NCBI GenBank assembly: GCA_965112735.1
Contig: OZ218952.1
Coordinates: forward strand, 2,294,001-2,358,000
Direction of reading: 5' to 3'
Source of the DNA: Phaeosaccion multiseriatum
Lineage: Eukaryota; Protista; Ochrophyta, other classes
Length of the DNA: 64,000 nt
This document shows positions 1 to 64,000 of this stretch, piece by piece. Under the pieces are notes generated by a model. The model did no database searches, was not told the origin of the DNA, and was given only the letters and a program-made list of their open reading frames with translations. A program made the translations under genes and the position numbers. Position 1 is the stretch's first letter. Each line of letters begins with the position of its first letter.

Positions 1-217
1 ACTTCTGCAGTCATCGGGCAAGAACCGTTCCACCACCACCACCACCACCACCACCACCACCACCACCAGCACCACCACCACCACCAGCAGCAGCAGCAGC
101 AACAGAAGCGACGGCGAGCACACGCTCCACTCAAAAGGCTTCCTGTGCTCGCCACAGAACTATTCGAAAAGTCAGTAACGAGCTCCTCATTCTCGATCCG
201 TTCAAGCAATGATCAGA

Positions 218-1022
218 TCAGAAGCGCCCCTTCCTACTTGTGGCTCTGCTAATGACGCTGTCAGCCACAGTTCTGTCCGACCGCTGGCTCACTCCCCCCC
301 CTCCTCCCCCTCCTCTCCTCCCCGCTGTCACATGGTTGGACAAGTCTAGCCGCCGAGAGCCGTCGCCGCCACCGACACTGCCATTACTGGACCTCCTCCC
401 CACCCCGTATTGGTCTGCTGCGCCTGGCCCTGAGCCCGCCCTCGACGAAGCTAAGTTCATCTCGTGGCGCATACTTCTCATCGAGCTGCTGCCATCTCCT
501 CCTCCTCGTGTGCTGCCTGCGGTGGAGCGCTGTGAGACTGCCCCTCGGCCTGTGCATCCGATTGGCGGAGAGGGGAGAGAAGAGGAGAGAAGAGAGATTG
601 ATTATAGAGAGCGTGAGAAGAGAAGGAGAAGAAAGAGATGAGAGAGGAGGTGACAATGAGAAAGAGGAAGAGGAAGACAACAAAAGAAGAAAGGGAGAAA
701 CAGAGCTGAGCAAAAGAAGGGGAGAGAGGGAGGCGTGAGGGCAGCGGCGGAATGGGGACCGACCGAAAGGAGTGCGGCGTTTGTGTGGTTTTTTACAATA
801 ACACTGTACATCAGATGGAGCAGCGGATGACACCAATACGTGGTTGAGTGAGGAGAGGGGAGATAGAACCGATGGAACACATGAAACAAACGGACCTGTT
901 CTGCTCGTGGGAGGAGGTTGAGGGGGCTCGCCCTCCACGAAGTCCGGATAGGCTTTGCTAAAGGCACCCAGCCCCCCTGTGTGAGTAGGTATGTAGGTGT
1001 GTGGGTGTGTGTGGGTGTGTGG

Positions 1023-1094
<72 letters not shown>

Positions 1095-2741
1095 CGACAA
1101 TGGTAACCAGTATATAGCAATGGTGAAATGGTGGTGGGAGATTGGTCGTGGGAGAGAGAGACGTCAAGGCACAAAGGGTGTAAGAGGGGGGCGGAAGAGG
1201 TGGGGGGGGGGAGGGGTTCACTCGCCATTTAAATGAAGGCTGTAGCGCCGTCCCTGCGGTAGGCAAATCAAAGCCGCACCCGAGCGCACTCAAGTATCCC
1301 GCCGCGCCGCCCATTCGCCCCCTCCCTCCCTCTCTCCCGCTCACCCTCGAACATCCTCCCCCTCCTTCTCCTCCTCCTCGTCCTGGTCCTCCTCCTGGTC
1401 CCTCTCCCCCACCTGAGAGCACAAAGATGTTGGTGAAACCCCTGGCAATGAGTGTGTTGGCGGCCTCTACGGCTAGGCGCTCCTCCGACTCGTACAGCAC
1501 TATGAGCTTGCCCTCCTGGTTGCGGAACCTTACAAGCTCTTGCGTTTGCCGGTCTTGCTTGAGATTCGACGCCGGAAAACAACGGGCCTAAGTCGTACAA
1601 TAGGGAGAGGGGGCAGGAAGGAACGCAGGCAGTGAGGCGTCTCTCGGTTTCAGCGTTGGCATGACTTGACATCATGGACGCAAGTTCAAAAGGGTAGACA
1701 GCGCAGCCCCACCCGGTGAGGGTGTAGACATTTCTCTCTGCAAGGGGAAGATCCTTCGCTACGGGTTCCTTCCATTGTTGCCGTCCTTCTTTCTTCCTTC
1801 CCTCCCTCCCTCCCTCTCTCCCTCCCTCCTCCAGAGCGTGACCATCGGTCTAGTGCCCCTCGCCTCTCCCGCACAGCGTCGTGTGTTTACCTGTGTGATG
1901 TGGCACAGTGAGAAGTCCTCGGGCCGCCGCATGTCAAGTATCAGGTACGGCCGATCGTATTCCGGGCGGTCCTGAACAGGCCGGCGGGGAGGAAGGAGGG
2001 AGGGGGTGTTTGCCAATGGTTTCAATAGGTACTTTACAGTGTCAATCTGCAGCACAATGATTGAGTAGGGGGCGGGGGCAGTCAAATCAATCAATCCTCC
2101 TCCCTCCCGAGCCGGTCCTGAACGAATGCAGGACAGGACAGAGGCGAAGAGAAGAGACTGCCCCTCACCTCCTGGTCGTGCACAACGATCTTGGGCCCGT
2201 GGTTGTCCGGGTCTGTGTTTCCCCGATGGTCTTCCATGCCCTCGAAGGAGTCTCGCTCGTACTCGGCAAACAGCTCGTACAATTGGGGGGGGCTGCTCGA
2301 ATACGATCACGACCACGAGCAGCAGCAGCAGCAGCAGCAGGGAGGCGCGAGATGATGAGGGCCGAGAATGGTAAGCGAAAACCAGAGGACTTTTCCCAAT
2401 CCCCACGCCACCTCATCACGGGTGCGGCATGAGTCCCGTCTCTCCTACCGGGACGCTGCCAAATCCCTTTCTGCCATGCAAAGGAGAGCGAGGCAGTCTA
2501 ACCGCTTGCTCTACTGCCTCCACCTCCTGTGCTCCACTCTTGTTCGGCCTTACCTCAGCCGGGCGAAGTCCTCGTCTCTTCTACGCAGGTACTGCCTCGC
2601 TGTGATGTTGGAAACCTTGTGCACGGTCATGCCCGAGTTGACCCTTCCCTCCACGTGCTCATAGCGAGGGTTGCGGGGCACCTTGCGCTCCATCGTCGAC
2701 AGCCTACTGCCGCTTCTGCTCTCATTCTGGTGAACAGGCAT
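218..2741 (-). CDS. CEP41: Centrosomal protein 41-like, rhodanese-fold ciliary/basal-body protein (multi-exon)
   Basis: Exons read MPVHQ...KVPRNPRYEHVEGRVNSG, YELFAEYE..., PYLILDMRRPEDFSLCHITQ, FRNQEGKLIVLYESEERLAVEAANTLIARGFTNIFVLSG|GLGAFSKAYPDFVEG, matching the CEP41 pattern GK-I-LY-x-x-ERLA-x-AA...RGF-N-F-LSGGL. The last exon ends ...ATSRKGRF* (218-220). Some middle exon borders are uncertain. Confidence 0.85.
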
Positions 2742-3072
2742 GGTGGGGCTGCCCAATGAGCTACAAGCACCGTGCTTACTGGATCCCTTCCCACACACCA
2801 ACAACCGAGGGTCTCTGTCTCTTTCAGACCAGTCCTGATAGGTGCTGCTTTGATGAGTCGAGGGAGGCAGGGCGAAGTAATCCCAGAGAGGACAGTAGAG
2901 ATAACCCAGGAGGGCAGGTGCTTTAGGGAGGGAGAGAGAGGAAAAGAGCAACTAGATCGATCGATCAGAAGCAGGCAGTTTAAACGTTGAATTTTCCATA
3001 TCAGCTCATTCGCCCCTCGACTTTCAACACGACAACACAACATTCCCACCCATTTTGATCCATTTTTTATAT

Positions 3073-3472
3073 ATGCTGGACCTCACCCTGAGTAACAACA
3101 TCTGCAGGACGGCCCTGAATGTGCTCCACACGGACACCACACCGGGAGCGGCAGCAGCCAACAGCGAGACCCGCAAGCGGCACTATGCCAACACTTCCGA
3201 CCGAGAGCGTGTTCGCCTCTCACCACCTTCGCCATCGAGACCCACGGACGACTCGGTGCACAGGCGCAATAACTCCTCCACGCACTCGCCGAGCACGTTG
3301 TCTCCCGCACGGGCCGCACCCGCTCAAGGGTAACGTCCTGACCAGCAGGCTTCGCCGTCTCGTCAGCTGCAGCCACCAGATGTGGCTCTCGGAGCGAGAG
3401 CGCGCCTTCCTGGGCCGGCTCAACCGCGGCGCCGGACCAGCACTCCTTCTCCCCGACCAAGAGGGGGAGTAA
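3073..3472 (+). mobile_element. Decayed 3' fragment of a non-LTR retrotransposon (restriction-like endonuclease C-terminus)
   Basis: Joined across two frameshifts and a TAA at 3270-3272: LDLTL...PGAAAANSETRKRHY...TTFAIETHGRLGAQAQ*LLHALAEH...KGNVLTSRLRRLVSCSHQMWLS. This fits the D...K-x-x-Y...FAxETxGxLG pattern of RLE-type elements. Confidence 0.65.
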
Positions 3473-3967
3473 CTGGCCCCTCGCGGGCCCCAGATACGCA
3501 GAGACACATGCACACACACACACACACACACACGCGCACACACACAGTTTTTTTTTCTTCAATAACTATACTCTCCTCCGCCGGCCGCCATGCCTGGCGG
3601 TCTGTTTGTAAGTACTAAAGCAAGTATAAAAAGCTCTGTCGCGGGCAGGGCAGTGTTGCTATGGCGCATTAATCAATTGGCGGGCCGCCTGTTTCGGGCC
3701 AGCCGTTGCTTTGGGGTCTGGTAAACTAACTCTGAACTACTCCACCCACGCTGCACGCCTGACGACCAAGCAGGTGACAGTATGGGCCGGCAAGCGTATA
3801 CTAAGGAGGTCAACGACCAAGAGCTCTTGCCTACAATTGCGCCATGCTTGTCCGTCAGATGTTGGATTTCTCTTGGACCGCGCGCCAATCACCGAGGAAA
3901 ACACGCTCCGACAAAGTGTAATTAATGCACACTCACTCGAGGAGCCGACCGAGTGTCCCTCCCAAGC

Positions 3968-4012
<45 letters not shown>

Positions 4013-4088
4013 TCCACTCGCCTAGATGGATGCCCAGCCACTCATTTAGATCTAGCCAAGTACCGCTGCTCTCGCTCGTCTAGCCTAG

Positions 4089-6113
4089 CTACCGCTTGCG
4101 AGAGGACGAGAGGTCGATGCCCAAATTCTCCGGGTAGCCCACCTGCTCGCAGTGGGGCCAACTGAAGTCATCATACACGTAGTCAATGCCCCCCTGCCGT
4201 AACGACGGGTCCAGCAGGTCGTACAGCTCTCGGTTGGTGTAAAAGTGGCCCTCATTGTCAAACAAATTCTCGTACCCCAGCACATCCCCCTCGGCGTGCC
4301 CCGCACAGTCCTTGGGTGTGTGTTGGTAATTGCGATCGGGCCAAGTCTCGTCCGACATCCCCGCAAGCCTCCGTACATGCCACAAACGGTCAATGGTCGG
4401 GTGGAGAGGCCAAAAGGCCGGATCTACAGACGCGGCGCTGCTCATGGCATCCCCTACGAAGGGCGTTTCTCCATCCACGTTACAGAACATGGCCAGCACG
4501 TCCTGTGAAATGTCCCTTCCCTTGTGGTCGAGTAGATAGTCCCCGCCAATGGCCAGCTTGGACAGCATCTCGCTCACTCGCCCGTCTCGCACCCACTCGT
4601 CAAAGGCCGGGCAAGTACACGTGCACATCGCCTCTTCGTTCTTCTCCACTTCCTCCTCCCCCTCCTCCGCTTCCTCCAGCTCGGAGCAGGTGCTGTCCGA
4701 CGGGCAGGTGCTGAGGCCGAACCTCCACATGTCCTTCTGGAAACCAAAGGCCTTGAGCGGGATGGCGTTGGCCTTGTTCGGCGCCTGTCCCTCACTCCCA
4801 TACCACTCCAGAAAGCGTGCTTTATAGTCGACGCCCCACGCTCCCGCCAGCAGCGTGTGCACCGACCCGTGCGGCTTGTACTGGATCTGCAGGCCGAAGG
4901 TGGCCCAGTCCGTGAGCTGCAGCTGATCGTAATGGAACTCACAGCCGGGCACCTTGTCGAAAGTGGCCCCAAACATGGTGCGGCTCCTCGATAGGAAGCG
5001 GTCTGGGTTTTGGTTCCAGGGGGAGCGCACCAATCCATAGCCGTTGGTGGGTTGCCCGTCCATGGACTCATTGTCCCAGTCCTTTGGATCTACGGAGATG
5101 AAGCCCCACCGCCCCTGGGTCACCACGTAGTTCTCTTCGGGCGTACCAAAGCCACCCAAGGCGTCGTCTTGCAACACTTCACTGTCATAAAAGGCGTCAA
5201 TGTCCCCCTCTGCCATGATGACATTGGTGGACTCAATGGAGAAGTCCCAATAGGGTATAACGATGCGGCGGTCAATCAGCCGTAGCACCTGCTCAAACTC
5301 CAGCGTCATGGCCATATGGTTGGTTAGGAACCCGAGCCCGTCGTGGGCGTGGTCGCACACCAGCTGCCCCGCCTCTGCGTTGTGCAGCTTCACGTAATAG
5401 AAGGCGTCTCTGTAACCGTTACCGTACACCTCCCTCCCCTCGGCGGTGGGTGTGCGGTAGAGGTACTCCATGGCGTCGAGGAAAGTCGCCTTGTCTTCTG
5501 CGTCTAAAGTGCGGATCTCTCGCCGTACGTACTTGACCACCACCTCCCACGACACGGAGCGGAGCGGCTTGCTCGCGTCGCTCAGGTCGTACTCCTCCAG
5601 CAGCACGGGCACCACTGTTGCTGCTGCTGGTGCTGCTGCTGCAACATTGTTTCTCTCCTCACCCGCTGCTGCGGCTGACCTCGTCGAGAAGACGACGCTA
5701 GCCGTTTTGCCTTCGTACCCCTTTCCTTGCACCACCCAGCGATACCTGAGAGCGCCAGAGCCCTCCACTCCTCCTTCTGCTTCTTGGTGCTCGCTAGGCA
5801 AGCCTAGAGCAATAAGAGTGGTCTCCACGTAGGGCTCTACTATCTGCATGGTGCCCCGTAACCAGGGATAGTTGAGGCCGGCCGGTTTGTGTCGGTACGC
5901 GAGGGTGTACTTGTTGCCCGCGAAGAAGCCAAGGCCCCCCTCCCCTCCCTCTTCCTCGGGCGCCACTGCTGTAAAAATGGCGGGAAAGTACTGCCCCACA
6001 ACCTGTCGTATGAAGGACATGTCCATCATGTCCTCCTCCACGCCACTGGTGTTCAAGTCCTGCCCCCCTTCTCCTCTCTTCTCAAGCCTCGTAAGGATCG
6101 CTTGCTTGAGCTC

Positions 6114-6160
<47 letters not shown>

Positions 6161-6461
6161 GCTGCTGCTGATACTGTTGAGGCTCGTAGCCTACCACCAC
6201 CGTCGAGACTCCGGTGGCAGATAAGGACCTCACGACAGCCAAAGCCGCCACCACTCCAAAGCCTACGACAACCAGCTTGGCTACTCTGCTGCCTCTCCAC
6301 GACATCGACCGGCACACCTCCTCCTTCTCCCCCTCCTCCTCCTCCTCCTCCTCCTCCGGACTCTCCCAGAAACCATACACAGAAGAGGAAGGTAAGGGCG
6401 AAGGAGAAACTGGGCGTCGCCTCTTGCCTGAACTTCCAGACACCGCACCATAGTACCGCAT
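4089..6461 (-). CDS. Tyrosinase / type-3 copper oxidase with N-terminal membrane anchor, intronless, 790 aa
   Basis: VRREIRTL entry motif; CuA region KLHN...CDHAHDGLGFLTNH; PYWDFS; CuB region PHGSVH...ASVDPAFWPLHPTIDRLWH; hydrophobic LVVVGFGVVAALAVV near the N-terminus. The start could be the downstream Met (MSWRG). Confidence 0.9.
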
Positions 6462-6747
6462 CGTGCGCCCCCAGGCAGGCGAGCTTGGAAAGAAGCTATG
6501 ACTACGTCGTCCGTACTTGCGGCGCTCTTGTCCTCGGGCCTCGAAGCCAAGCTGATTCTGCTTCTGCTGCGATGGGGTGTGATTTGTTTGTATTGATACA
6601 ATGTAGTGGTTCTTCAGTTACAGCGTCCATAAGGCAATGAAATTACGTAAGGCCCTTAACCTTTACTCTTAGTTGAAGCTCATTTCCATATCACATTTCT
6701 CCACGTTGCTCCCCTTCCTCCCTTCACTGTGACAACAACTTGTGCTC

Positions 6748-7384
6748 ATGATGCGTGACTGTGCGTTGACCGTGCTGCTGCTGGTGCTGAGCATCGCCGG
6801 CAGCTCAGCCTTTCTCCTGATGGGAGGAGCAATGAAGATGGGCGTTCATAACAGCCCATCCAGCCCAACGAACAGGAGAGACCTGTTGAAGAGCATCAGC
6901 ACGGGCGCGTTTGCCTCCGCTGTTGCAGGTGCTGCAGTGGTGCCTGGGGCGTACGCGAAAACCTTGAGTAAACGTTTGGGCGAAGAACAACTGAGCGCTC
7001 TGGACTCATTGGAAGCCAAGATGGACCGGTCGCAGGAAGGAAAGCCTATCGGCGCTCAGGAGCCCGAGGGGGAGGAGAAGGGGCCGGCGCCCCCGGTGTA
7101 TGAGGGCGAGGGGGGGCGCAAGCGCCGTGCTCTGGCTCTCTGTGAGGTATGTTTGCTCATCCAAATCGTCTTCCTCGTATCCTCCACTCTTTGCCTCGTC
7201 GCCACCTCGAGCGCTGGCCCTGCTAAGTAAGACTTCTTTTGTCTTGCCATGGCTTGTTTCCTCTGCTTGTGTACCTCTCCAGAACAAGGACATCCTAAAG
7301 AAGGCCTACAAGGCCGGGGGCAAAAAGGCATGCAAAAAGGCGATCTTCGACGGAGACCTTTCTGTCTTGGATGTGAAACTTTGA
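6748..7384 (+). CDS. Plastid thylakoid-lumen protein of unknown function (exons 6748-7146, 7283-7384)
   Basis: Signal peptide ending GSSA-FLL (ASAFAP-like), transit peptide, then twin-arginine NRRDLL + hydrophobic stretch + AYA. The phase-0 GT-AG intron joins ...RALALCE|NKDILKK...KACKKAIFDGDL...*. Confidence 0.75.
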
Positions 7385-7671
7385 GCGTTACACACGTTAC
7401 GTGTTGGGCGGGGGCTCTGTTACATGGAGGTCGATACGTTAAGAGGGAGAGAAGGCAGGATTGCCCGTAGTCCATAGAGGTTTAGAGGACGGTGGGGCTG
7501 GGATCAAATAAGAGACAACAGTTTCTACACACAAGAACTACTTACACAATATGATTATAGCAAACCAAACTAAATGAAACAATTTTTATGTACAGTAAGT
7601 AGTCTCATCGCACTCGTCACTCTCTCGACGATCCCGTCTTGCCAAGGCGAAGCAAGTCAGGAAGACGCCGT

Positions 7672-12024
<4,353 letters not shown>

Positions 12025-12238
12025 TTCGACACCAGATGCTTGTTTTTGTCACACAAGTAAGCTCAGAGACATCCTCGCCCTCGCAAGGCAGAGCAGTCTG
12101 GCCCAGCTGCAATCCTCGCTTTCCTACGCCATCAGTATCTACTCTCCTCCCAGCCTGTGGACTGCATCGTGTCTGCTCTCCCCTTAGATAATCCCCTTAT
12201 TACCGCAGGCTGGAAATTTCGTTACAGAATTTGTTTGG

Positions 12239-15220
12239 ATGTCAATGAAATTGCAGAGCGAGTCTTTCTCCTCCCGTCATGCGTATACTAAGGCTCTGGT
12301 ATGTGGAGGTAGGGAGGGTATGATACCCGGAGTAGCTGTCGCGGATGCGGCAGCAGGTCGGGCAAAGAAAAAGTCTCCAGAAGCTGTGGTACGGAGGAAC
12401 TTCTCTCGCAGTGGTTCCAATAGCGGTGCGACACACACACACACAGAAATACGGAAGCTGAAGTTAAAAGCGTCGAAGACAGCAAAGGCAGTTCCCGAAG
12501 AGGGGGAGAAATACCTGAAAGACGGTGAAAAGGCGGGTGACATTGGGAGTAATGACCCCTCAGATGACGACAGCAGTAGTAGCGGCAGTAGCGAGAGTGA
12601 GGAGGATAGGGAGGAGAAAGGTGCGCAGCAAGCACGGAAGAAGCAGGGGGTGGGCCCTGGAAAGGGGAGAAAGAGAAATCCATTGGCCAAGCGGCTCCGT
12701 GCAAGTAAGGGTAAGAGTACCAAGGCCCAGAAGGTCGTACAGAAGAAAGATAATGACAGCAGTGACGGTGAGGACAGCAGCGAGGACGAAGGATCGCAGC
12801 AAGATCGAGAGAAGACGGAGGAGAGTGCTTTGAACAAGGAGGGGAAGGGAAAGCCACTGGCCAAGAGACTCCCTGCTGGTAAGGGCAAAAGCTCCAAGGT
12901 GCACAAGGCTGCACACACGCCAAGGGGAATGCAGAGGGGGCCTGGACACAAATGCTCGAAAGGGGCAGGAGGGACGAGATTAGGGAGAAGGAGACAACGA
13001 ACAAGGCATGAGGGGGCTGGGGAGCATGGTGGCGACAGCAGCGAAGAGGACGGGGAACGGGAGGAGAATAGAGAGGAGAGCGCGGCACAGACGGAGAACA
13101 TCCCACGCAAGTCGAGTGCCTCTCGGGTGGAAGGCCTGCGAGGACGCAAGAAGCATGTTTCCTCAGGTGCGAGGAGAAAAAGTCGGCGGAAGACAAGCGT
13201 TGGGGGCAGGAGTAAGAGGGCAGGTAGCGGCATGAGCGAGGAAGGACAAGCAGGGGCGGAAGGGGGGGGTGAAGACGGGGCTCAAAAGAAGGACAGCAAT
13301 GGCGAAGGAAAGCGCACATCTGGTCTGAAGGAGGGAGACGAGCTTTTCAATTTTGACGCCATCATGGCGGGTAAGCTTGCAGCGATGAAAGATTCTAGAC
13401 TGGCGAGGGAGAGGGAAGCGCGACGAAAGAAGAGGGAAAAGGCTCGCATCAAACGAGAGGTTAGGATGCTCAAGAAGAAGAGGGAGAGAGAAAGGCAGGA
13501 GGCGGCAGAGCGGCTAGAGATTGAGCGTCTCCTCGTGGAGGAGGAAAAGGCCAATCTCACCCAAAGATTGAATGCCATGAGGAGGGCGAAAAAGGCAAAG
13601 TACGAGAGGGAGAAGATGCAAAGGTCTCTCGGCCTTAGCACCACCCCCACCCCAGGCCCCCGAGCTTGGGCCAAGACTGCGGGTACCGCCAAATGGCGCG
13701 GGGACGAAGACAGAGAAGGGGAAGGAGAAGGAGATGGAGATGGAGACGGTCCTGACACCAGTCTGGACGGGGCTGATCGAGCTGGTGGGGCTCTGGGCGG
13801 GGTTGGGGCGGGGGCTCTGACTAGGGCAGTGAGGGGGGCTTCGGCTGGTCTGGGCAGCCTGGGCGGGGGGCTGGACGGCTTCGAGGGGATTCAAGGTACG
13901 GAGGGCGGAGGGATCGGGGTATTGAACGCGTGGAGAGCCCAGCCAGCAGGCCCAGATGGGCTAGCGGCAGTCTCCCTCTCCTCCTTCGCCCAACAACAGC
14001 AGGCAGGGCTGTCCGGCCTGATGGGAAGGGGGGTGGTGAAGGGCGGGGCGGGGGCAACATTGGTTGCTCGGGGAGGGCTGGCCACGTCTGAAGTAGAGGT
14101 GGCTTCCGGTGGGGAAGGGGGAGCTACGCTTAACGCGAGAGCATGGGCGAGAGAACCCGCTGATCCTGGGGGGAAGCAGCCAGTGCAGCCGCAGGACCAG
14201 AACCAGGGGCGTGTCCAAGCAAGGCACGGTGAGGAGGGGCAGCCGCACCATCCCCGCAAACAGCAGTTGGTGATACAGCAGCAACGAGGAACCATGCCCC
14301 TTTCCCCTCTATGTATTTCCAGCAGGGCGAGGAGTCCACCGAATCGAGAGCTATTGGCAGCCGGCAATGCTGCAATCCTGACCCGGACCACCACGGTGAT
14401 GCTGAGTCCGCCTCGCCTGGGCTTGTCTTCTGCCAAGAAGGCGACTGCGACTGCGAATGCATGGACCATGGCAGAAGCAAGCCAGCAACAAGGAGGAGGG
14501 GGAGGAGGAGGAGGAGGAGGAGGAGGAGGAGGAGGAGGAGGAGGACGAGGAGGAGGAGGAGGAGGAGGAGGAGGAGGAGGAGCAGGAGGAGGAGGAGGAG
14601 AAGGAGGAGGAGGAGGAGGAGGAGCAGGAGGAGGAGGAGGAGAAGGAGGAGGAGGAGGAGGAACAGGAGGAGGAGTAGCCGCAGGAGAAGGAGGAGGAGG
14701 AGGAGGAGGAGGAGGAGGAGGAGGAGGAGGAGCAGCAGCAGGAGGAGGAGTAGCCGCAGGAGAAGGAGAAGGAGCAGAAGCAGGAGCAGCAGTAGGAGGA
14801 CGAACAGGAGGAGGAGGAGCAGCAGCAGCAGGAGGAGGAGCAGCAGCAGCAGGAGGAGGAGGAGGAGGAGGAGCAGCAGGAGGAGGAGTAGCCGCAGGAG
14901 GAGGAGGAGGAGCAGCAGGAGGAGTAGCCGCAGGAGAAGGAGAAGGAGCAGAAGCAGGAGCAGCAATAGGAGGACGAACAGGAGGAGGAGGAGGAGTAGA
15001 AGGATCGGACTGGAGCGCCGGTTGGGCAGGCTCAGGCCGCCGCACCAACCCCAAGGCAGAGGTCCTTCGCCTTGCGTGCATGGTATCGCCGCCACTCCTC
15101 TCCGGTCGGATGCATCCGGCCATGCCCTCGGGAGTGGCGGGAGGGGCCAAGTGGTCGCCAATCTTCAAGATGCGGACAGTTGCGCAAAAGGCAGTCAAGT
15201 GCTTCCGAGAAGTCAGATAG
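12239..15220 (+). CDS. Hypothetical 993-aa basic/acidic low-complexity protein with a coiled coil and a GGA-encoded Gly-rich tract
   Basis: Uninterrupted 3-kb ORF. It has K/R-rich segments with a duplicated GKGKxxPLAKRLxAxKGKS motif and a helical ELFNFDAIMAGKL...KMQRSLGL block. The start is uncertain and the 3' end may splice further. Confidence 0.6.
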   Translation: MSMKLQSESFSSRHAYTKALVCGGREGMIPGVAVADAAAGRAKKKSPEAVVRRNFSRSGSNSGATHTHTEIRKLKLKASKTAKAVPEEGEKYLKDGEKAGDIGSNDPSDDDSSSSGSSESEEDREEKGAQQARKKQGVGPGKGRKRNPLAKRLRASKGKSTKAQKVVQKKDNDSSDGEDSSEDEGSQQDREKTEESALNKEGKGKPLAKRLPAGKGKSSKVHKAAHTPRGMQRGPGHKCSKGAGGTRLGRRRQRTRHEGAGEHGGDSSEEDGEREENREESAAQTENIPRKSSASRVEGLRGRKKHVSSGARRKSRRKTSVGGRSKRAGSGMSEEGQAGAEGGGEDGAQKKDSNGEGKRTSGLKEGDELFNFDAIMAGKLAAMKDSRLAREREARRKKREKARIKREVRMLKKKRERERQEAAERLEIERLLVEEEKANLTQRLNAMRRAKKAKYEREKMQRSLGLSTTPTPGPRAWAKTAGTAKWRGDEDREGEGEGDGDGDGPDTSLDGADRAGGALGGVGAGALTRAVRGASAGLGSLGGGLDGFEGIQGTEGGGIGVLNAWRAQPAGPDGLAAVSLSSFAQQQQAGLSGLMGRGVVKGGAGATLVARGGLATSEVEVASGGEGGATLNARAWAREPADPGGKQPVQPQDQNQGRVQARHGEEGQPHHPRKQQLVIQQQRGTMPLSPLCISSRARSPPNRELLAAGNAAILTRTTTVMLSPPRLGLSSAKKATATANAWTMAEASQQQGGGGGGGGGGGGGGGGGGRGGGGGGGGGGGAGGGGGEGGGGGGGAGGGGGEGGGGGGTGGGVAAGEGGGGGGGGGGGGGGAAAGGGVAAGEGEGAEAGAAVGGRTGGGGAAAAGGGAAAAGGGGGGGAAGGGVAAGGGGGAAGGVAAGEGEGAEAGAAIGGRTGGGGGVEGSDWSAGWAGSGRRTNPKAEVLRLACMVSPPLLSGRMHPAMPSGVAGGAKWSPIFKMRTVAQKAVKCFREVR
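14492..15000 (+). repeat. Compound (GGA)n/(GCA)n coding microsatellite with internal duplications
   Basis: About 500 bp of GGA repeats. The unit encoding GGVAAGEGEGAEAGAA[VI]GGRTGGGG occurs twice. Confidence 0.9.
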
Positions 15221-15226
15221 CACACG

Positions 15227-15286
<60 letters not shown>

Positions 15287-15746
15287 TCGTTTATCGTCGG
15301 CCGCACCGCCCCGCCTGTCCGGGGCGCGTCGGCCCTTCCCCTGCCCAAACACTGCTAATTGGCGTTCTACTATGCTGTGCTCAACCTTTGACGATGACCG
15401 TCAATGATGGACCGTCTGTGGTGCCGTCCGCTGGCGTGGTCTGGCCTCCTCTGCTGGCTCGCAGCCTGCCGCTGAGTCGTGGACGGCTTTCCGTTTTGTA
15501 TCCTCGCCGTGCAGCACTGTCACGCAGCATGCGGCACGGGAGCTCAAGTATCCGACTTAAGTAACAGGTGGGGTGGATCGAACGTATCCATCTTACGTAT
15601 ACAGCTAGTGTTGATGGTTGGCTGAGCTACTTCAGCCCCCCTCCCTTTGGCACCCCACCCCCATGGCTCTCGCCTCCGAAGCGATGCTCTTCAAGCAGCT
15701 CTTGCAGCTACCTAGGTCCGCGCCCTTCTCGGCCTACCCAGCTCGC

Positions 15747-17053
15747 TCAAGCCGTCTTGGTCTTCCCTCCCTCCCCAACCCCAGCTGCAGCAGTCTCCAC
15801 TGCTTCCTCTGCTTTCTCTGCGACCGCCTTGCCCTCTTTGCTCTCTTCTACTGCTCCTGTCGCCGCCTTACCTTCCCCGTCCCCTGCGGCGGCACCGCTG
15901 GCACCACTCGCGGACGCGGAGGGAGCAGCCGTCGGGGTTGTGACCCCGTCTAGCTTTGTAACGGCCGTCTCGAGCTTCCCATCCCACATCCGATCCAGTG
16001 CCTGCAGATTGTTGTTGGTGAGGAGGCGTATGGCCCTCCAGCAGTACAGCTTGTCGTTCTTGGGGTGATATTCCTCCTCCACGCCGGACTCAGGGTCCAT
16101 GCAGTCAATGAAATACTCTAGGAACTCCTGCGGAAGCAATGGAGGAAAAAGAACAAAGCGAAGTGATCGAGACGGGACGGAGCGAGCAGTGAGGAACTAG
16201 CAAGAGCACACAGACAGACAAAGACACACACACACCACAAACACACACACACACACACACACACACGCAAACGCTGTAGGCGAGAGGGGGCGTCGGCATG
16301 TGTGGGGACGTAGTCGGGCGACAGACGGAAGCATTCCATGGAAGCATTCCGTGGAAGCATTCCATGGAATGCATTCCTCTCCTCCAGCATCAGCACACAC
16401 GCTCTTCTCGCTGCATACCCTTTGTCTTGACACCTGGCGTGACCTGACACTCTGTCACCGAATACTTATACAATCTTATGTAAGCTTACCATGTCCTTTG
16501 GCACTTTGGCCTTAACCTGCGCAGACACGCCTGGCAGCTCCTCCATAGTCAGCTTGCCCCCCACCGCCCCGCCCCTGACACCGCCCACAACGGGAGAGAC
16601 CTTCCTCCTTCGCTTGGCCCCAGTGCTGCCTTCCGCCGAAGCGCCCCTTACCCCTACCCCTCCTCCTCCTCCTCCTCCTCCTCCTCCTCCTCCTCCTCCT
16701 CCTATCCGCTCCCCAGCCCTTGTGCGCTTGGCTCTGAGGGATCCTCCTCCTGCTGCTGCTGCTCCTGCTACTGCTGTTGTTGTTGTCGCGTACTTCTCAT
16801 ACGGTGGGCAGCCCTCCGCCTTCCAGCTCACCCAGTTGCCTGTTGTGAATCCGGTCAGAAGCAGTGGCGGGGGCGAGAGGAGGGGGCGGTGATATTCGAC
16901 AAGAGAGTGAGTGGCATTAGGGATTGGTGAGTGAGGAACGGAGCCGGCACACTCCCACTGGACAAGGGCGTGTCCACAGGGACGGGCACAGACTTCATAC
17001 ATGAGCAACATCGCGCAAAATAGTTGCTGACCACGTTCACACACACGCACACG

Positions 17054-17086
<33 letters not shown>

Positions 17087-17928
17087 CACCCACCGTCTCT
17101 CTGCAGCACGTTGTCCAACATGACGAGGTACTCCTTCCCATTAGGCGGGGTGCGCTCCATGAGCTGACGGGCCCTCTGCACCAACTGCGGCAGTTGGTCA
17201 TCCAGCTTAATGTCAGGGCTGAAGTTCTTCTTCGACTGGCGGAAGCTCCTTAGTGTCTGGGAACAACACAGGACGGGCGCAGCAGCAGTAGTTGGCGATA
17301 CAGCAGCTACAGCAGCACAGAATCGCCCCAGCGCCAGCGCCACCGCCAAAGCTACCTAAGGTTCCTCTCCCCCCCTCCCTCCCGCCCCTCCCCCCCTTCC
17401 TCCCTCCCTCCCTCCCGCCCCTCCCCCCCTTTCCCCCTCCCTCCCTCCCCTCTTCCCTTCTCACCTTCGCCAAGATCAAGAGCTGCGTGAGCAAGTGCAA
17501 CCGAAGGTTGGGGTCGCGCAGCTGTAACCGTAAAAGCCGCGAATTAGTCAAATACTTGCAACCAAAGTAGTCACGGGTCAGGTCCCCGCCTCCCTCTGCT
17601 GTCCCCCCCGCCTCGCCCTGACCCGATCCCCCTTCCCTGAAAGTCCCAGCCGCCGGCGTACCATCCTCCTCTCCTCCTCTTCCTCCCCCCCCCCCCTCCT
17701 TGTCCTTCAGGGTCTGCTGCTGTCTCCACTTCTCACGTGCAACACGTAAGTCTTGCTCTCGAAAGGCGTTGCCTTCAAAGGCGGACAACACCTTGCCAAT
17801 GTCCTGATGTGTTGAAAAAGGGGGAGGAATGGAGAACAACCAAAAGGGTTGAGAGAGAGATGAGAGGGGGGGGGGGGGGGCGAGAGAGAGGGAGAGAGAG
17901 GGAGAGAAAGAGAAGAGAAAGAGAGAGA

Positions 17929-17972
<44 letters not shown>

Positions 17973-18659
17973 GAAAGGGATGAACAGCGAAGAGAGGCAC
18001 AAGACGTAACTCAGCCCCCCTCCTAAGAATGAAACTGACTACACTGCAACTCCTCCAAAAACACCCCGCAAGGTAGAAATGATCGCACATTGTGTCGTTG
18101 GAGACTTGCACACCCCCTACCTCCCCTACTCACCCACTCAAAAACACCCCACAACAACCCACCCAGTCACTCACTCACTCTCTCATCCCCTCTCCCTCCC
18201 TCTCCCTCCCTCTCCCTCCCTCCCTCGCTCCCTCGCTCCCTCTCTCTCTCTCTCCCTCCACTCTCTCCCTCTCTTCCCTCCCTCCCTCACCATGATCATT
18301 TGGTCCCACATCTCTACGCTGTACACGGTCGGCTCTGGCTCCACGAGCCTCCTCTGTAGCTCCCAAAACGTCTTGTAAAGAGAGTAATCAATCGAAACCC
18401 CGCCTCCTCCACTGCCCCCCTGCCCCTCCCCCCCTTCCCCGCTGTCAATGTTCATCCTGGTGGCCGCTGCGTGCTCTCCTATGGGGTCATCCAGCAGTAC
18501 TCCTCCTCCACCGAAGCCCATGGCGCCTCCCACGAACTGCTCTTCTCCCTCGAAGGTCGTCACGTTGTCGACGTTGTACTTTGCGTTGGCATTCAGACCA
18601 CTCCTTTCGCTGGGGGGGGGGGGGAGAATGTGACGATGATGATGATGATGATGATGATG

Positions 18660-18699
<40 letters not shown>

Positions 18700-20769
18700 G
18701 ATGATGAGGGTGATGACGATGATGAGTAAAATTGGCGTTATAGGGGGGTGCGTTCGTTTGTTGGTTGGTGGGTGGGTTGGAGGGTTGGGAGGCGGGAGGC
18801 AGGGGGCGGGCGGGGAGAGAGAGAGTGGGGTGAGTGGGCACGAAGAAGCTACAAGAGCACACAAGGGGGGAGGGGGGCGGCGGGGGGCGTGTTCAATACC
18901 AAGTCCCTCCTTGCTCGGCCAGTTGGGCTCGCTGCTGGGTTAGAGCTAGATGAAGGGGAGGGGAAAGGAGGGGTCAGTAAGTAGATGGAAGGGGTGAGTG
19001 ACGCACCTGAGCGGGTAGGCGGAGGCGAGGAACATGAGCACGCGACCACAGAACACCGTGTCGTGCATCTTGCTCAGCTTGCGCAAGAGGCCGTTACACA
19101 GACGCAGCAGGATGAGCTTTCCGCGCTTGAAGAGACCGCTGAGACAGAGGGAGAGAGAGGGAGTGGGGAGGGGAGGGAGAAAGAGAGAGAGACGACATCA
19201 TTGCACCGCTCGCTGGTTCGCCAGATTGGCACAGAACTCACATGACCCACCCATGCATCCATCCACCCACCCACCCCACCCACCCATCCACCCCACCCAC
19301 CCATCCACCCATCCACCCATCCACCCACCCCAACCCCCATCCGACGCCACGTGTATCGAGGCATGCTTGACTGACTCACGCTTTGGTGAGGGTGCCGGTG
19401 TGGCACTCCAGCCAGCCCCAAATGTGCTTGCAGTTGTCGGTATTCTGGCCGTCCAGGAGGTCTTCAAACAAGAGAAACGGGATCCTCCCTGTCGCAGGAG
19501 GGACTTGTCCTTCTGTCATGCTGTTTGTGTTTGCAAGCGGTTTGGGTGGTGGGGGTTCAAGAGAAGAGAAGACAAAAGGGGATGGACGGACGGACGGGGC
19601 ACACACATGCCACGGGCACGAGTTTGAGTTTGACGGAAAGGGTGGGGGAGGCACGGCGGTACATCGGTCTCACACTCACTCACTCACTCACTCCCTCCCT
19701 CCCTCATTCACTCAGTAGCTTCCTCATTCGTTACTTCCTCACTCCTTCATTCCCTCACTCACTCACTCACTCACTCACCCACTCACTCACTCACTCACTC
19801 ACTCACCAGCTCTCCACCTCGGTGAGTGCGTATTTGATGGCGAATTCGATGAAGGCCCTTAGCCCTGAGGCCTCGATGGGGCTGTCAGAGGCCATCATGT
19901 CCAGCACCTTTGCGTGCTGCGCCTGACGAAAGACTGTCGGTCGAGCGAGAGGATGCGCAAGTAGAGCATGCCAGAAGAACGACGCAGAGGATGCAAGAAG
20001 GAGGTTGAGTAGGCGTGGGAGTGGGAGTTGGATCAGTGGAGGGGAATCGAGGGTCACAGGAGGGAAGGAGACGAGAAGAAGCGGGGATTGAAAGGCAAGG
20101 AGAGCGGATGAAGGTGTGTGGCTCAGGGGCTGTGCTTTGGCAAGTGTCAAGGGGCGACCAAGAGGGGGTGAACCCTCAAGGGAGTCCTTCTTCCTTCGTC
20201 TCCTCTCTCTTTCCTCTCCACCTCTGCCTTTCCTACTGAGTCCCGTCGTCTCCTCTCTCGCTCCTCTACTTTCTTTCCGCCTCTGTCAGTGCGTTCCACA
20301 TGAGCTCACTCACCCAGCTCCAAGTCTGTGACGAGCTCATCAGGAAATTTGTCCTCACCCGCGGCGCTCCCGTACCCTGTGTGAATGAAAGAGAGAATTC
20401 GCCCGTGGGGCGTGAGGGAGCTTCTTTCGGCGGACAGAGACAGGTAGCCACGGCTGGTCCCCATGCGAACAAGAGCACACGAGGAGGGGCGTGGGCACAA
20501 AAACAAAGACAGAAATAGCCAAGAAGGATATGAAAAGAAGGAGTGTTCATCGTCCCCTCCTCCCCGCCCAGTAGCTCAAGTGCCCCTCTTCCAAGCAGCG
20601 ACGCCTTACATGTGCGGTCAGCCCTGAGCTTCTGCACAGCTCGTGACAATGCCTCTCCGTCCATATCGCAACGCTGCATCTCCTCCTTGATGCCCTGCAG
20701 CCGCTCCTCGAGTGGCTTGACCACCACCTCCTCCTCCACCTGCTGCTGGCCATCCACCTTCTCCGTCAT
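15747..20769 (-). CDS. THOC1: THO complex subunit 1 (Hpr1 homolog), multi-exon
   Basis: Conserved blocks across exons: IPFLLFEDLLD, GKLILLRLCNGLLRKLSKMHDTVFCGRVLMFLA, ERSGLNANAKYNVDNVT, IDYSLYKTFWELQ, KYLTNSRLLRLQLRDPNLR, PPNGKEY...NWVSWKAEGCPPYEK, MDPESGVEEEYHPKNDKLYCWRAIRLL. Start taken as MTEKVDG. Confidence 0.93.
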
Positions 20770-21287
20770 GACTAGCAAAAGCAAGAACAAGAACAAGAAC
20801 AAGAACAAGACAACAAACCACACAATCTGAGGGGGGGCTGGGCGAGTATATCCAGCGGTGTGACGGATACCATATGGAAAGACAAAGGGGTGAGCTTACC
20901 AACCGCAATAGGCAGCCGGTCTCGGGGAGCTGGATCTCCCAGCGAAGAAGAAGAGCAGCACCGATCAAGGAAAAAGAAGGGGTGAATCAAGGGAGATCGG
21001 GAGGGGAGGGATGGGGAGGAGGAAGAGGATGAATGGTGAATATCTCGGTATGGAAACCCTGGTCAAAACCTCCACCTACTTCTCACGCTGAACTTAATTT
21101 TTGTTGGGCCTCTCTACTCACTCTGTGGCCACTCCAACCTGGAGGACCTTTGCATCTACTCTACCCCCCTCTAGTGATATCCTGCTGGTGATAGCCATCG
21201 GGGGGGAGGTGAATCTACCCCCTCTCCCTCCTCTTCCCCGGCTGGCCTCTCCTTCTCGAGTATCACCTCCACTCTGGCTGGGCACGC

Positions 21288-22389
21288 ATGGCGAGAGTCA
21301 AGCAGCAGTCTAAGAAAGGCAAAGGCATAGTAGGAGGCCCAGATCGGAGCGGTGGAGGCAGCAGCAGGGGCCGGCCTGGGGCCGACAAGAGCCCGAAGCC
21401 CAAGTGAGTGCGAAATCTTTCTGTGCGTGGGTTGACAGTGTGCTTTGTAACGTCACCCAGAAGCGCCAAAGACCATTTTGCTTCACCACTTTTGTGCATA
21501 TCCTGACGGATGCTTCATGTTACCAGAGGCGTGTGTTGCAATGGGGATGCTGCCGTCAAATGGGGGTTCTTCCTGTCCTCCAGGAGGGCTCTGGCTCTAA
21601 GTAAAACCAGGGATGAGGGATTAAGAAAATGGAGAGGCCCACTATAGTGCTCTGTGACCGACATGGCCCGATATTTTCGTCGCCTCACCCCTCTCACTCG
21701 TCCCCTCAACCAACCCTTGCCGCTATTCGCTCGTCCAGGGCGGCCAGGCAGCAGCAGCAGCAGCCTCAGGTGCACCGACGGAGACGTCCTGGGGAGGCAG
21801 CTCTCAAGGAGATTAGAAGGTATCAGCGTGGGACGGAGCTTTTAATACGCAGGCTTCCTTTCGCCAGGCTGGTGAGTGGCAGAGCACTGGGGAGGAGGAG
21901 CCGCTGGCTCTCCCTTCTGAGGATGATTCGTTTAGCCACCTCTGCTCGCCTCATCCTTCCCTCTCTCTCTCTCTCTCCCTCCCCCACTCTCCCCATCACG
22001 CACCCTCACCAGTTCCCCACTCACCCCATCCCTCACGCACGCATTCACCCTCCTGTACCCCCCCATCCCTCCCTCTCAGTTACTCACGCACTCCCTCCCT
22101 CACTCCCTCCCACCTCTCATGCACCACCTCTCCCCTCCCACGCACCCCACGCCACCCCTCCCTCTTCCTTCTGCAGGTGAAGGAAATATGCCAAGACATG
22201 TGGACAGAGACTGGGCCCGCGTACCGCTTTCAGGCGAGTGCAATTTTGGCTATGCAGGAGGCAGCAGAGGCGCATTTGGTCGGCTTGTTCGAGGATGCGA
22301 ACATTGCGGCCATCCATGCCAAGCGGGTCACCATGCAAGTGAAGGACATACAGCTAGCACGCAGGATCAGAGGCCAGGCGAGGGAGTGA
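21288..22389 (+). CDS. CENH3: Centromeric histone H3 variant (exons 21288-21403, 21739-21871, 22177-22389)
   Basis: MARVKQ start with a divergent tail, then histone fold [30 protein letters not shown]|[19 protein letters not shown]...IHAKRVT...[14 protein letters not shown]3 hallmarks: loop 1 four residues longer than H3, H3-Q68 replaced by A, H3-T107 replaced by A. Confidence 0.88.
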
Positions 22390-22402
22390 CCATCCCCAAT
22401 GG

Positions 22403-23651
22403 TCACAAGGGCAAAGACGAAACTTTATAAAGGGGGTTGGGTTTATCGCCGCCGAGCAGACCACAAAACCGAGAACAGAGAGAGTGAGAGCGAGAATTTG
22501 CTTGCGCATCAACAGGAGACTGAAAATGGGCTAATCGGTTTACATAAGACGGGGGGGGGTTGGAAGTAATGAAGCTTTCTTTGTTTGTAGAGAGAATATG
22601 CACCAAACATAGAAAGTGTTGTGTTGCAGTGTTCCGATCTCTTGGTGGGGGGCTTCTCGCCAAAGGTGCACTTGGAAACAGACGCGGCCCCCGAGTCCCG
22701 TGTCTCGGCCATGTGTCCAACGACCCTCTGCAGCTGCTTTCGCTCCATACGCTTGCGCGTTTCATTCTTGTCGAGCCGCTCATGGGCACGTCTTCTTGGC
22801 CTTCCCTAATCTCTCGAAGGCCTCGCCTCCCGGCCCTGGCGCCCTGCTGTTGAACCCACCGAAGCCGCTGTCGCCTCCTTCTCCTCCTCACATACTTGTC
22901 GTTGTGGGCCTGAGGGAGGGAGGGAGGGAGGGAGTAAGTGAGTAGGGAGTGCTTCAGTGAGAGGGTGGGTGGGTGAGTGGGTGAGTGATAGAGAGGGGGG
23001 GGAGTGAGTGAGTGCATACGTGAGTGAGCGAGTGCAAAAGCGAGTGAGTGAGCGCTTCAGTGAGAAATGAGGGAGTGAATGGGTGGGTGGGTAGGTGAGT
23101 GGGTGAGAGAGGGAGGGAGAGAGGAAGCGGGTGCTTCAGTGAAGAACTGCATACGCGAGTGTGTGCTTCTGTGAGTTGAGTAAGTGAGTGAGAAGAAATG
23201 CCCTCCTCGCTCAGCCCCCCAAAGGCAAGGAACTCACTTGGTACAGCTCTGCTTGGGTTTGTGCTGGACTGTTGGCTGCTGCACTCATGAATTCATCATA
23301 GTACTCGAGTGGAGAAGACCTGCGTGGCGCCCTCGACGCGCCAGCCGACCCTGCGCGTCTAGACACGTGGTTCAGACAGACCGCACAGAGAGCACGGAGA
23401 GTACAGAGGGCATAGGCAGTATTGGCCCCTCCGCCTCGCTCCGCACACCTGCTAATGCTTGAGGTCTCGAATGATCTTTCCTCCTGCTTCTTGAGCTGCT
23501 GGGGGTCAGGACAACAGCAACACTGAGCAGTAGGAGGGAGCTGTAAGGCACTCAGTATCGGGGGCTCAACATTCAGTATGCTGACACCTTACCTTGGCCG
23601 CAGCACTATCACGCCTCCAGGGCCAGCGCCTGCAAGGCTCTGCACCCGCAT
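22403..23651 (-). CDS. Possible small spliced hypothetical gene
   Basis: Good donors (GTAAGG near 23592, GTGAGT near 23238) and an acceptor near 22910 link MRVQSLAG...LRPR, ...LEYYDEFMSAAANSPAQTQAELYQ and AHNDKYVRRRRRRQRL.... No recognisable domain. Confidence 0.3.
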
Positions 23652-23924
23652 CCCGCGGCTTGTCAGGCACAGGGTCGAGGTGGCCTCTTGTAGGTGGTGC
23701 TGTCTCCCTCCCAGATGCACACCAACACAATCAAGTTTGCTGCATGTTCCGCCGAGAGAGTCCAGTGTTGTTTGTGTGTGTGTGTGTGTGTGTGCATGTG
23801 TGACTTTGTGTCCGTCGCTCACAGCTCGACCCTTGAGCCCGGGGAAAGCATCTTCTCACTGACCCAGCGCCCTTTCCTTTACGAAGCTACTGTGCCTCCT
23901 ATTGCTGTATTGCTGGTCCCCCTC

Positions 23925-24807
23925 TTACGAAGCTGAGGGTACGTCGGGCGCGTCTGCCCCAGCAAAGTAGCCTCTGACCACCTTAAAGCCGTTCGGCGCC
24001 TGCTCCAGTGGCTCCAATTGGAAGAGTGCAGAGTCCCCAACCTGTTTCGACATAAAGTACGTGCAGCTCCGGCCCTCACTGGGCTCATAGGGAGGCAGAA
24101 CGAAGTCGAGCACACACGCTCCGTTTGGGCCTGCCGTAAGCTCATGCAGGTTTCCCTTGTTGGGGAACAGCACATTGGTGGAAGGGGCGGTGCAGCATTC
24201 TTCGCAAAGTAAGGCCCTCCCACGTTGGCCCTCCCACGCCCGTTCAGGTTGCTTTTCTGGCGTCCAGTCAAAGCTCTTTATCACGAGTGAGCCGCTCACC
24301 AATCGCGATACGACGCTCATGTGTGGGTGGTCATGGAGCGGAATGCTCACTCCAGGCGGAAGAACAAAGATACCAAAACAGTAAGAGGGGGTCTCCGCGA
24401 TGTGCACATAGCGGACGTTTTGGGCAGAGCTGGGCAGTACCGTGAGGTGGGCGCTGTCACTCGGCACCCCGAGGTTCTCTGCTGTCATCTCTTCGACGGC
24501 GGACCGGAGACGGGTCACCTGTAGCGTACAAGCAACAGAGAGGCGCGGTGTAGGCGGCGAAAATCAGTGACGAGGGAAGCTCGAGTCTAAATGGGAAGGG
24601 GAAAAATATACCTGTCCTATAGCTCTATCACTCCCGTATGCTCCTTTGCCACTTCCTTCTAGTCTTTTTTTTTCTCACCTCCTCCTCCAAAGGCAGGTTT
24701 TGATTGGCTAGGTCTTCCAGCACATCCACGAGCTCCCTAGTGGCCGGTGTACTATGTACTCTATCAATGCATGGCGGATCAACTCGCGACTCCATGAAGT
24801 TTCCCAT
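23925..24807 (-). CDS. Plant cysteine oxidase / cysteamine dioxygenase (PCO_ADO family; exons 24807-24679, 24518-23925)
   Basis: YVHIAETPSYCFGIFVLPPGVSIPLHDHPHMSVVSRLVSGSL (HxH iron ligands), NLHELTA (third His), LDFVLPPY and RSCTYF. Phase-0 intron with a 129-nt first exon. Confidence 0.9.
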
Positions 24808-24951
24808 GCTGTAATTCTCGTAATATCTATCTTTCTCTCTCTTTCTTAAAATGGTGCTCGCATTGCTGTATTACCAAATGCCAAAGGAAGTATACAATCG
24901 TACAACATAGAAAAAACAGAGAAGAAACGAAGAAACCAAGAAGAGGAGGAT

Positions 24952-25920
24952 ATGAAGAAGAAGACTTCTACAACCAGCACAAAGAAGAAAAAAGCGCCTG
25001 CAAAAAAGGAAGCAGGAGGCAGGAAGCAGAAGGCAAAAAAGGGGAATGGCTCAGAGGTCTGTCCTTCAAGGGCTTCGGCCAAGGGGGCGAAGAAGAAGAG
25101 TTCTTACGAGGATGCGTCGGTGCAGACGCTGATGAACCTCGTGAGGTGGGGGAAAACAAAGCCACCTTCGTCCCTCCCAACCGATGATACGATATACCGT
25201 TCGAAGGACCCTATCAAGCTCTTCGAAAAGATATGGGAGAAGCACAGTATGAAGAAGAGCCAACTAAAGGCCATAGAGTGGCCGAGTGGAGACAGGAGAC
25301 CTTCCAAGCGCACACTCCTCCACTATGCGGCTCAGAACGATCACGTGGCTACGGTTTCCTTTCTTCTCGACAAGGGGGCCAGCGTGAAAGTGACAGATGC
25401 TTTCGGTTGGACACCTCTGATCTTGGCCTCTTGTAGCGGGAATGTTCGGGTTATTAACCTGCTCCTGGCCAAGAATCCCAAGTCGATCAACGACAAGGAC
25501 GAGGACGGCATGACGGCATTGCATTGGGCGGCGAGGAGTGGAAGGGACGATGCAGTCACGCACCTGATGCAGGAGGGAGCAGATGGGAACAGCCAGACTA
25601 AGAGCGGCTTTACACCCCTTCATGTCGCAGCGTTCAACGGCAGGACGCACGCCGTGGCGAGGCTCCTCCAGGGAGACAAAAACCACCCTCTTCTCCGGGC
25701 AAACCCTCTTCTCCAGGATGCAGAAGGCAACACAGCTTTGCATGACGCTGTATCCCAAGGATGCCAGACCGTCATTGCTGCCCTTGTGGGCAACAAGAGA
25801 GGTGGGCCAGCCCTCCTTCAAGTGCCAAACGAGAAGGGCCTCACGCCAAGAGACAAAATTTCACCTACTCTGTTGGACAAGGCAATCATTGCTCATGAGC
25901 AGGCCCTCAATGCGGCATGA
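24952..25920 (+). CDS. Ankyrin-repeat protein, intronless, 322 aa, Lys-rich N-terminus
   Basis: About five ankyrin repeats: TLLHYAA, GWTPLILAS, GMTALHWAA, GFTPLHVAA, GNTALHDAV. Confidence 0.9.
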   Translation: MKKKTSTTSTKKKKAPAKKEAGGRKQKAKKGNGSEVCPSRASAKGAKKKSSYEDASVQTLMNLVRWGKTKPPSSLPTDDTIYRSKDPIKLFEKIWEKHSMKKSQLKAIEWPSGDRRPSKRTLLHYAAQNDHVATVSFLLDKGASVKVTDAFGWTPLILASCSGNVRVINLLLAKNPKSINDKDEDGMTALHWAARSGRDDAVTHLMQEGADGNSQTKSGFTPLHVAAFNGRTHAVARLLQGDKNHPLLRANPLLQDAEGNTALHDAVSQGCQTVIAALVGNKRGGPALLQVPNEKGLTPRDKISPTLLDKAIIAHEQALNAA

Positions 25921-26281
25921 GAGAGACGGCACTCGCCAGGTATGCCTGAGAAGAGAGAAGGGTGAAGGAATGGGTTTAGGGATAGATCGTTTATGCATAG
26001 ATGCTTGCTCGCTCCGTCGGGGAGTGAATGCCCTTGAATATTACGGATCGGCGAGAAAGGCAGGGATCACGTTGCGCTGATGGGGAAGAAGCGGCGCACC
26101 GTGTCTCCTCCTCGGGGGGGAAGGCGGGAGGGCAAGGAGAGGAGCAGCCCCGCGGCCGCTGGTGAGGAGCGAGCAAGAGTAAGTGAGACAAAAAAGGGTG
26201 AAAAGGACAGCCCGTGAATCATTGAATGTACAAAGTGTGTGCAGGGTAGGCAAGAGTAGCAGCGAATTGGCTTTTCTTTCT

Positions 26282-26490
26282 AACACTCGATTTGCGTACA
26301 TGTAAGAATCGCCCAAAGCACCCTTTTTTGGGGGTCGGGCGGCAAGGAGGAGTGCTCCTGCGGAAATGCTGAAAACTAGGGAAGGAAAGTATGTGTCGGT
26401 AGGCATCTCCAAGAACTACACCAAGAGCTATAGCACTTCTCCCAGCGTCATTTTGCGGAGTTCGTCCAAAAATTACGCAAATCGAGTGTT
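26282..26490. mobile_element. MITE-like element, family A copy 1
   Basis: Perfect 17-bp inverted repeat AACACTCGATTTGCGTA (26282-26298 / 26474-26490). Internal blocks AGAATCGCCC, TAGGCATCTCCAAGA and GAGCTATAGC.CTTCTCCCAGCGTCATTTTGC are shared with 60080-60283. Confidence 0.7.
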
Positions 26491-26759
26491 TTTTAAAATG
26501 AAATCAGTTTTAATTGAAAAAAAGTATCAGAATACATAATGAAAGGGAAGAGAAGAGTTTTCCAAGCCAACAAGAGAATTTTGCCCCACCCCTCCTTCGC
26601 TCTTCTCTTGGGACTCATGTATTTGCCCATTTCCATTGATATATTCCAAAGCGCTCTCTTCTCCAATTTCTAATTTCGTGTCTTTGTGACGTTTGACAAG
26701 GAGCGAGACTGCCTTGTCAGAGCTCCTCTACCCGAATGCAACCCTCTTCGCTTAACTCC

Positions 26760-29700
26760 TTACATCCTCCTCCTCCTTCTCCTCGTCGTCGTCGTCGCAT
26801 CAGCAGCAGCAGCAGGCGAGTCCTCGGCGCCCTCCGCTGCAGTAGAAACGTCCTCCGCCTCATCCTCTGCATCAGCAGCTGTACCAGCATCATCATCATC
26901 ATCATCATCATCACAATCAGATACCTCCGCAGGCTCCTGCTCAGGCTCGACAGGCTCCGCCTCTCCCTCTGCGGAAGGTCCACCTCCTGCCATCTCTTGC
27001 TCCAAACCAGAAGTGCCCTTCTCTTCAATCCCTACTTGCTCTCCCTGCTGTTCCTCCACCCCAGCGGCTGCCTCTGCCTCAGCAATGCTGTCCCCCTTGT
27101 CGCGCTTCTTCTTGCTCTTGGTCTTCTCTTTCTTACTCTCCTTGCCCTTGCCCTTGCCCTTGCCCTTGTCCTTGCCCTTGCCAGCCTTCTCCTGTTGGCC
27201 CTCCTCCCCCCCGCCTGCCAGGAAGGTCTTGTACTTTTCAACAATGTATTCAAACCTCCTGCGGTCAACCTTCAGCCCTGACTCCTTCATGTCCTTAATC
27301 TGCCGTGTGGTGTGGTGTGGTGTGGTGTTGTGAGTGTTGCAGTTGGTAAGGACGAAGAAAAGGAGGGGAGGGGGAGGGAGGGACAGCGGCCGAAGGCATG
27401 AGATGGTTTAAAGCGAATGCACTAGGGACAGTATATATATACGAAGTGAAGGATCTCCTTGTAAGTAGCTAATGAACTTGGGATATGAACACGAAACAAA
27501 CAAACGCCCCCACTTTCCCTCGTCAGAGACGCCTAGGCGCTCGTTTGAGAGAGGCCGGAATATAGAGCGTGAAGGAGGATGGAATATCGAGCACCGAGGA
27601 GGAATATCGAGCCTCGAGGCGGACGGAGGGGAGTCGAGTTCCTCTACACTTACCAGCAGCAGGCCCTGTCGGTAGTCGTGAGCCACCCCACAGGCGTCGA
27701 TAGCCACGTGATAAGTGACTCCGTCGGGCTTGAGACCGAGTTGCTTCATCTCCTCGAGGAGCCTAAGGGTGGCCGGTACGTCTCCGTTCTTGGCGAAGGA
27801 AGCGATGGCGCTAGTGTATGTAATCTCGTTGGGGGTGAGGCCCTTTATTTCGTTTGGTGCAAGGGGATGGTGCACAAAGTCCGGAGGAGGAGGAAGAGGA
27901 GGGGGTGGGGGTGGATGGAATGGGTATGAGTGGGTATGAGTGGGGGCAAGCAAGCAAGCACGGACAAGCCGGGGGGCGGGGTTGCGTATAGAGAGAATCA
28001 GAGGTCCGTCCTCATCACCCTCCCTCCCTGCCTCTCTCTCTCTCTCGCGCCCCCTCCTTCCCTCCCCTCCCTCAGCTCCCGCCCCCCTTGTCCCTCCAGC
28101 TTCCCCCTCACCCACCCTCCCTCCTCCCCCGTTGCTACATACTTGGGCCTCACCTCCATTCTCATTTCCTCCAACAGCCACTGCGCGTCACCGGAGCTTC
28201 CCGCCTTTGCAGCAGCGGAGATGGCGTAGTTGTACACCATGACGTCAGGCTTCAGACCCTCCCCGCGCAGCTGTGCGTTCAGTGTACACCAACCAACAGA
28301 CCGACCAAAGGACCATAAAGAAGGGCAAAAGTGGACAGCACCATAAAGAAGGGCCAAAGTGGACAGCGCAGAGCAGAGGAGAGCGTCGGGAGGACACATA
28401 CAGGAGGACGTGAGGAGGACGTGAGGAGGACGTGAGGCAAGCTGGAGGGAACGGGGGAGGGGAGGAGATAGGATGGGAGTGAAGGAGATGTCTGTTTGCA
28501 AGAGCCTCAGGTATGTGTTGGCACCCGTCCATCCATCCGCTTGGGGGCACGGCTCAGCTCAGCTCAGCTGGGCTGGCGAACAACCAACACGCCTACACAT
28601 GTACCTGCTTGAGCATCTTGATGGCCCTGGCCACATTGGCCTCGTCCCCCCCCTGGCACAGGGCGGCGATGAGACCGCTGTACGTCTTAATGTCCGGCAC
28701 AAGCTCCGCCGCTCGGAGCTCCTTCACCAACGCGTACACCTGCCCCGTGCGTGTGCGTGTGGACGTGGGCGTGTGGCGCGTGGGGTGAAGTAGGATGGGG
28801 TGGGATGGGGTGGGATGGGGTGGGATGGGGTGGGGGGAGGGGCACGGCAGAAAGAGAGACGAAATGACGAGATTCGAAGTCAGCTTCGCTTGGGGCAACG
28901 TACAAGCGCTGTTGAGGGGGTGGATCGGTGGTTTCGGTCAAAACGCCGGGCGGCATCGTTTCGATCACTACCCACCCCCCCTCCCCGTTACACATCTCCT
29001 CATCCCTGAGGCAGCGCCAAAGGGCTGGCAACCGAGCACCCCTCCCCCCTCCCCAAATCCACTCTACCACCCTACCTTGCCGGTCTTGCCAGCCCGCGCA
29101 CAAGCGTCAATGCACGCGTTGTAGAGGGGCAGGGTCTGCAGACCTTTCTCCACGGCCTCCTTGAAGATCATGATGGCCTTGTCGGCACGCTTGGCGTTGC
29201 CTGCAGCCTTGATGGCCTGTGTGTAGCTCATCTCATCAGCCTCGAGATTCAGCGTCTTGAGGGTGTCTGCCAACTCGTTGGCCTTTGCGGGGCGGTCGGC
29301 GTTGTTGCACGCGGCCATGGCAGCGGTATATGTGACCACACTCGGCTCCATCCCTCGCTGCTGCATCTCGTTCATCAGAGACAGAGCGGCATCTGCCTCC
29401 CCCGCCCTACTGCATGCGTTGATGGCGGTGTTGTAGGACCAGTCATTGGGGGTAAAGCCTCGCTCCGCCATGTCTCGAAGGAGTCGAATCGCCGCCGTGT
29501 GGTTGGCAACATTGGCCGCCGCATCGATGGCCGAGTTGTACACCACATCGTTGAGGGGCACCCCTTCCTCTCGCATGAGCTTCATGTAGCCAAGTGCGGC
29601 CTTTAGGTCTCCGGCCTTGCCCACCGCGCTAATGGCAATGGCGTACGTCTTTTGCCCCGGCTTGATGCCCGCCTCCTTCATCTCCTCCATCAGTCTCTTG

Positions 29701-30773
29701 GCCTCCTCCAGTAGTCCCCCCTTCTGACACGCCCCCAAGGCGGCGCCATAGCAAATTTCATCCGGGGGCACGCCATCGGCTTTCATCTTTTCCAGCACCT
29801 TGAGAGCTTCTTCCGGTCGGTTCACCTTGGTGCAGCCGTGGATGCACGTCGTATACACCACCACGTCGGCTGGGAACCCCTTCTTGTTCATAGTGTCGAT
29901 CATCTCGATGGCGTCTAGCCACCGTCCGGCCCGAGACAAGCTCGACACGGCCGTGTTGTAGATGATGGCGTTGAGCTCAAAAGCCGCTCCATTGAGCGTG
30001 TTGATGATTGTCTTCCATTGGCCTCGGTCCCCCAATTCCTTCAGATGGGACACCAGCTCCTTTTGCTCCTTTATGACCCACGGGTCCGCGTCAGGGTCGA
30101 ACGCCCTCCTGCCCCGGCCTCCCCCCTGTCCCCGCCCCCGACCTCTGCCCGAGAATCTTCCTCCCCTTCCGGGCCCGCCTTCTCCGCCCCCTTCCTCTCC
30201 ACCCATGAAGCCCGCAAAGTACTTTCCTCCGTATCCTCGTCCACTGGCATGGTTCCGCACTCGTTTTGCTCTTCTCTCGTCCCGAGCGCTTCGGGGCTTG
30301 GCACTCTGACTGCCATTAGCACCCGCTCGCGCAAACCTCTCCTTCCTCTCTCGCTGCCTCTGCGAGTACGAGCTGGCGGCGGGCACTTGTGCGTCTGACC
30401 ATCTTCCTTGGGCCGGTGGCTGCTGCTGCCGCTCTTGTCCCTCGCTCTGCTCCAGCGCCTGGCCCCACTCCCCCCCATCTTGGTGGCCCTGGTCACCATC
30501 TACTGCAGCAGCGTCGAGCATCTGAGGGTCCTGTTCGCCCCACTGAGCCATAGCCACATGAATGCTCCTCCTACTGCCTGCGGATAGCGTCCATTGTCTT
30601 CTCCGCCCACTTTCACTGTGGCCACTCGCCCGTGCCTTCTCCGGAAGGGCCCCACCAAGTGCTGCTGCTCCTGCTGCTGCTGCTGCTGCGGTCCCGAATC
30701 TCAAGGACGGTGTCACCGCAAAGGCTGCGGTCGAGCCTCCGGCGGCCTGGCGCCCCATTGTGAGGTGTCCCAT
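26760..30773 (-). CDS. P-class pentatricopeptide repeat protein, probably organellar (at least 5 exons)
   Basis: More than 12 tandem 35-aa repeats (e.g. IIYNTAVSSLSRAGRWLDAIEMIDTMNKKGFPAD, VVTYTAAMAAC, ITYTSAIASFAKNG) over exons near 29073-30773, 28603-28738, 28141-28270, 27651-27843 and 26760-27300. STAA-FAV suggests a plastid presequence; an upstream exon may be missing. Confidence 0.92.
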
Positions 30774-31261
30774 CCCTCTATGATATGAATCGATATTGTG
30801 TGTGGTGAGGATTTGGTGTCGTCGGTAGAATCCAGCACACCAGTCACAGATGGTTTAATGCCTTTCTTTTTCTTCTTTTTCTCCCCTGAAGCTTCACTAG
30901 AGTCTTCGTGCAAGCGTTCGTGCGCGCTTTGGAGTGACTGACAGATATGAGGTCCACAAACTGGAACTGAAGCTGAGATACCCTCTTTCCCCTTTGAGAT
31001 GTAGGGTGTGACGACGTGGAGACAAGTCTTCGAGAGGTCCTCGAGCAGTCCACGAGGGATGCTCCCACACAGGCAGCCCCGGAGGGGAGATCGGAGGGGA
31101 TCGAGGGGCTTCCCACTCCCGCTCTGCGTGACAATCTCATGACTATATTCAGGTCATATGTTCACATCTTATTCATTTTTTCTCCCTTCACTCTCTCTTC
31201 TTTACATTCTCCTACACTGCACATTTAAGTCTGCGAAGCAATCGCAGATCGCGAGCGGCGC

Positions 31262-31372
31262 AAGGAGCCTTGGCAAGGATTCTCAGGCTCCTGGATTCTT
31301 GGTCGTAGGCCATCTCTGGCTGGTGGCTTCTGGCCGCAGGCCAGCCCCTGGTTTCTGGCTATCAGGGGGCTT
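31262..31372. repeat. Degenerate relative of the internal part of the 56055-56307 element
   Basis: Shares GCTTCTGGCCGCAGGCCAGCCCC, TAGGCCAT and TATC.GGGGGC with 56090-56285. No intact terminal repeats. Confidence 0.55.
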
Positions 31373-31510
31373 ATGTACTACTTTCTATTTTCTTACAATG
31401 GCCCTGCCCTGCCTGAACGAAGCATGTGCACCGCCCCCTCGTATGCACTTTGATGTACTTACAGTAGCAGGTAGCTGCTGGAACCCCTCCGCAGGGTCAC
31501 AGCCTCTGTC

Positions 31511-32185
31511 TCACTGCACCTGCACTTCCACTGGCACCAGCTCCCAGTCGTCGTCCGAGTCGTCCGCCCCTCCCAAGGCGCTGTACTCGTTTTCTTCGAA
31601 TCGCTCCACAAAGTCGTAGTCGAGACCCTCCCTATCATATCCTCCACCACCACCTTCTCCTCCTCGGTGAGGACTGCTCAATAACTCCACTGTCACGTCC
31701 TCCACGTCAACGACTGTGACCTGGCTCATGAGCGCAGCAAAACTTCGCCGTCTCTGTAGGTGCTCAGTGACGCCTTCCCACAGCTGTTTGGCAACTGCGG
31801 CTCTCGCGAGCGGAAGCACGTCCGCTGCATCCACCCTCTTCGTCTGCTGTTTCTGCTGCGTCTCGCCAGTCTCCTCAGAAGAGGGTTGGAGTTCCTCTTG
31901 CATGACAAGAGGGAGACTCCTCTTCAAAGCCAAGGTCTCGCAGGGAAGCTGCTGCTGTGCATCATCGGGCAGGATCAGGTTTGTCAGGGCACGACGCTTC
32001 CAGCTCAAAGCCTGATCCCCCCTTCTGTAGAGGAGGGCTCTTGGTGGCAATACACTTGAGGTCCCCTCGCTTTCGTTGTCTTTCTCTGCGGCTGGGCCCT
32101 CTAAGGCCCCCAACAATGCCCGCCGCATCTGCTCAACTGTACACATGTGAAGCATGTCATGGCTATCAGCAGTGGCGTGAGTCAT
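31511..32185 (-). CDS. Hypothetical protein, 224 aa, acidic C-terminus
   Basis: Uninterrupted ORF with normal composition, ending YDFVERFEENEYSALGGADDSDDDWELVPVEVQVQ. No domain recognised. Confidence 0.6.
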   Translation of the reverse strand: MTHATADSHDMLHMCTVEQMRRALLGALEGPAAEKDNESEGTSSVLPPRALLYRRGDQALSWKRRALTNLILPDDAQQQLPCETLALKRSLPLVMQEELQPSSEETGETQQKQQTKRVDAADVLPLARAAVAKQLWEGVTEHLQRRRSFAALMSQVTVVDVEDVTVELLSSPHRGGEGGGGGYDREGLDYDFVERFEENEYSALGGADDSDDDWELVPVEVQVQ

Positions 32186-32432
32186 GGTCGGCTATGGACA
32201 CAAGAGAGCTGGTGGAAGCCAAAGTGGACAAAAAAGAAAAAAAGTAATGTCAAGATGGTTTCCAGACTGGCATGCTTTGCAGGTCCACCCAATGGTCGCT
32301 GGATTGCATTTTATTATTTTAAAGGGGATCGAGCACTACCCCGCAGGCGTGCTGGGCGGCCCAGCCGATCGAGCCAACGAGGGATTGATCTCACGCCAAG
32401 CTACCGACGCAGCAGCAAAAAGACGGGGGACG

Positions 32433-35400
32433 ATGGGCGATTACTCTCCTTACGATGAGTGGGGGCACCCGAAGCATGGGCAGTTCTTCAACGCTTATCC
32501 CAATCCAGGACAGCAGCAGCAGCAGCAGCAGCAGCATCAGAACCAGTACAACTATGGAGGAGGCGGAGGAGGGGGAGTGGGGGGGGGAGGAGGCGGAGGA
32601 GGACGCGGCGGCTTCGGGGGGGGCGACTTTAGCGCGGGCAGGGATGACTTTTGGGGTGCTGGAGACCGAGGAGGAGGAGGAGGAGGAGGAGGAGGAGGAG
32701 GAGGAGGAGGAGGAGGACGGGGGGGGGGGGGGGGCGAAGGAGGGTTTTCGGGGGGGAGCAATGGCAACGGTGGAGGGGGGCGAGGGCCCTTTCCGCATCA
32801 AGGGCAACTCTACGGCGGCGGCTGGGGCATGCAACAGGATGGCGGGGAGAGATTTCACCAACAACAGCAGGGTCGTGGAGGGGGCGAGGAAGGGCAAAGA
32901 CAGGGTGGCTGGGGAAGTAACGAAACCCACCAAGGAGGGCACAAGTACTCACAACGCGATGAGGTCGGGGTCACGAGAGATCGAGGGCGAGGGAGGGAGG
33001 AAGAAGGGGTTGGTGAGGGCTTGCGCGCAGGAGGGCGGTCGTCGAGGTCTCCTCGGCCCAACAATCACATTGCGCAGTCTTCGGACGCCGCATTCGCCTA
33101 CCGGGACGGGAGGGACGGGAGAGGCTTTGGCGGCGGCGGCTTTCCCCCTGAAGCCTCGGCAGGTCCCGCAGGGCTTCCGCAGCATCCATTCTTCGCAAAC
33201 CAAGCCCAAGCAGTATCCCAGCCTTTGTACGAGCGCGGCCCGCCGCGCTTTGTCGAGGACAGCTTTCCTCCTCGAAGCCATCACTCCTTTTCCTCGCAGG
33301 GGCCGGGGCAAGGTCAGGGGCAGCAGCAGCAGCAGCAGGAGAAGCGCAGCGTGGAGCGGCACGGATCTGCTTCTTGGCATGCCTCGCCCACACCACAGCA
33401 CGTGCCGCAGTCGCGACAGACACAGCAGCGACAGCCGCCACGTAGTCGAGACGGGGGCCCGCAGGAAAGGAGGGGGGCGCGTGGGGGGGGGGGTGCGGCC
33501 GGGCACTACGGTCCTCGCAGTGGTAGCAACGGGGCGGGCGACGGCAGCTCTAGGGGGGTGGGGGGCGCGGGTGAGAGAGGAGGAGGAGGAGCAGGCAGGG
33601 GCGCATGGAGGAAAGACGCGAGAGTGGTCGTGGGAAGGAGAGACGGGAAGGGGGAAGGGCGGCGGGCGCCTGGAAGCACGAGGGAGCTGTGGCCTGTGAA
33701 GAAGAAGAAGAACTTCTCGTGCGAGGACAAGAGGCCCGTGGTGGCGTTACACGAGTATTGCCAGCGCTTCCTTAAGGATAAACCAGAATACAGCTTTACG
33801 GAAGTCGAGCAGACCGAGCAGCAGGTAGAAGGAGGAGCAGGAGGAGCAGGAGGTGGGGGAAGAGGAGCTGAAGCAGCGTCTGAGGCGGATACTGGGGCTG
33901 GGGAAGACGCAGCGCCTTCTGGAGACGAGCCAAAGCCACACACGAAGGGGGCTGAGCACTGGTCAGGGAAAGGAGCAGGAGCAAGCACAGGAGGCGCCCC
34001 TGAAGCAGGGGCGGAGGGGGCGAACCAGCATGATGAGCCAGACGCAGGGGACACCCCAAAAGCCAAGGCGAAGCCTGTCAGCTCAAGCGGAAAGACGTGA
34101 GTACCGGAACGAATGAATGAGTCGTCTTTGAAGCGGTTCGTGAGGAAAAGGGAGAGAATGAAAACACCGTTCTACATCCACCACAAGTCGCCGCGTTGGT
34201 GGTGGTGGTGGTGGTGGTGGGCAGGAAAGGCAAAAGGCAAGGGAAGGACAGGAATGTATTTTGGCACGTGTGTCTGTATCTCCTCTTCCGTCCATCCCTC
34301 CCACTTCTCACCCCCACCACCCTTGCCCCTCCCCTCCCCTCCTCTCCTCGCCCACCTCGCCCCTTCGCCCCTCCTCTCCTCGCCTCCTCTCCTGGGGGCG
34401 TGTGCGGCTCATCAGCTTCTCTTGTATGGTCAAGGTGGGCAGGAAGACGTTCGGGCCAGGCATGGGCAGGCGCCACAAGGTGAGGCACCGGAAAATGCTC
34501 TGCACTGCCAAGCTGTGCTAAGCTTAGCTGTCGCGTACAAGGCTTTGCTATTGCTAAGCTGTGGTGGGCAAGGCTCTGCTAGTGGCTAAGCTGTGGTGTA
34601 CAAGGCTTTACCATTGCTAAGCTGTGGTGTACAAGGCTCTGCTCTTGGCTAAGCTGTGGTGTACCAGGCTCTGCTAATGGCTAAGCTGTGGTGTACACGG
34701 CTTTGCTATTGCTAAGCTGTGGTGTACAAGGCTCTGCTAATGGCTAAGCTGTGGCGTACAAGGCTTTGCTAATGGCTAAGCCGTGGCGTACAGGCTTTGC
34801 TAATGGCTAAGCTGTGGTGTACAAGGCTTTGCTAATGGCTAAGCTGTGGCGTACACGGCTCTGCTAATGGCTAAGCTGTGGTGCGGGTCACAGGCTTTGA
34901 ACGCGGCCCCTTTCTCTTCCTCCCGCCCAAAGGCTCGGTGGGGCGGTTGTGTCTTCTCTGCTAAGCAAGCGGGACCCCTCGTCGCACGTGTTGCCCCTTA
35001 CGCAGTCACTCACGCAACCACTCACACCCCGCCCCCTCCCACCTCCCCTCCTTCTCTCCCTTCCTTCCCCCCCCTTCCCTCTCAGGAAGCGGAGAACAAT
35101 GCTGCCCTGTGCGCTCTCCGATCGATCCTCCCGGACTTCTACGATCTCTCCAAGCTCACGGCCTACGAAAGCAGTGGTTCCAAGAACGCTTCCAAGAAGG
35201 AGCTTAATCAGCCGCCAAAGAAGGGTGCTAAGGAGGGGAAGGGGGCAGCAGAAGTTCGAGGAGAGGACGGAGAAGAAGACGATGCCATGGACGTTGGAGG
35301 AGGAGGTACAGGGCGTGGAAACGGAGAGAGGAGAGGCCCACGGGGGCGGAGGAAGGGAAGTGGGGGGGAGGAGGATGGTGGGGGGAGCGATGAAGACGAA

Positions 35401-38400
35401 GTCGACTACGAAGCCGAAGAGGAGGGAGAGGAGGGGCAGGGAGGAGAACGAGCAAGGCAGCAGCAGAGACGCCCGAATAGTGCTGGTACTGCTACTGCTA
35501 CTGCATGTGCTGCTTCTGCGGCTGGAGGAAAGCCCAACCCTTGCCATCTGCTTCACCAAGTGTGCCACGCCGCAGCGGCCATTTCGCAATCCGCCTCATA
35601 CGCAGCCCACCCGCAGGAGCAGGAGAAGGGGAGCGACGGACAAGGGCAAGGACTAGGGCGAGCAGGAGGGGGGGGGGGTGGTGGTGGCAGTCGAGGGGCC
35701 TATCGCAGTCAGGGGAGCGGCCCTGCCCCGCAGATGTACGTGGGGACTGTGACAGTGGTGCTTCAGAAGGGGGGCGCTGCAGTTGGCGACGACGGGACTG
35801 GTGTGCACGTACCTCAGGGGGGAGAGGAGGAGGCGCTCGTCGTGCATGCGCTGGGGGCATCCAAGAAGGAGGCACGCGCCAATGCAGCCCTCAAGGTGAG
35901 GCAAGGCAGGAGGGAGGCCGGCAGCAAGTCTTGGCTCCCACCACTTCTGCTTGCTACTGCTACTGTTTCCTCTGCTGCTTCTGCTGCTCCTGCTCCTGCT
36001 CCTGCTCCCGCGCCTGCTACTATACTACTGTTGCTGCTACCACAGCTGCTGACCATACTCTTCGTCTGTCCTGATCTCACCCCCTCCCATTGCATTGCCC
36101 GTGAACTACCAACTACCGCGCCGCGCATCCATCGCGCATGCATGCATTACATCGCACCCCCAACAGATGTTGGCCCGCTTACTCCCTCGTTCCGATGGGC
36201 CCAGGGAAGGGGACGGCACTCACCAAGGAGAGGTGGAAGCCACCGAGTACTACAGAGGAAGAGTGGCGGAGGTGGTGGAGGCGGCCGTGCAGCGCAAGGC
36301 GAGGGAAGCCAAGGCGATTCAAGAGGCGCGGGAGAGGCGGAGGGAAGAAGGGGAAGCGCGAAGGGCCCAACGGGTGGCGGCGCAGCAGGAGCTGGCGGCT
36401 AGGAGGAAGAGAGCGGCGTTGAACAGTCCAAGTGCAGGCGGCGATGGTGATGGTGGTGGTGGTGCGGATGGAGCGGAGGGAGAAAAGTCCAAGAAGGCGA
36501 GGGTGGGGAGCGCTGCCGGGTCATCAGACGGAGAAGGAGGAGGATGTGGAGGGGATGGGGACGGTGGCGGCGTCGAGAGGATGGAGGATCTGCCTACCGC
36601 GGAGGAGCTGGAAAGGCAGGAAAGTGTCCGTGTTGGTGTGGGGAAGGAGAAGGAGGTGGTGGTGGAGGAGGAGGAGGACGGGGGAGGGGGTGAGGAGGAG
36701 GAGGAGGAGGAGGAGGAGGAGGAGGACGGGGGAGGGGGTGAGGAGGAGGAGGAGGGGGGGGAGGAGGAAGAGAGGGGGGAGGAGGGGGAGGAAGGAGGGG
36801 AGAAGATGGTGTAAGGAAGGGGGATAGGAGGAGACGGAAGGGCAGGGGGAGGAGGAGGAGGAGGAGGAGGAGGAGAAGGAGGAAGGTCCGGAGTGGGCTT
36901 GAATAATTGAAGGATAGGGGTGGTACGAAGGTGTGTAGGGGAGAGAGCGAAGCGTCATGTGAACACGTGGTACTTAAACGCATGCGGGTTTGCAAGTCTT
37001 CTTTCGTATGGGGGATGGGGTGACTGCAGATAGATGGGAGGGTTGGTAGCAGAAGGTGTAGGGCGGGGTGTACGGAGCAAAAGAGTTTTGCGTGTGCTTC
37101 TCGCTGGACCAGTCAAGCAGGTTAGGCAGGACAGAGATGCTGTGTGTACGATACAGCGACCGCCCAAGCGATAAAAGCACAGAGAGATTCGTTCCTTGTA
37201 CCACCTGTGCCCTCTCCACATGGCCGGACCACACCTTTCCTTTCGCACCCAAAGGCGATCAAAGGCGTTGTCGGACATGTGGCGATGGCCCTGGGATCGG
37301 TCGTGGGCCGTGCTCTCTCTCTCTCTCTCTCTCTCTCTACCTCTCTCTCTGCTGTCTGCTGCTGTGCGGCAGAGAGGCAGAGAGGTAGGGAAGAGGTGGA
37401 TGGGTGTGCCTGGCTCGCCGTTCGCCCCCTCCTCCCCCTTGCGCTGTCGCTGTTGATGTCCAGTGTGCCTAGTGAGCGGTGCTGTGCAGGGCAGAGTAGG
37501 TGGTGGCGTGCCCCTTGCCCGTGTGTACAGCGCTCAGAACACGCTGCCTCTTCGCGGCTCTCCTCGACTCACACAGATGACACACAGGCGGCACGTCCAA
37601 TGCAAGCAAGCAAACGACTTTGTGCCGGCAAGTGCCATCTGTGTGAGATGAGGGTCATGCATATATGCCGGAGAAGCCTGGTGCCAGGTCGCGTAAGACC
37701 CTTGGAGGCAACCTTTGAGGCCTTGCTGCACCAGACTTCTCCCGGACGATGGCAAGCCTGCCTCACTTCACACACCATGGCATGGAAACGGCTCTTTCTG
37801 CCACACACGCCCCTGATAGAGAGATGGCCACTGACTGGTTATTGAGCCCACACCCCACCCTTTGCAAGTTCCATCCATCTTTTCTTCCAACTGGTCTTTG
37901 TTTTTCACCCCCCTCCCCCAACACGCACACGCTCTCTATCTCCTCTCCCTCTGCCTCTCTCTTCTTTTCTCTCTCTCCCTCCCGACCCCCCTGTCTCTCC
38001 TCCCCTTTCTCTCTGTCTCTCTCCCTCCCCATTAACAACAACAACAACAACGACGACAACAACAACAACAGGCTACGCACGTGCGCCAAGCCCAAGCCTC
38101 TCTCCGAGAGATCATGCCCGACATTGGCCTCGCCTCCGTACTCGCCATGCACGGCGGCAAGGTACAGGTTGGGGTCGAGGCCACCCAACAAGAGGAAGAG
38201 GAGGAGGAGGAGAAGGAGGAGGAGGAGGGGCAGCTCATAGGGGCAGGAGGAGGAATCCAAGCAGCAGCCCAACGAGCCCGGAGGAGGCAGCGCCAGCAGC
38301 AGGAGCAGCAGGGGGGAAGGGAGGAGGAAGTGGAGGCGGCCCGGGCAGCGACGCTTTATTCCGACTTGCTCTATCGACTCTGTCGGATCGATTCGCGCAT

Positions 38401-41400
38401 CTCCGTCCCACGGGGACACTCCTTCTCCGTGTCGAAGGAGGGGAGGGTGGTGTCTGCTCTCAAGATTGTCGTCAAGACTGGAAGGCAGGGCACCAGCATG
38501 GATGATAACCTTCGGGTGAGTGGCTGGGTGAATGGGCGCCCAGGGTGGGTGGGTGGGTGGATGAGTGGGTGGATGAGTGGATGGATGAGTGGGTGGGTCC
38601 GTCAGTCAGTCAGCCAGTCAGTGCGAAAGCAAGGAAGTGACAAGATGCTTTTAGGGGCGGGGGGTGGGCGGCAAAGTAGTGAAACGGTGATGCACTGATT
38701 AGGAGGTTTGACGCGCACCTAACCACTCCATGGTACTGCCTGACGAGGATTACCGGCCCCCGGCCACTCTCCTGCTTCTTTCTTCTCCCTTCCTGTACTC
38801 AATCCTTCTTTCCCCTTGTCCTGGGCAGGAGGGCGATGTGCTGGTGATGCACAAGGGCTCCGGCGACACAAAGACCGAGGCCAAGAACGCCGTATCCCTC
38901 AAGGTAAGTCACTCAAGCAAGGAAACAGAGCAGGGCTGCTGTAGACCAGTGTCACAGTCTCTGCCCTCTGCCGTCCGTCACGATGGACCAGGAGATCGCG
39001 CTCCCAATACGTAGGATGGGGCCGCGGGATTTGTTTTCCCTCTCCTCTCTTCGATCAATCCCTTTTCTATCACTTGTCTGCTTCTCTCTTCTGTCGGTCT
39101 TCTCTTGTGTGTGTCTCTCCGTCTGTGCGTCTGTGTGTGGCCACGGGTCTCCTCCGTCCCGTCCCATCCCGTCCAACTCTTCCCTTCCCTTTGTGTGCGT
39201 GTGTATGTATGTGTATGTGCGTGTGTGTGCGTGTGTGTGCGTGTGCGTGTGCGTGTGCGTGTGTATGTGTGTGTATGTGTGTGTGTGTGCATATGTGGCG
39301 GGGGCAGGCTCTACGCTTCCTCCTCAACTCGAGCAAGTCGTCCCTCATCCCTGCCACCCTCGACGCGCTAGAGGCGCAAAAGAAGAGCGCGCTACTGGGC
39401 ATGGACACGTGCGCGGGTGGTGATGATGGTGGCATAGCTAAGGGCAAGGAGGGGGAAGAGGAGGAGAAGGGTGCGAACAGTGGTTCTGGGGCTTCTGCAG
39501 CTGGCGACGCTTCTGCGTACAGCGTGCGTCGTGAGGAGTGGCGCTGGCCTTTGGGCGGTGAGTTGGCGGCTGCAGCAGCCAAGATTTATCGGTCTGCGAG
39601 GGTGGGAAAGGAGCAAGAGCAACAGCTGGTGATCCAGCAGCAGCAACAGCAAGGACAAGGGGCGGCAGGAGAAGGGTCGATGGACGTTGGCGAGGATGGG
39701 CAGGGGCAAGGGCCCTCTGTCCGGGAGGCAGGAGGAGCAATGCCGATGGACACTGAGATTGGGAGCAGCAGCAGCAGCAGTGGCGGCTGTGACGGTGGTG
39801 CAGCAGCGGTACCGGACACTCTGAATCAGACCCACTGCTACTTCCTTCATAAGCTCTGTCTCCTCGACCCGCGCATTCTTAGTAATGCAGGTGGGTTGGT
39901 CGGGGGAGGGGGGTGGATGATGGAGGTCGGGCAGTGAGCGAGGAGGAAGAAGAAGAAGAAGAGGAGGAGGAGGTGGAGGAGGAGGAGGAGGGGGGGGGGG
40001 GAGGGGAGGAGGAGGAGGAGGAGGAGGAGGCAGAAGAAGGCAATCTGTGTGTGATGTGCTGTCCTGTGGTGGTGGAGCGTGCCTCTGCTGACCTTGTTCG
40101 GAGAGTGCTGTACTACAGTATACTATCTCTCTCACACGCCTTTGCCCTGCCCTGCCCTGCCCTGCCCTGCCCTGCGGCCTTGTGTTGTGTTCTCCTCCCT
40201 CCTCTCTCACATCTGCTTCGCCTGTCGATGTGCCACACTCACTCACACACACATGCGCACACACGGACACACATGCGCACACACACGACAGTGTACTCTA
40301 AGATCGCAGATCCGTCGGCTCCGGGAGAGCCGTCGCGCATGGCGGTCAGCGTTCGACTCATCCATAACCAGGTACCGTGTGAGTCTTGAGAGAGAGGTCA
40401 GGATACAATCTAGGGAGGTGTGTGTGGGTGTCTTGTATGTGGCTTTAGTTGAGAGAGAGAGATCAGGTGCGCGCCAACGCGGCACATACAAAAGCAAGCA
40501 ACAGTGAACCTCTCTATCTCTTTCTCCTCGCTGCCACGAAGAGAGCCTGGTCTTTTTTCTCTTTCCTCTTTCTATTCGATACATATTCGAGGTGCTGCTA
40601 CCGCTCGGCCACAGCTGACATTTCACGTGTTAGATTGGTCCTTTTAGCTGTACGTGCTTGTCTGTGTTGACATTTTGTGCCTGTTTGATCACTGTTTGTT
40701 GGCTGCTGTTTCGATGGCAGCAGGTGGCTGAGAACGAGGTGGTGATGCAGAGAGGCTTGGTGACGGAGGAGGAGGTGGAGCTCTTTGAGGAGGGTGAGGC
40801 CAAGAACAAGAGGGAGGCGAGGAATGCAGCCGCTCTCAAGGTACGGGTGAGGGGAGGGGAGGGGAGGGAGAAAGGGGGGTAAGGGGTTGAAGTGCACTGG
40901 GTCGATATACTTGCGTGTAGCTTCCTTCCTTTCGTCCTCCCGATTGTCTCACTCTCTCTCTCTCTCTTCACTCTCTCTCTCTGCTCTCCCTCTTTCTCCT
41001 TCCTTTCGGTAGATGCTCCAAATCCTGCTGGGCGTAACGGACGATGCTGCTTTGGAAGCGGCCATCGCAAAGCTTGAGCACGCCAAGGCCAAGGAAGACA
41101 AGAAGAGTAAAGCAAAGAGGGCAGCTAGAGCGGCGGCGGCAGCGGCAGCGGCAGCGGTTGGCAAGGAGGGGGGGGCGGACCGAGGGGACAATGGCATCCG
41201 AGTCGGGGGGGAGACGATGATTCAACTCGATAAGATGAATGATAAAGTGTTTGGCGGGCAGGGCGGAGCGGAGGAGACTCTGGAGGAGATTGCCGAACGA
41301 CAACGACTGCGGCAACAGGAGCAGGAACAGGAGGAGAAGAAGAAGAAGGGGGGGGCGCAGCAGCTGGTGGTGGTACAGCAGCAGGGGGGCGGTCAAGAGG

Positions 41401-42123
41401 AGGAGGAGGAGGAGGAGGGGGAGGAGGAGGAGGAGGGGAAACAGGCCGAGGAGAAGAGCAAGCGAAGTGGTGATGGTGGTGGCGCCAGCGGGGGCGACCG
41501 AAGCCTGGTTGAGTCCATGAATATTCTGCAATCCACCATGGAGGAGCAAGACAGACAGGACGCAGCCGCCGCCGCTGGTGGTGGGGCAGCAGCAGCAGCA
41601 GTAGTAGGAGCAGCAGGAGCAGCAGGAGCAGCAGGAGCCGCAGTTGGTGATACAGCAGCAGCACCGGCACCAGCACCAGCAGCAGGGGAAGAGGGTCGCA
41701 GCGTCTCCTTGGAGGAGACGGCGCGACTTGAGGCCCAGGAGGAGGAGGAGAAGGCGTGCATGCTGCTCATGTGCACCTTCCTCCACCGGCTCTGCTGCGC
41801 CGACACGCGAGTGCTCAAGTCCCCGTGCTACACCATCTCTATCCTCGAGGAATGCATTCGGGCGGAGGTGCGAGTGGAGTTGCAGAGGAAGGCCCTCCCG
41901 GCAGCAGCAGCAGCAGCAGCAGCAGCAACGGCGGCGGCGCCGAGCGGTAGCACTACCACTAGTAGTAGTAGTAGTGGTGGTGGTGGTATTGGTGGTGGTA
42001 ATGGTAGTGGTGGTAGTAGTAGTGGTGGTGGTGGTGGTGGTGGTGGTGGTGGTGGTGGTGGTGGTGGTGGTGGTGGTGGTGGTGGTGGTACGGGTGCAGA
42101 GCTGGGGGCGGGGCCGAGTGGGG

Positions 42124-42156
<33 letters not shown>

Positions 42157-42509
42157 GCAGTGTCGGCAGTGTCGGCAGTAGTGTCCAATTACCAGGGGAG
42201 GCCTTCTTCCTTCAAAAGGTGGGCGAGGGGAGCACAAAGAAAGAGGCCAAGGCACTAGCGGCTTTCAAGGTAAATGAAGGGGTGTGGGAGAGGGAGTGAA
42301 GTGGGAAGTGGTGTGTGGCGTGCTGCTCGCGTTATGGCCCTTCTGTCTCCTCTCTTTCTCCCCACCCCCACCCTCCTCATTGTCTCACATACACACAAAC
42401 TCAAATACACGCACCCCTTCCCCTCCCCGTCGCTTACCCCACCACCCACCTCTCCCATTCCCCCCAACGCGCGCACGCACACGCACGCGCACACGCACAC
42501 GCACGCACG

Positions 42510-42550
<41 letters not shown>

Positions 42551-43144
42551 CTGCTCCGCGTCCTGCTGCCCGACGCCGTCACCCCACGCGACATTTCCCT
42601 TGCCGTGGACCGCAAGGAGGAAGCCTACACCTCGTTGAAGCTTGTGGCGGCACGCACGATGGACTCGCTCCTGGCGGCGCGGGGAGGTGAGCTCAAGGGA
42701 CCGCTGCTGCTTAACGCGGAGCTCGTGCACACCTTCCATAAGGAGAAGGAGAAAGTCGGGCAGGGGGCGGGCAAGGAGAAGGAGGTAGCCGCGGCAGCGG
42801 TAGCAGCGGTGGCGGCGGTAGATGGTGCTGCTGCTGGTGGCGGTGTCGGAGGGGCTGCTGCTGCGGATGATGGAGCAGCGGGTGCAGGAGGAGGAGGAGA
42901 AGGCGGGGCGAGTGGACAGGGTGGTGATATACAGGGCACAGGTGGCACACCCCTCCTTCGCTTCAAGGGCAAGCTTCCGGAAGAGCTCACCGTGGTGGAG
43001 CTGAGAGAGGTGCTCGGAGAGTTTGGGTTGAACACGTTTGGCATGAGGAAGGGGCTCTTGCAGCGCTTGAAGGCCCACGCAGAGAGCCAGGCCTTCCTCG
43101 CTGCGGGCGGGGCAGCAGCAGCAGCAGCGGCGGGAGTCCGGTGA
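32433..43144 (+). CDS. Multi-dsRBD RNA-binding protein: Gly/Gln-rich N-terminus, five dsRBD-like domains (first one DGCR8/Pasha-like), C-terminal SAP domain
   Basis: Exons 32433-34096, 34416-34479, 35086-35895, 36167-~36808, 38072-38515, 38829-38903, 39308-39890, 40292-40371, 40724-40840, 41013-42269, 42551-43144. dsRBD C-helices: [71 protein letters not shown]: [29 protein letters not shown]. The 36.8-38.07 kb junction is uncertain, so this could be two tandem genes. Confidence 0.8.
34508..34885. repeat. Intronic minisatellite, about 32-bp unit, about 11 copies
   Basis: Head-to-tail GCTAAGCTGTGGTGTACAAGGCT(C/T)TGCTAATG variants with no unique spacers. Confidence 0.9.
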
Positions 43145-43188
43145 TGCGATGGCAAGCAGCAACAGGAGTAGATAGGGAGAGGAGAGTT

Positions 43189-43232
<44 letters not shown>

Positions 43233-43840
43233 CAGCTGGATGGCAGCTCACGACACATGGCCTGCCCGGGTAGGTGAGCAGGACGAACAGGGGCTCACGA
43301 ACAGGGTGTGTGCAGGGTGCGCGCCGCGATGGCTCAACGGGGGTGCTCGTGGGACAGTCATGGGGACAAATGTTCTGTGGCCAATGGTGGCGACAAGCAA
43401 CGGCTCTTTGGAGGAGCATGTCATTGCGTGTCGTCATCTCGAGCTGTATGGTATGCCCCGTTGTGGTTGGTTGGTTGATTGATATTGTGAGATTTTGGGT
43501 ATTGTTGCGGGGATGAGCGAGGGGAGAGGGAGGCCACCCTCCTCCTTCGCATCGAGTTTGGAGGTGGAGGAGCCTTCGGTGAGGATAAAACAGAACTAAT
43601 ATGCTGGAAGGACTCCGAATGTTCTTTTAATTAAAAAATATTTAATTCATTAAGAAAAAGGAGGTGGAAATGTGCCACATCTAAGCGCGTGTGCGTGTGG
43701 CAGCGAGTGAGTGAGTGCGTTTGCATGCGAGCGTGTGGATGTGTGTGTGTGTGTGCTGCGTTTGTGTGTGTGCGTGTGTGTGGGGTGCCTTTCTTCTCAC
43801 ACAATGGCCTCGGCCATTCCTCCGCCCTGAGGCCCCTCCT

Positions 43841-46800
43841 TCACGGCACTTCCCTTGCTGCCCTTTGTAGTACTCGGGTCGAGTGTTGACAGCCCCTGCG
43901 ATAGAGCGAGGGAGGGAGGGAGGGAGGGAGGGAGGGAGGAGGAAGGGAGGGAGGGAAAAGGCAAGTGTCGGTAAGTAACAGCAAAACGAGAGAGAGCACA
44001 GACTTTGAGGTGCTGACCACGCCCTGACTTGAATTGTCACTTGGCGACACTCCACAGCAGGGCGATGCTGTGGTGCGGCGATCGTTCAGTGGTGTCGCTC
44101 GGTGGTCTCCCAGACCCAGCCACGCCACTCACTCTTCGCACTCACGCACTCACGCACTCACCTGACCCTGGAGCAGGCAGGACTGTGTCTCTCTCGTGCT
44201 CTCGGCGTTCTGCTTTCCTGCTCCAGGGACAAGCTTGTCGAGGAACTCCGCCTTCGGAACGGTAGAGCGACCTACAAGCAGAATGCATGCACGCACGCAC
44301 GCACACATAAATAATCACTCGCTTGTTCACTCACGCAGTCACCCACGCACTCACGTACTGACTGACTGACTGACTGACTGACTGACTGACTGACTGACTG
44401 ACTGAGTGACTGACTGACTGACTGACTGACTGACTGACTGACTGACTGACTGACTGACTGACTGACTGAGTGAGTGACTGAGTGAGTGAGTGAGTGACTG
44501 AGTGAGTGACTGACTGACTGACTGACTGACTGACTGACTGACTGACTGACTGACTGACTGACTGATTGACTGACTGACTGACTGACTGACTGACTGACTG
44601 ACTGACTGACTGACTGACTGACTGACTGACTGACTGACTGACTGACTGACTGACTGACTGACTGACTGACTGACTGACTGACTGACTGACTGACTGACTG
44701 ACTGACTGACTGACTGACTGACTGACTGACTGACTGACTGACTGACTGACTGACTGACTGACTGACTGACTGACTGACTGACTGACTGACTGACTGACTG
44801 ACTGACTGACTGACTGACTGACTGACTGACTGACTGACTGACTGACTGACTGACTGACTGACTGACTGACTGACTGACTGACTGACTGACTGACTGACTG
44901 ACTGACTGACTGACTGACTGACTGACTGACTGACTGACTGACTGACTGACTGACTGACTGACTGACTGACTGACTGACTGACTGACTGACTGACTGACTG
45001 ACTGACTGACTGACTGACTGACTGACTGACTGACTGACTGACTGACTGACTGACTGACTGACTGACTGACTGACTGACTGACTGACTGACTGACTGACTG
45101 ACTGACTGACTGACTGACTGACTGACTGACTGACTGACTGACTGACTGACTGACTGACTGACTGACTGACTGACTGACTGACTGACTGACTGACTGACTG
45201 ACTGACTGACTGACTGACTGACTGACTGACTGACTGACTGACTGACTGACTGACTGACTGACTGACTGACTGACTGACTGACTGACTGACTGACTGACTG
45301 ACTGACTGACTGACTGACTGACTGACTGACTGACTGACTGACTGACTGACTGACTGACTGACTGACTGACTGACTGACTGACTGACTGACTGACTGACTG
45401 ACTGACTGACTGACTGACTGACTGACTGACTGACTGACTGACTGACTGACTGACTGACTGACTGACTGACTGACTGACTGACTGACTGACTGACTGACTG
45501 ACTGACTGACTGACTGACTGACTGACTGACTGACTGACTGACTGACTGACTGACTGACTGACTGACTGACTGACTGACTGACTGACTGACTGACTGACTG
45601 ACTGACTGACTGACTGACTGACTGACTGACTGACTGACTGACTGACTGACTGACTGACTGACTGACTGACTGACTGGACTGACTGACTGACTGACTGACT
45701 GACTGACTGACTGACTGACTGACTGACTGACTGACTGACTGACTGACTGACTGACTGACTGACTGACTGACTGACTGACTGACTGACTGACTGACTGACT
45801 GACTGACTGACTGACTGACTGACTGACTGACTGACTGACTGACTGACTGACTGACTGACTGACTGACTGACTGACTGACTGACTGACTGACTGACTGACT
45901 GACTGACTGACTGACTGACTGACTGACTGACTGACTGACTGACTGACTGACTGACTGACTGACTGACTGACTGGCTGACCTTTGCAGAGCTTCTCGAAGT
46001 CCGCCTTGATGCTCTGCAGAGCCTGCATGTCCAGCCTGCCTTGCTTCATCAACTGAAGCGATCGAGCAAAGTAATAAAGCAAACGAGCCAGTCAGTGGTA
46101 CCACAAGAGGGACGTGGTTAGTCAGAAGAATGAGGGTGTCGGACCCAAAGGCGGGCGTCAAAGAGCTACCCACTAAAGAGTCACTCACTGCTCTCCGAGG
46201 ATGAGGCAGTGATGGAGCCGTCGAAAGCAAGCAAGCATAGCAAGGAATCCACCCACCCCTATACTCGTAACTCTCCACACAACATGCCTGTCCACCCCTT
46301 CCTCCTTCCTCCTTCTCTTGCCTTCCTCCAACTCCTCACCATGAGGCACAAGAACTCTTCCTGGTCGATCTCGGCGTCCTTGTTGCCCAAGCAGTCCAGC
46401 ACCTGCAGGTCCGCTCGCGTCAGCTTCTCCTCCAGCTTGGAGGTCAGCTTGGCCTCCTGTGGCGACGATTGAGCACACACATCCGAACGGCCATCAGCAG
46501 CAGCAGAAGAAGCGTATGTGAGCAAAGCAGTCCATATGAACTGCGGAGGTTAGTACTCCGGTCGGCCAGCGCCTCTGCCCCTCTGTCCGGTCCTGCGCAC
46601 GTGTCGCTCACCTGGTAGCGGTCAACGATGACGCTTGCCACGCGACCAAGAGCCATGGCGAAGATTGGGATACTTTGGTACGCGAAGGAAGGAAAGAAGG
46701 AAGAAGGAAGGAAATGAGGAATGGAGTAAGGAAGGAAGGAAGGTAGGCAGGAAGGAAGGAAGGAAGGAAGGAAGGAAGGAAGAAAGGAAGGAGGGAAGGA

Positions 46801-49800
46801 AGGAAAAAAGGAAGGAAGAAGAAAGGAAGGAGGGAAGGAAGGAAGGAAGGAAGTACGAAGGAAGGAAGGAAGGAAAGAAGGAAGAAGGAAGGAAATGAGG
46901 AATAGGCAGGAAGGAAGGAAGGAAGGAAGGAAGGAAGGAAGAAAGGAAGGAGGGAAGGAAGGAAAAAAGGAAGGAAGAAGAAAGGAAGGAGGGAAGGAAG
47001 GAAGGAAGGAAGTACGAAGGAAGGAAGGAAGGAAGAAAGGAAGGAAGAAAGGAAGGAAGGAAGGAAGAAAGGAAGGAAGGAAGAAAGGAAGGAAGGAAGG
47101 AAGGAAGGAAGGAAGGAAGGAAGGAAGGAAGGAAGGAAGAAAGGAAGGAGGGAAGGAAGGAAGAAAGGAAGGAAGAAGAAAGGAAGGGGGGAAGGAAGGA
47201 AGGAAGCGAAGGAAGGAAGGAAGGAAGAAAGGAAGGAAGAAAGGAAGGAAGGAAGGAAGAAAGGAAGGAAGGAAGAAAGGAAGGAAGGAAGGAGGGAAGG
47301 AAGGAAGGAAGGAAGGAAGGAAGGAAGGAAGGAAGGAAGGAAGGAAGGAAGGAAGGAAGGAAGGAAGGAAGGAAGGAAGGAAGGAAGGAAGGAAGGAAGG
47401 AAGGAAGGAAGGAAGGAAGGAAGGAAGAAAGAAGGAATGAAGGAAGGGAGGAAGGAAGGGAGGAAGGAAGGGAGGACGGGTGGAAGGAGAAGGAAGAAAA
47501 GGAAGGAAGGAAGGAAGGAAGGAAGGAAGGAAGGAAGGAAGGAAGGAAGAAGGAAGGAAGGAAGGAAGGAGGGAAGGAAGGAAGGAAGGAAGGAAGGAAG
47601 GAATGAAGGAAGGAAGGGAGGAAGGGAGGAATGGAGGAAGGGAGGAAGGGCGGAAGGAAAGAAGGAAGGAAGAGGAAGGAAGAGGAAGGAAGGAAGGGAG
47701 GAAGGAAGGAAGGAAGGAAGGAAGGAAGGAAGGAAGGAAGGAAGGAAGGAAGGAAGGAAGGAAGGAAGGAAGGAAGGAAGGAAGGAAGGAAGGAAGGAAG
47801 GAAGGAAGGAAGGAAGGAAGGAAGGAAGGAAGGATGGATGGAAGGAAGGAAGGGAGGGAGGAAGGAAGGATGGTAGGATGGAAGGAAGGAAGGAAGGAAG
47901 GAAGGAAGGAAGGAAGGAAGGAAGGAAGGAAGGAAGGAAGGAAGGAAGGAAGGAAGGAAGGAAGGAAGGAAGGAAGGAAGGAAGGAAGGAAGGAAGGAAG
48001 GAAGGAAGGAAGGAAGGAAGGAAGGAAGGATGGATGGAAGGAAGGAAGGGAGGGAGGAAGGAAGGATGGTAGGATGGAAGGAAGGAAGGAAGGAATGATA
48101 TCTTTCTGCCCTAGTGACATCACCCCTTGAGAAGGAAAGACAACCAGCCCAGCCAATCAGCCTTCCCAACTCTCATCCTCGTACCCCTTGAGGGAGAGCG
48201 GCTGGACTCAACGAACTTGTCCTCCCTCTACTCTCTCCACTGCACCACGCAACCACGCTCTTCCTCCCCTCTTCTCTCTCCACACGGCCTCCATTCTCCC
48301 CTACCTGCACACTTTCCTCCCTCCTCTCCCCCCCTTTTCTCTCCTCCTCTACCACTCACCCGGTCAAGATGTATGTCCCTGTGAACCACATGGACAGCGT
48401 GCCCGTCGTCGGAGCGAAGAGCCCCGCCGTGGAGAGAGCGCTGACCGCAAAGTACAAAGACTCGACGAATGTCCACTCCTCGTGGCACATACCGTAAATG
48501 ATGCCTATGACGATCCACAGAGCGAAGAGGCCGAAGGTCACAACATTGTCGGCGTTCTTGAGGTACCAAAATCGAAGCTTCATGAGCACATTTCCTCTCT
48601 CCTGTGTGGGTAGTGGGGGCAATTCGAAGATCGCTCTGTCAAAGAGGTGGGTCTGCACGATTGGAACTATTGTGCTCCATCTGAGCATTATGTGAGAGGA
48701 AGAGATCGTTGTTTGTTCGCGCTCTCTCACTCACTCACTCACTCACTCACTCACTTACACCCTCCCTCACTCACTCACGCACTCACCCACCCACTCACTC
48801 CCTCACTCGCCCATTCACTTACCCACCCATTCACCCATTCACTCACTACTCACTCATTCACTCACTCACCCACTCACTCACTCACTCACTCACTCACTCA
48901 CTCACTCACCCCCTCACTCACTCACCCCCTCACTCACTCACCATACGCTCTAGGAATCGCTCGAACTCCGGGATGGTAAGGGTGCCACTCTTGTCCTCGT
49001 CGGCAAGATCGAACATCTTTCTCATCTTCGATGGCTTCTTCAGGCCCCACTCGTCTTTCTGCATGAAGGCGTATCGTCAGGCAGATATTTGACATGTTCG
49101 GTTTGAACTGCTCAGTGGTTTGGCGCAGTGATCTGTAGCCGGTAGACTCGGGCAGGGGCAACAGCCTTCCGAAGAGGATTCATCACGACTGCTCTCTCCG
49201 TCTCTCTCTCTCCGTCTCACCCTCTGTCTCTCTCTCCGTCTGCCCCTCTGTCTCTCTCTCTGTCTATCTACTATCTCTCTCCGCCTCTCTCTGTGCTTCT
49301 CACCTTTGTGAGTGCATACGCTTGGAATTCCTCGAAGTCAAGCTGCCCGTCCCCGTCACTGTCTGCGCTACCAAAGCTCTCGAGCATCAACTGAGTGCGC
49401 ATGATTCAATTCCATTAGGAGAGAGCAACAGGGGGGTGAGTGACAGTCAGTGACAATGAAGGGAATTGCCCAGAGCCGTACCCACTCCTCAAAAGAGCAC
49501 TACTACAGAAAGAGCGAGGTCGAAGATATTGGTATTTCCAGCTAGAGGCCGAACATGGCGAACAGGGCACCCTTCCAGCACTACCATGAGAGGCGTGAGT
49601 GAGAGTATACCTCTACTCCTCTGCTGCTGACACTCACCTCTTGGTACAGGTCCTGAAGAGGGGAGGTGGGGGCCACAGCCACAGGGAGATGGGTACAACA
49701 AGAAATACAGTGCAGGAGCAGGTTGTCTATCTGTCGGACTGACTGTCCATGCACCTGTCCCGCGGGTGCATCACACGCACGTACACACGCACACACACGC

Positions 49801-50514
49801 ACACACACACATATGCACACATACACACACGCACACACGCACGCACACACCCACGCACACACACATGCACGCACGCACTTACCTTCTCATTGAGCATGGC
49901 CTCGACGAAGATGGCCAGCGCCGCCGCCACGAAGGACGCTCCGAAGCAGATGAGCACTATGGACACCAGCATGGGGGCGGCTCCGTCGCTGCGGTCGAAG
50001 CCGAAGGCTCCAAAGCCCACGGAGAGGCCTTGGTGCGTGTATGGCACAAGGCAGAAGTAAGTTAGTATTTCTCGTGGAGCAGGAGTCGTCGCAAGTACGA
50101 GAGAGGAGTATGAGTCAGAAGCGAGGCAGCAAGTCCGTCAGCAGGCCGAGAAACGAACTACTTGTTTACTTGTTTGTGCCTCTTGCAAGAGCTTTGACGG
50201 GGCTACTGCAATACTGCACAGGGTGCAAACGGTGGCCCGCTGTCGAAGCAGCTGGCCCAGTTGCCAATGGGATTCCCAACTCACCGGTTTGAATGGAGTA
50301 GTAGTAGCTCTGTGCACAGACAGCGCATGTGCCAAGGGTGTGCATCGGGGGGTCAAGTGCAGATTGCTTAGCCCAGCAGTGGGATGGAGAGCTGGAACTT
50401 GGCTGGTCAGCAACGAATCGTGGCCTATGTTTCCACGGCCCTTCCTCTCATTTTTCTTCCATCCCTTCCTCTCTCTTACTATGTTTCCCTCTTCCTCCCT
50501 CTCTCTCTCTCTCC

Positions 50515-50564
<50 letters not shown>

Positions 50565-51123
50565 CCCTCCCTTCCTCTCCCTTCCTCTCCATTTCTCGCC
50601 CTCGCTCTCCCTCTCTCTCTCTTTGCTTACCTGTGCCAAAGTAAGATACGTTCCAAAGTAGAAGAAGAGCGTACCACTGAAGAGCCATGCGACCACCATC
50701 ACAGCTGCGGCGGGAGAAGGGAAGGTGAGACCTTTTTCTGACAACTTACTTCGCGAAAGATGAAACAAGCAAGGCGCAAGCACTCACCGAAGAAGGCGCG
50801 GAACTGAAGCATAGCGTCGACTCTCATTCCTCCTTGCTTGGCATCTGCCCATGGTGGGTGCTTCCCCGGCTCGGAGGGTGTCGTCGAATGATGGGTGTGG
50901 TCATGATGGTGATGATTAGCAGCGACTATAGACGGAATCATTCTTGTTCGAGACAACAGCTGCTTAGATCTGTTGCTCCTCTGCTTCACTCGGAGAGGGT
51001 GCTGCTGCTTCTCCTGCTCCTGCCCTGGTCAATCTCGGCAAAAAGGTACTTCATATGCAACTCGGCGGGAATTTCCCCGTCGTCGGAAGAGGTGCCATTT
51101 GTGATTGGATTGGCCTGATGCAT
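43841..51123 (-). CDS. Two-pore-domain (TPK/K2P-like) potassium channel with EF-hands, many exons
   Basis: TM1 VAWLFSGTLFFYFG; pore 1 TLAQ|SYYYSIQT|GLSVGFG (25-nt exon 50285-50309); TM2; EF-hands DSDGDGQLDFEEF and DEDKSGTLTIPEF; TM3; pore 2 WTFVESLYFAVSALSTAGLF; TM4 TG|IPIFAMALG; C-terminal EF-like IDQEEFLCLM. Both ends of the gene are uncertain. Confidence 0.82.
44357..45975. repeat. (ACTG)n tetranucleotide array of about 1.6 kb, intronic
   Basis: About 400 nearly perfect units with one phase slip near 45676. Confidence 0.97.
46685..48095. repeat. (GGAA)n polypurine array of about 1.4 kb, intronic
   Basis: Imperfect GGAA tract with internal block duplications. Confidence 0.97.
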
Positions 51124-51192
51124 CGACGACGACTGCACCCACAGCCATATTAGCTCCCCTCTTCCCGTCAAAGGTCTTCAAAGACACTCAGA

Positions 51193-53003
51193 ATGGCCAA
51201 GGGGAGGAAGGGGTCCGGCGGGAGGAAAGGTAAAGCTTCGCCAGGCTCCACACTTCTGAAGAAGGGTGGAAATGCCAGTAAAGCTGCGGCTGCGGGGTCT
51301 CGCGGTCCTGCTCCGGGAGGAAGGTGTGTGTTTGTGTGGCATCTCGTGTATACGTGTGGGTGAAAGAGAGAGAGAAACAGCTCAGCTCGAACTGCTAGGA
51401 GGGATTGTTGCAGGGATCCCCAGTCCTGTTCTCGTCTCACTCTTTCTATCCTCCTCTCCCCCCCCCCCCCTCTTACCGCAAACACCAGTGGCAAGGCCAA
51501 GGGGGGTGGCCTGGTCCTCCGTAAGGCCACAGTAGGCTTCCGAAAGGCCAATGGAGGAGCTGGGGAGGGTACTGAAAAACACGGAGCAGGAGGGGCCGCT
51601 GGAAAGGGGGCACAGGCCCGAGATGTGGCCGGAAGGAAGAGGGGCCGAGCCGAGCAGGTGCCCTTGCCATCGCCAGCCGCCTAGCCTTGTAAGGCCCAAG
51701 TGTCAGCCTCCGCTCACTCTTGGTCCTCCCTCTCTCCTCCCCCCGGCCCACCACTCTGTGTCCACCTCTTGCCCCCCCCCCCCCCTTTTTCTGGTATACG
51801 CAGCGGCTCACTCCTGAGCAAGCTGCTCTCCGAGCTCAGTACGCCGCCCTCGATGAGAGGACGAACTCGGGAGGGGCACAGCATCGCGGGAGGAAGGGGG
51901 GCGGCGCGGGGGACCTCGACTTCGGCCGGGCAATGTGAGAGACAGACAGACAGAGAGGGGGGGAGGGAGAGAGAGAGAGGGAGAGGGAGAGAGAGAGCGA
52001 CAGCGAGAGAGAGACAGACGCAGGCATATCGAGACGGAGGGAGATAGAGAGAGATGAGACCCCCCGTTGGTTGCTCCCTATCACAACGGATCTTGCCTGT
52101 CCTTGCCGGACTCACTCCCTACTTTTTGCCTATAGCCTGATCTCTTCTCCCTCTCTCTCTCTCTCTGTGTCTCTCTGTCTCTCTCCCCGTGGTACGTCCT
52201 GCTTTCTTGTGCGGACGCTACCCTGTCTGCCTGCCTGTCTATCTGATGCCCATGCCAAAAGGCCGTTATCGCGGAAGCGCGGAGCCGCAGCTGCCCTCAC
52301 CCTCGCGCCCCCGTCCGTCTATCTTGGGTAAGTTCTCGGCGTTGTGCTCCTTCTGCTGCACTGCGTACTGCTGCTGCTTAAGTGGTCCCTCTGCTGCTGG
52401 CTTTCTTCATGACGGGTCCCTCTTCTCGCACGAGAGCCGCTCCTCAAACGTCTTTCCAAGACCTCAACCCCCTCTTGCCCTTTTCCCTTTCCTCTCCTCT
52501 CTTCCTTCCAAGGAGTGGAGGGCCCTCAGGTACAGCAGCAACAGTTGGTGATACAGCAGCAGTAGCAGCAGCAGCAGCGAAGGCAGCAACAGCAGCGAGT
52601 CAAGGGGGAACAATGATAGACACGCTCCTGAGCAGCATATCCGATGCACCGGTAAGTGCGTAAGTGCGACCGGCGCTCTGGGACTGCATGGGAGTTGATG
52701 GCCTTTTGATGGTAGGGCTGAGGTAATGCCCCTCCCGCCCCCCCGCCCCCCCCCCGTCCGTGCGTCTCGCTCGCGCTTACTCTCTCCTGCCGCTGTTCTT
52801 GGTGTTGCTACTGCTGCTGCTGCTGCTGCTGCCCTGCCTGACCTCCCCCCCTTGGGCACTACCGCCTCCTGTGTCTGCCCTTTCTCGAAACTCTCCACTA
52901 ATCAACCGCAGGGCGAAAAAGAGACCTTTTCGACCTCTCGACGGCACTCTGGAGACAGCCCGGAGCACGAGCGGATAAAAGGCAACACCTTCTCCATACT
53001 GCT

Positions 53004-53042
<39 letters not shown>

Positions 53043-53574
53043 CGAAGACAGCGTGAGGGAGGGTGGAGCAGGGGGGGGCGGAGGACGGATGAAGCGGCGG
53101 CGTCTGCAGCAGCAGAGCGAGGAGTTGAGCCTCGCACCAGCCACTCTCACCTTTGCGGCCGCTGTACCCCCCACTGCTCCTCCTCCTCCTCCTGCTGCTG
53201 CAGCTGCTGCTGCTGCTGCTGTTGCTGTTGCTCCTGCTGCTGCCACCGCCGGAAGCGGAGGCAGCTCCATCGCTGCCGCTTGCGCTGCTCTAGCCAATGC
53301 CTGTGCCGGGGCCGCCCCAAGCCTGTCAGCTGCTGCTACAGCTGCCGGCAGAGGCGCTGCTACTACCGCGGAAGGCTCTGGTGGAGTACCGGGGGCGGCG
53401 GGAGGTGAGGCGACACGTGCGCTGGCAGGGGCGAAGGGCGGCGGCAGCAGCAGCAGCAGGAGCAGCAGCAGCAGCAGGGAGAGTATCACCAACACCAAGG
53501 TCACAGGTGGCGGCTTCACGCCCACGCCCTCTCAGGGCCTGTTGCTGGACACCGAAGACGACCCTGACCTATAA
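51193..53574 (+). CDS. Hypothetical basic Gly/Ala-rich protein (about 6 exons)
   Basis: Frame-consistent splicing: MAKGRKGSGG...PGGS|GKAKGGGLVLRK...RGRAEQ|RLTPEQAALRAQYAALDERT...|...LTLAPPSVYLG|...ISDAP|GEKETF...NTFSILLDDDD...DTEDDPDL*. Confidence 0.6.
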
Positions 53575-54452
53575 AAGTTTTTTCTTTCCTTTTTTTTTTA
53601 ATTGGCTTCCATCTATTACTTGATGTTATTTGTTTCCAAGTAAGTACACGAGTTACAGCTTCTGGTTGGCTGCGTGCTCCCTTTCCTTTCCGAGTCCCTC
53701 GTCAGACCCTTGGGTCGAGAGCTGGGTATGTTGGGGGGGGGGGGGGGTGGCATCCTGCAGGTTCAAGTTGGTGTTCTCATGTGCCCCTGCCTTGCATCTG
53801 GCTGGTCCTTTCCCACCCCAAGAAGAAGAAGAAAAAGAAGAAGACTTAAGAACCCCCTCAAAAGCAGGGTCGGTGGCGCAGTAGGTTTGCGCAGCAGTGA
53901 GTAGGTAGTCGAAGTGCCCAGCTGCGCTGCCCTGCGAATTAGAGACCCTCCCTCTAAGGAGCGGGAGGCCGGTTCGGTTCGGTTCCAATTATCCGTTTCG
54001 ATATCAGTGGATCTTCCGATCAATCTTCGAGACCGACAACCATCGATACTCCCACACATCAAGATCCACTGGCATCGAAACGGGGTGATAAGCGTCCGCT
54101 CGAGTCCGAAAGCGAGCTGGACTCGGACAACCCCCATCTGTCGACCTCTCCTTCGCAGCATCTCCTTTCAGCACCGGAGGTCGACCAAATCTTCATGGCT
54201 GCATCATCGCTCGCTTTCTCGAGCCTGCCGGCAGCGCACCAAGATCATATCATTAGCGCCCCTTGGTTTAGGCCAACCAGCCTGCCTCCTCTCTCATCTC
54301 ACTCCCTCTCAGTCATCCTCTCCTCCCAGTGCGAACTAAAACCAGTAGGTATGCGCCTGGCTGCTCGTGCACACACCCTTACACACATATATACACCTAC
54401 ATGCACACGCACGCAGTGCACACACGCATGGGGTCGAATGCCCCCCCCCCCC

Positions 54453-54485
<33 letters not shown>

Positions 54486-54505
54486 CAGAAGGCCAAGCAA
54501 GCAAA

Positions 54506-55849
54506 TCACTCCGCCGCCCACACCTCCCGCAAGAAGCTCAGCAGCAAGTCGTGGAACTGCCGTGGCTCGTCCATGTAGCAGGGGTGAGACGCTCCCCCAA
54601 TCACGTGGGTGTGCGAGTCGGGGATGGACGACAGCAGCTCTGCAGAGGCTTTGCCAGACGGGTCCTCGCTGCCGTACAGCACCATCGTAGGAACTGAGCG
54701 GGTTGTACAGGGAGGGAAGCGTGAGTGAGAGAGAGAAGGGGGGGGGGCAGTGGTTGAGTTGACATCCAGCCATGGATCGGCGCGGAAGAAGTGGGTGGTG
54801 AGGAAAACCACACGAGACGCCTCTCATTGATGATGAGGTTACACAGGCCCACTTCTCCCACTTCTCCCACACCACACGTACCCGTGACTTGTTGGTAGGC
54901 CTCGACGCCGTAGTCACGAGTGTTGGTGGGCGCAATGGACACGTAGCCGGCCAGCTGCTCGGGACCTCCCCCCAGCAGCAAGGGTAGCGACAGCCCCCCA
55001 CTCATGGAGGGAGACACCACAACTGCGTCGCTGGCCGGCACATGCAGGGCCTCCAGGACAGAGAGGAGGTACTCCTTCCGCTGACTGGGGACACGAACGA
55101 AACGGAGCAGCAGCAGCAGCAACAACAACAACCACAACAGCACCAATAGCAAAGCGTATCAGAGACAGACACATGACGGAACACTTGCTGGCCCACCAAC
55201 CCCCTGTCATGTGTCGACAGTAAGCAGATGTGGGGAGAAACGTGTGGGGACACCTTCGGACTTGAAGAACACGGTATGGCCTGATCATTCCTCACCTGGC
55301 TCCCATTCCCCTTGCAGACGCATGGCCCACTGCCACTACTCGGTATCCAGCTTGCGCCAATAGCTGCCGACACAACAAAGAGGGGGCGACACGCGTGGGA
55401 TTCAGGTTCAGATTTCAGCACGCTCAGTCACCTCTCCTTCCCTCACAAACCACCCATCCACACTCCCCATCCCCATGCCCCACCTCGCAGGTACCGAGCG
55501 CTACCCAAGTGTTCTCGGAGAAGGCGGCTCCGTGAAGCAGCAGCACCACCTTGTCCCGCGTCTGAGGGGGCTCGCCATTGGTCACAATCTCGACGTGCCC
55601 TCCGTAAACGACAAGCATCTGCGTTCGTAGCGAGGCAGGAATCTCAACGCGCGTTCGCTGTGGCAAGATCTTCCGACCCTTTGGGTGGTCGTCTCCATCT
55701 CTGCTGCTTTCGTCTGCACCCTGCTGCTCGGTGTTGCCTCTCAAAGCAGATACGCGCATCTTCCCCTTGCCTTCGGGGAAGGAAGCACCCTTGCACAGGC
55801 AAGCCGACATCGCCACAAACCCCAACCCGAGGAGACGCGAGAGGATCAT
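54506..55849 (-). CDS. ABHD14: ABHD14-like alpha/beta hydrolase (multi-exon)
   Basis: VLLLHGAAFSENTW, LLAQAGYRVVAV, nucleophile motif VVSPSMSG, VPTMVLYGSED and GASHPCYMD. SPSxSG and HPCY are characteristic of ABHD14A/B. Confidence 0.85.
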
Positions 55850-56054
55850 CAGGGTGCTTTGGTGCGACAGCAGATCAGAAGCACGTCCTTGTGGGGTCTT
55901 CTGAGGCCTCTCCTCGCGTGTCGCGTATGGCGTGTGCGCGCGCCTTTTTGTTTTTAGAATTATCGGTCATCGGAAAAATTCATGGCATTTGGTGCCATCT
56001 GGCCCCCCTCACCCTGTGGGCACTGGACTTTTTTGGGGCACTTTCAATTCATCC

Positions 56055-56307
56055 TCGGCCCCCCGCGGGGCTTCTCGGGCTCCGGGCTTCTAGGCCATAG
56101 CCCCCTCCAGGCTTCGGGCTACTGGCCGCAGGCCAGAGGTCTGGGCTTCGGGCTTCTCAGGCTGGGAAAAAAAATGGGAGACTTGGGCTTCTCACTCCTT
56201 TCCTGCAGGCTTCTGGCCGCAGGCCAGCCCCGGGCTTCTTGCTTCCGGCCGCAGGCCGCCTCAGGCTTCTGCTTATCGGGGGCCCGAGAAGCCCCGCGGG
56301 GGGCCGA
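56055..56307. mobile_element. MITE-like element, family B: 26-bp terminal inverted repeats and 6-bp flanking direct repeat
   Basis: TCGGCCCCCCGCGGGGCTTCTCGGGC (56055-56080) is the exact reverse complement of 56282-56307. TCATCC flanks both sides (56049-56054, 56308-56313). Internal GGCCGCAGGCC and GGCTTC repeats. Confidence 0.8.
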
Positions 56308-56425
56308 TCATCCCCATAAAAAATAAAATTCCGGCCCAACCAACTTGTATTGCTTGTTTAATGCGCAGAGAGCGAAGAGAGAGAAGTATCTCGCTAATCT
56401 CTCGCAGGACTATGAACAGAGGCGA

Positions 56426-58619
56426 TTACATGTCTCCCCCGCCCCCGCGGCCAAAGCCTCCCCCTCCTCCGCGACGGTAGCTGTCTCCGCCCTCGTAGGA
56501 AGGCTGGAAGTCTCCTCCGGGGCCCATGCCCTTGCCTCCTCCGCGCATGCCCTCGGGCCTGTCCCCTGTGGTAAGCAAATCACGTTGAACGGTGGGGTGT
56601 GGGGGGAGAGGGCGTGTGGTGTGCGTGAGGGGCGGAACAAGAAAAGTCGTCCAATCTTCTCCTCCCTCTCTTTCCTTCTCTAAAAAAAAAATCTCATGCC
56701 CTCACAACAAACACCCGCTCGGCCGCTCACGCTCAAGCTTCATACTTGTAAAAACTGCCCCGTCTTTCAGAATGCAGTCGCACTACTCCCCTCCTCCTCC
56801 TGCTGCTGCCAGCTGCGCTTGCACCTTAGCAAGCAAGCCAGCGCAAGCAACAACCAAACCAAACGCACCTGGTGTGGGTCCCGGTCGGGCGGGGCGAGAG
56901 GCGGCCTTCTTGAGGGTGGCGGGCTGGACCTCCTCGGGAAGGTGAAGGTACTCCTGCAGGTACTGGATGCCCTCATCCGTGAGGTAGTAGTACAGATATT
57001 GCCTGTGCGTCGCGTCGCCAAGGGTAGATGGATATATGGATGGAATGTGTCGAGTGGCAGAGGATAACGGAGGGGTGTGTGCGAGGGGTGAGAGGTGTCT
57101 CTGCACAATCAAAGGTGGTAAAGTCAAGACACACACGAGAAAGACAAAGCCTTGTCCTTTCCTCTGCACCTCACAACCTCGGCTGTGGAGTATGCCTTCC
57201 CCACGCCGCCAAGCCAATGCTCCGACGAATCAACACAAAAGCCTTGCAATGCAAAGACAGAGGACGCTATTTGCTTCTCCCCCAAACCTGCAGCGCTGGC
57301 CTAAAAGGCAGAGCAAAACGAGTACGGTGCCTTGACACGCTGCACTGCACTCTCGCTCCTTTCTCAGCACTGCACTGCTAACCAACAACCCACAGCCCAA
57401 ACCAAGGCGCACCATACATAGCCTCCCCCCGCCTACCGCCCGCACAACAACACAGGGGCAGCCCCGCTGTGTGCTCTTCCCCTGCGTCGCGACGCAAAGC
57501 ACGCACGCACGCACACACGCACGCACCAGTTGAAGGTCTCCCTGGTGTAGCCCCTCGAGGTGAGGGACTTCATGAGGCACAGGACCTCGAGGTTGGTCAC
57601 CTCCTCAATCTCGTCATGGGACGGCTTGTAGGGGTCCTTCGAGGCCACACATACGCCCTCCTTGAAGAGGTATGAATACACCGCAAGGCGCTGCTTCTTT
57701 CGGATGAACTGCGGAAGAACAAGACGTGACGATGACAGGCGGCGAGGAACAGGCCAGGTTGGAGGGGGCGGGCAACATGAGGATAAAAGAAGCAGAAGCG
57801 GGGAGGGACAGGTAGGCGACAGGGGAGCTGCTGCGGATAACGGAAGGCCACTGCGTCCTATACGGCGGTATCCATGAGGTGCCAGAGGTGTTCTACATGG
57901 ATGAGAAAAGCCTTCGTACTGGGGTCATGCCGAAGCAGACAGACACAAATTGCAAACTCTCCCCAGTAGCAGCAGGAGCAGGACCGCTCGCCAGGGCTCC
58001 AGAAGACCTCGAGCACAAGTGCAGATAACAGCAGTCGCCGCGCCAGGAGCACATTGCCTCTACCGAAGAAAGTGTCCCCGGCGTCGGTCCGTCTTTCCCG
58101 TCGTACCCCTTTCCGTCAGTACCCCTCCCCGTCTCTTCCATTCACCGCTGCTCCATCCTTCACATGGTCGCCACTCTGGGTGCGTGCGTCTGACTGACGG
58201 AGCCTCTTCGTCCCACAACAAGCAAGGTCTATGTGTTTTTACGGAATCCCTCCAAGCCCACATTCTCTACATGAGCCTGTGGCTGTTCCTGCCCTGGACG
58301 ACGTACACAGGTTCACTGCTCCCCATTCCCTCACTGTTGCTGCTCAAGGCCTTGCTCCTGCTGACGCTGGTACAGCTGGTGCTGCTGGCGGTGGTCGAAG
58401 GCGGGCTCAGGTGGACTCATTTTGCTGCCACAAGAGATAAAAAGCCATCTGCAAGCGGTCGCCTTCTTTTCCTCTGCCCCAAAAGCTCGTGCACGCTCCT
58501 CTCTCCTCTCCACCGCAGCCCTCCTGTTGGCTCCACCCGCTCTCAAACCAATTGTACTCCCCATCCGTATCACCTCACTCGCGTCTCTCTTCGTGCCGTC
58601 CACGACACATACTTACCAT
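56426..58619 (-). CDS. RPS10: 40S ribosomal protein S10 (eS10); exons 58619-58617, 57708-57527, 57002-56869, 56565-56426
   Basis: M|[25 protein letters not shown]...[24 protein letters not shown]|[32 protein letters not shown]... with an RGG tail. First exon is ATG|GTAAGT. Confidence 0.95.
57829..57974 (-). ncRNA. Candidate structured RNA element in RPS10 intron 1
   Basis: Nested perfect stems: 57829-34/57969-74, 57917-24/57961-68, 57843-48/57910-15, 57870-76/57896-902. A UGC-UUCG-GCA hairpin lies on the transcribed strand. Confidence 0.4.
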
Positions 58620-58864
58620 AACGGCGACGAGGGGGGGTGTGCGAACCTGGCAGCAAAGCTACGAGGTTCGAAGTGCTGCACGTGTGCAACACAAGGGGTC
58701 TTTGGGGGAGAAGGGTTGGGGTGGGGGCAATGAGCCTCAGCCGCCTCCCAGTCCAGGCAAAAGTGCCCCGGGGGGCAGAGTTGGGTCACAGATGGCAGGT
58801 CGACTGCCCAACGGGTACACTCAGTCGAAGGTGTCAGGGACGAGGAGGAGGAAGAAAAGCAGCC

Positions 58865-60031
58865 ATGAAAGCTCAGAAGAAGCAGCAGCCGCAGCCGCGG
58901 CAGGAGCGGCAGAGGTCGACGCCAACCACGACGCCCACTGCAGGAAAGAGGAAGAGAGCAGGAGAAGAGGACAAGACACCTCTTATGAGCAGGCGAAGAT
59001 GTGAGTCTCGGCAGCACGGGGAAGCAAAGCTTCTGTCGTGTCCTCCCGCCGTTCCTTCTGGCGGCTGCTGCTGCTGGTGGTACGGCTGTAGCAAAGCTTA
59101 CGCGCTCGCAATTCGAAGCCTCATTTCTCCCCTTTCTCCTCCTCCTTCCCTTTCACCGCTTCCCTTCTGTCCTGCTCCCTGACAGCTGCTTCACTCAAGT
59201 CACCAGGCAGGAGAAGGGAGTCCTACGTCAGCGCTCCCGAGTGGCGAACCTCACGGGCGGAGGAGAGGGATATCGTCCTGGATCGCCTCGTCAAGGAGCT
59301 TGTTCCGCTGCTTGAATCAGGTGCGTAAAAGTACACACAGCTCAGGGCCTGTGTTTTGCGATTAAGAGGGCCAGAGTGATGAAGGAGGCTACCATCTTGA
59401 TACTACCCTATTCGCACTCTCTCTTCCTTTCTCTCTGTGTGTGTGCGCAGAGGACTCCAAGCGTGCCGCTCGTCGGCGCTTGTGCTTGGGGATAAACGAA
59501 GTGACGAAGCGCCTCGAGAAGATGAGAGAACGCGCTGTGGCGGCGGCAAAGCCTCCCCCCCGTCACGGGAAGGACAATAGCAAAGAACCAGTCCAGGCGG
59601 AAGGAGGGAAGAGCAGCAGAATTAGTGAGGACGAAGTGGGTCGCGGATTGGGGCTGGTGGTGTTGTGTCGAGACGTTCGGCCGGCGAGTCTCATCACCCA
59701 CCTGCACCCTTTGCTGGTCTGGGCGCAAGTGCCTCTCCTCGTGTTCCCCGCCGCCAGCAAGAGGCTGGGGGAGGCAATGAATCTCAAGACCATGGCTGCG
59801 TTTGGAATGCTCTACAAACAGAAGGAGCACACCGATGATAAGACGTCACCGCCGGCACAGCAGATGAGACCGAAGGGAGAGCAATCTGCCTGCGCATCAG
59901 TCACTGTGACTGCGGATGCCCCAGATGGGCCCAACGAGGCGGAGGAAGCGGCTGCGATGAGAACTGCCGTGGACTTGCGGATAGACTCACTCATCACCTT
60001 CCTGCAGGAAGGCGCGCAACGTGTGACCTAA
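58865..60031 (+). CDS. L7Ae-domain protein, RNase P/MRP subunit RPP38/POP3-like (exons 58865-59000, 59186-59320, 59451-60031)
   Basis: PEWRTSRAEERDIVLDRL, LCLGINEVTKRLE, LVVLCRDVRPASLITHL, VPLLVFP..SKRLGEAMNLKTMAAFG. An alternative in-frame ATG lies at 58730. Confidence 0.75.
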
Positions 60032-60079
60032 TAGAATACCCAAGGACGGAAAAAAACAAAAACAAAAAAATATATTAAT

Positions 60080-60283
60080 ATTTGCGTAATAATAAAGAGA
60101 ATCGCCCTGCAGAAATGCTGACAAGTAGAGAAGGGAAAGGGGAAAAAAGATGAAAGCCGAAAGGCTATGGATGGATAGGCATCTCCAAGAGCCACAAAAC
60201 ACGAAGAGCTATAGCGCTTCTCCCAGCGTCATTTTGCTCGTTCATCCCTTTCGATGTGGGCGATTCTACGCAAATCGAGTGTT
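60080..60283. mobile_element. MITE-like element, family A copy 2
   Basis: Left ATTTGCGTA...AGAATCGCCC; right GGGCGATTCTACGCAAATCGAGTGTT. Internal blocks are collinear with 26282-26490. Confidence 0.7.
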
Positions 60284-60308
60284 CATTTTAAAATTTAAAA
60301 AAATTCAA

Positions 60309-63151
60309 TCAGGTAGATTCTTTTCTACCTGCTTTGCTATCAGGCCTCCTGTACAGGTCCTTTTGGGCCTCCCTCTCCTTTCTCCTACCTCCAACGTCCG
60401 CCTCCACCCTCTCAATCTCTTCCGAAAAGCCCGGGTCCATCAAGGGCAGCATGGCACTGCGCAGGCTGTTGTACAGAGTGGGCAAAAGTGACTCCTCCTG
60501 AGCCAGCATCTTCTTGACGCGCTCCCTCTCCTTGGGCTCCTCGAAGCAGGCGGGGCAGTTCTCATTAATGACAGGCAGCCTGGCGTCCTTGGCAAAGGCC
60601 TTGAGCTGTTTCTCACGCACGTACACCAGCGGGCGGATGATAGTTACGTCTCCTTCGTCGTTGGTGTACATGGCCTTCATGGTCCGGAGCTTGCCGTTAC
60701 GCATCACGCTCATCATGAAGGACTCACCGAGGTCGTCCAGGTGCTGCAGATGATGAGAAAGTGAGACGTAAAAGTGTATGGTGTGTTGCAAGGGCGGGCG
60801 GAGGGGAGGGAGGAAGAGGGGGGTTGAGGGAAATGCAATGCGTTGATTAAGGAAGACATTTCCCTCAAGTGCCATGTATGTATGCGCTGGCCATCTTGAT
60901 CAAGATCAGTCCATTGTGATGTCATCGATCAATATCAATCCTGACATCGAGATGGAGAAGTCGAGATATGGCCTCGCACACGTCATTCATTGCCTTGATC
61001 TATTGTGCGAGCCCGGCCAACACCAAGCGTGACAGGACAGAGTGGTGCAATTACTCACCTGCGCCAGCACGAGCTTGTTATAGCCCTCCTCGCGGCAGCA
61101 GCGATACAGCAGGCCTCGCTTCATGCGGCTGCAGTAGGCGCAGATGCTGTCCCCCTGTTCGAAGGGAAGACATGCAGGCAAAGAGAGAGAGGGGGGGGAG
61201 GAGAGAGACGGACAGAGAGAGGGAGAGAAAGAGACGAGAGAGAGAGGGAGAGAGAGGGATGGCTGCAGTGTTCAGGCTACCAGGCAAGAGGTAAGATGAG
61301 CACTCGGTACTTACGAGCACCACCCAAGGTCAGGTCACAGTCACAGTCACAGTCACAGTCACACTCACCAATTTATTCACTCACCCACCCACCCACTCAC
61401 CCACTCACGCACTCACCTGCAGACTAATCTTGGCCCTCTCTATAATGGCGTCACTGAGATAATAATACTTGACCCCCAATTGGGCAAGGTATGGGATCAT
61501 GGGCGACGGATCGAAGGAGGGCGTCTGCGGGTCCACTGTGGCACACGCAATTTCAAACCGAAAGGGCACCTTGGCCTGCACTTGCAGCAAGATGTGCAGC
61601 AGAGAGAGCGAGTCCTTGCCGCCCGATAGCCCAAGCAAGAGCCTGTCCCCCGGGGCGATCATACCCCAATCCTTCATGCCTTGGCCCGTGGCTCGCATCA
61701 GCTTCTGCGGAATCTTTGGTCGCAGAGTGGCCTGCTTGCTCGCTTGGTTGGCGCTGTCGATTCCTCGCATCAAGCCCTCTAATTTGATCGGTATGAACGG
61801 AGCTTCTGCCGCGGTGGCTTCTTCCCCCCCCCGTCCTCTCCCAATGCTACTCGGCTCCTGCTCTTGTCCTTGCAGCTGCGGAGGAGTCCTCTTTTCTTGT
61901 AGGGCCTCTTGGCGCCACTGCCCAACCTTTCTCTGAGGGTACTTGCTGTCTTGTGGTGCCGCGCTTCCCCCACTTGAGCCTGAGCCCTGCTCGGTGACCT
62001 TCTCCTTTTTCTCCTGCTCGACCCTCTTCTGCGTGGTGACGGCGGGTGGTGACTGAGCCACCGCCACGGGAGGTCTCGGCATTGCTGATGAGTCGTCGTT
62101 GTCTTCTCCACCTCGCCCGCCGGTTCTTAAGCCTCTTGCTCCTCCTCCTCCTCTGCCTGTTGCTCCTACTATTGCTCCTCCTCCTTCTCCTCCTCCTCCT
62201 CCTTCTTCTTCTTCTCCTCCTCCTCCTCCTCCTCCTCCTCCTCCTCCTCCTCCTCCTCCTCCTCCTCCTCGCCCTCCCTCTACTGCTGTACCTGCTGCTG
62301 TTCCCACAACCGGAGTGGTCTCGCTACTCTTGCTGTCGTCGTCGTCGTCGTGCTCGCTGCTGTCTAGAGCGTCAGCATCATCCGTAGAGCCATCGTCGCT
62401 CTCCGCGCTGCGACCGTAACGCTCGGGGTCGATGGTGCCCAGGGCAACCTCTTTCGACAACTGCTGCTCCTCCTGCTGCTGCCTCTCCTGCTCACCCCTC
62501 CATGCCTCCCCCTCCCAAGGGTACACGAACCAACGCAATGCCTCGTCCTCCTCCCCCATCACCTCCCCCGGATTGGAGGCCTTGACCTCCTTCTTATTCC
62601 CTCCCCCATCCCCTCCCTGCAGGCTGCTCAGCGTCTCTTCCGCCGTCCGCTTCACCCCCTCGAAAAGGGCCTCCTCGCTCTGTCCATCCGCTTCAGCCGG
62701 CGCCAAAGGCAGTCCCTTGGAGAGGAGTGATGGTGATGATGACGATGATGCTGATGATGACGTGCCGCCAGCGCCAACAATAGTGGGAGGAGGAGGACGG
62801 GCAGCGGCGGCGCTTGCCCCGAAATTCCCCAACCACACACGCTCCGGAAACCTCGAGAACCTGGACTGGTGCTTCCACTCCCCTGTCTTATGGTTGGGGC
62901 GATACTGCGAGAGGAAGCAGTGTCCATGCGAGGCCACAAACTCCACGGCGCTCAGAATGAAGTCGACTTCTGCGTCGGAGGCAAAGTAGGCGAGCGAGAA
63001 GCGCGTGAAGCCGGGGCGGAGGAGCTCGCGCTTCCTGAGAAGGGCCGCCTCCAGCGCGCGAGTTTGTGCCTCGTCCATGCCCAGCAGGGCCTGTGCGTAC
63101 GGACCGGCACACATGCAGCCGCCTCGGCTTTGAATGCCAAACAGGTCTGCG

Positions 63152-63213
<62 letters not shown>

Positions 63214-64000
63214 GGGCAGGGAAAGCGCGCGTTGCGGAGGGGGTGACAAGGAGAAAGACAAGGGACGAAGGAGGCGAATACGGGGGGGTGGTGGTGAGGG
63301 AAGTAGCTTGGGCCATTAGCACTTCACAAGCTGGGTGCCTTCCCACTCTCTCTCACAGAGGCTGTCGCTCTTCTTTGACAACACTCACCGTTCAGAAGGG
63401 CACCCACGAAATTGTAGTGGAGGAACTTGTTGGGCCGCGCAACCCCAGCAGCAGCGGCACCATCCCCACCTCCACCAACCCCACCAAGCGAACCATCTTC
63501 GGCGCCTCCTTTGCCGTGCGGGTCATCTCTCCTGATGAGAAAGCTCAGGATGGGCAATCTCGCCGCCGCCAGGTTCCCGAGGAGAGCAATACTGGGGTGG
63601 GAGGATAGCCTCCTCAGCGCCAGTTGGGCCAGCTGCTCCTCTCGCTGCTCGATGGCCTGCACACCCATGCGGGTCTTGAGCTGCATGACGAGGCCGAGGC
63701 GGATGGCGCCCAAGATGTCCGGTGTGCCCCCTTCCTCCCTCTCCTCTCGGTTGCTCAAGTAGCGGTGGTCCTCGGCAGTCACAAAGAAGACCGTGCCACC
63801 CCCGGGCGCGCTGGGGACGGGGTTGGCGAGTAACCGCTTCTTGATCACCATGACGCCAGGGCTGCCCGGCCCACCCACGAACTTGTGCCCCGAGAAAAAG
63901 ATGCCATCCTTGTACACGTAGGGGGCGTCCTCTCCGGGAAGGATGGGGTTCATGTCCATAGGCACATAGGGTGCCGCAGTGGCGTAGTCCCAAAAGGACA
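60309..64000 (-). CDS. Fusion of a class-V PLP cysteine-desulfurase-like domain and a TtcA-type tRNA-cytidine(32) 2-sulfurtransferase; 5' part lies beyond the window
   Basis: Exons >64000-63389, 63146-61417, 61154-61059, 60743-60309, all phase-compatible. Desulfurase motifs: WDYATAAPY, FSGHKFVGGPGSPG, EEGGTPDILG, LLN|DLFGIQSRGGCMCAGPY. TtcA motifs: GLSGGKDSLSL, SICAYCSRMKRGLLY, LAQ|HLDD, IIRPL, ENCPAC. One exon spans both domains. Confidence 0.92.

Follow-up and report, generated by a model that had tools for sequence, protein, structure and literature searches.

A predicted ochrophyte protein with one DGCR8-like dsRBD, four degenerate dsRBD-like units and a C-terminal SAP motif

Positions 32433–43144 of the window (the whole stretch of DNA that was analysed, 64 kb in length) are best explained as a single ochrophyte (stramenopile algal) gene rich in introns, whose product of ~2,100 aa combines a DGCR8-like dsRBD (dsRBD1, or unit 1), four degenerate dsRBD-like units (units 2–5) and a SAP motif, and would be a large nuclear-type dsRNA-binding protein (dsRBP) and candidate RNase III/dsRNA cofactor; we give this joint reading a probability of about 0.5. 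In brown algae and their relatives microRNAs evolved independently, and surveys of Ectocarpus report no homologue of Pasha, HYL1/DRB, TRBP or Loquacious (PMC4513859). An algal protein with a DGCR8-like dsRBD is a concrete candidate for the dsRNA-binding partner of their Dicer, and one that could be studied in a culturable relative.

The gene model (Table 1) comprises ten exons on the + strand and nine introns, all canonical (GT-AG), through which a single frame of 2,095 codons stays open. A GC1-high/GC2-low/GC3-high periodicity was seen in all ten exons, as in the neighbouring tyrosinase and PPR genes, and not in the introns, while GC and AT skew were positive over 32–44 kb with a change of sign at 32 kb. 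For the exon 2 acceptor the sole phase-compatible canonical donor was the GTGAGT at 34097, and the low-complexity loop of dsRBD1 is part of exon 1. The weakest junctions were the 1,263-bp intron 4 and exon 7/8, where all phase-compatible donors were weak (GTCGGG at 39899 or 39926), and the joins across both are predicted from the genomic sequence. Intron 4 is also the place where the model could be divided into two adjacent paralogous genes, one of exons 1–4 (with the stop at 36812) and one of exons 5–10 with the SAP: it is the longest intron, its donor (GTGTAA) is mediocre, and an in-frame stop lies four bases beyond that donor. However, the strand skew is unbroken over 36.8–38.1 kb, coding periodicity returns exactly at 38072, exon 5 is in frame straight from a good acceptor with no well-placed start codon nearby, and the same type of repeat with the same intron position occurs on both sides of the gap, so we consider two genes unlikely and treat the region as one.

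Table 1. Features of the proposed gene, with positions in the window
Feature	Position	Strand	Description
Exon 1	32433–34096	+	Start codon; Gly/Gln/Arg/aromatic N-terminus with RGG (aa 1–420); KKKK run (aa 423–426)
α1-β1 half of dsRBD1 (exon 1)	33729–33803	+	aa ~433–457
Low-complexity loop (exon 1)		+	aa 461–552
Exon 1 donor	intron begins 34097	+	GAC/GTGAGT, phase 2
Exon 2	34416–34479	+	β2-β3 part of dsRBD1; belongs to the 85-aa core
Exon 3	35086–35895	+	α2 of dsRBD1 (35086–35145, ends ...ILPDF), acidic/Gly linker, most of unit 2
Unit 2 within exon 3	35527–35895	+	Carries Gly-rich insert
Intron 3	35896–36166	+	Phase 0, after the Lys codon of '...A-A-x-K' in unit 2
Exon 4	36167–36808	+	Unit 2 helix end (MLARLLP), charged coiled-coil-like stretch, poly-Glu/Gly tract; no Pfam family
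Exon 4 donor		+	ATG/GTGTAA, just ahead of in-frame stop at 36812
Exon 5	38072–38515	+	Linker and N-terminal part of dsRBD-like unit 3 (38345–38515)
Exon 6	38829–38903	+	β3-α2 signature of unit 3
Exon 7	39308–39925	+	Unit 3 helix end (ALRFLL), linker, N-terminal part of unit 4 (39821–39925); 3' end uncertain
Exon 8	40721–40840	+	β strands and signature of unit 4; raw piece E 0.034 on dsrm
Exon 9	41013–42269	+	Unit 4 helix end (MLQILL), long charged/Ala/Gly linker, unit 5
Unit 5 within exon 9	41748–42269	+	~100-aa Gly/Ser/Ala insert
Phase-0 introns of units 3, 4 and 5, matching intron 3	38904–39307, 40841–41012, 42270–42550	+
Exon 10	42551–43144	+	Unit 5 helix end (LLRVLLPD), ~65-aa non-repetitive segment, Ala/Gly tract, SAP, stop
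SAP domain (exon 10)	42983–43078	+
Stop codon (exon 10)	43142–43144	+

The dsRBD1 peptides quoted in an earlier note on this DNA were present as written and where it had placed them, but the ellipsis between them conceals ~92 low-complexity residues (aa 461–552). This insert lies in the β1-β2 loop, which in dsRBDs normally touches the minor groove, a point against the joint reading. Besides single exon pieces, searches used spliced queries, namely the 85-aa unit 1 core minus aa 461–552, units 3 and 4, and the C-terminal halves of units 2 and 5. With the loop removed, the dsRBD1 core matched Pfam dsrm (PF00035) at 48.3 bits (E 1.5e-12, cut-off 23) over profile positions 4–65 of 66. When it was compared with all PDB chains by phmmer, DGCR8 dsRBD1 came out best (43.4 bits, E 3.1e-10), with ~40% identity to the human domain over 72 residues; DGCR8 chains took the four top ranks (40–43 bits, E 3.1e-10 to 4.5e-9), and the non-DGCR8 dsRBDs, including R2D2, E3, RNase III, PKR, Staufen, DRB3, HYL1, ILF3 and DUS2, reached at most 22.6 bits, leaving a gap of ~20 bits. 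DGCR8 also ranked first in the PDB search with the N-terminal half of dsRBD1 alone, and an invertebrate Pasha from a metagenome scored 31.5 bits, above any non-Pasha dsRBD. The domain has in common with DGCR8 a 17-residue motif (L-H-E-Y-x-Q-R-x-L-K-x-x-P-x-Y-x-F), which was found elsewhere at three metagenome loci, all animal DGCR8/Pasha, and was absent from IMG/VR and from 596 Gb of prokaryote genomes; about half of it (L-x-E-Y-x-Q … P-x-Y) is generic to dsRBDs, as in HYL1/TRBP-type sequences. The proposal that dsRBD1 is DGCR8-like specifically, beyond a generic dsRBD, was thus borne out by the difference in scores, and by sequence comparison its nearest relatives among solved structures, plus the invertebrate Pasha, are the first dsRBDs of DGCR8/Pasha.

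Units 2–5 each contain an 'LLHxxC'-type helix and the end G-x-G-x-(S/T)-K-K-E-A-(K/R)-x-x-A-A-x-K, followed after an intron by x-L-x-x-L-L. The dsrm family was the top Pfam match of units 2, 4 and 5, at scores below the cut-off of 23 (18.1, 22.6 and 21.3 bits; E 1.6e-4 for unit 4 and 4.1e-4 for the C-terminal half of unit 5) and with alignments covering profile positions ~42–66 only; unit 3 alone had no match in the Pfam or PDB searches. A four-piece profile of their β3-α2 regions retrieved dsRBD proteins as 11 of the 12 PDB chains listed, with PKR first (2.5e-7), vaccinia E3 second (0.0044) and then ADAR2, ILF3 and Loqs, and hhalign aligned the same columns to Pasha dsRBD1 and to unit 1 with probabilities of 85% and 79%. 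AlphaFold2 single-sequence models of units 2 and 5 reached a pLDDT of 47, too low for any conclusion on the fold. Because one phase-0 intron position is common to all four units (the introns of dsRBD1 are placed elsewhere), they evidently arose through internal tandem duplication of a dsRBD, of which only the K-K-E-A-K helix region is now kept. What had been counted as five dsRBDs is therefore one dsRBD and four true repeats of which only the last ~25 residues each are recognisably dsRBD. With no recognisable α1-β1-β2 half, units 2–5 may have lost the ability to fold, or may serve as 'type B' modules that bind proteins.

If the protein were a genuine orthologue of Pasha/DGCR8 that has greatly expanded, a Microprocessor-like complex built around a Drosha-like or Dicer-like RNase III would be expected beyond Holozoa. 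The lead of DGCR8 over other PDB chains, the score of the invertebrate Pasha and the motif otherwise seen only in animal DGCR8/Pasha speak for such orthology, although half of that motif is generic. The remaining features of the family gave a different picture. No WW/Rhed domain was detected by Pfam, whereas the Pasha taken as positive control gives a weak WW match (18.4 bits); the N-terminus yielded only Gly-linker artefacts in PDB and nothing against the Pasha ORF with phmmer, and a divergently transcribed ORF together with a skew flip at ~32.2 kb leaves no space for upstream exons. A second dsRBD of DGCR8 type is absent as well: unit 2 starts ~130 residues downstream, exon 3 matched no PDB chain (DGCR8 included), the best PDB match of unit 4 was PKR (0.13), and the profile of units 2–5 aligned to Pasha dsRBD2 with an hhalign probability of only 7%. 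The weakness of the later units is not disqualifying alone, since in the control Pasha, too, the second dsRBD goes undetected by Pfam. The C-terminal exon had no similarity to DGCR8 chains, a weak test as the Drosha-binding tail helix is short and poorly conserved, and no RNase III motif was found within the 64-kb window. In addition, Pasha and Drosha have been reported only in animals and ichthyosporeans, always co-occurring (bioRxiv 10.1101/076190), and both are reported absent in Ectocarpus (PMC4513859, PMC12867755). We therefore regard orthology as highly improbable. At the sequence level the protein is, by one domain, a DGCR8 look-alike, it falls outside the definition of DGCR8/Pasha, and the caveat made at first reading, that orthology is unproven, stands.

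In comparison with DGCR8/Pasha, the likeness lies in dsRBD1 (identity, 17-residue motif and the ...I/L-P-D-F ending) and probably extends to residence in the nucleus and to the possession of at least two dsRBD-type units. The algal protein, in contrast, is without the WW/Rhed haem-binding dimerisation domain, the compact dsRBD1-dsRBD2 core, a recognisable Drosha-binding tail and a known Drosha, is ~2.7 times longer, has four degenerate units and a SAP in addition, and comes from a stramenopile host. It is improbable, in our estimate, that the DGCR8-type first dsRBD predates Holozoa or moved between lineages and that the ochrophyte uses a Pasha-related, SAP-tethered cofactor with a Dicer-like enzyme on chromatin hairpins. 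Common descent would bear on the age of the Microprocessor RNA-binding module: if the domain were ancient or transferred, the 'animal-specific' Microprocessor toolkit would in part go back further or have a common source, and the miRNA systems of stramenopiles, although they evolved independently, would have taken up this very domain. If the resemblance is not due to common descent, the protein would still be a SAP-plus-dsRBD novelty and would illustrate how dsRBD repeats decay until a basic helix is left. Statements of 'no Pasha' at the level of BLAST can overlook a single domain that is split by introns and bears an insert.

The SAP motif named in the earlier note is C-terminal and scored 24.7 bits (Pfam PF02037, cut-off 23.9) when the 48 aa encoded at 42938–43081 were searched by themselves, and 20.6 bits within the longer ORF. 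When the SAP exon was compared with 1.84 billion protein representatives, the only matches were six generic SAP(-repeat) proteins, and we came across no description of a protein in which SAP and dsRBDs occur together; SAP-plus-dsRBD is an undescribed architecture that adds a new combination of domains to the dsRBPs. At the other end, aa 1–421 matched no Pfam family, and the Gly/Gln/aromatic-rich composition noticed earlier was confirmed by counting (30% Gly, 10% Gln, 10% Arg, 33 aromatic residues and six RGG motifs in aa 1–420), which makes the N-terminus an RGG-bearing, FUS-like low-complexity region. Low-complexity sequence amounts to more than half of the ~2,100-aa protein, which is mostly disordered and is probably nuclear and RNA-binding.

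This architecture allows two accounts of function. A generic RNA scaffold of chromatin or the nuclear matrix, comparable to SAF-A/hnRNP U or ILF3/NF90, that takes no part in small-RNA biogenesis and whose DGCR8 resemblance is retained from an ancestor or convergent, would agree with the combination of SAP, RGG and low-complexity sequence, with the single intact dsRBD, with the share of low-complexity sequence and with the failure of limited searches to detect orthologues, which suggests fast lineage-specific evolution. The K-K-E-A-K/R basic helix, however, is retained in all four degenerate units, which argues for selection on RNA contact, and the specific DGCR8-like signature would be left in need of explanation; we hold the scaffold to be possible but rather unlikely. 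SAF-A/hnRNP U, SAFB, ILF3/NF90 and DHX9 do resemble the algal protein in combining chromatin tethering by SAP, RGG low-complexity sequence and RNA-binding modules (SAP in SAF-A/SAFB; dsRBD with RGG/GQSY in ILF3/DHX9), but in those proteins the SAP stands at the N-terminus, with an RGG, an RRM or a helicase as RNA module, while the algal SAP is C-terminal.

The candidate RNase III partner, tethered by its SAP, is a reasonable and plausible reading by analogy. In such a model A-form duplexes or long hairpins would be the ligands of dsRBD1 and of the basic helices in units 2–5. The RGG region would add non-specific RNA binding and self-association, and the SAP motif and basic runs would position the protein on chromatin, where structured nascent transcripts could be caught in the nucleus and handed over, a Dicer-like RNase III being the most plausible partner. 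In other lineages DGCR8, HYL1, DUS16 and RbdB act in this way and give the model its precedent. According to published work, nuclear RNase III enzymes in animals, plants and Chlamydomonas as a rule have dsRBP cofactors, and such partners occur where miRNAs evolved independently (PMC12026948, PMC6129010).

The proposed role, a dsRBP that aids a nuclear RNase III, would by analogy be the same as that of HYL1/DRB1 of plants, DUS16 of Chlamydomonas and RbdB of Dictyostelium, none of which has a SAP. Unlike the algal protein with its one canonical dsRBD, HYL1/DRB proteins have two canonical N-terminal dsRBDs of DRB type, and against unit 1 the HYL1 chains (E 0.15–0.34) and DRB3 (E 0.023) fell far below DGCR8. 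DUS16 reportedly (Yamasaki et al. 2016) consists of an RRM and one dsRBD, and no RRM was found by Pfam in any exon of the algal gene. Identity with DUS16 was rejected, as that protein is devoid of a SAP and has, next to its one dsRBD, a module for single-stranded RNA (PMC12026948, PMC6129010); in one of these reviews its composition is given as a dsRBD and an RNA-binding motif (PMC12026948). Like Staufen, the algal protein has five dsRBD-type units in a row, not all of which look competent for RNA binding, and in the type A/type B concept of dsRBDs degenerate units may serve protein contacts (PMC5716075). However, the match of Staufen to dsRBD1 was weak (E ~0.008), the algal protein is without the Staufen C-terminal domain, and Staufen is cytoplasmic, acts in mRNA transport and has no SAP.

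Relatives were sought with pieces of the protein, so that the absence of orthologues is weakly established: a word-indexed search with the N-terminal half of dsRBD1 among proteins of 350–1,116 aa and a back-translated scan of JGI metagenomes both retrieved nothing. As no orthologue was found, conservation cannot support function. An Rfam scan of the window likewise gave no match. The closest relative of the tyrosinase, on a metagenome contig (P0021), lies among different neighbours, and nothing similar to the gene model was seen there. Within the window the tyrosinase and PPR genes are neighbours of the gene, and the named database matches of the tyrosinase are ochrophytes only, which led us to reject a volvocine green alga as host and agrees with the stramenopile host proposed earlier.

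The window is eukaryotic in composition (GC ~58%, rich in introns and microsatellites), and nine canonical GT-AG introns join plus-strand open segments at 32.4–43.1 kb into a 6,288-nt frame of 2,095 codons, the dsRBD gene. In the model frame, every exon had the GC1-high, GC2-low, GC3-high periodicity, as did the tyrosinase and PPR genes nearby; the introns were flat. GC and AT skews were positive over 32–44 kb and flipped sign at 32 kb, where a minus-strand ORF of 224 codons ends, which fits a divergent promoter and one plus-strand transcription unit; upstream of exon 1 there is no room for further exons. The exon-2 acceptor (CATCAG|C) requires a phase-2 donor, provided by the consensus GTGAGT at 34097; the GT straight after '...SFTE' was ruled out as the exon-1 donor (phase 0). 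Two junctions are weak: exon 7/8, where the phase-0 acceptors 40718/40721 are matched only by GTCGGG donors, and intron 4 (1,263 bp), with a GTGTAA donor and an in-frame stop four bases after it. The latter would suit two adjacent genes instead of one, an unlikely arrangement given the uninterrupted positive skew and the exon periodicity on both sides. Intron 2 is mostly a 32-bp minisatellite (~11 copies, 86–88% match).

Features of the dsRBD gene, its product and its surroundings (nucleotide positions in the window; units in residues)
Feature	Position	Strand	Basis
Exon 1	32433-34096	+	gene model
Exon 2	34416-34479	+	gene model
Exon 3	35086-35895	+	gene model
Exon 4	36167-36808	+	gene model
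Exon 5	38072-38515	+	gene model
Exon 6	38829-38903	+	gene model
Exon 7	39308-39925	+	gene model
Exon 8	40721-40840	+	gene model
Exon 9	41013-42269	+	gene model
Exon 10	42551-43144	+	gene model
Unit 2	aa ~724-852		dsRBD-derived repeat
Unit 3	aa ~1152-1240		dsRBD-derived repeat
Unit 4	aa ~1405-1485		dsRBD-derived repeat
Unit 5	aa ~1725-1905		dsRBD-derived repeat
Intron-2 minisatellite	34522-34883
Tyrosinase ORF	4092-6461	-
THO complex subunit 1 exons	15750-18737	-	Pfam
Histone-fold exon	22177-22386	+	Pfam
PCO/ADO thiol dioxygenase	23928-24563	-	Pfam
PPR ORF and PPR-like exon fragments	27411-30773	-
(ACTG) array	44357-45979
(GAAG) array	46684-48095
Ion-channel pore exon	48359-48730	-	Pfam
Ribosomal protein S10e	56786-57924	-	Pfam
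L7Ae-family protein	59366-60028	+	Pfam
TtcA-type PP-loop ATPase (Pfam ATP_bind_3) and aminotransferase class V exons	60312-63998	-	

Three exons encode the first dsRBD (unit 1, dsRBD1), whose beta1-beta2 loop has been enlarged by ~92 low-complexity residues encoded within exon 1. With residues 461–552 taken out, the 85-aa core matched nearly the full Pfam dsrm profile (48.3 bits, E 1.5e−12). Against PDB, the exon-1 half placed DGCR8 chains at the top (E 0.014–0.034; next R2D2 at 1.3), and the spliced core matched all four DGCR8 sequences there (E 3e−10 to 4.5e−9, 40–43 bits, about 29 identities over 72 aligned positions), whereas all other dsRBDs of known structure, including vaccinia E3, R2D2, bacterial RNase III, PKR, Staufen, DRB3, HYL1, ILF3 and DUS2, reached ≤ 22.6 bits. 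In the JGI metagenome collection, a degenerate DNA pattern encoding the DGCR8-shared residues L-H-E-Y-x-Q-R-x-L-K-x-x-P-x-Y-x-F hit three loci, each an animal DGCR8/Pasha gene; IMG/VR and 596 Gb of prokaryote genomes gave zero matches. Many dsRBDs share about half of this motif (L-x-E-Y-x-Q … P-x-Y). One of the three loci carries an intron-free Pasha ORF of invertebrate type, comprising WW, dsRBD1 and dsRBD2 (L002:103–1368, minus strand, on the AT-rich metagenome contig Ga0247629_10002748, 32% GC); it served as a natural control, in which Pfam dsrm picks up the first dsRBD only. Unit 1 scored 31.5 bits against its dsRBD1, below human DGCR8 and above any non-Pasha structure. By these similarity searches, dsRBD1 is DGCR8-like, as the earlier note had claimed. 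Vertebrate DGCR8 exons in two metagenome loci (L003 9620–9670 and L004 82–132, both minus strand) end after '...NFFEC' and '...SFFEC', respectively, which places an intron of vertebrate DGCR8 in this loop as well; as the phases appear to differ (1 in vertebrates, 2 in the alga), these introns were not counted as shared.

No Pasha-defining feature other than dsRBD1 was found. Pfam, PDB search and comparison with the Pasha ORF detected no WW/Rhed domain in the N-terminus (the control Pasha gave a weak WW match), which agrees with the earlier note. Unit 2 starts ~130 residues downstream of unit 1, units 2–5 bear no resemblance to DGCR8/Pasha dsRBD2, a search with the C-terminal exon gave no DGCR8 match, which says little about a short helix, and the 64-kb window holds no RNase III signature. 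In surveys, Pasha and Drosha are recorded in animals and ichthyosporeans only, always together (bioRxiv 10.1101/076190), and both are reported absent from Ectocarpus (PMC4513859, PMC12867755); we found no report in the literature of a DGCR8-like domain outside Holozoa. Although its dsRBD1 best matches DGCR8 among PDB dsRBDs, a protein without WW/Rhed and without a DGCR8-type dsRBD2 is most unlikely to be a true Pasha orthologue.

Units 2–5 each start with an 'L-L-H-x-x-C'-like helix and end with G-x-G-x-(S/T)-K-K/T/R-E-A-K/R-x-x-A-A-x-K, followed by x-L-x-x-L-L, and in all four a phase-0 intron lies directly after the last Lys codon of '...A-A-x-K'. Because the repeat and the intron position are common to them and the dsRBD1 introns lie elsewhere, these units are mutual internal tandem duplicates, and unit 1 has had a separate history. 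Pfam ranked dsrm first for units 2, 4 and 5 at 18.1, 22.6 and 21.3 bits, all below the cut-off of 23 and aligned to the last third of the profile only; unit 3 searched by itself matched nothing. With a profile of the four beta3-alpha2 pieces, 11 of the 12 PDB chains listed were dsRBD proteins (PKR 2.5e−7, vaccinia E3 0.0044, then ADAR2, ILF3 and Loquacious), and hhalign gave the units 2–5 profile 79% with unit 1 and 85% with a Pasha dsRBD1, over ~27 beta3-alpha2 columns only. AlphaFold modelling of units 2 and 5 from single sequences gave a pLDDT of 47, too poor to judge the fold. Judged from these profiles, units 2–5 are dsRBD-derived but may or may not keep the fold; the five dsRBDs proposed earlier overstate these four degenerate units.

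The proposed Gly/Gln/aromatic-rich N-terminus and SAP motif were likewise borne out: the N-terminal 420 residues contain 30% Gly, 10% Gln, 10% Arg, 33 aromatics and six RGG motifs and matched no Pfam family, and the C-terminal SAP motif scored 24.7 bits when scanned alone (cut-off 23.9); a search of 1.84 billion proteins with the last exon gave SAP-repeat proteins only. A KKKK run precedes dsRBD1, and low-complexity sequence makes up 56% of the whole protein (simple window measure). In canonical dsRBDs, the K-K-E-A-K/R helix touches the phosphate backbone across the major groove, and this basic helix is preserved in units 2–5. The anatomy is secure (one intact dsRBD, four basic-helix repeats, a FUS-like region rich in RGG, basic runs and a DNA-binding SAP motif), and from it we infer, with a probability of roughly 0.5, a nuclear, chromatin-associated protein that would capture long structured or double-stranded RNA. 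Alternatively, the degenerate units may serve as 'type B' modules for protein contacts (concept in PMC5716075). As a minority bet, the captured RNA might be passed to a Dicer-like RNase III; DGCR8, HYL1, DUS16 and RbdB hand RNA to RNase III in their own lineages (PMC12026948, PMC6129010), and the algal protein may share this cofactor role. The likeliest alternative, though less probable than this reading, is a generic RNA scaffold of the SAP/RGG type with no part in small-RNA pathways. The protein belongs to a well-known class and is assembled from known parts; the literature yielded no described protein that has both SAP and dsRBDs.

No relatives of the dsRBD gene were found: the SAP exon returned generic SAP proteins only, and neither a word search using the N-half of dsRBD1 nor a metagenome scan gave any match. 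This negative is weak, since the searches used single exons and were restricted by length filters. In protein databases that lack the source genome itself, all the best named relatives of the single-exon tyrosinase ORF are ochrophytes: the brown algae Choristocarpus (53% identity, partial) and Ectocarpus, Pylaiella and Scytosiphon (31–32%), and the pelagophyte Chrysophaeum (36%). The PPR ORF, with seven PPR_2 repeats followed by more PPR-like exon fragments, best matched brown algae among named sequences (27–28%). Both support the stramenopile host named earlier. The identities are modest, which hints at a lineage for which the database has no closely related sequenced organism. Beside the closest tyrosinase relative, metagenome contig Ga0617939_0000041 (L001 2727–8783, minus strand) carries a 2,018-residue ORF with no Pfam match; when the entire locus was searched by tblastn with the algal model, no similarity to this ORF appeared.

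The THO (nuclear mRNP) gene sits upstream of the dsRBD gene at a distance of ~14 kb, probably by coincidence. Just downstream of the dsRBD gene lie two very long tetranucleotide arrays, (ACTG) x ~405 (99% match) and (GAAG) x ~356, the latter causing the extreme purine skew at 46–48 kb. The histone-fold exon encodes the C-terminal histone fold of an H3 variant (Pfam Histone, 78 bits), and its divergent upstream sequence suggests a CenH3/CENP-A-like gene. On the minus strand, the TtcA-type exons (SGGKDS and C-P-A-C motifs) immediately follow aminotransferase class V exons, and a 636-codon open segment (61408–63315) appears to join both parts via a Gly/Glu-rich spacer, so that this could be a fused cysteine-desulfurase-like/tRNA-thiolation gene.

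What the first reader, a model, noticed from the sequence alone, without database searches (positions are those of the whole stretch)
60309..64000. Eukaryotic cysteine desulfurase-TtcA fusion: a possible one-polypeptide tRNA s2C32 thiolation system
Seen: one exon (63146-61417) runs without a stop from the desulfurase C-terminus (RGGCMCA, the position of the SufS/CsdA catalytic Cys loop RxGxxCA) through a long low-complexity linker into the PP-loop SGGKDS. The fusion is therefore not a splicing artefact. The PLP lysine (SGHK) and both TtcA Cys motifs (CAYC, CPAC) are intact. Established: TtcA is an Fe-S PP-loop ATPase that makes 2-thiocytidine at tRNA position 32 in bacteria and some archaea, with sulfur supplied by a separate desulfurase (IscS); s2C is not a recognised eukaryotic modification, and eukaryotic s2U34 uses Ncs6/CTU1 with Urm1. 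Inference: this intron-containing nuclear gene carries its own sulfur donor, implying an uncharacterised s2C (or other thiolation) pathway in algal cytosolic or organellar RNA. Similar predicted fusions may exist in other protist genomes, but I know of no functional description.
Basis: partly seen in the sequence, partly recalled or inferred. Interest (0 to 1): 0.85.

Follow-up and report, generated by a model that had tools for sequence, protein, structure and literature searches.

The report
Fused cysteine desulfurase–TtcA-like tRNA thiolase gene
The window really does encode one protein joining a sulfur-releasing enzyme to a TtcA-like RNA-thiolating enzyme, but it is an ordinary member of a gene family found across many eukaryotes, which a 2026 preprint has already tied to 2-thiocytidine in sea-slug tRNA.

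Summary
On the minus strand, four exons with GTGAGT...CAG introns encode 956 in-window residues. The order is a SufS/CsdA-like (type II) desulfurase domain, a low-complexity linker, then a TtcA-like PP-loop domain. The N-terminal ~240 residues lie beyond base 64000. Exon 63146-61417 carries RGGCMCAGP, the whole linker and SGGKDS in one frame with no stop (0 of 5000 shuffles are stop-free). The PLP lysine, the catalytic-loop cysteine and the four TtcA cysteines are intact.

The C-terminal domain matches TtcA far better than TilS, TtuA or NcsA. It stays below NCBI's TtcA equivalog cut-off and falls in a TtcA-like clade separate from the characterised enzymes. Its nearest bacterial relatives are unfused proteins of sulfur-oxidising Proteobacteria.

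The fusion is not rare. More than 1000 database proteins share the architecture, from stramenopiles, alveolates, Heterolobosea, choanoflagellates, chytrids and animals, and several come from transcripts. A September 2026 preprint reports s2C32 in Aplysia tRNA-Lys and names this fused gene as the candidate.

Function in this organism is inferred, not shown. It is a new member of a known kind, of moderate interest.

The parts
63389..64000 (-). Exon A (partial; reading frame starts at 63998). It encodes the C-terminal half of the Aminotran_5 desulfurase core, including FFSGHKF with the PLP lysine codon at 63884-63882. The gene continues beyond the window end.
   Evidence: Pfam Aminotran_5 1.8e-19. 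NCBIfam best hit is the SufS subfamily at 58.7 bits. tblastn of P0009 and P0121 covers 63998-63390. In homologue P0009 the same FSGHK string aligns to E. coli SufS Lys226.
63147..63388 (-). Intron 1 (242 nt, GTGAGT...CAG, phase 1). It contains a (GT)31 microsatellite at 63151-63212 that abuts the acceptor.
   Evidence: The joined sequence YNFVGALLNDLFGIQSRGGC matches the homologue string YNFVCALLNDLFGVQSRGGC without a gap.
61417..63146 (-). Exon B (1730 nt). It encodes the desulfurase catalytic loop, the family-specific C-terminal extension, the low-complexity linker and the N-terminal part of the TtcA-like domain, all in one frame.
   Evidence: ORF, splice sites, shuffle test.
63100..63126 (-). 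RGGCMCAGP catalytic-loop motif. Cys216 of the in-window product (63111-63109) is at the position of SufS Cys364. A second invariant Cys214 (63117-63115) gives a C-x-C motif.
   Evidence: HMMER alignment of homologue P0009 to E. coli SufS/CsdB 1c0n: 'srggcqcagp' against 'vrtghhcamp'. Cys214, Cys216 and Arg211 are present in 39 of 40 aligned fusions.
62512..62538 (-). LRWFVYPWE motif, a conserved island inside what looks like linker. It marks the end of the C-terminal extension of this desulfurase family.
   Evidence: Trp is conserved in 39 of 40 fusions. The motif is also present in unfused paralogues of Pythium, a chytrid and Albugo, and in one bacterial 571-aa homologue. tblastn similarity to homologues runs down to 62512.
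61717..62496 (-). Low-complexity linker of about 260 residues (Gly, Glu, Ser, Asp and Gln runs). It includes a period-3 array at 62139-62270 that encodes a poly-Gly/Glu run.
   Evidence: Identity to 40 homologues is 0.00-0.14 and column occupancy is low. Period-3 tandem array. No in-frame stop. Homologues carry linkers of 90-735 residues.
61609..61626 (-). [quoted passage not shown]
   Evidence: Invariant in 40 of 40 fusions. Pfam ATP_bind_3 and NCBIfam TtcA profile positions 8-104 match here.
61155..61416 (-). Intron 2 (262 nt, GTGAGT...CAG).
61059..61154 (-). Exon C (32 codons): GDSICAYCSRMKRG...LVLAQ. Cys785 and Cys788 (61142-61131) align with E. coli TtcA Cys122 and Cys125.
   Evidence: NCBIfam TtcA profile positions 120-149, 30.6 bits. 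Alignment. Invariant in 40 of 40.
60744..61058 (-). Intron 3 (315 nt, GTGAGT...CAG).
60309..60743 (-). Exon D: HLDDLGESF...NCPACFEEPKERE... followed by a poorly conserved tail and the stop TGA at 60311-60309. Cys875 and Cys878 (60557-60546) align with E. coli TtcA Cys210 and Cys213.
   Evidence: NCBIfam TtcA profile positions 152-249, 72 bits. Pfam ATP_bind_3 9e-8. Alignment. Invariant Cys.

Best explanation
The window holds the 3' three-quarters of an intron-containing nuclear gene, most similar to stramenopile genes. Its product is one polypeptide with three parts. The first is a PLP-dependent, SufS/CsdA-like (type II) cysteine desulfurase domain with a family-specific C-terminal extension. 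The second is a disordered low-complexity linker of about 260 residues. The third is a TtcA-like PP-loop ATPase domain whose CxxC...CxxC cysteines should hold a [4Fe-4S] cluster. The gene belongs to a family with this same order of domains that is conserved in many eukaryotic lineages. Proposed mechanism (inferred). The desulfurase domain converts L-cysteine to alanine and loads a persulfide on the loop cysteine of RGGC-M-C-AGP. The flexible linker lets that loop, within the chain or across a dimer, reach the TtcA-like domain. There the sulfur is taken up at the free iron of the three-Cys-ligated [4Fe-4S] cluster. The PP-loop adenylates C2 of the target pyrimidine of a tRNA, most likely C32, and sulfide displaces AMP to give 2-thiocytidine. 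What is shown: gene structure, domain identities, intact motifs, conservation of the fusion, and the nearest relatives. What is inferred: enzymatic activity, direct intramolecular sulfur hand-over, substrate and position, and cytosolic location (suggested only by the short acidic N-termini of homologues).
For: Gene model and open linker. Desulfurase domain: Aminotran_5. The best solved relatives of homologue P0009 are SufS/CsdA-type desulfurases, and its FSGHK and RGGCxCAGP strings align to SufS Lys226 and Cys364. TtcA-like domain: three collinear matches to TtcA model NF007972 of 74, 31 and 72 bits, against 20-31 bits for TilS. Full-length homologues score 203-206 bits for TtcA, 53-61 for TilS, 39-42 for TtuA and 26-34 for NcsA. 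The four cysteines align with E. coli TtcA Cys122, 125, 210 and 213. The review PMC5372739 states that three Cys of the two CXXC motifs bind the essential [4Fe-4S] cluster. An AF2 model of a homologue's domain (pLDDT 82.7) matches the [4Fe-4S] thiolases NcsA and TtuA, and also TilS, at TM 0.68-0.73. Conservation of the fusion: 192 of 274 fetched proteins have desulfurase, then a 90-735-residue linker, then TtcA-like. 190 clusters at 50% identity score below 1e-30, and nearly all of the top 150 match both ends of exon B. 1033 proteins of fused length score at or below 1e-20. Transcript-derived members carrying both domains include Thalassionema (MMETSP), Biecheleria (Trinity), Choanoeca and Sphaerothecum. 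Functional link: s2C32 was mapped in Aplysia tRNA-Lys(UUU) and a fused CsdA/TtcA-like gene with conserved C-x-C and CPAC was proposed as responsible.
Against: No activity, RNA or modification data exist for this organism. The TtcA-like domain is only 31.5% identical to E. coli TtcA. It is below the curated equivalog cut-off and is separated from the characterised clade by a long branch, so the same substrate and position are not guaranteed. The Aplysia evidence is correlative and comes from a preprint with no knockout or reconstitution. Type II desulfurases normally need an acceptor protein such as SufE, SufU or CsdE (my own knowledge), and direct transfer to an Fe-S enzyme is unproven. The N-terminal half of the desulfurase, with its His and PLP-ring contacts, lies outside the window. 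The linker could be cleaved after translation, or could contain an unrecognised intron.
Confidence: 0.6

Rival explanations
1. The architecture is the same but the chemistry or target differs. The TtcA-like clade (eukaryotic fused domains plus the unfused proteins of sulfur-oxidising Proteobacteria) would thiolate another nucleoside or position, another RNA class, or a non-RNA substrate, rather than C32.
For: Scores are below the TtcA equivalog cut-off at 189-224 bits, against 402-514 for proteobacterial TtcAs (E. coli, P. aeruginosa, Legionella). The clade is separate from canonical TtcA, across a branch of about 2.1 plus 1.2 substitutions per site. Identity to E. coli TtcA is only 31.5%. No member of this clade has been tested biochemically, as far as searches show.
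Against: TtcA is by a wide margin the closest characterised family. The Cys and PP-loop motifs correspond one to one. The Aplysia preprint finds s2C32 in an animal whose only TtcA-type gene found by BLAST is this fusion.
Confidence: 0.2
2. The two activities are only co-expressed, not channelled. The desulfurase domain would feed general sulfur needs or merely build and repair the [4Fe-4S] cluster, or the linker would be cut so that two independent enzymes result.
For: The linker is long, disordered and unconserved. The same desulfurase family exists unfused in oomycetes, chytrids, green algae and bacteria. The bacterial TtcA-like relatives work without a neighbouring desulfurase. The preprint itself raises cleavage as a possibility.
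Against: The order desulfurase, linker, TtcA-like is kept across eukaryotic supergroups in hundreds of sequence clusters. That argues for selection on physical linkage rather than on mere co-expression.
Confidence: 0.15
3. Gene-prediction artefact: two neighbouring genes that happen to share a frame across a low-complexity spacer.
For: GC3 in the linker is lower than in the domains. There are no RNA data for this locus.
Against: There are zero in-frame stops over 350 linker codons, and 0 of 5000 shuffles are stop-free. The same fusion is present on assembled transcripts of several relatives. A conserved motif (LRWF) lies inside the apparent spacer.
Confidence: 0.02
4. The C-terminal domain is a TilS (lysidine) or Ncs6/TtuA (s2U or s2T) type enzyme rather than TtcA-type.
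For: It shares the PP-loop fold. Foldseek cannot separate these families because no TtcA structure is solved.
Against: HMM scores for TilS, TtuA and NcsA are 3-6 times lower than for TtcA and far below their cut-offs. There are no N- or C-terminal zinc-finger Cys pairs of the TtuA/Ncs6 kind: the only cysteines in the domain are 738, 785, 788, 799, 800, 875 and 878. TilS roots outside the whole group on a very long branch.
Confidence: 0.02

Closest known systems
Fused 'IscS-TtcA' (CsdA domain plus TtcA-like domain cd24138) of Aplysia californica, LOC101861551, and its mollusc homologues (bioRxiv 10.64898/2026.09.27.754811)
   Same: The domain order is the same, with a long poorly conserved linker (405 aa in Aplysia, about 260-340 aa here). 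Also shared are the conserved PLP lysine, two conserved cysteines two residues apart in the desulfurase (Cys448 and Cys450 there, Cys214 and Cys216 here), SGGKDS, and a CxxC...CPAC arrangement.
   Different: This copy is from a stramenopile-like protist rather than an animal. The first motif is CAYC rather than CSFC. The preprint did not recognise the SufS-type catalytic cysteine, which the alignment places at the second Cys of C-x-C.
Bacterial TtcA (E. coli b1344, Salmonella), supplied with sulfur by IscS/IscU
   Same: PP-loop SGGKDS, both CxxC motifs at equivalent positions, a similar domain length, and the same superfamily.
   Different: 31.5% identity. Below the equivalog cut-off. A separate clade. 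In bacteria the sulfur source is a separate type I desulfurase, IscS. Here a type II-like desulfurase is covalently attached.
Unfused TtcA-like proteins of sulfur-oxidising Gamma- and Betaproteobacteria (Thiocapsa, Thiofilum, Thermithiobacillus, Acidithiobacillus, Ectothiorhodospira and others)
   Same: 50-59% identity over about 240 residues. The same CA[YF]CSRMKRG, QHLDDLAES and NCPACF motifs. The same sub-threshold score on the TtcA model, 201-224 bits.
   Different: They are 260-300 aa stand-alone proteins with no desulfurase within 4 kb. They have not been characterised experimentally as far as I could find.
[4Fe-4S]-dependent tRNA thiolases TtuA and NcsA/Ncs6
   Same: Same fold (TM about 0.7) and the same logic of a three-Cys cluster that carries the sulfur.
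   Different: TtuA and Ncs6 have extra zinc-finger Cys pairs and use ubiquitin-like thiocarboxylate carriers (TtuB, Urm1). The zinc-finger pairs are absent from the sequence here, and no carrier domain is fused. HMM scores are low.
Type II cysteine desulfurases SufS and CsdA with their acceptors SufE, SufU and CsdE
   Same: Aminotran_5 fold, the FSGHK lysine, and the R-x-G-x-x-C-A-x-P catalytic loop.
   Different: Only 59-111 bits on SufS models whose cut-offs are 475-661. HHC is replaced by C-x-C. There is a C-terminal extension of about 200 residues ending in LRWF. No separate acceptor domain is detectable, and the fused thiolase may play that role (inference).

Membership tests
TtcA, tRNA 2-thiocytidine(32) synthetase (NCBIfam NF007972 equivalog) | PP-loop ATP-binding motif SGGxDS | tested here: met
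   SGGKDS at 61626-61609. Invariant in 40 of 40 fused homologues.
TtcA, tRNA 2-thiocytidine(32) synthetase (NCBIfam NF007972 equivalog) | Two CxxC motifs at the positions of E. coli Cys122/Cys125 and Cys210/Cys213, three of which bind the [4Fe-4S] cluster | tested here: met
   Cys785/788 and Cys875/878 align column for column with the E. coli residues. The requirement is stated in PMC5372739. Cluster binding itself was not tested.
TtcA, tRNA 2-thiocytidine(32) synthetase (NCBIfam NF007972 equivalog) | Score at or above the curated whole-protein cut-off of 272 bits | tested here: not met
   The window pieces score 74.2, 30.6 and 72.0 bits. Intact homologous domains score 189-221 bits. Positive controls: E. 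coli 514, P. aeruginosa 493, Legionella 402.
TtcA, tRNA 2-thiocytidine(32) synthetase (NCBIfam NF007972 equivalog) | Falls inside the clade of experimentally characterised TtcAs | tested here: not met
   The canonical TtcAs form their own clade (SH-aLRT 99), reached by a long branch. The window groups with eukaryotic fused domains, next to the TtcA-like clade of sulfur oxidisers. This was a quick search, and the root on a single TilS sequence is unreliable.
TtcA, tRNA 2-thiocytidine(32) synthetase (NCBIfam NF007972 equivalog) | Forms s2C at position 32 of tRNA | not testable with these tools
   There is only correlative evidence, from a relative (the Aplysia preprint).
Eukaryotic fused desulfurase-TtcA-like family (Aplysia LOC101861551 type) | One polypeptide: N-terminal Aminotran_5 domain, a variable linker, and a C-terminal TtcA-like domain | tested here: met
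   for the window. 192 of 274 fetched homologues have the same order.
Eukaryotic fused desulfurase-TtcA-like family (Aplysia LOC101861551 type) | Conserved C-x-C in the desulfurase loop and a CPAC second motif in the thiolase | tested here: met
   RGGCMCAGP and NCPACF are present. Both are conserved in 39-40 of 40 homologues. The preprint describes the same features.
Eukaryotic fused desulfurase-TtcA-like family (Aplysia LOC101861551 type) | Direct sequence relatedness to the Aplysia protein | not tested
Animal (Acropora), choanoflagellate and chytrid members were found with the same queries.
TtuA / Ncs6 / NcsA 2-thiouridine-type thiolases | HMM score above cut-off, and N- and C-terminal zinc-finger CxxC pairs | tested here: not met
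   26-54 bits against cut-offs of 450-500. There is no cysteine N-terminal of the PP-loop or after Cys878 within the domain.
TilS lysidine synthetase | TIGR02432 N-domain score at or above 93.6 | tested here: not met
   20-31 bits for the window pieces and 53-77 bits for intact homologous domains.
Type II cysteine desulfurase (SufS/CsdA) | PLP-binding lysine and a catalytic cysteine in an R-x-G-x-x-C-A loop | tested here: met
   FFSGHKF and SRGGCMCAGP are present. The identical motifs of homologue P0009 align to SufS Lys226 and Cys364.
Type II cysteine desulfurase (SufS/CsdA) | Score above the SufS/CsdA family cut-offs | tested here: not met
   58.7 bits for the in-window piece and 82-111 bits for full-length homologues, against cut-offs of 475-661. 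It is a distinct Aminotran_5 subfamily that also exists unfused in eukaryotes and bacteria.
Type II cysteine desulfurase (SufS/CsdA) | N-terminal half of the fold, with its PLP-ring and acid-base residues | not testable with these tools
   It lies beyond base 64000 of the window. It is present in homologues.

The most novel reading that the evidence does not exclude
The fused family, together with its unfused relatives in sulfur-oxidising Proteobacteria, would be a lineage distinct from classical TtcA that was present early in eukaryote evolution, since it is found in Opisthokonta, SAR and Heterolobosea. It would act as a self-contained thiolation machine that bypasses the ISC/Urm1 sulfur relays, with a persulfide passing directly from a C-x-C desulfurase loop to an Fe-S thiolase. 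Its product in protists could be s2C32 on cytosolic tRNAs, or a thionucleoside or position not yet catalogued.
Probability: 0.2. Interest if true: 0.7.

Novelty: new member of a known kind. Interest (0 to 1): 0.4.

Why it matters
s2C32 was long regarded as a bacterial and archaeal tRNA modification. A widely conserved eukaryotic gene that carries its own sulfur donor would mean that many protists, algae, early-branching fungi and invertebrates thiolate tRNA by a route independent of the known Nfs1/Urm1/Ctu1 pathway, with consequences for decoding and for sulfur and iron sensing. This window adds no new principle beyond the September 2026 preprint and the existing database entries. It does give a clean genomic example with an uninterrupted exon across the junction. 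The comparisons made here also add some context to that preprint. The catalytic cysteine is of the SufS type. The fusion spans several eukaryotic supergroups. The nearest bacterial relatives are a distinct TtcA-like clade rather than canonical TtcA. The 'linker' begins with a conserved extension of the desulfurase family.

Tried and rejected
PDB sequence searches with single exon pieces gave only chance hits. They became informative only with the full-length homologue P0009.

An exact look-up of a neighbouring window ORF found nothing on record, so the source organism could not be named. I can only say that both domains are closest to stramenopile sequences. Pfam on the large window ORFs did not help with taxonomy either.

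The first tree, with E. coli TtcA as the only canonical sequence, was uninformative because of a 4.5 substitutions-per-site branch. It was redone with eleven more bacterial sequences taken from plasmid and chromid records. Even so the backbone is poorly resolved, and rooting on a single TilS sequence is unreliable.

I looked for a desulfurase next to the bacterial TtcA-like genes, as a possible operon ancestor of the fusion. None lies within 4 kb in 80 loci.

I followed a remembered lead that Arabidopsis At5g26600 belongs to the desulfurase subfamily. The literature search returned only H2S-related listings and I did not verify membership, so the lead is dropped.

Foldseek cannot discriminate TtcA from TtuA, NcsA or TilS, because no TtcA structure is solved.

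There are no tRNA genes in the window.


Full report
**Observation.** The minus strand of 60309-64000 carries the 3' part of a split gene. ORF listing and direct reading give four exons:
- Exon A: window edge to 63389, in frame from 63998.
- Exon B: 63146-61417.
- Exon C: 61154-61059.
- Exon D: 60743-60309.

The three introns are 242, 262 and 315 nt, and each runs GTGAGT...CAG. Joining the exons yields 956 residues and one terminal stop. tblastn of two full-length homologues against the window reproduces the same borders. The segments are collinear and no residues are lost at the junctions: P0009 residues 241-414 | 415-586 ... 677-787 | 787-819 | 819-922. No second copy of either domain exists in the window.

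It starts in the desulfurase (DLFGIQSRGGCMCAGPY), runs through a Gly/Glu/Ser/Asp-rich stretch, and ends after SGGKDS. The 350 linker codons hold no in-frame stop, against 8 and 7 in the other frames. Shuffles average 11.4 stops, and none of 5000 is stop-free. The linker's GC3 (0.56) is lower than that of the domain-coding parts (0.72-0.77). A period-3 array at 62139-62270 encodes a poly-Gly/Glu run. The stretch therefore reads as low-complexity coding sequence. Only RNA data could exclude a small in-frame intron.

**Desulfurase domain.** Exon A matches Pfam Aminotran_5 at 1.8e-19. Among NCBIfam models it matches the SufS subfamily best, at 58.7 bits and far below the cut-off. The full-length homologue P0009 (Saprolegnia, 56-59% identical to the window here) finds only SufS/CsdA-type (type II) desulfurases among solved structures. 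In the printed alignments its FSGHK aligns with the PLP lysine of E. coli SufS. Its SRGGCQCAGP aligns with VRTGHHCAMP, so the second cysteine falls on catalytic Cys364. The window has the same strings, FFSGHKF and SRGGCMCAGP. Arg211, Cys214, Cys216 and Arg252 are conserved in 39-40 of 40 aligned fusions.

The Aplysia preprint compared with IscS and did not identify it. The family differs from SufS in three ways: C-x-C replaces H-H-C, about 200 extra residues follow the loop, and an LRWF(V)YP motif ends that extension. That motif lies inside the apparent linker (62538-62512). It is conserved in all fusions, and it also occurs in unfused paralogues and in one bacterial 571-aa homologue. The truly unconserved linker is about residues 421-680 of the in-window product.

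Unfused members of this desulfurase subfamily are numerous in oomycetes, chytrids, Micromonas and bacteria (Myxococcota, Gemmatimonadales, Alphaproteobacteria), at more than 50% identity.

**Thiolase domain.** The three coding pieces hit the NCBIfam TtcA equivalog model NF007972 in order:

| Piece | Profile positions | Bits |
|---|---|---|
| Exon B (C-terminal part) | 8-104 | 74 |
| Exon C | 120-149 | 31 |
| Exon D | 152-249 | 72 |

TilS reaches only 20-31 bits on these pieces. Intact homologous proteins score 203-206 bits for TtcA, against 53-61 for TilS, 39-42 for TtuA and 26-34 for NcsA. Aligned with E. coli TtcA, the window's Cys785, 788, 875 and 878 fall on Cys122, 125, 210 and 213. Three of these four bind the essential [4Fe-4S] cluster according to PMC5372739. 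There are no extra zinc-finger Cys pairs of the TtuA/Ncs6 kind. An AlphaFold model of a homologue's domain (pLDDT 82.7) matches NcsA, TtuA and TilS at TM about 0.7. No TtcA structure exists to compare with.

The domain is nevertheless not a demonstrable TtcA orthologue. It is 31.5% identical to E. coli TtcA. It scores below the curated 272-bit cut-off, which E. coli, P. aeruginosa and Legionella TtcAs exceed at 402-514 bits.

A scan of one genome per prokaryotic species found much closer bacterial relatives, at 50-59% identity with the same CA[YF]CSRMKRG and NCPACF motifs. They are 260-300-aa proteins of sulfur-oxidising Gamma- and Betaproteobacteria. These too score 201-224 bits, and none has a desulfurase within 4 kb.

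In a 120-sequence tree the canonical TtcAs form one clade (SH-aLRT 99). That clade joins Firmicutes, Bacteroides and Streptomyces 'TtcA'-type proteins on a 2.1 substitutions-per-site branch. The sulfur-oxidiser proteins form another clade (90) lying among the eukaryotic domains. The window sits in a cluster with Chrysoparadoxa, Ectocarpus, diatom/Triparma and oomycete sequences. The backbone is poorly resolved and the TilS root is unreliable, so I draw no conclusion about direction of transfer.

**How common is the fusion.**
- Searching with the PP-loop end of exon B returned Aminotran_5 plus PP-loop proteins of 900-1000 aa from oomycetes, Ectocarpus, Triparma and diatoms, plus a Symbiodinium 'ttcA'.
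- An exhaustive HMMER search found 190 clusters at 50% identity below 1e-30. Nearly all of the best 150 match both ends of exon B.
- 192 of 274 fetched proteins have the order desulfurase, then a 90-735-aa linker, then TtcA-like.
- Named members add Chromera, Perkinsus, Biecheleria, Thalassionema, Choanoeca, Sphaerothecum, Batrachochytrium salamandrivorans and Hyaloraphidium.
- A further search gave 1033 proteins of fused length at or below 1e-20. It added Acropora, Salpingoeca, Naegleria, Willaertia, Acrasis, Percolomonas, Stentor and a pelagophyte.

Several of these come from assembled transcripts, so the domains are on one mRNA in relatives. The family thus spans Opisthokonta, SAR and Heterolobosea.

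**Literature.** Full-text searches found one paper on the fused family: bioRxiv 10.64898/2026.09.27.754811, dated 28 September 2026. [quoted passage not shown] It identifies LOC101861551, a 1177-aa protein with a CsdA domain, a 405-aa unconserved linker and a TtcA-like domain, with conserved Cys448 and Cys450 and a C-CSFC-CPAC arrangement. It notes homologues in 28 molluscs and, as data not shown, in birds and insects. The evidence there is correlative.

**Mechanism (inferred).** The desulfurase domain makes a persulfide on the C-x-C loop. The flexible linker lets it reach the thiolase domain of the same chain or of a dimer partner. The sulfur is received at the free iron of the [4Fe-4S] cluster. 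The PP-loop adenylates the target C2, and sulfide displaces AMP. The most likely product is s2C32 on cytosolic tRNA. Homologues have short acidic N-termini without obvious presequences, but the N-terminus of this gene is outside the window.

Rivals are a different substrate or position for this TtcA-like clade, co-expression without channelling (or cleavage of the linker), and, very unlikely, a prediction artefact or a TilS/Ncs6 identity.

**Verdict.** It overstates novelty and goes slightly too far in calling the domain TtcA outright. This is a new member of a known, widespread but barely characterised kind, of moderate interest.

Noticed in passing
window 59441-60031 (+): An ORF with a Ribosomal_L7Ae/L30e-family match (Pfam 5.5e-7) lies convergent to the 3' end of the fusion gene. 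An AT-richer stretch of about 280 nt separates them, with GC falling to about 0.50.
   Followed up: partly
window 63151-63212 and 62139-62270: A (GT)31 microsatellite sits in intron 1 directly against the acceptor site. A 44-copy period-3 array inside the coding linker encodes a poly-Gly/Glu run. Both are likely to vary in length between strains.
   Followed up: partly
window 63441-63524 (-): A Gly/Ala-rich insertion of about 27 residues (DPHGKGGAEDGSLGGVGGGGDGAAAAGVARPN) sits inside the desulfurase core and is absent from almost all homologues (column occupancy 0.03). It is too short to be an intron of the local type, so it is probably a translated low-complexity insert.
   Followed up: partly
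P0192:178-201 (Chromera velia homologue); PF12171 also listed for P0436, P0438-P0442 and others: Many alveolate and metagenomic members of the fused family carry a zf-C2H2_jaz (double-stranded-RNA-binding zinc finger) match in the N-terminal part of the protein. That fits an RNA substrate. The Chromera hit is just under Pfam's cut-off (21.5 against 22.6 bits). The corresponding region of the window gene lies outside the window.
   Followed up: partly
P0484 (JGI metagenome protein, 1382 aa): One fused homologue also has a thioredoxin domain (PF00085). This hints at a built-in reductant for persulfide or cluster chemistry.
   Followed up: no
L001-L080 (bacterial loci): There is a coherent clade of stand-alone TtcA-like proteins in sulfur-oxidising Gamma- and Betaproteobacteria (Chromatiaceae, Thiotrichales, Hydrogenophilales, Acidithiobacillus, Ectothiorhodospiraceae, a Francisella MAG). 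It is closer to the eukaryotic domain (50-59% identity) than canonical TtcA is, and it falls below NCBI's TtcA cut-off. Its function is apparently untested.
   Followed up: partly
window 4089-6461 (-), 29064-30773 (-), 44272-46278 (-): Other long ORFs in the window: a tyrosinase-domain protein, a PPR-repeat protein, and a DUF445 protein with a Gly-rich tail that hits Gp5_C repeats, which is probably a low-complexity effect. Long uninterrupted ORFs suggest a fairly compact, intron-poor nuclear genome of about 58-60% GC.
   Followed up: partly
One search hits, e.g. Albugo laibachii F0WEJ0 (fusion) and F0WEJ4 (unfused); Phytophthora kernoviae BBJ29_009179 and BBJ29_009180: Oomycetes keep several unfused paralogues of the same desulfurase subfamily. 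Their near-consecutive accession numbers and locus tags suggest they may lie close to each other or to the fusion gene, which hints at tandem duplication. Gene positions were not checked.
   Followed up: no
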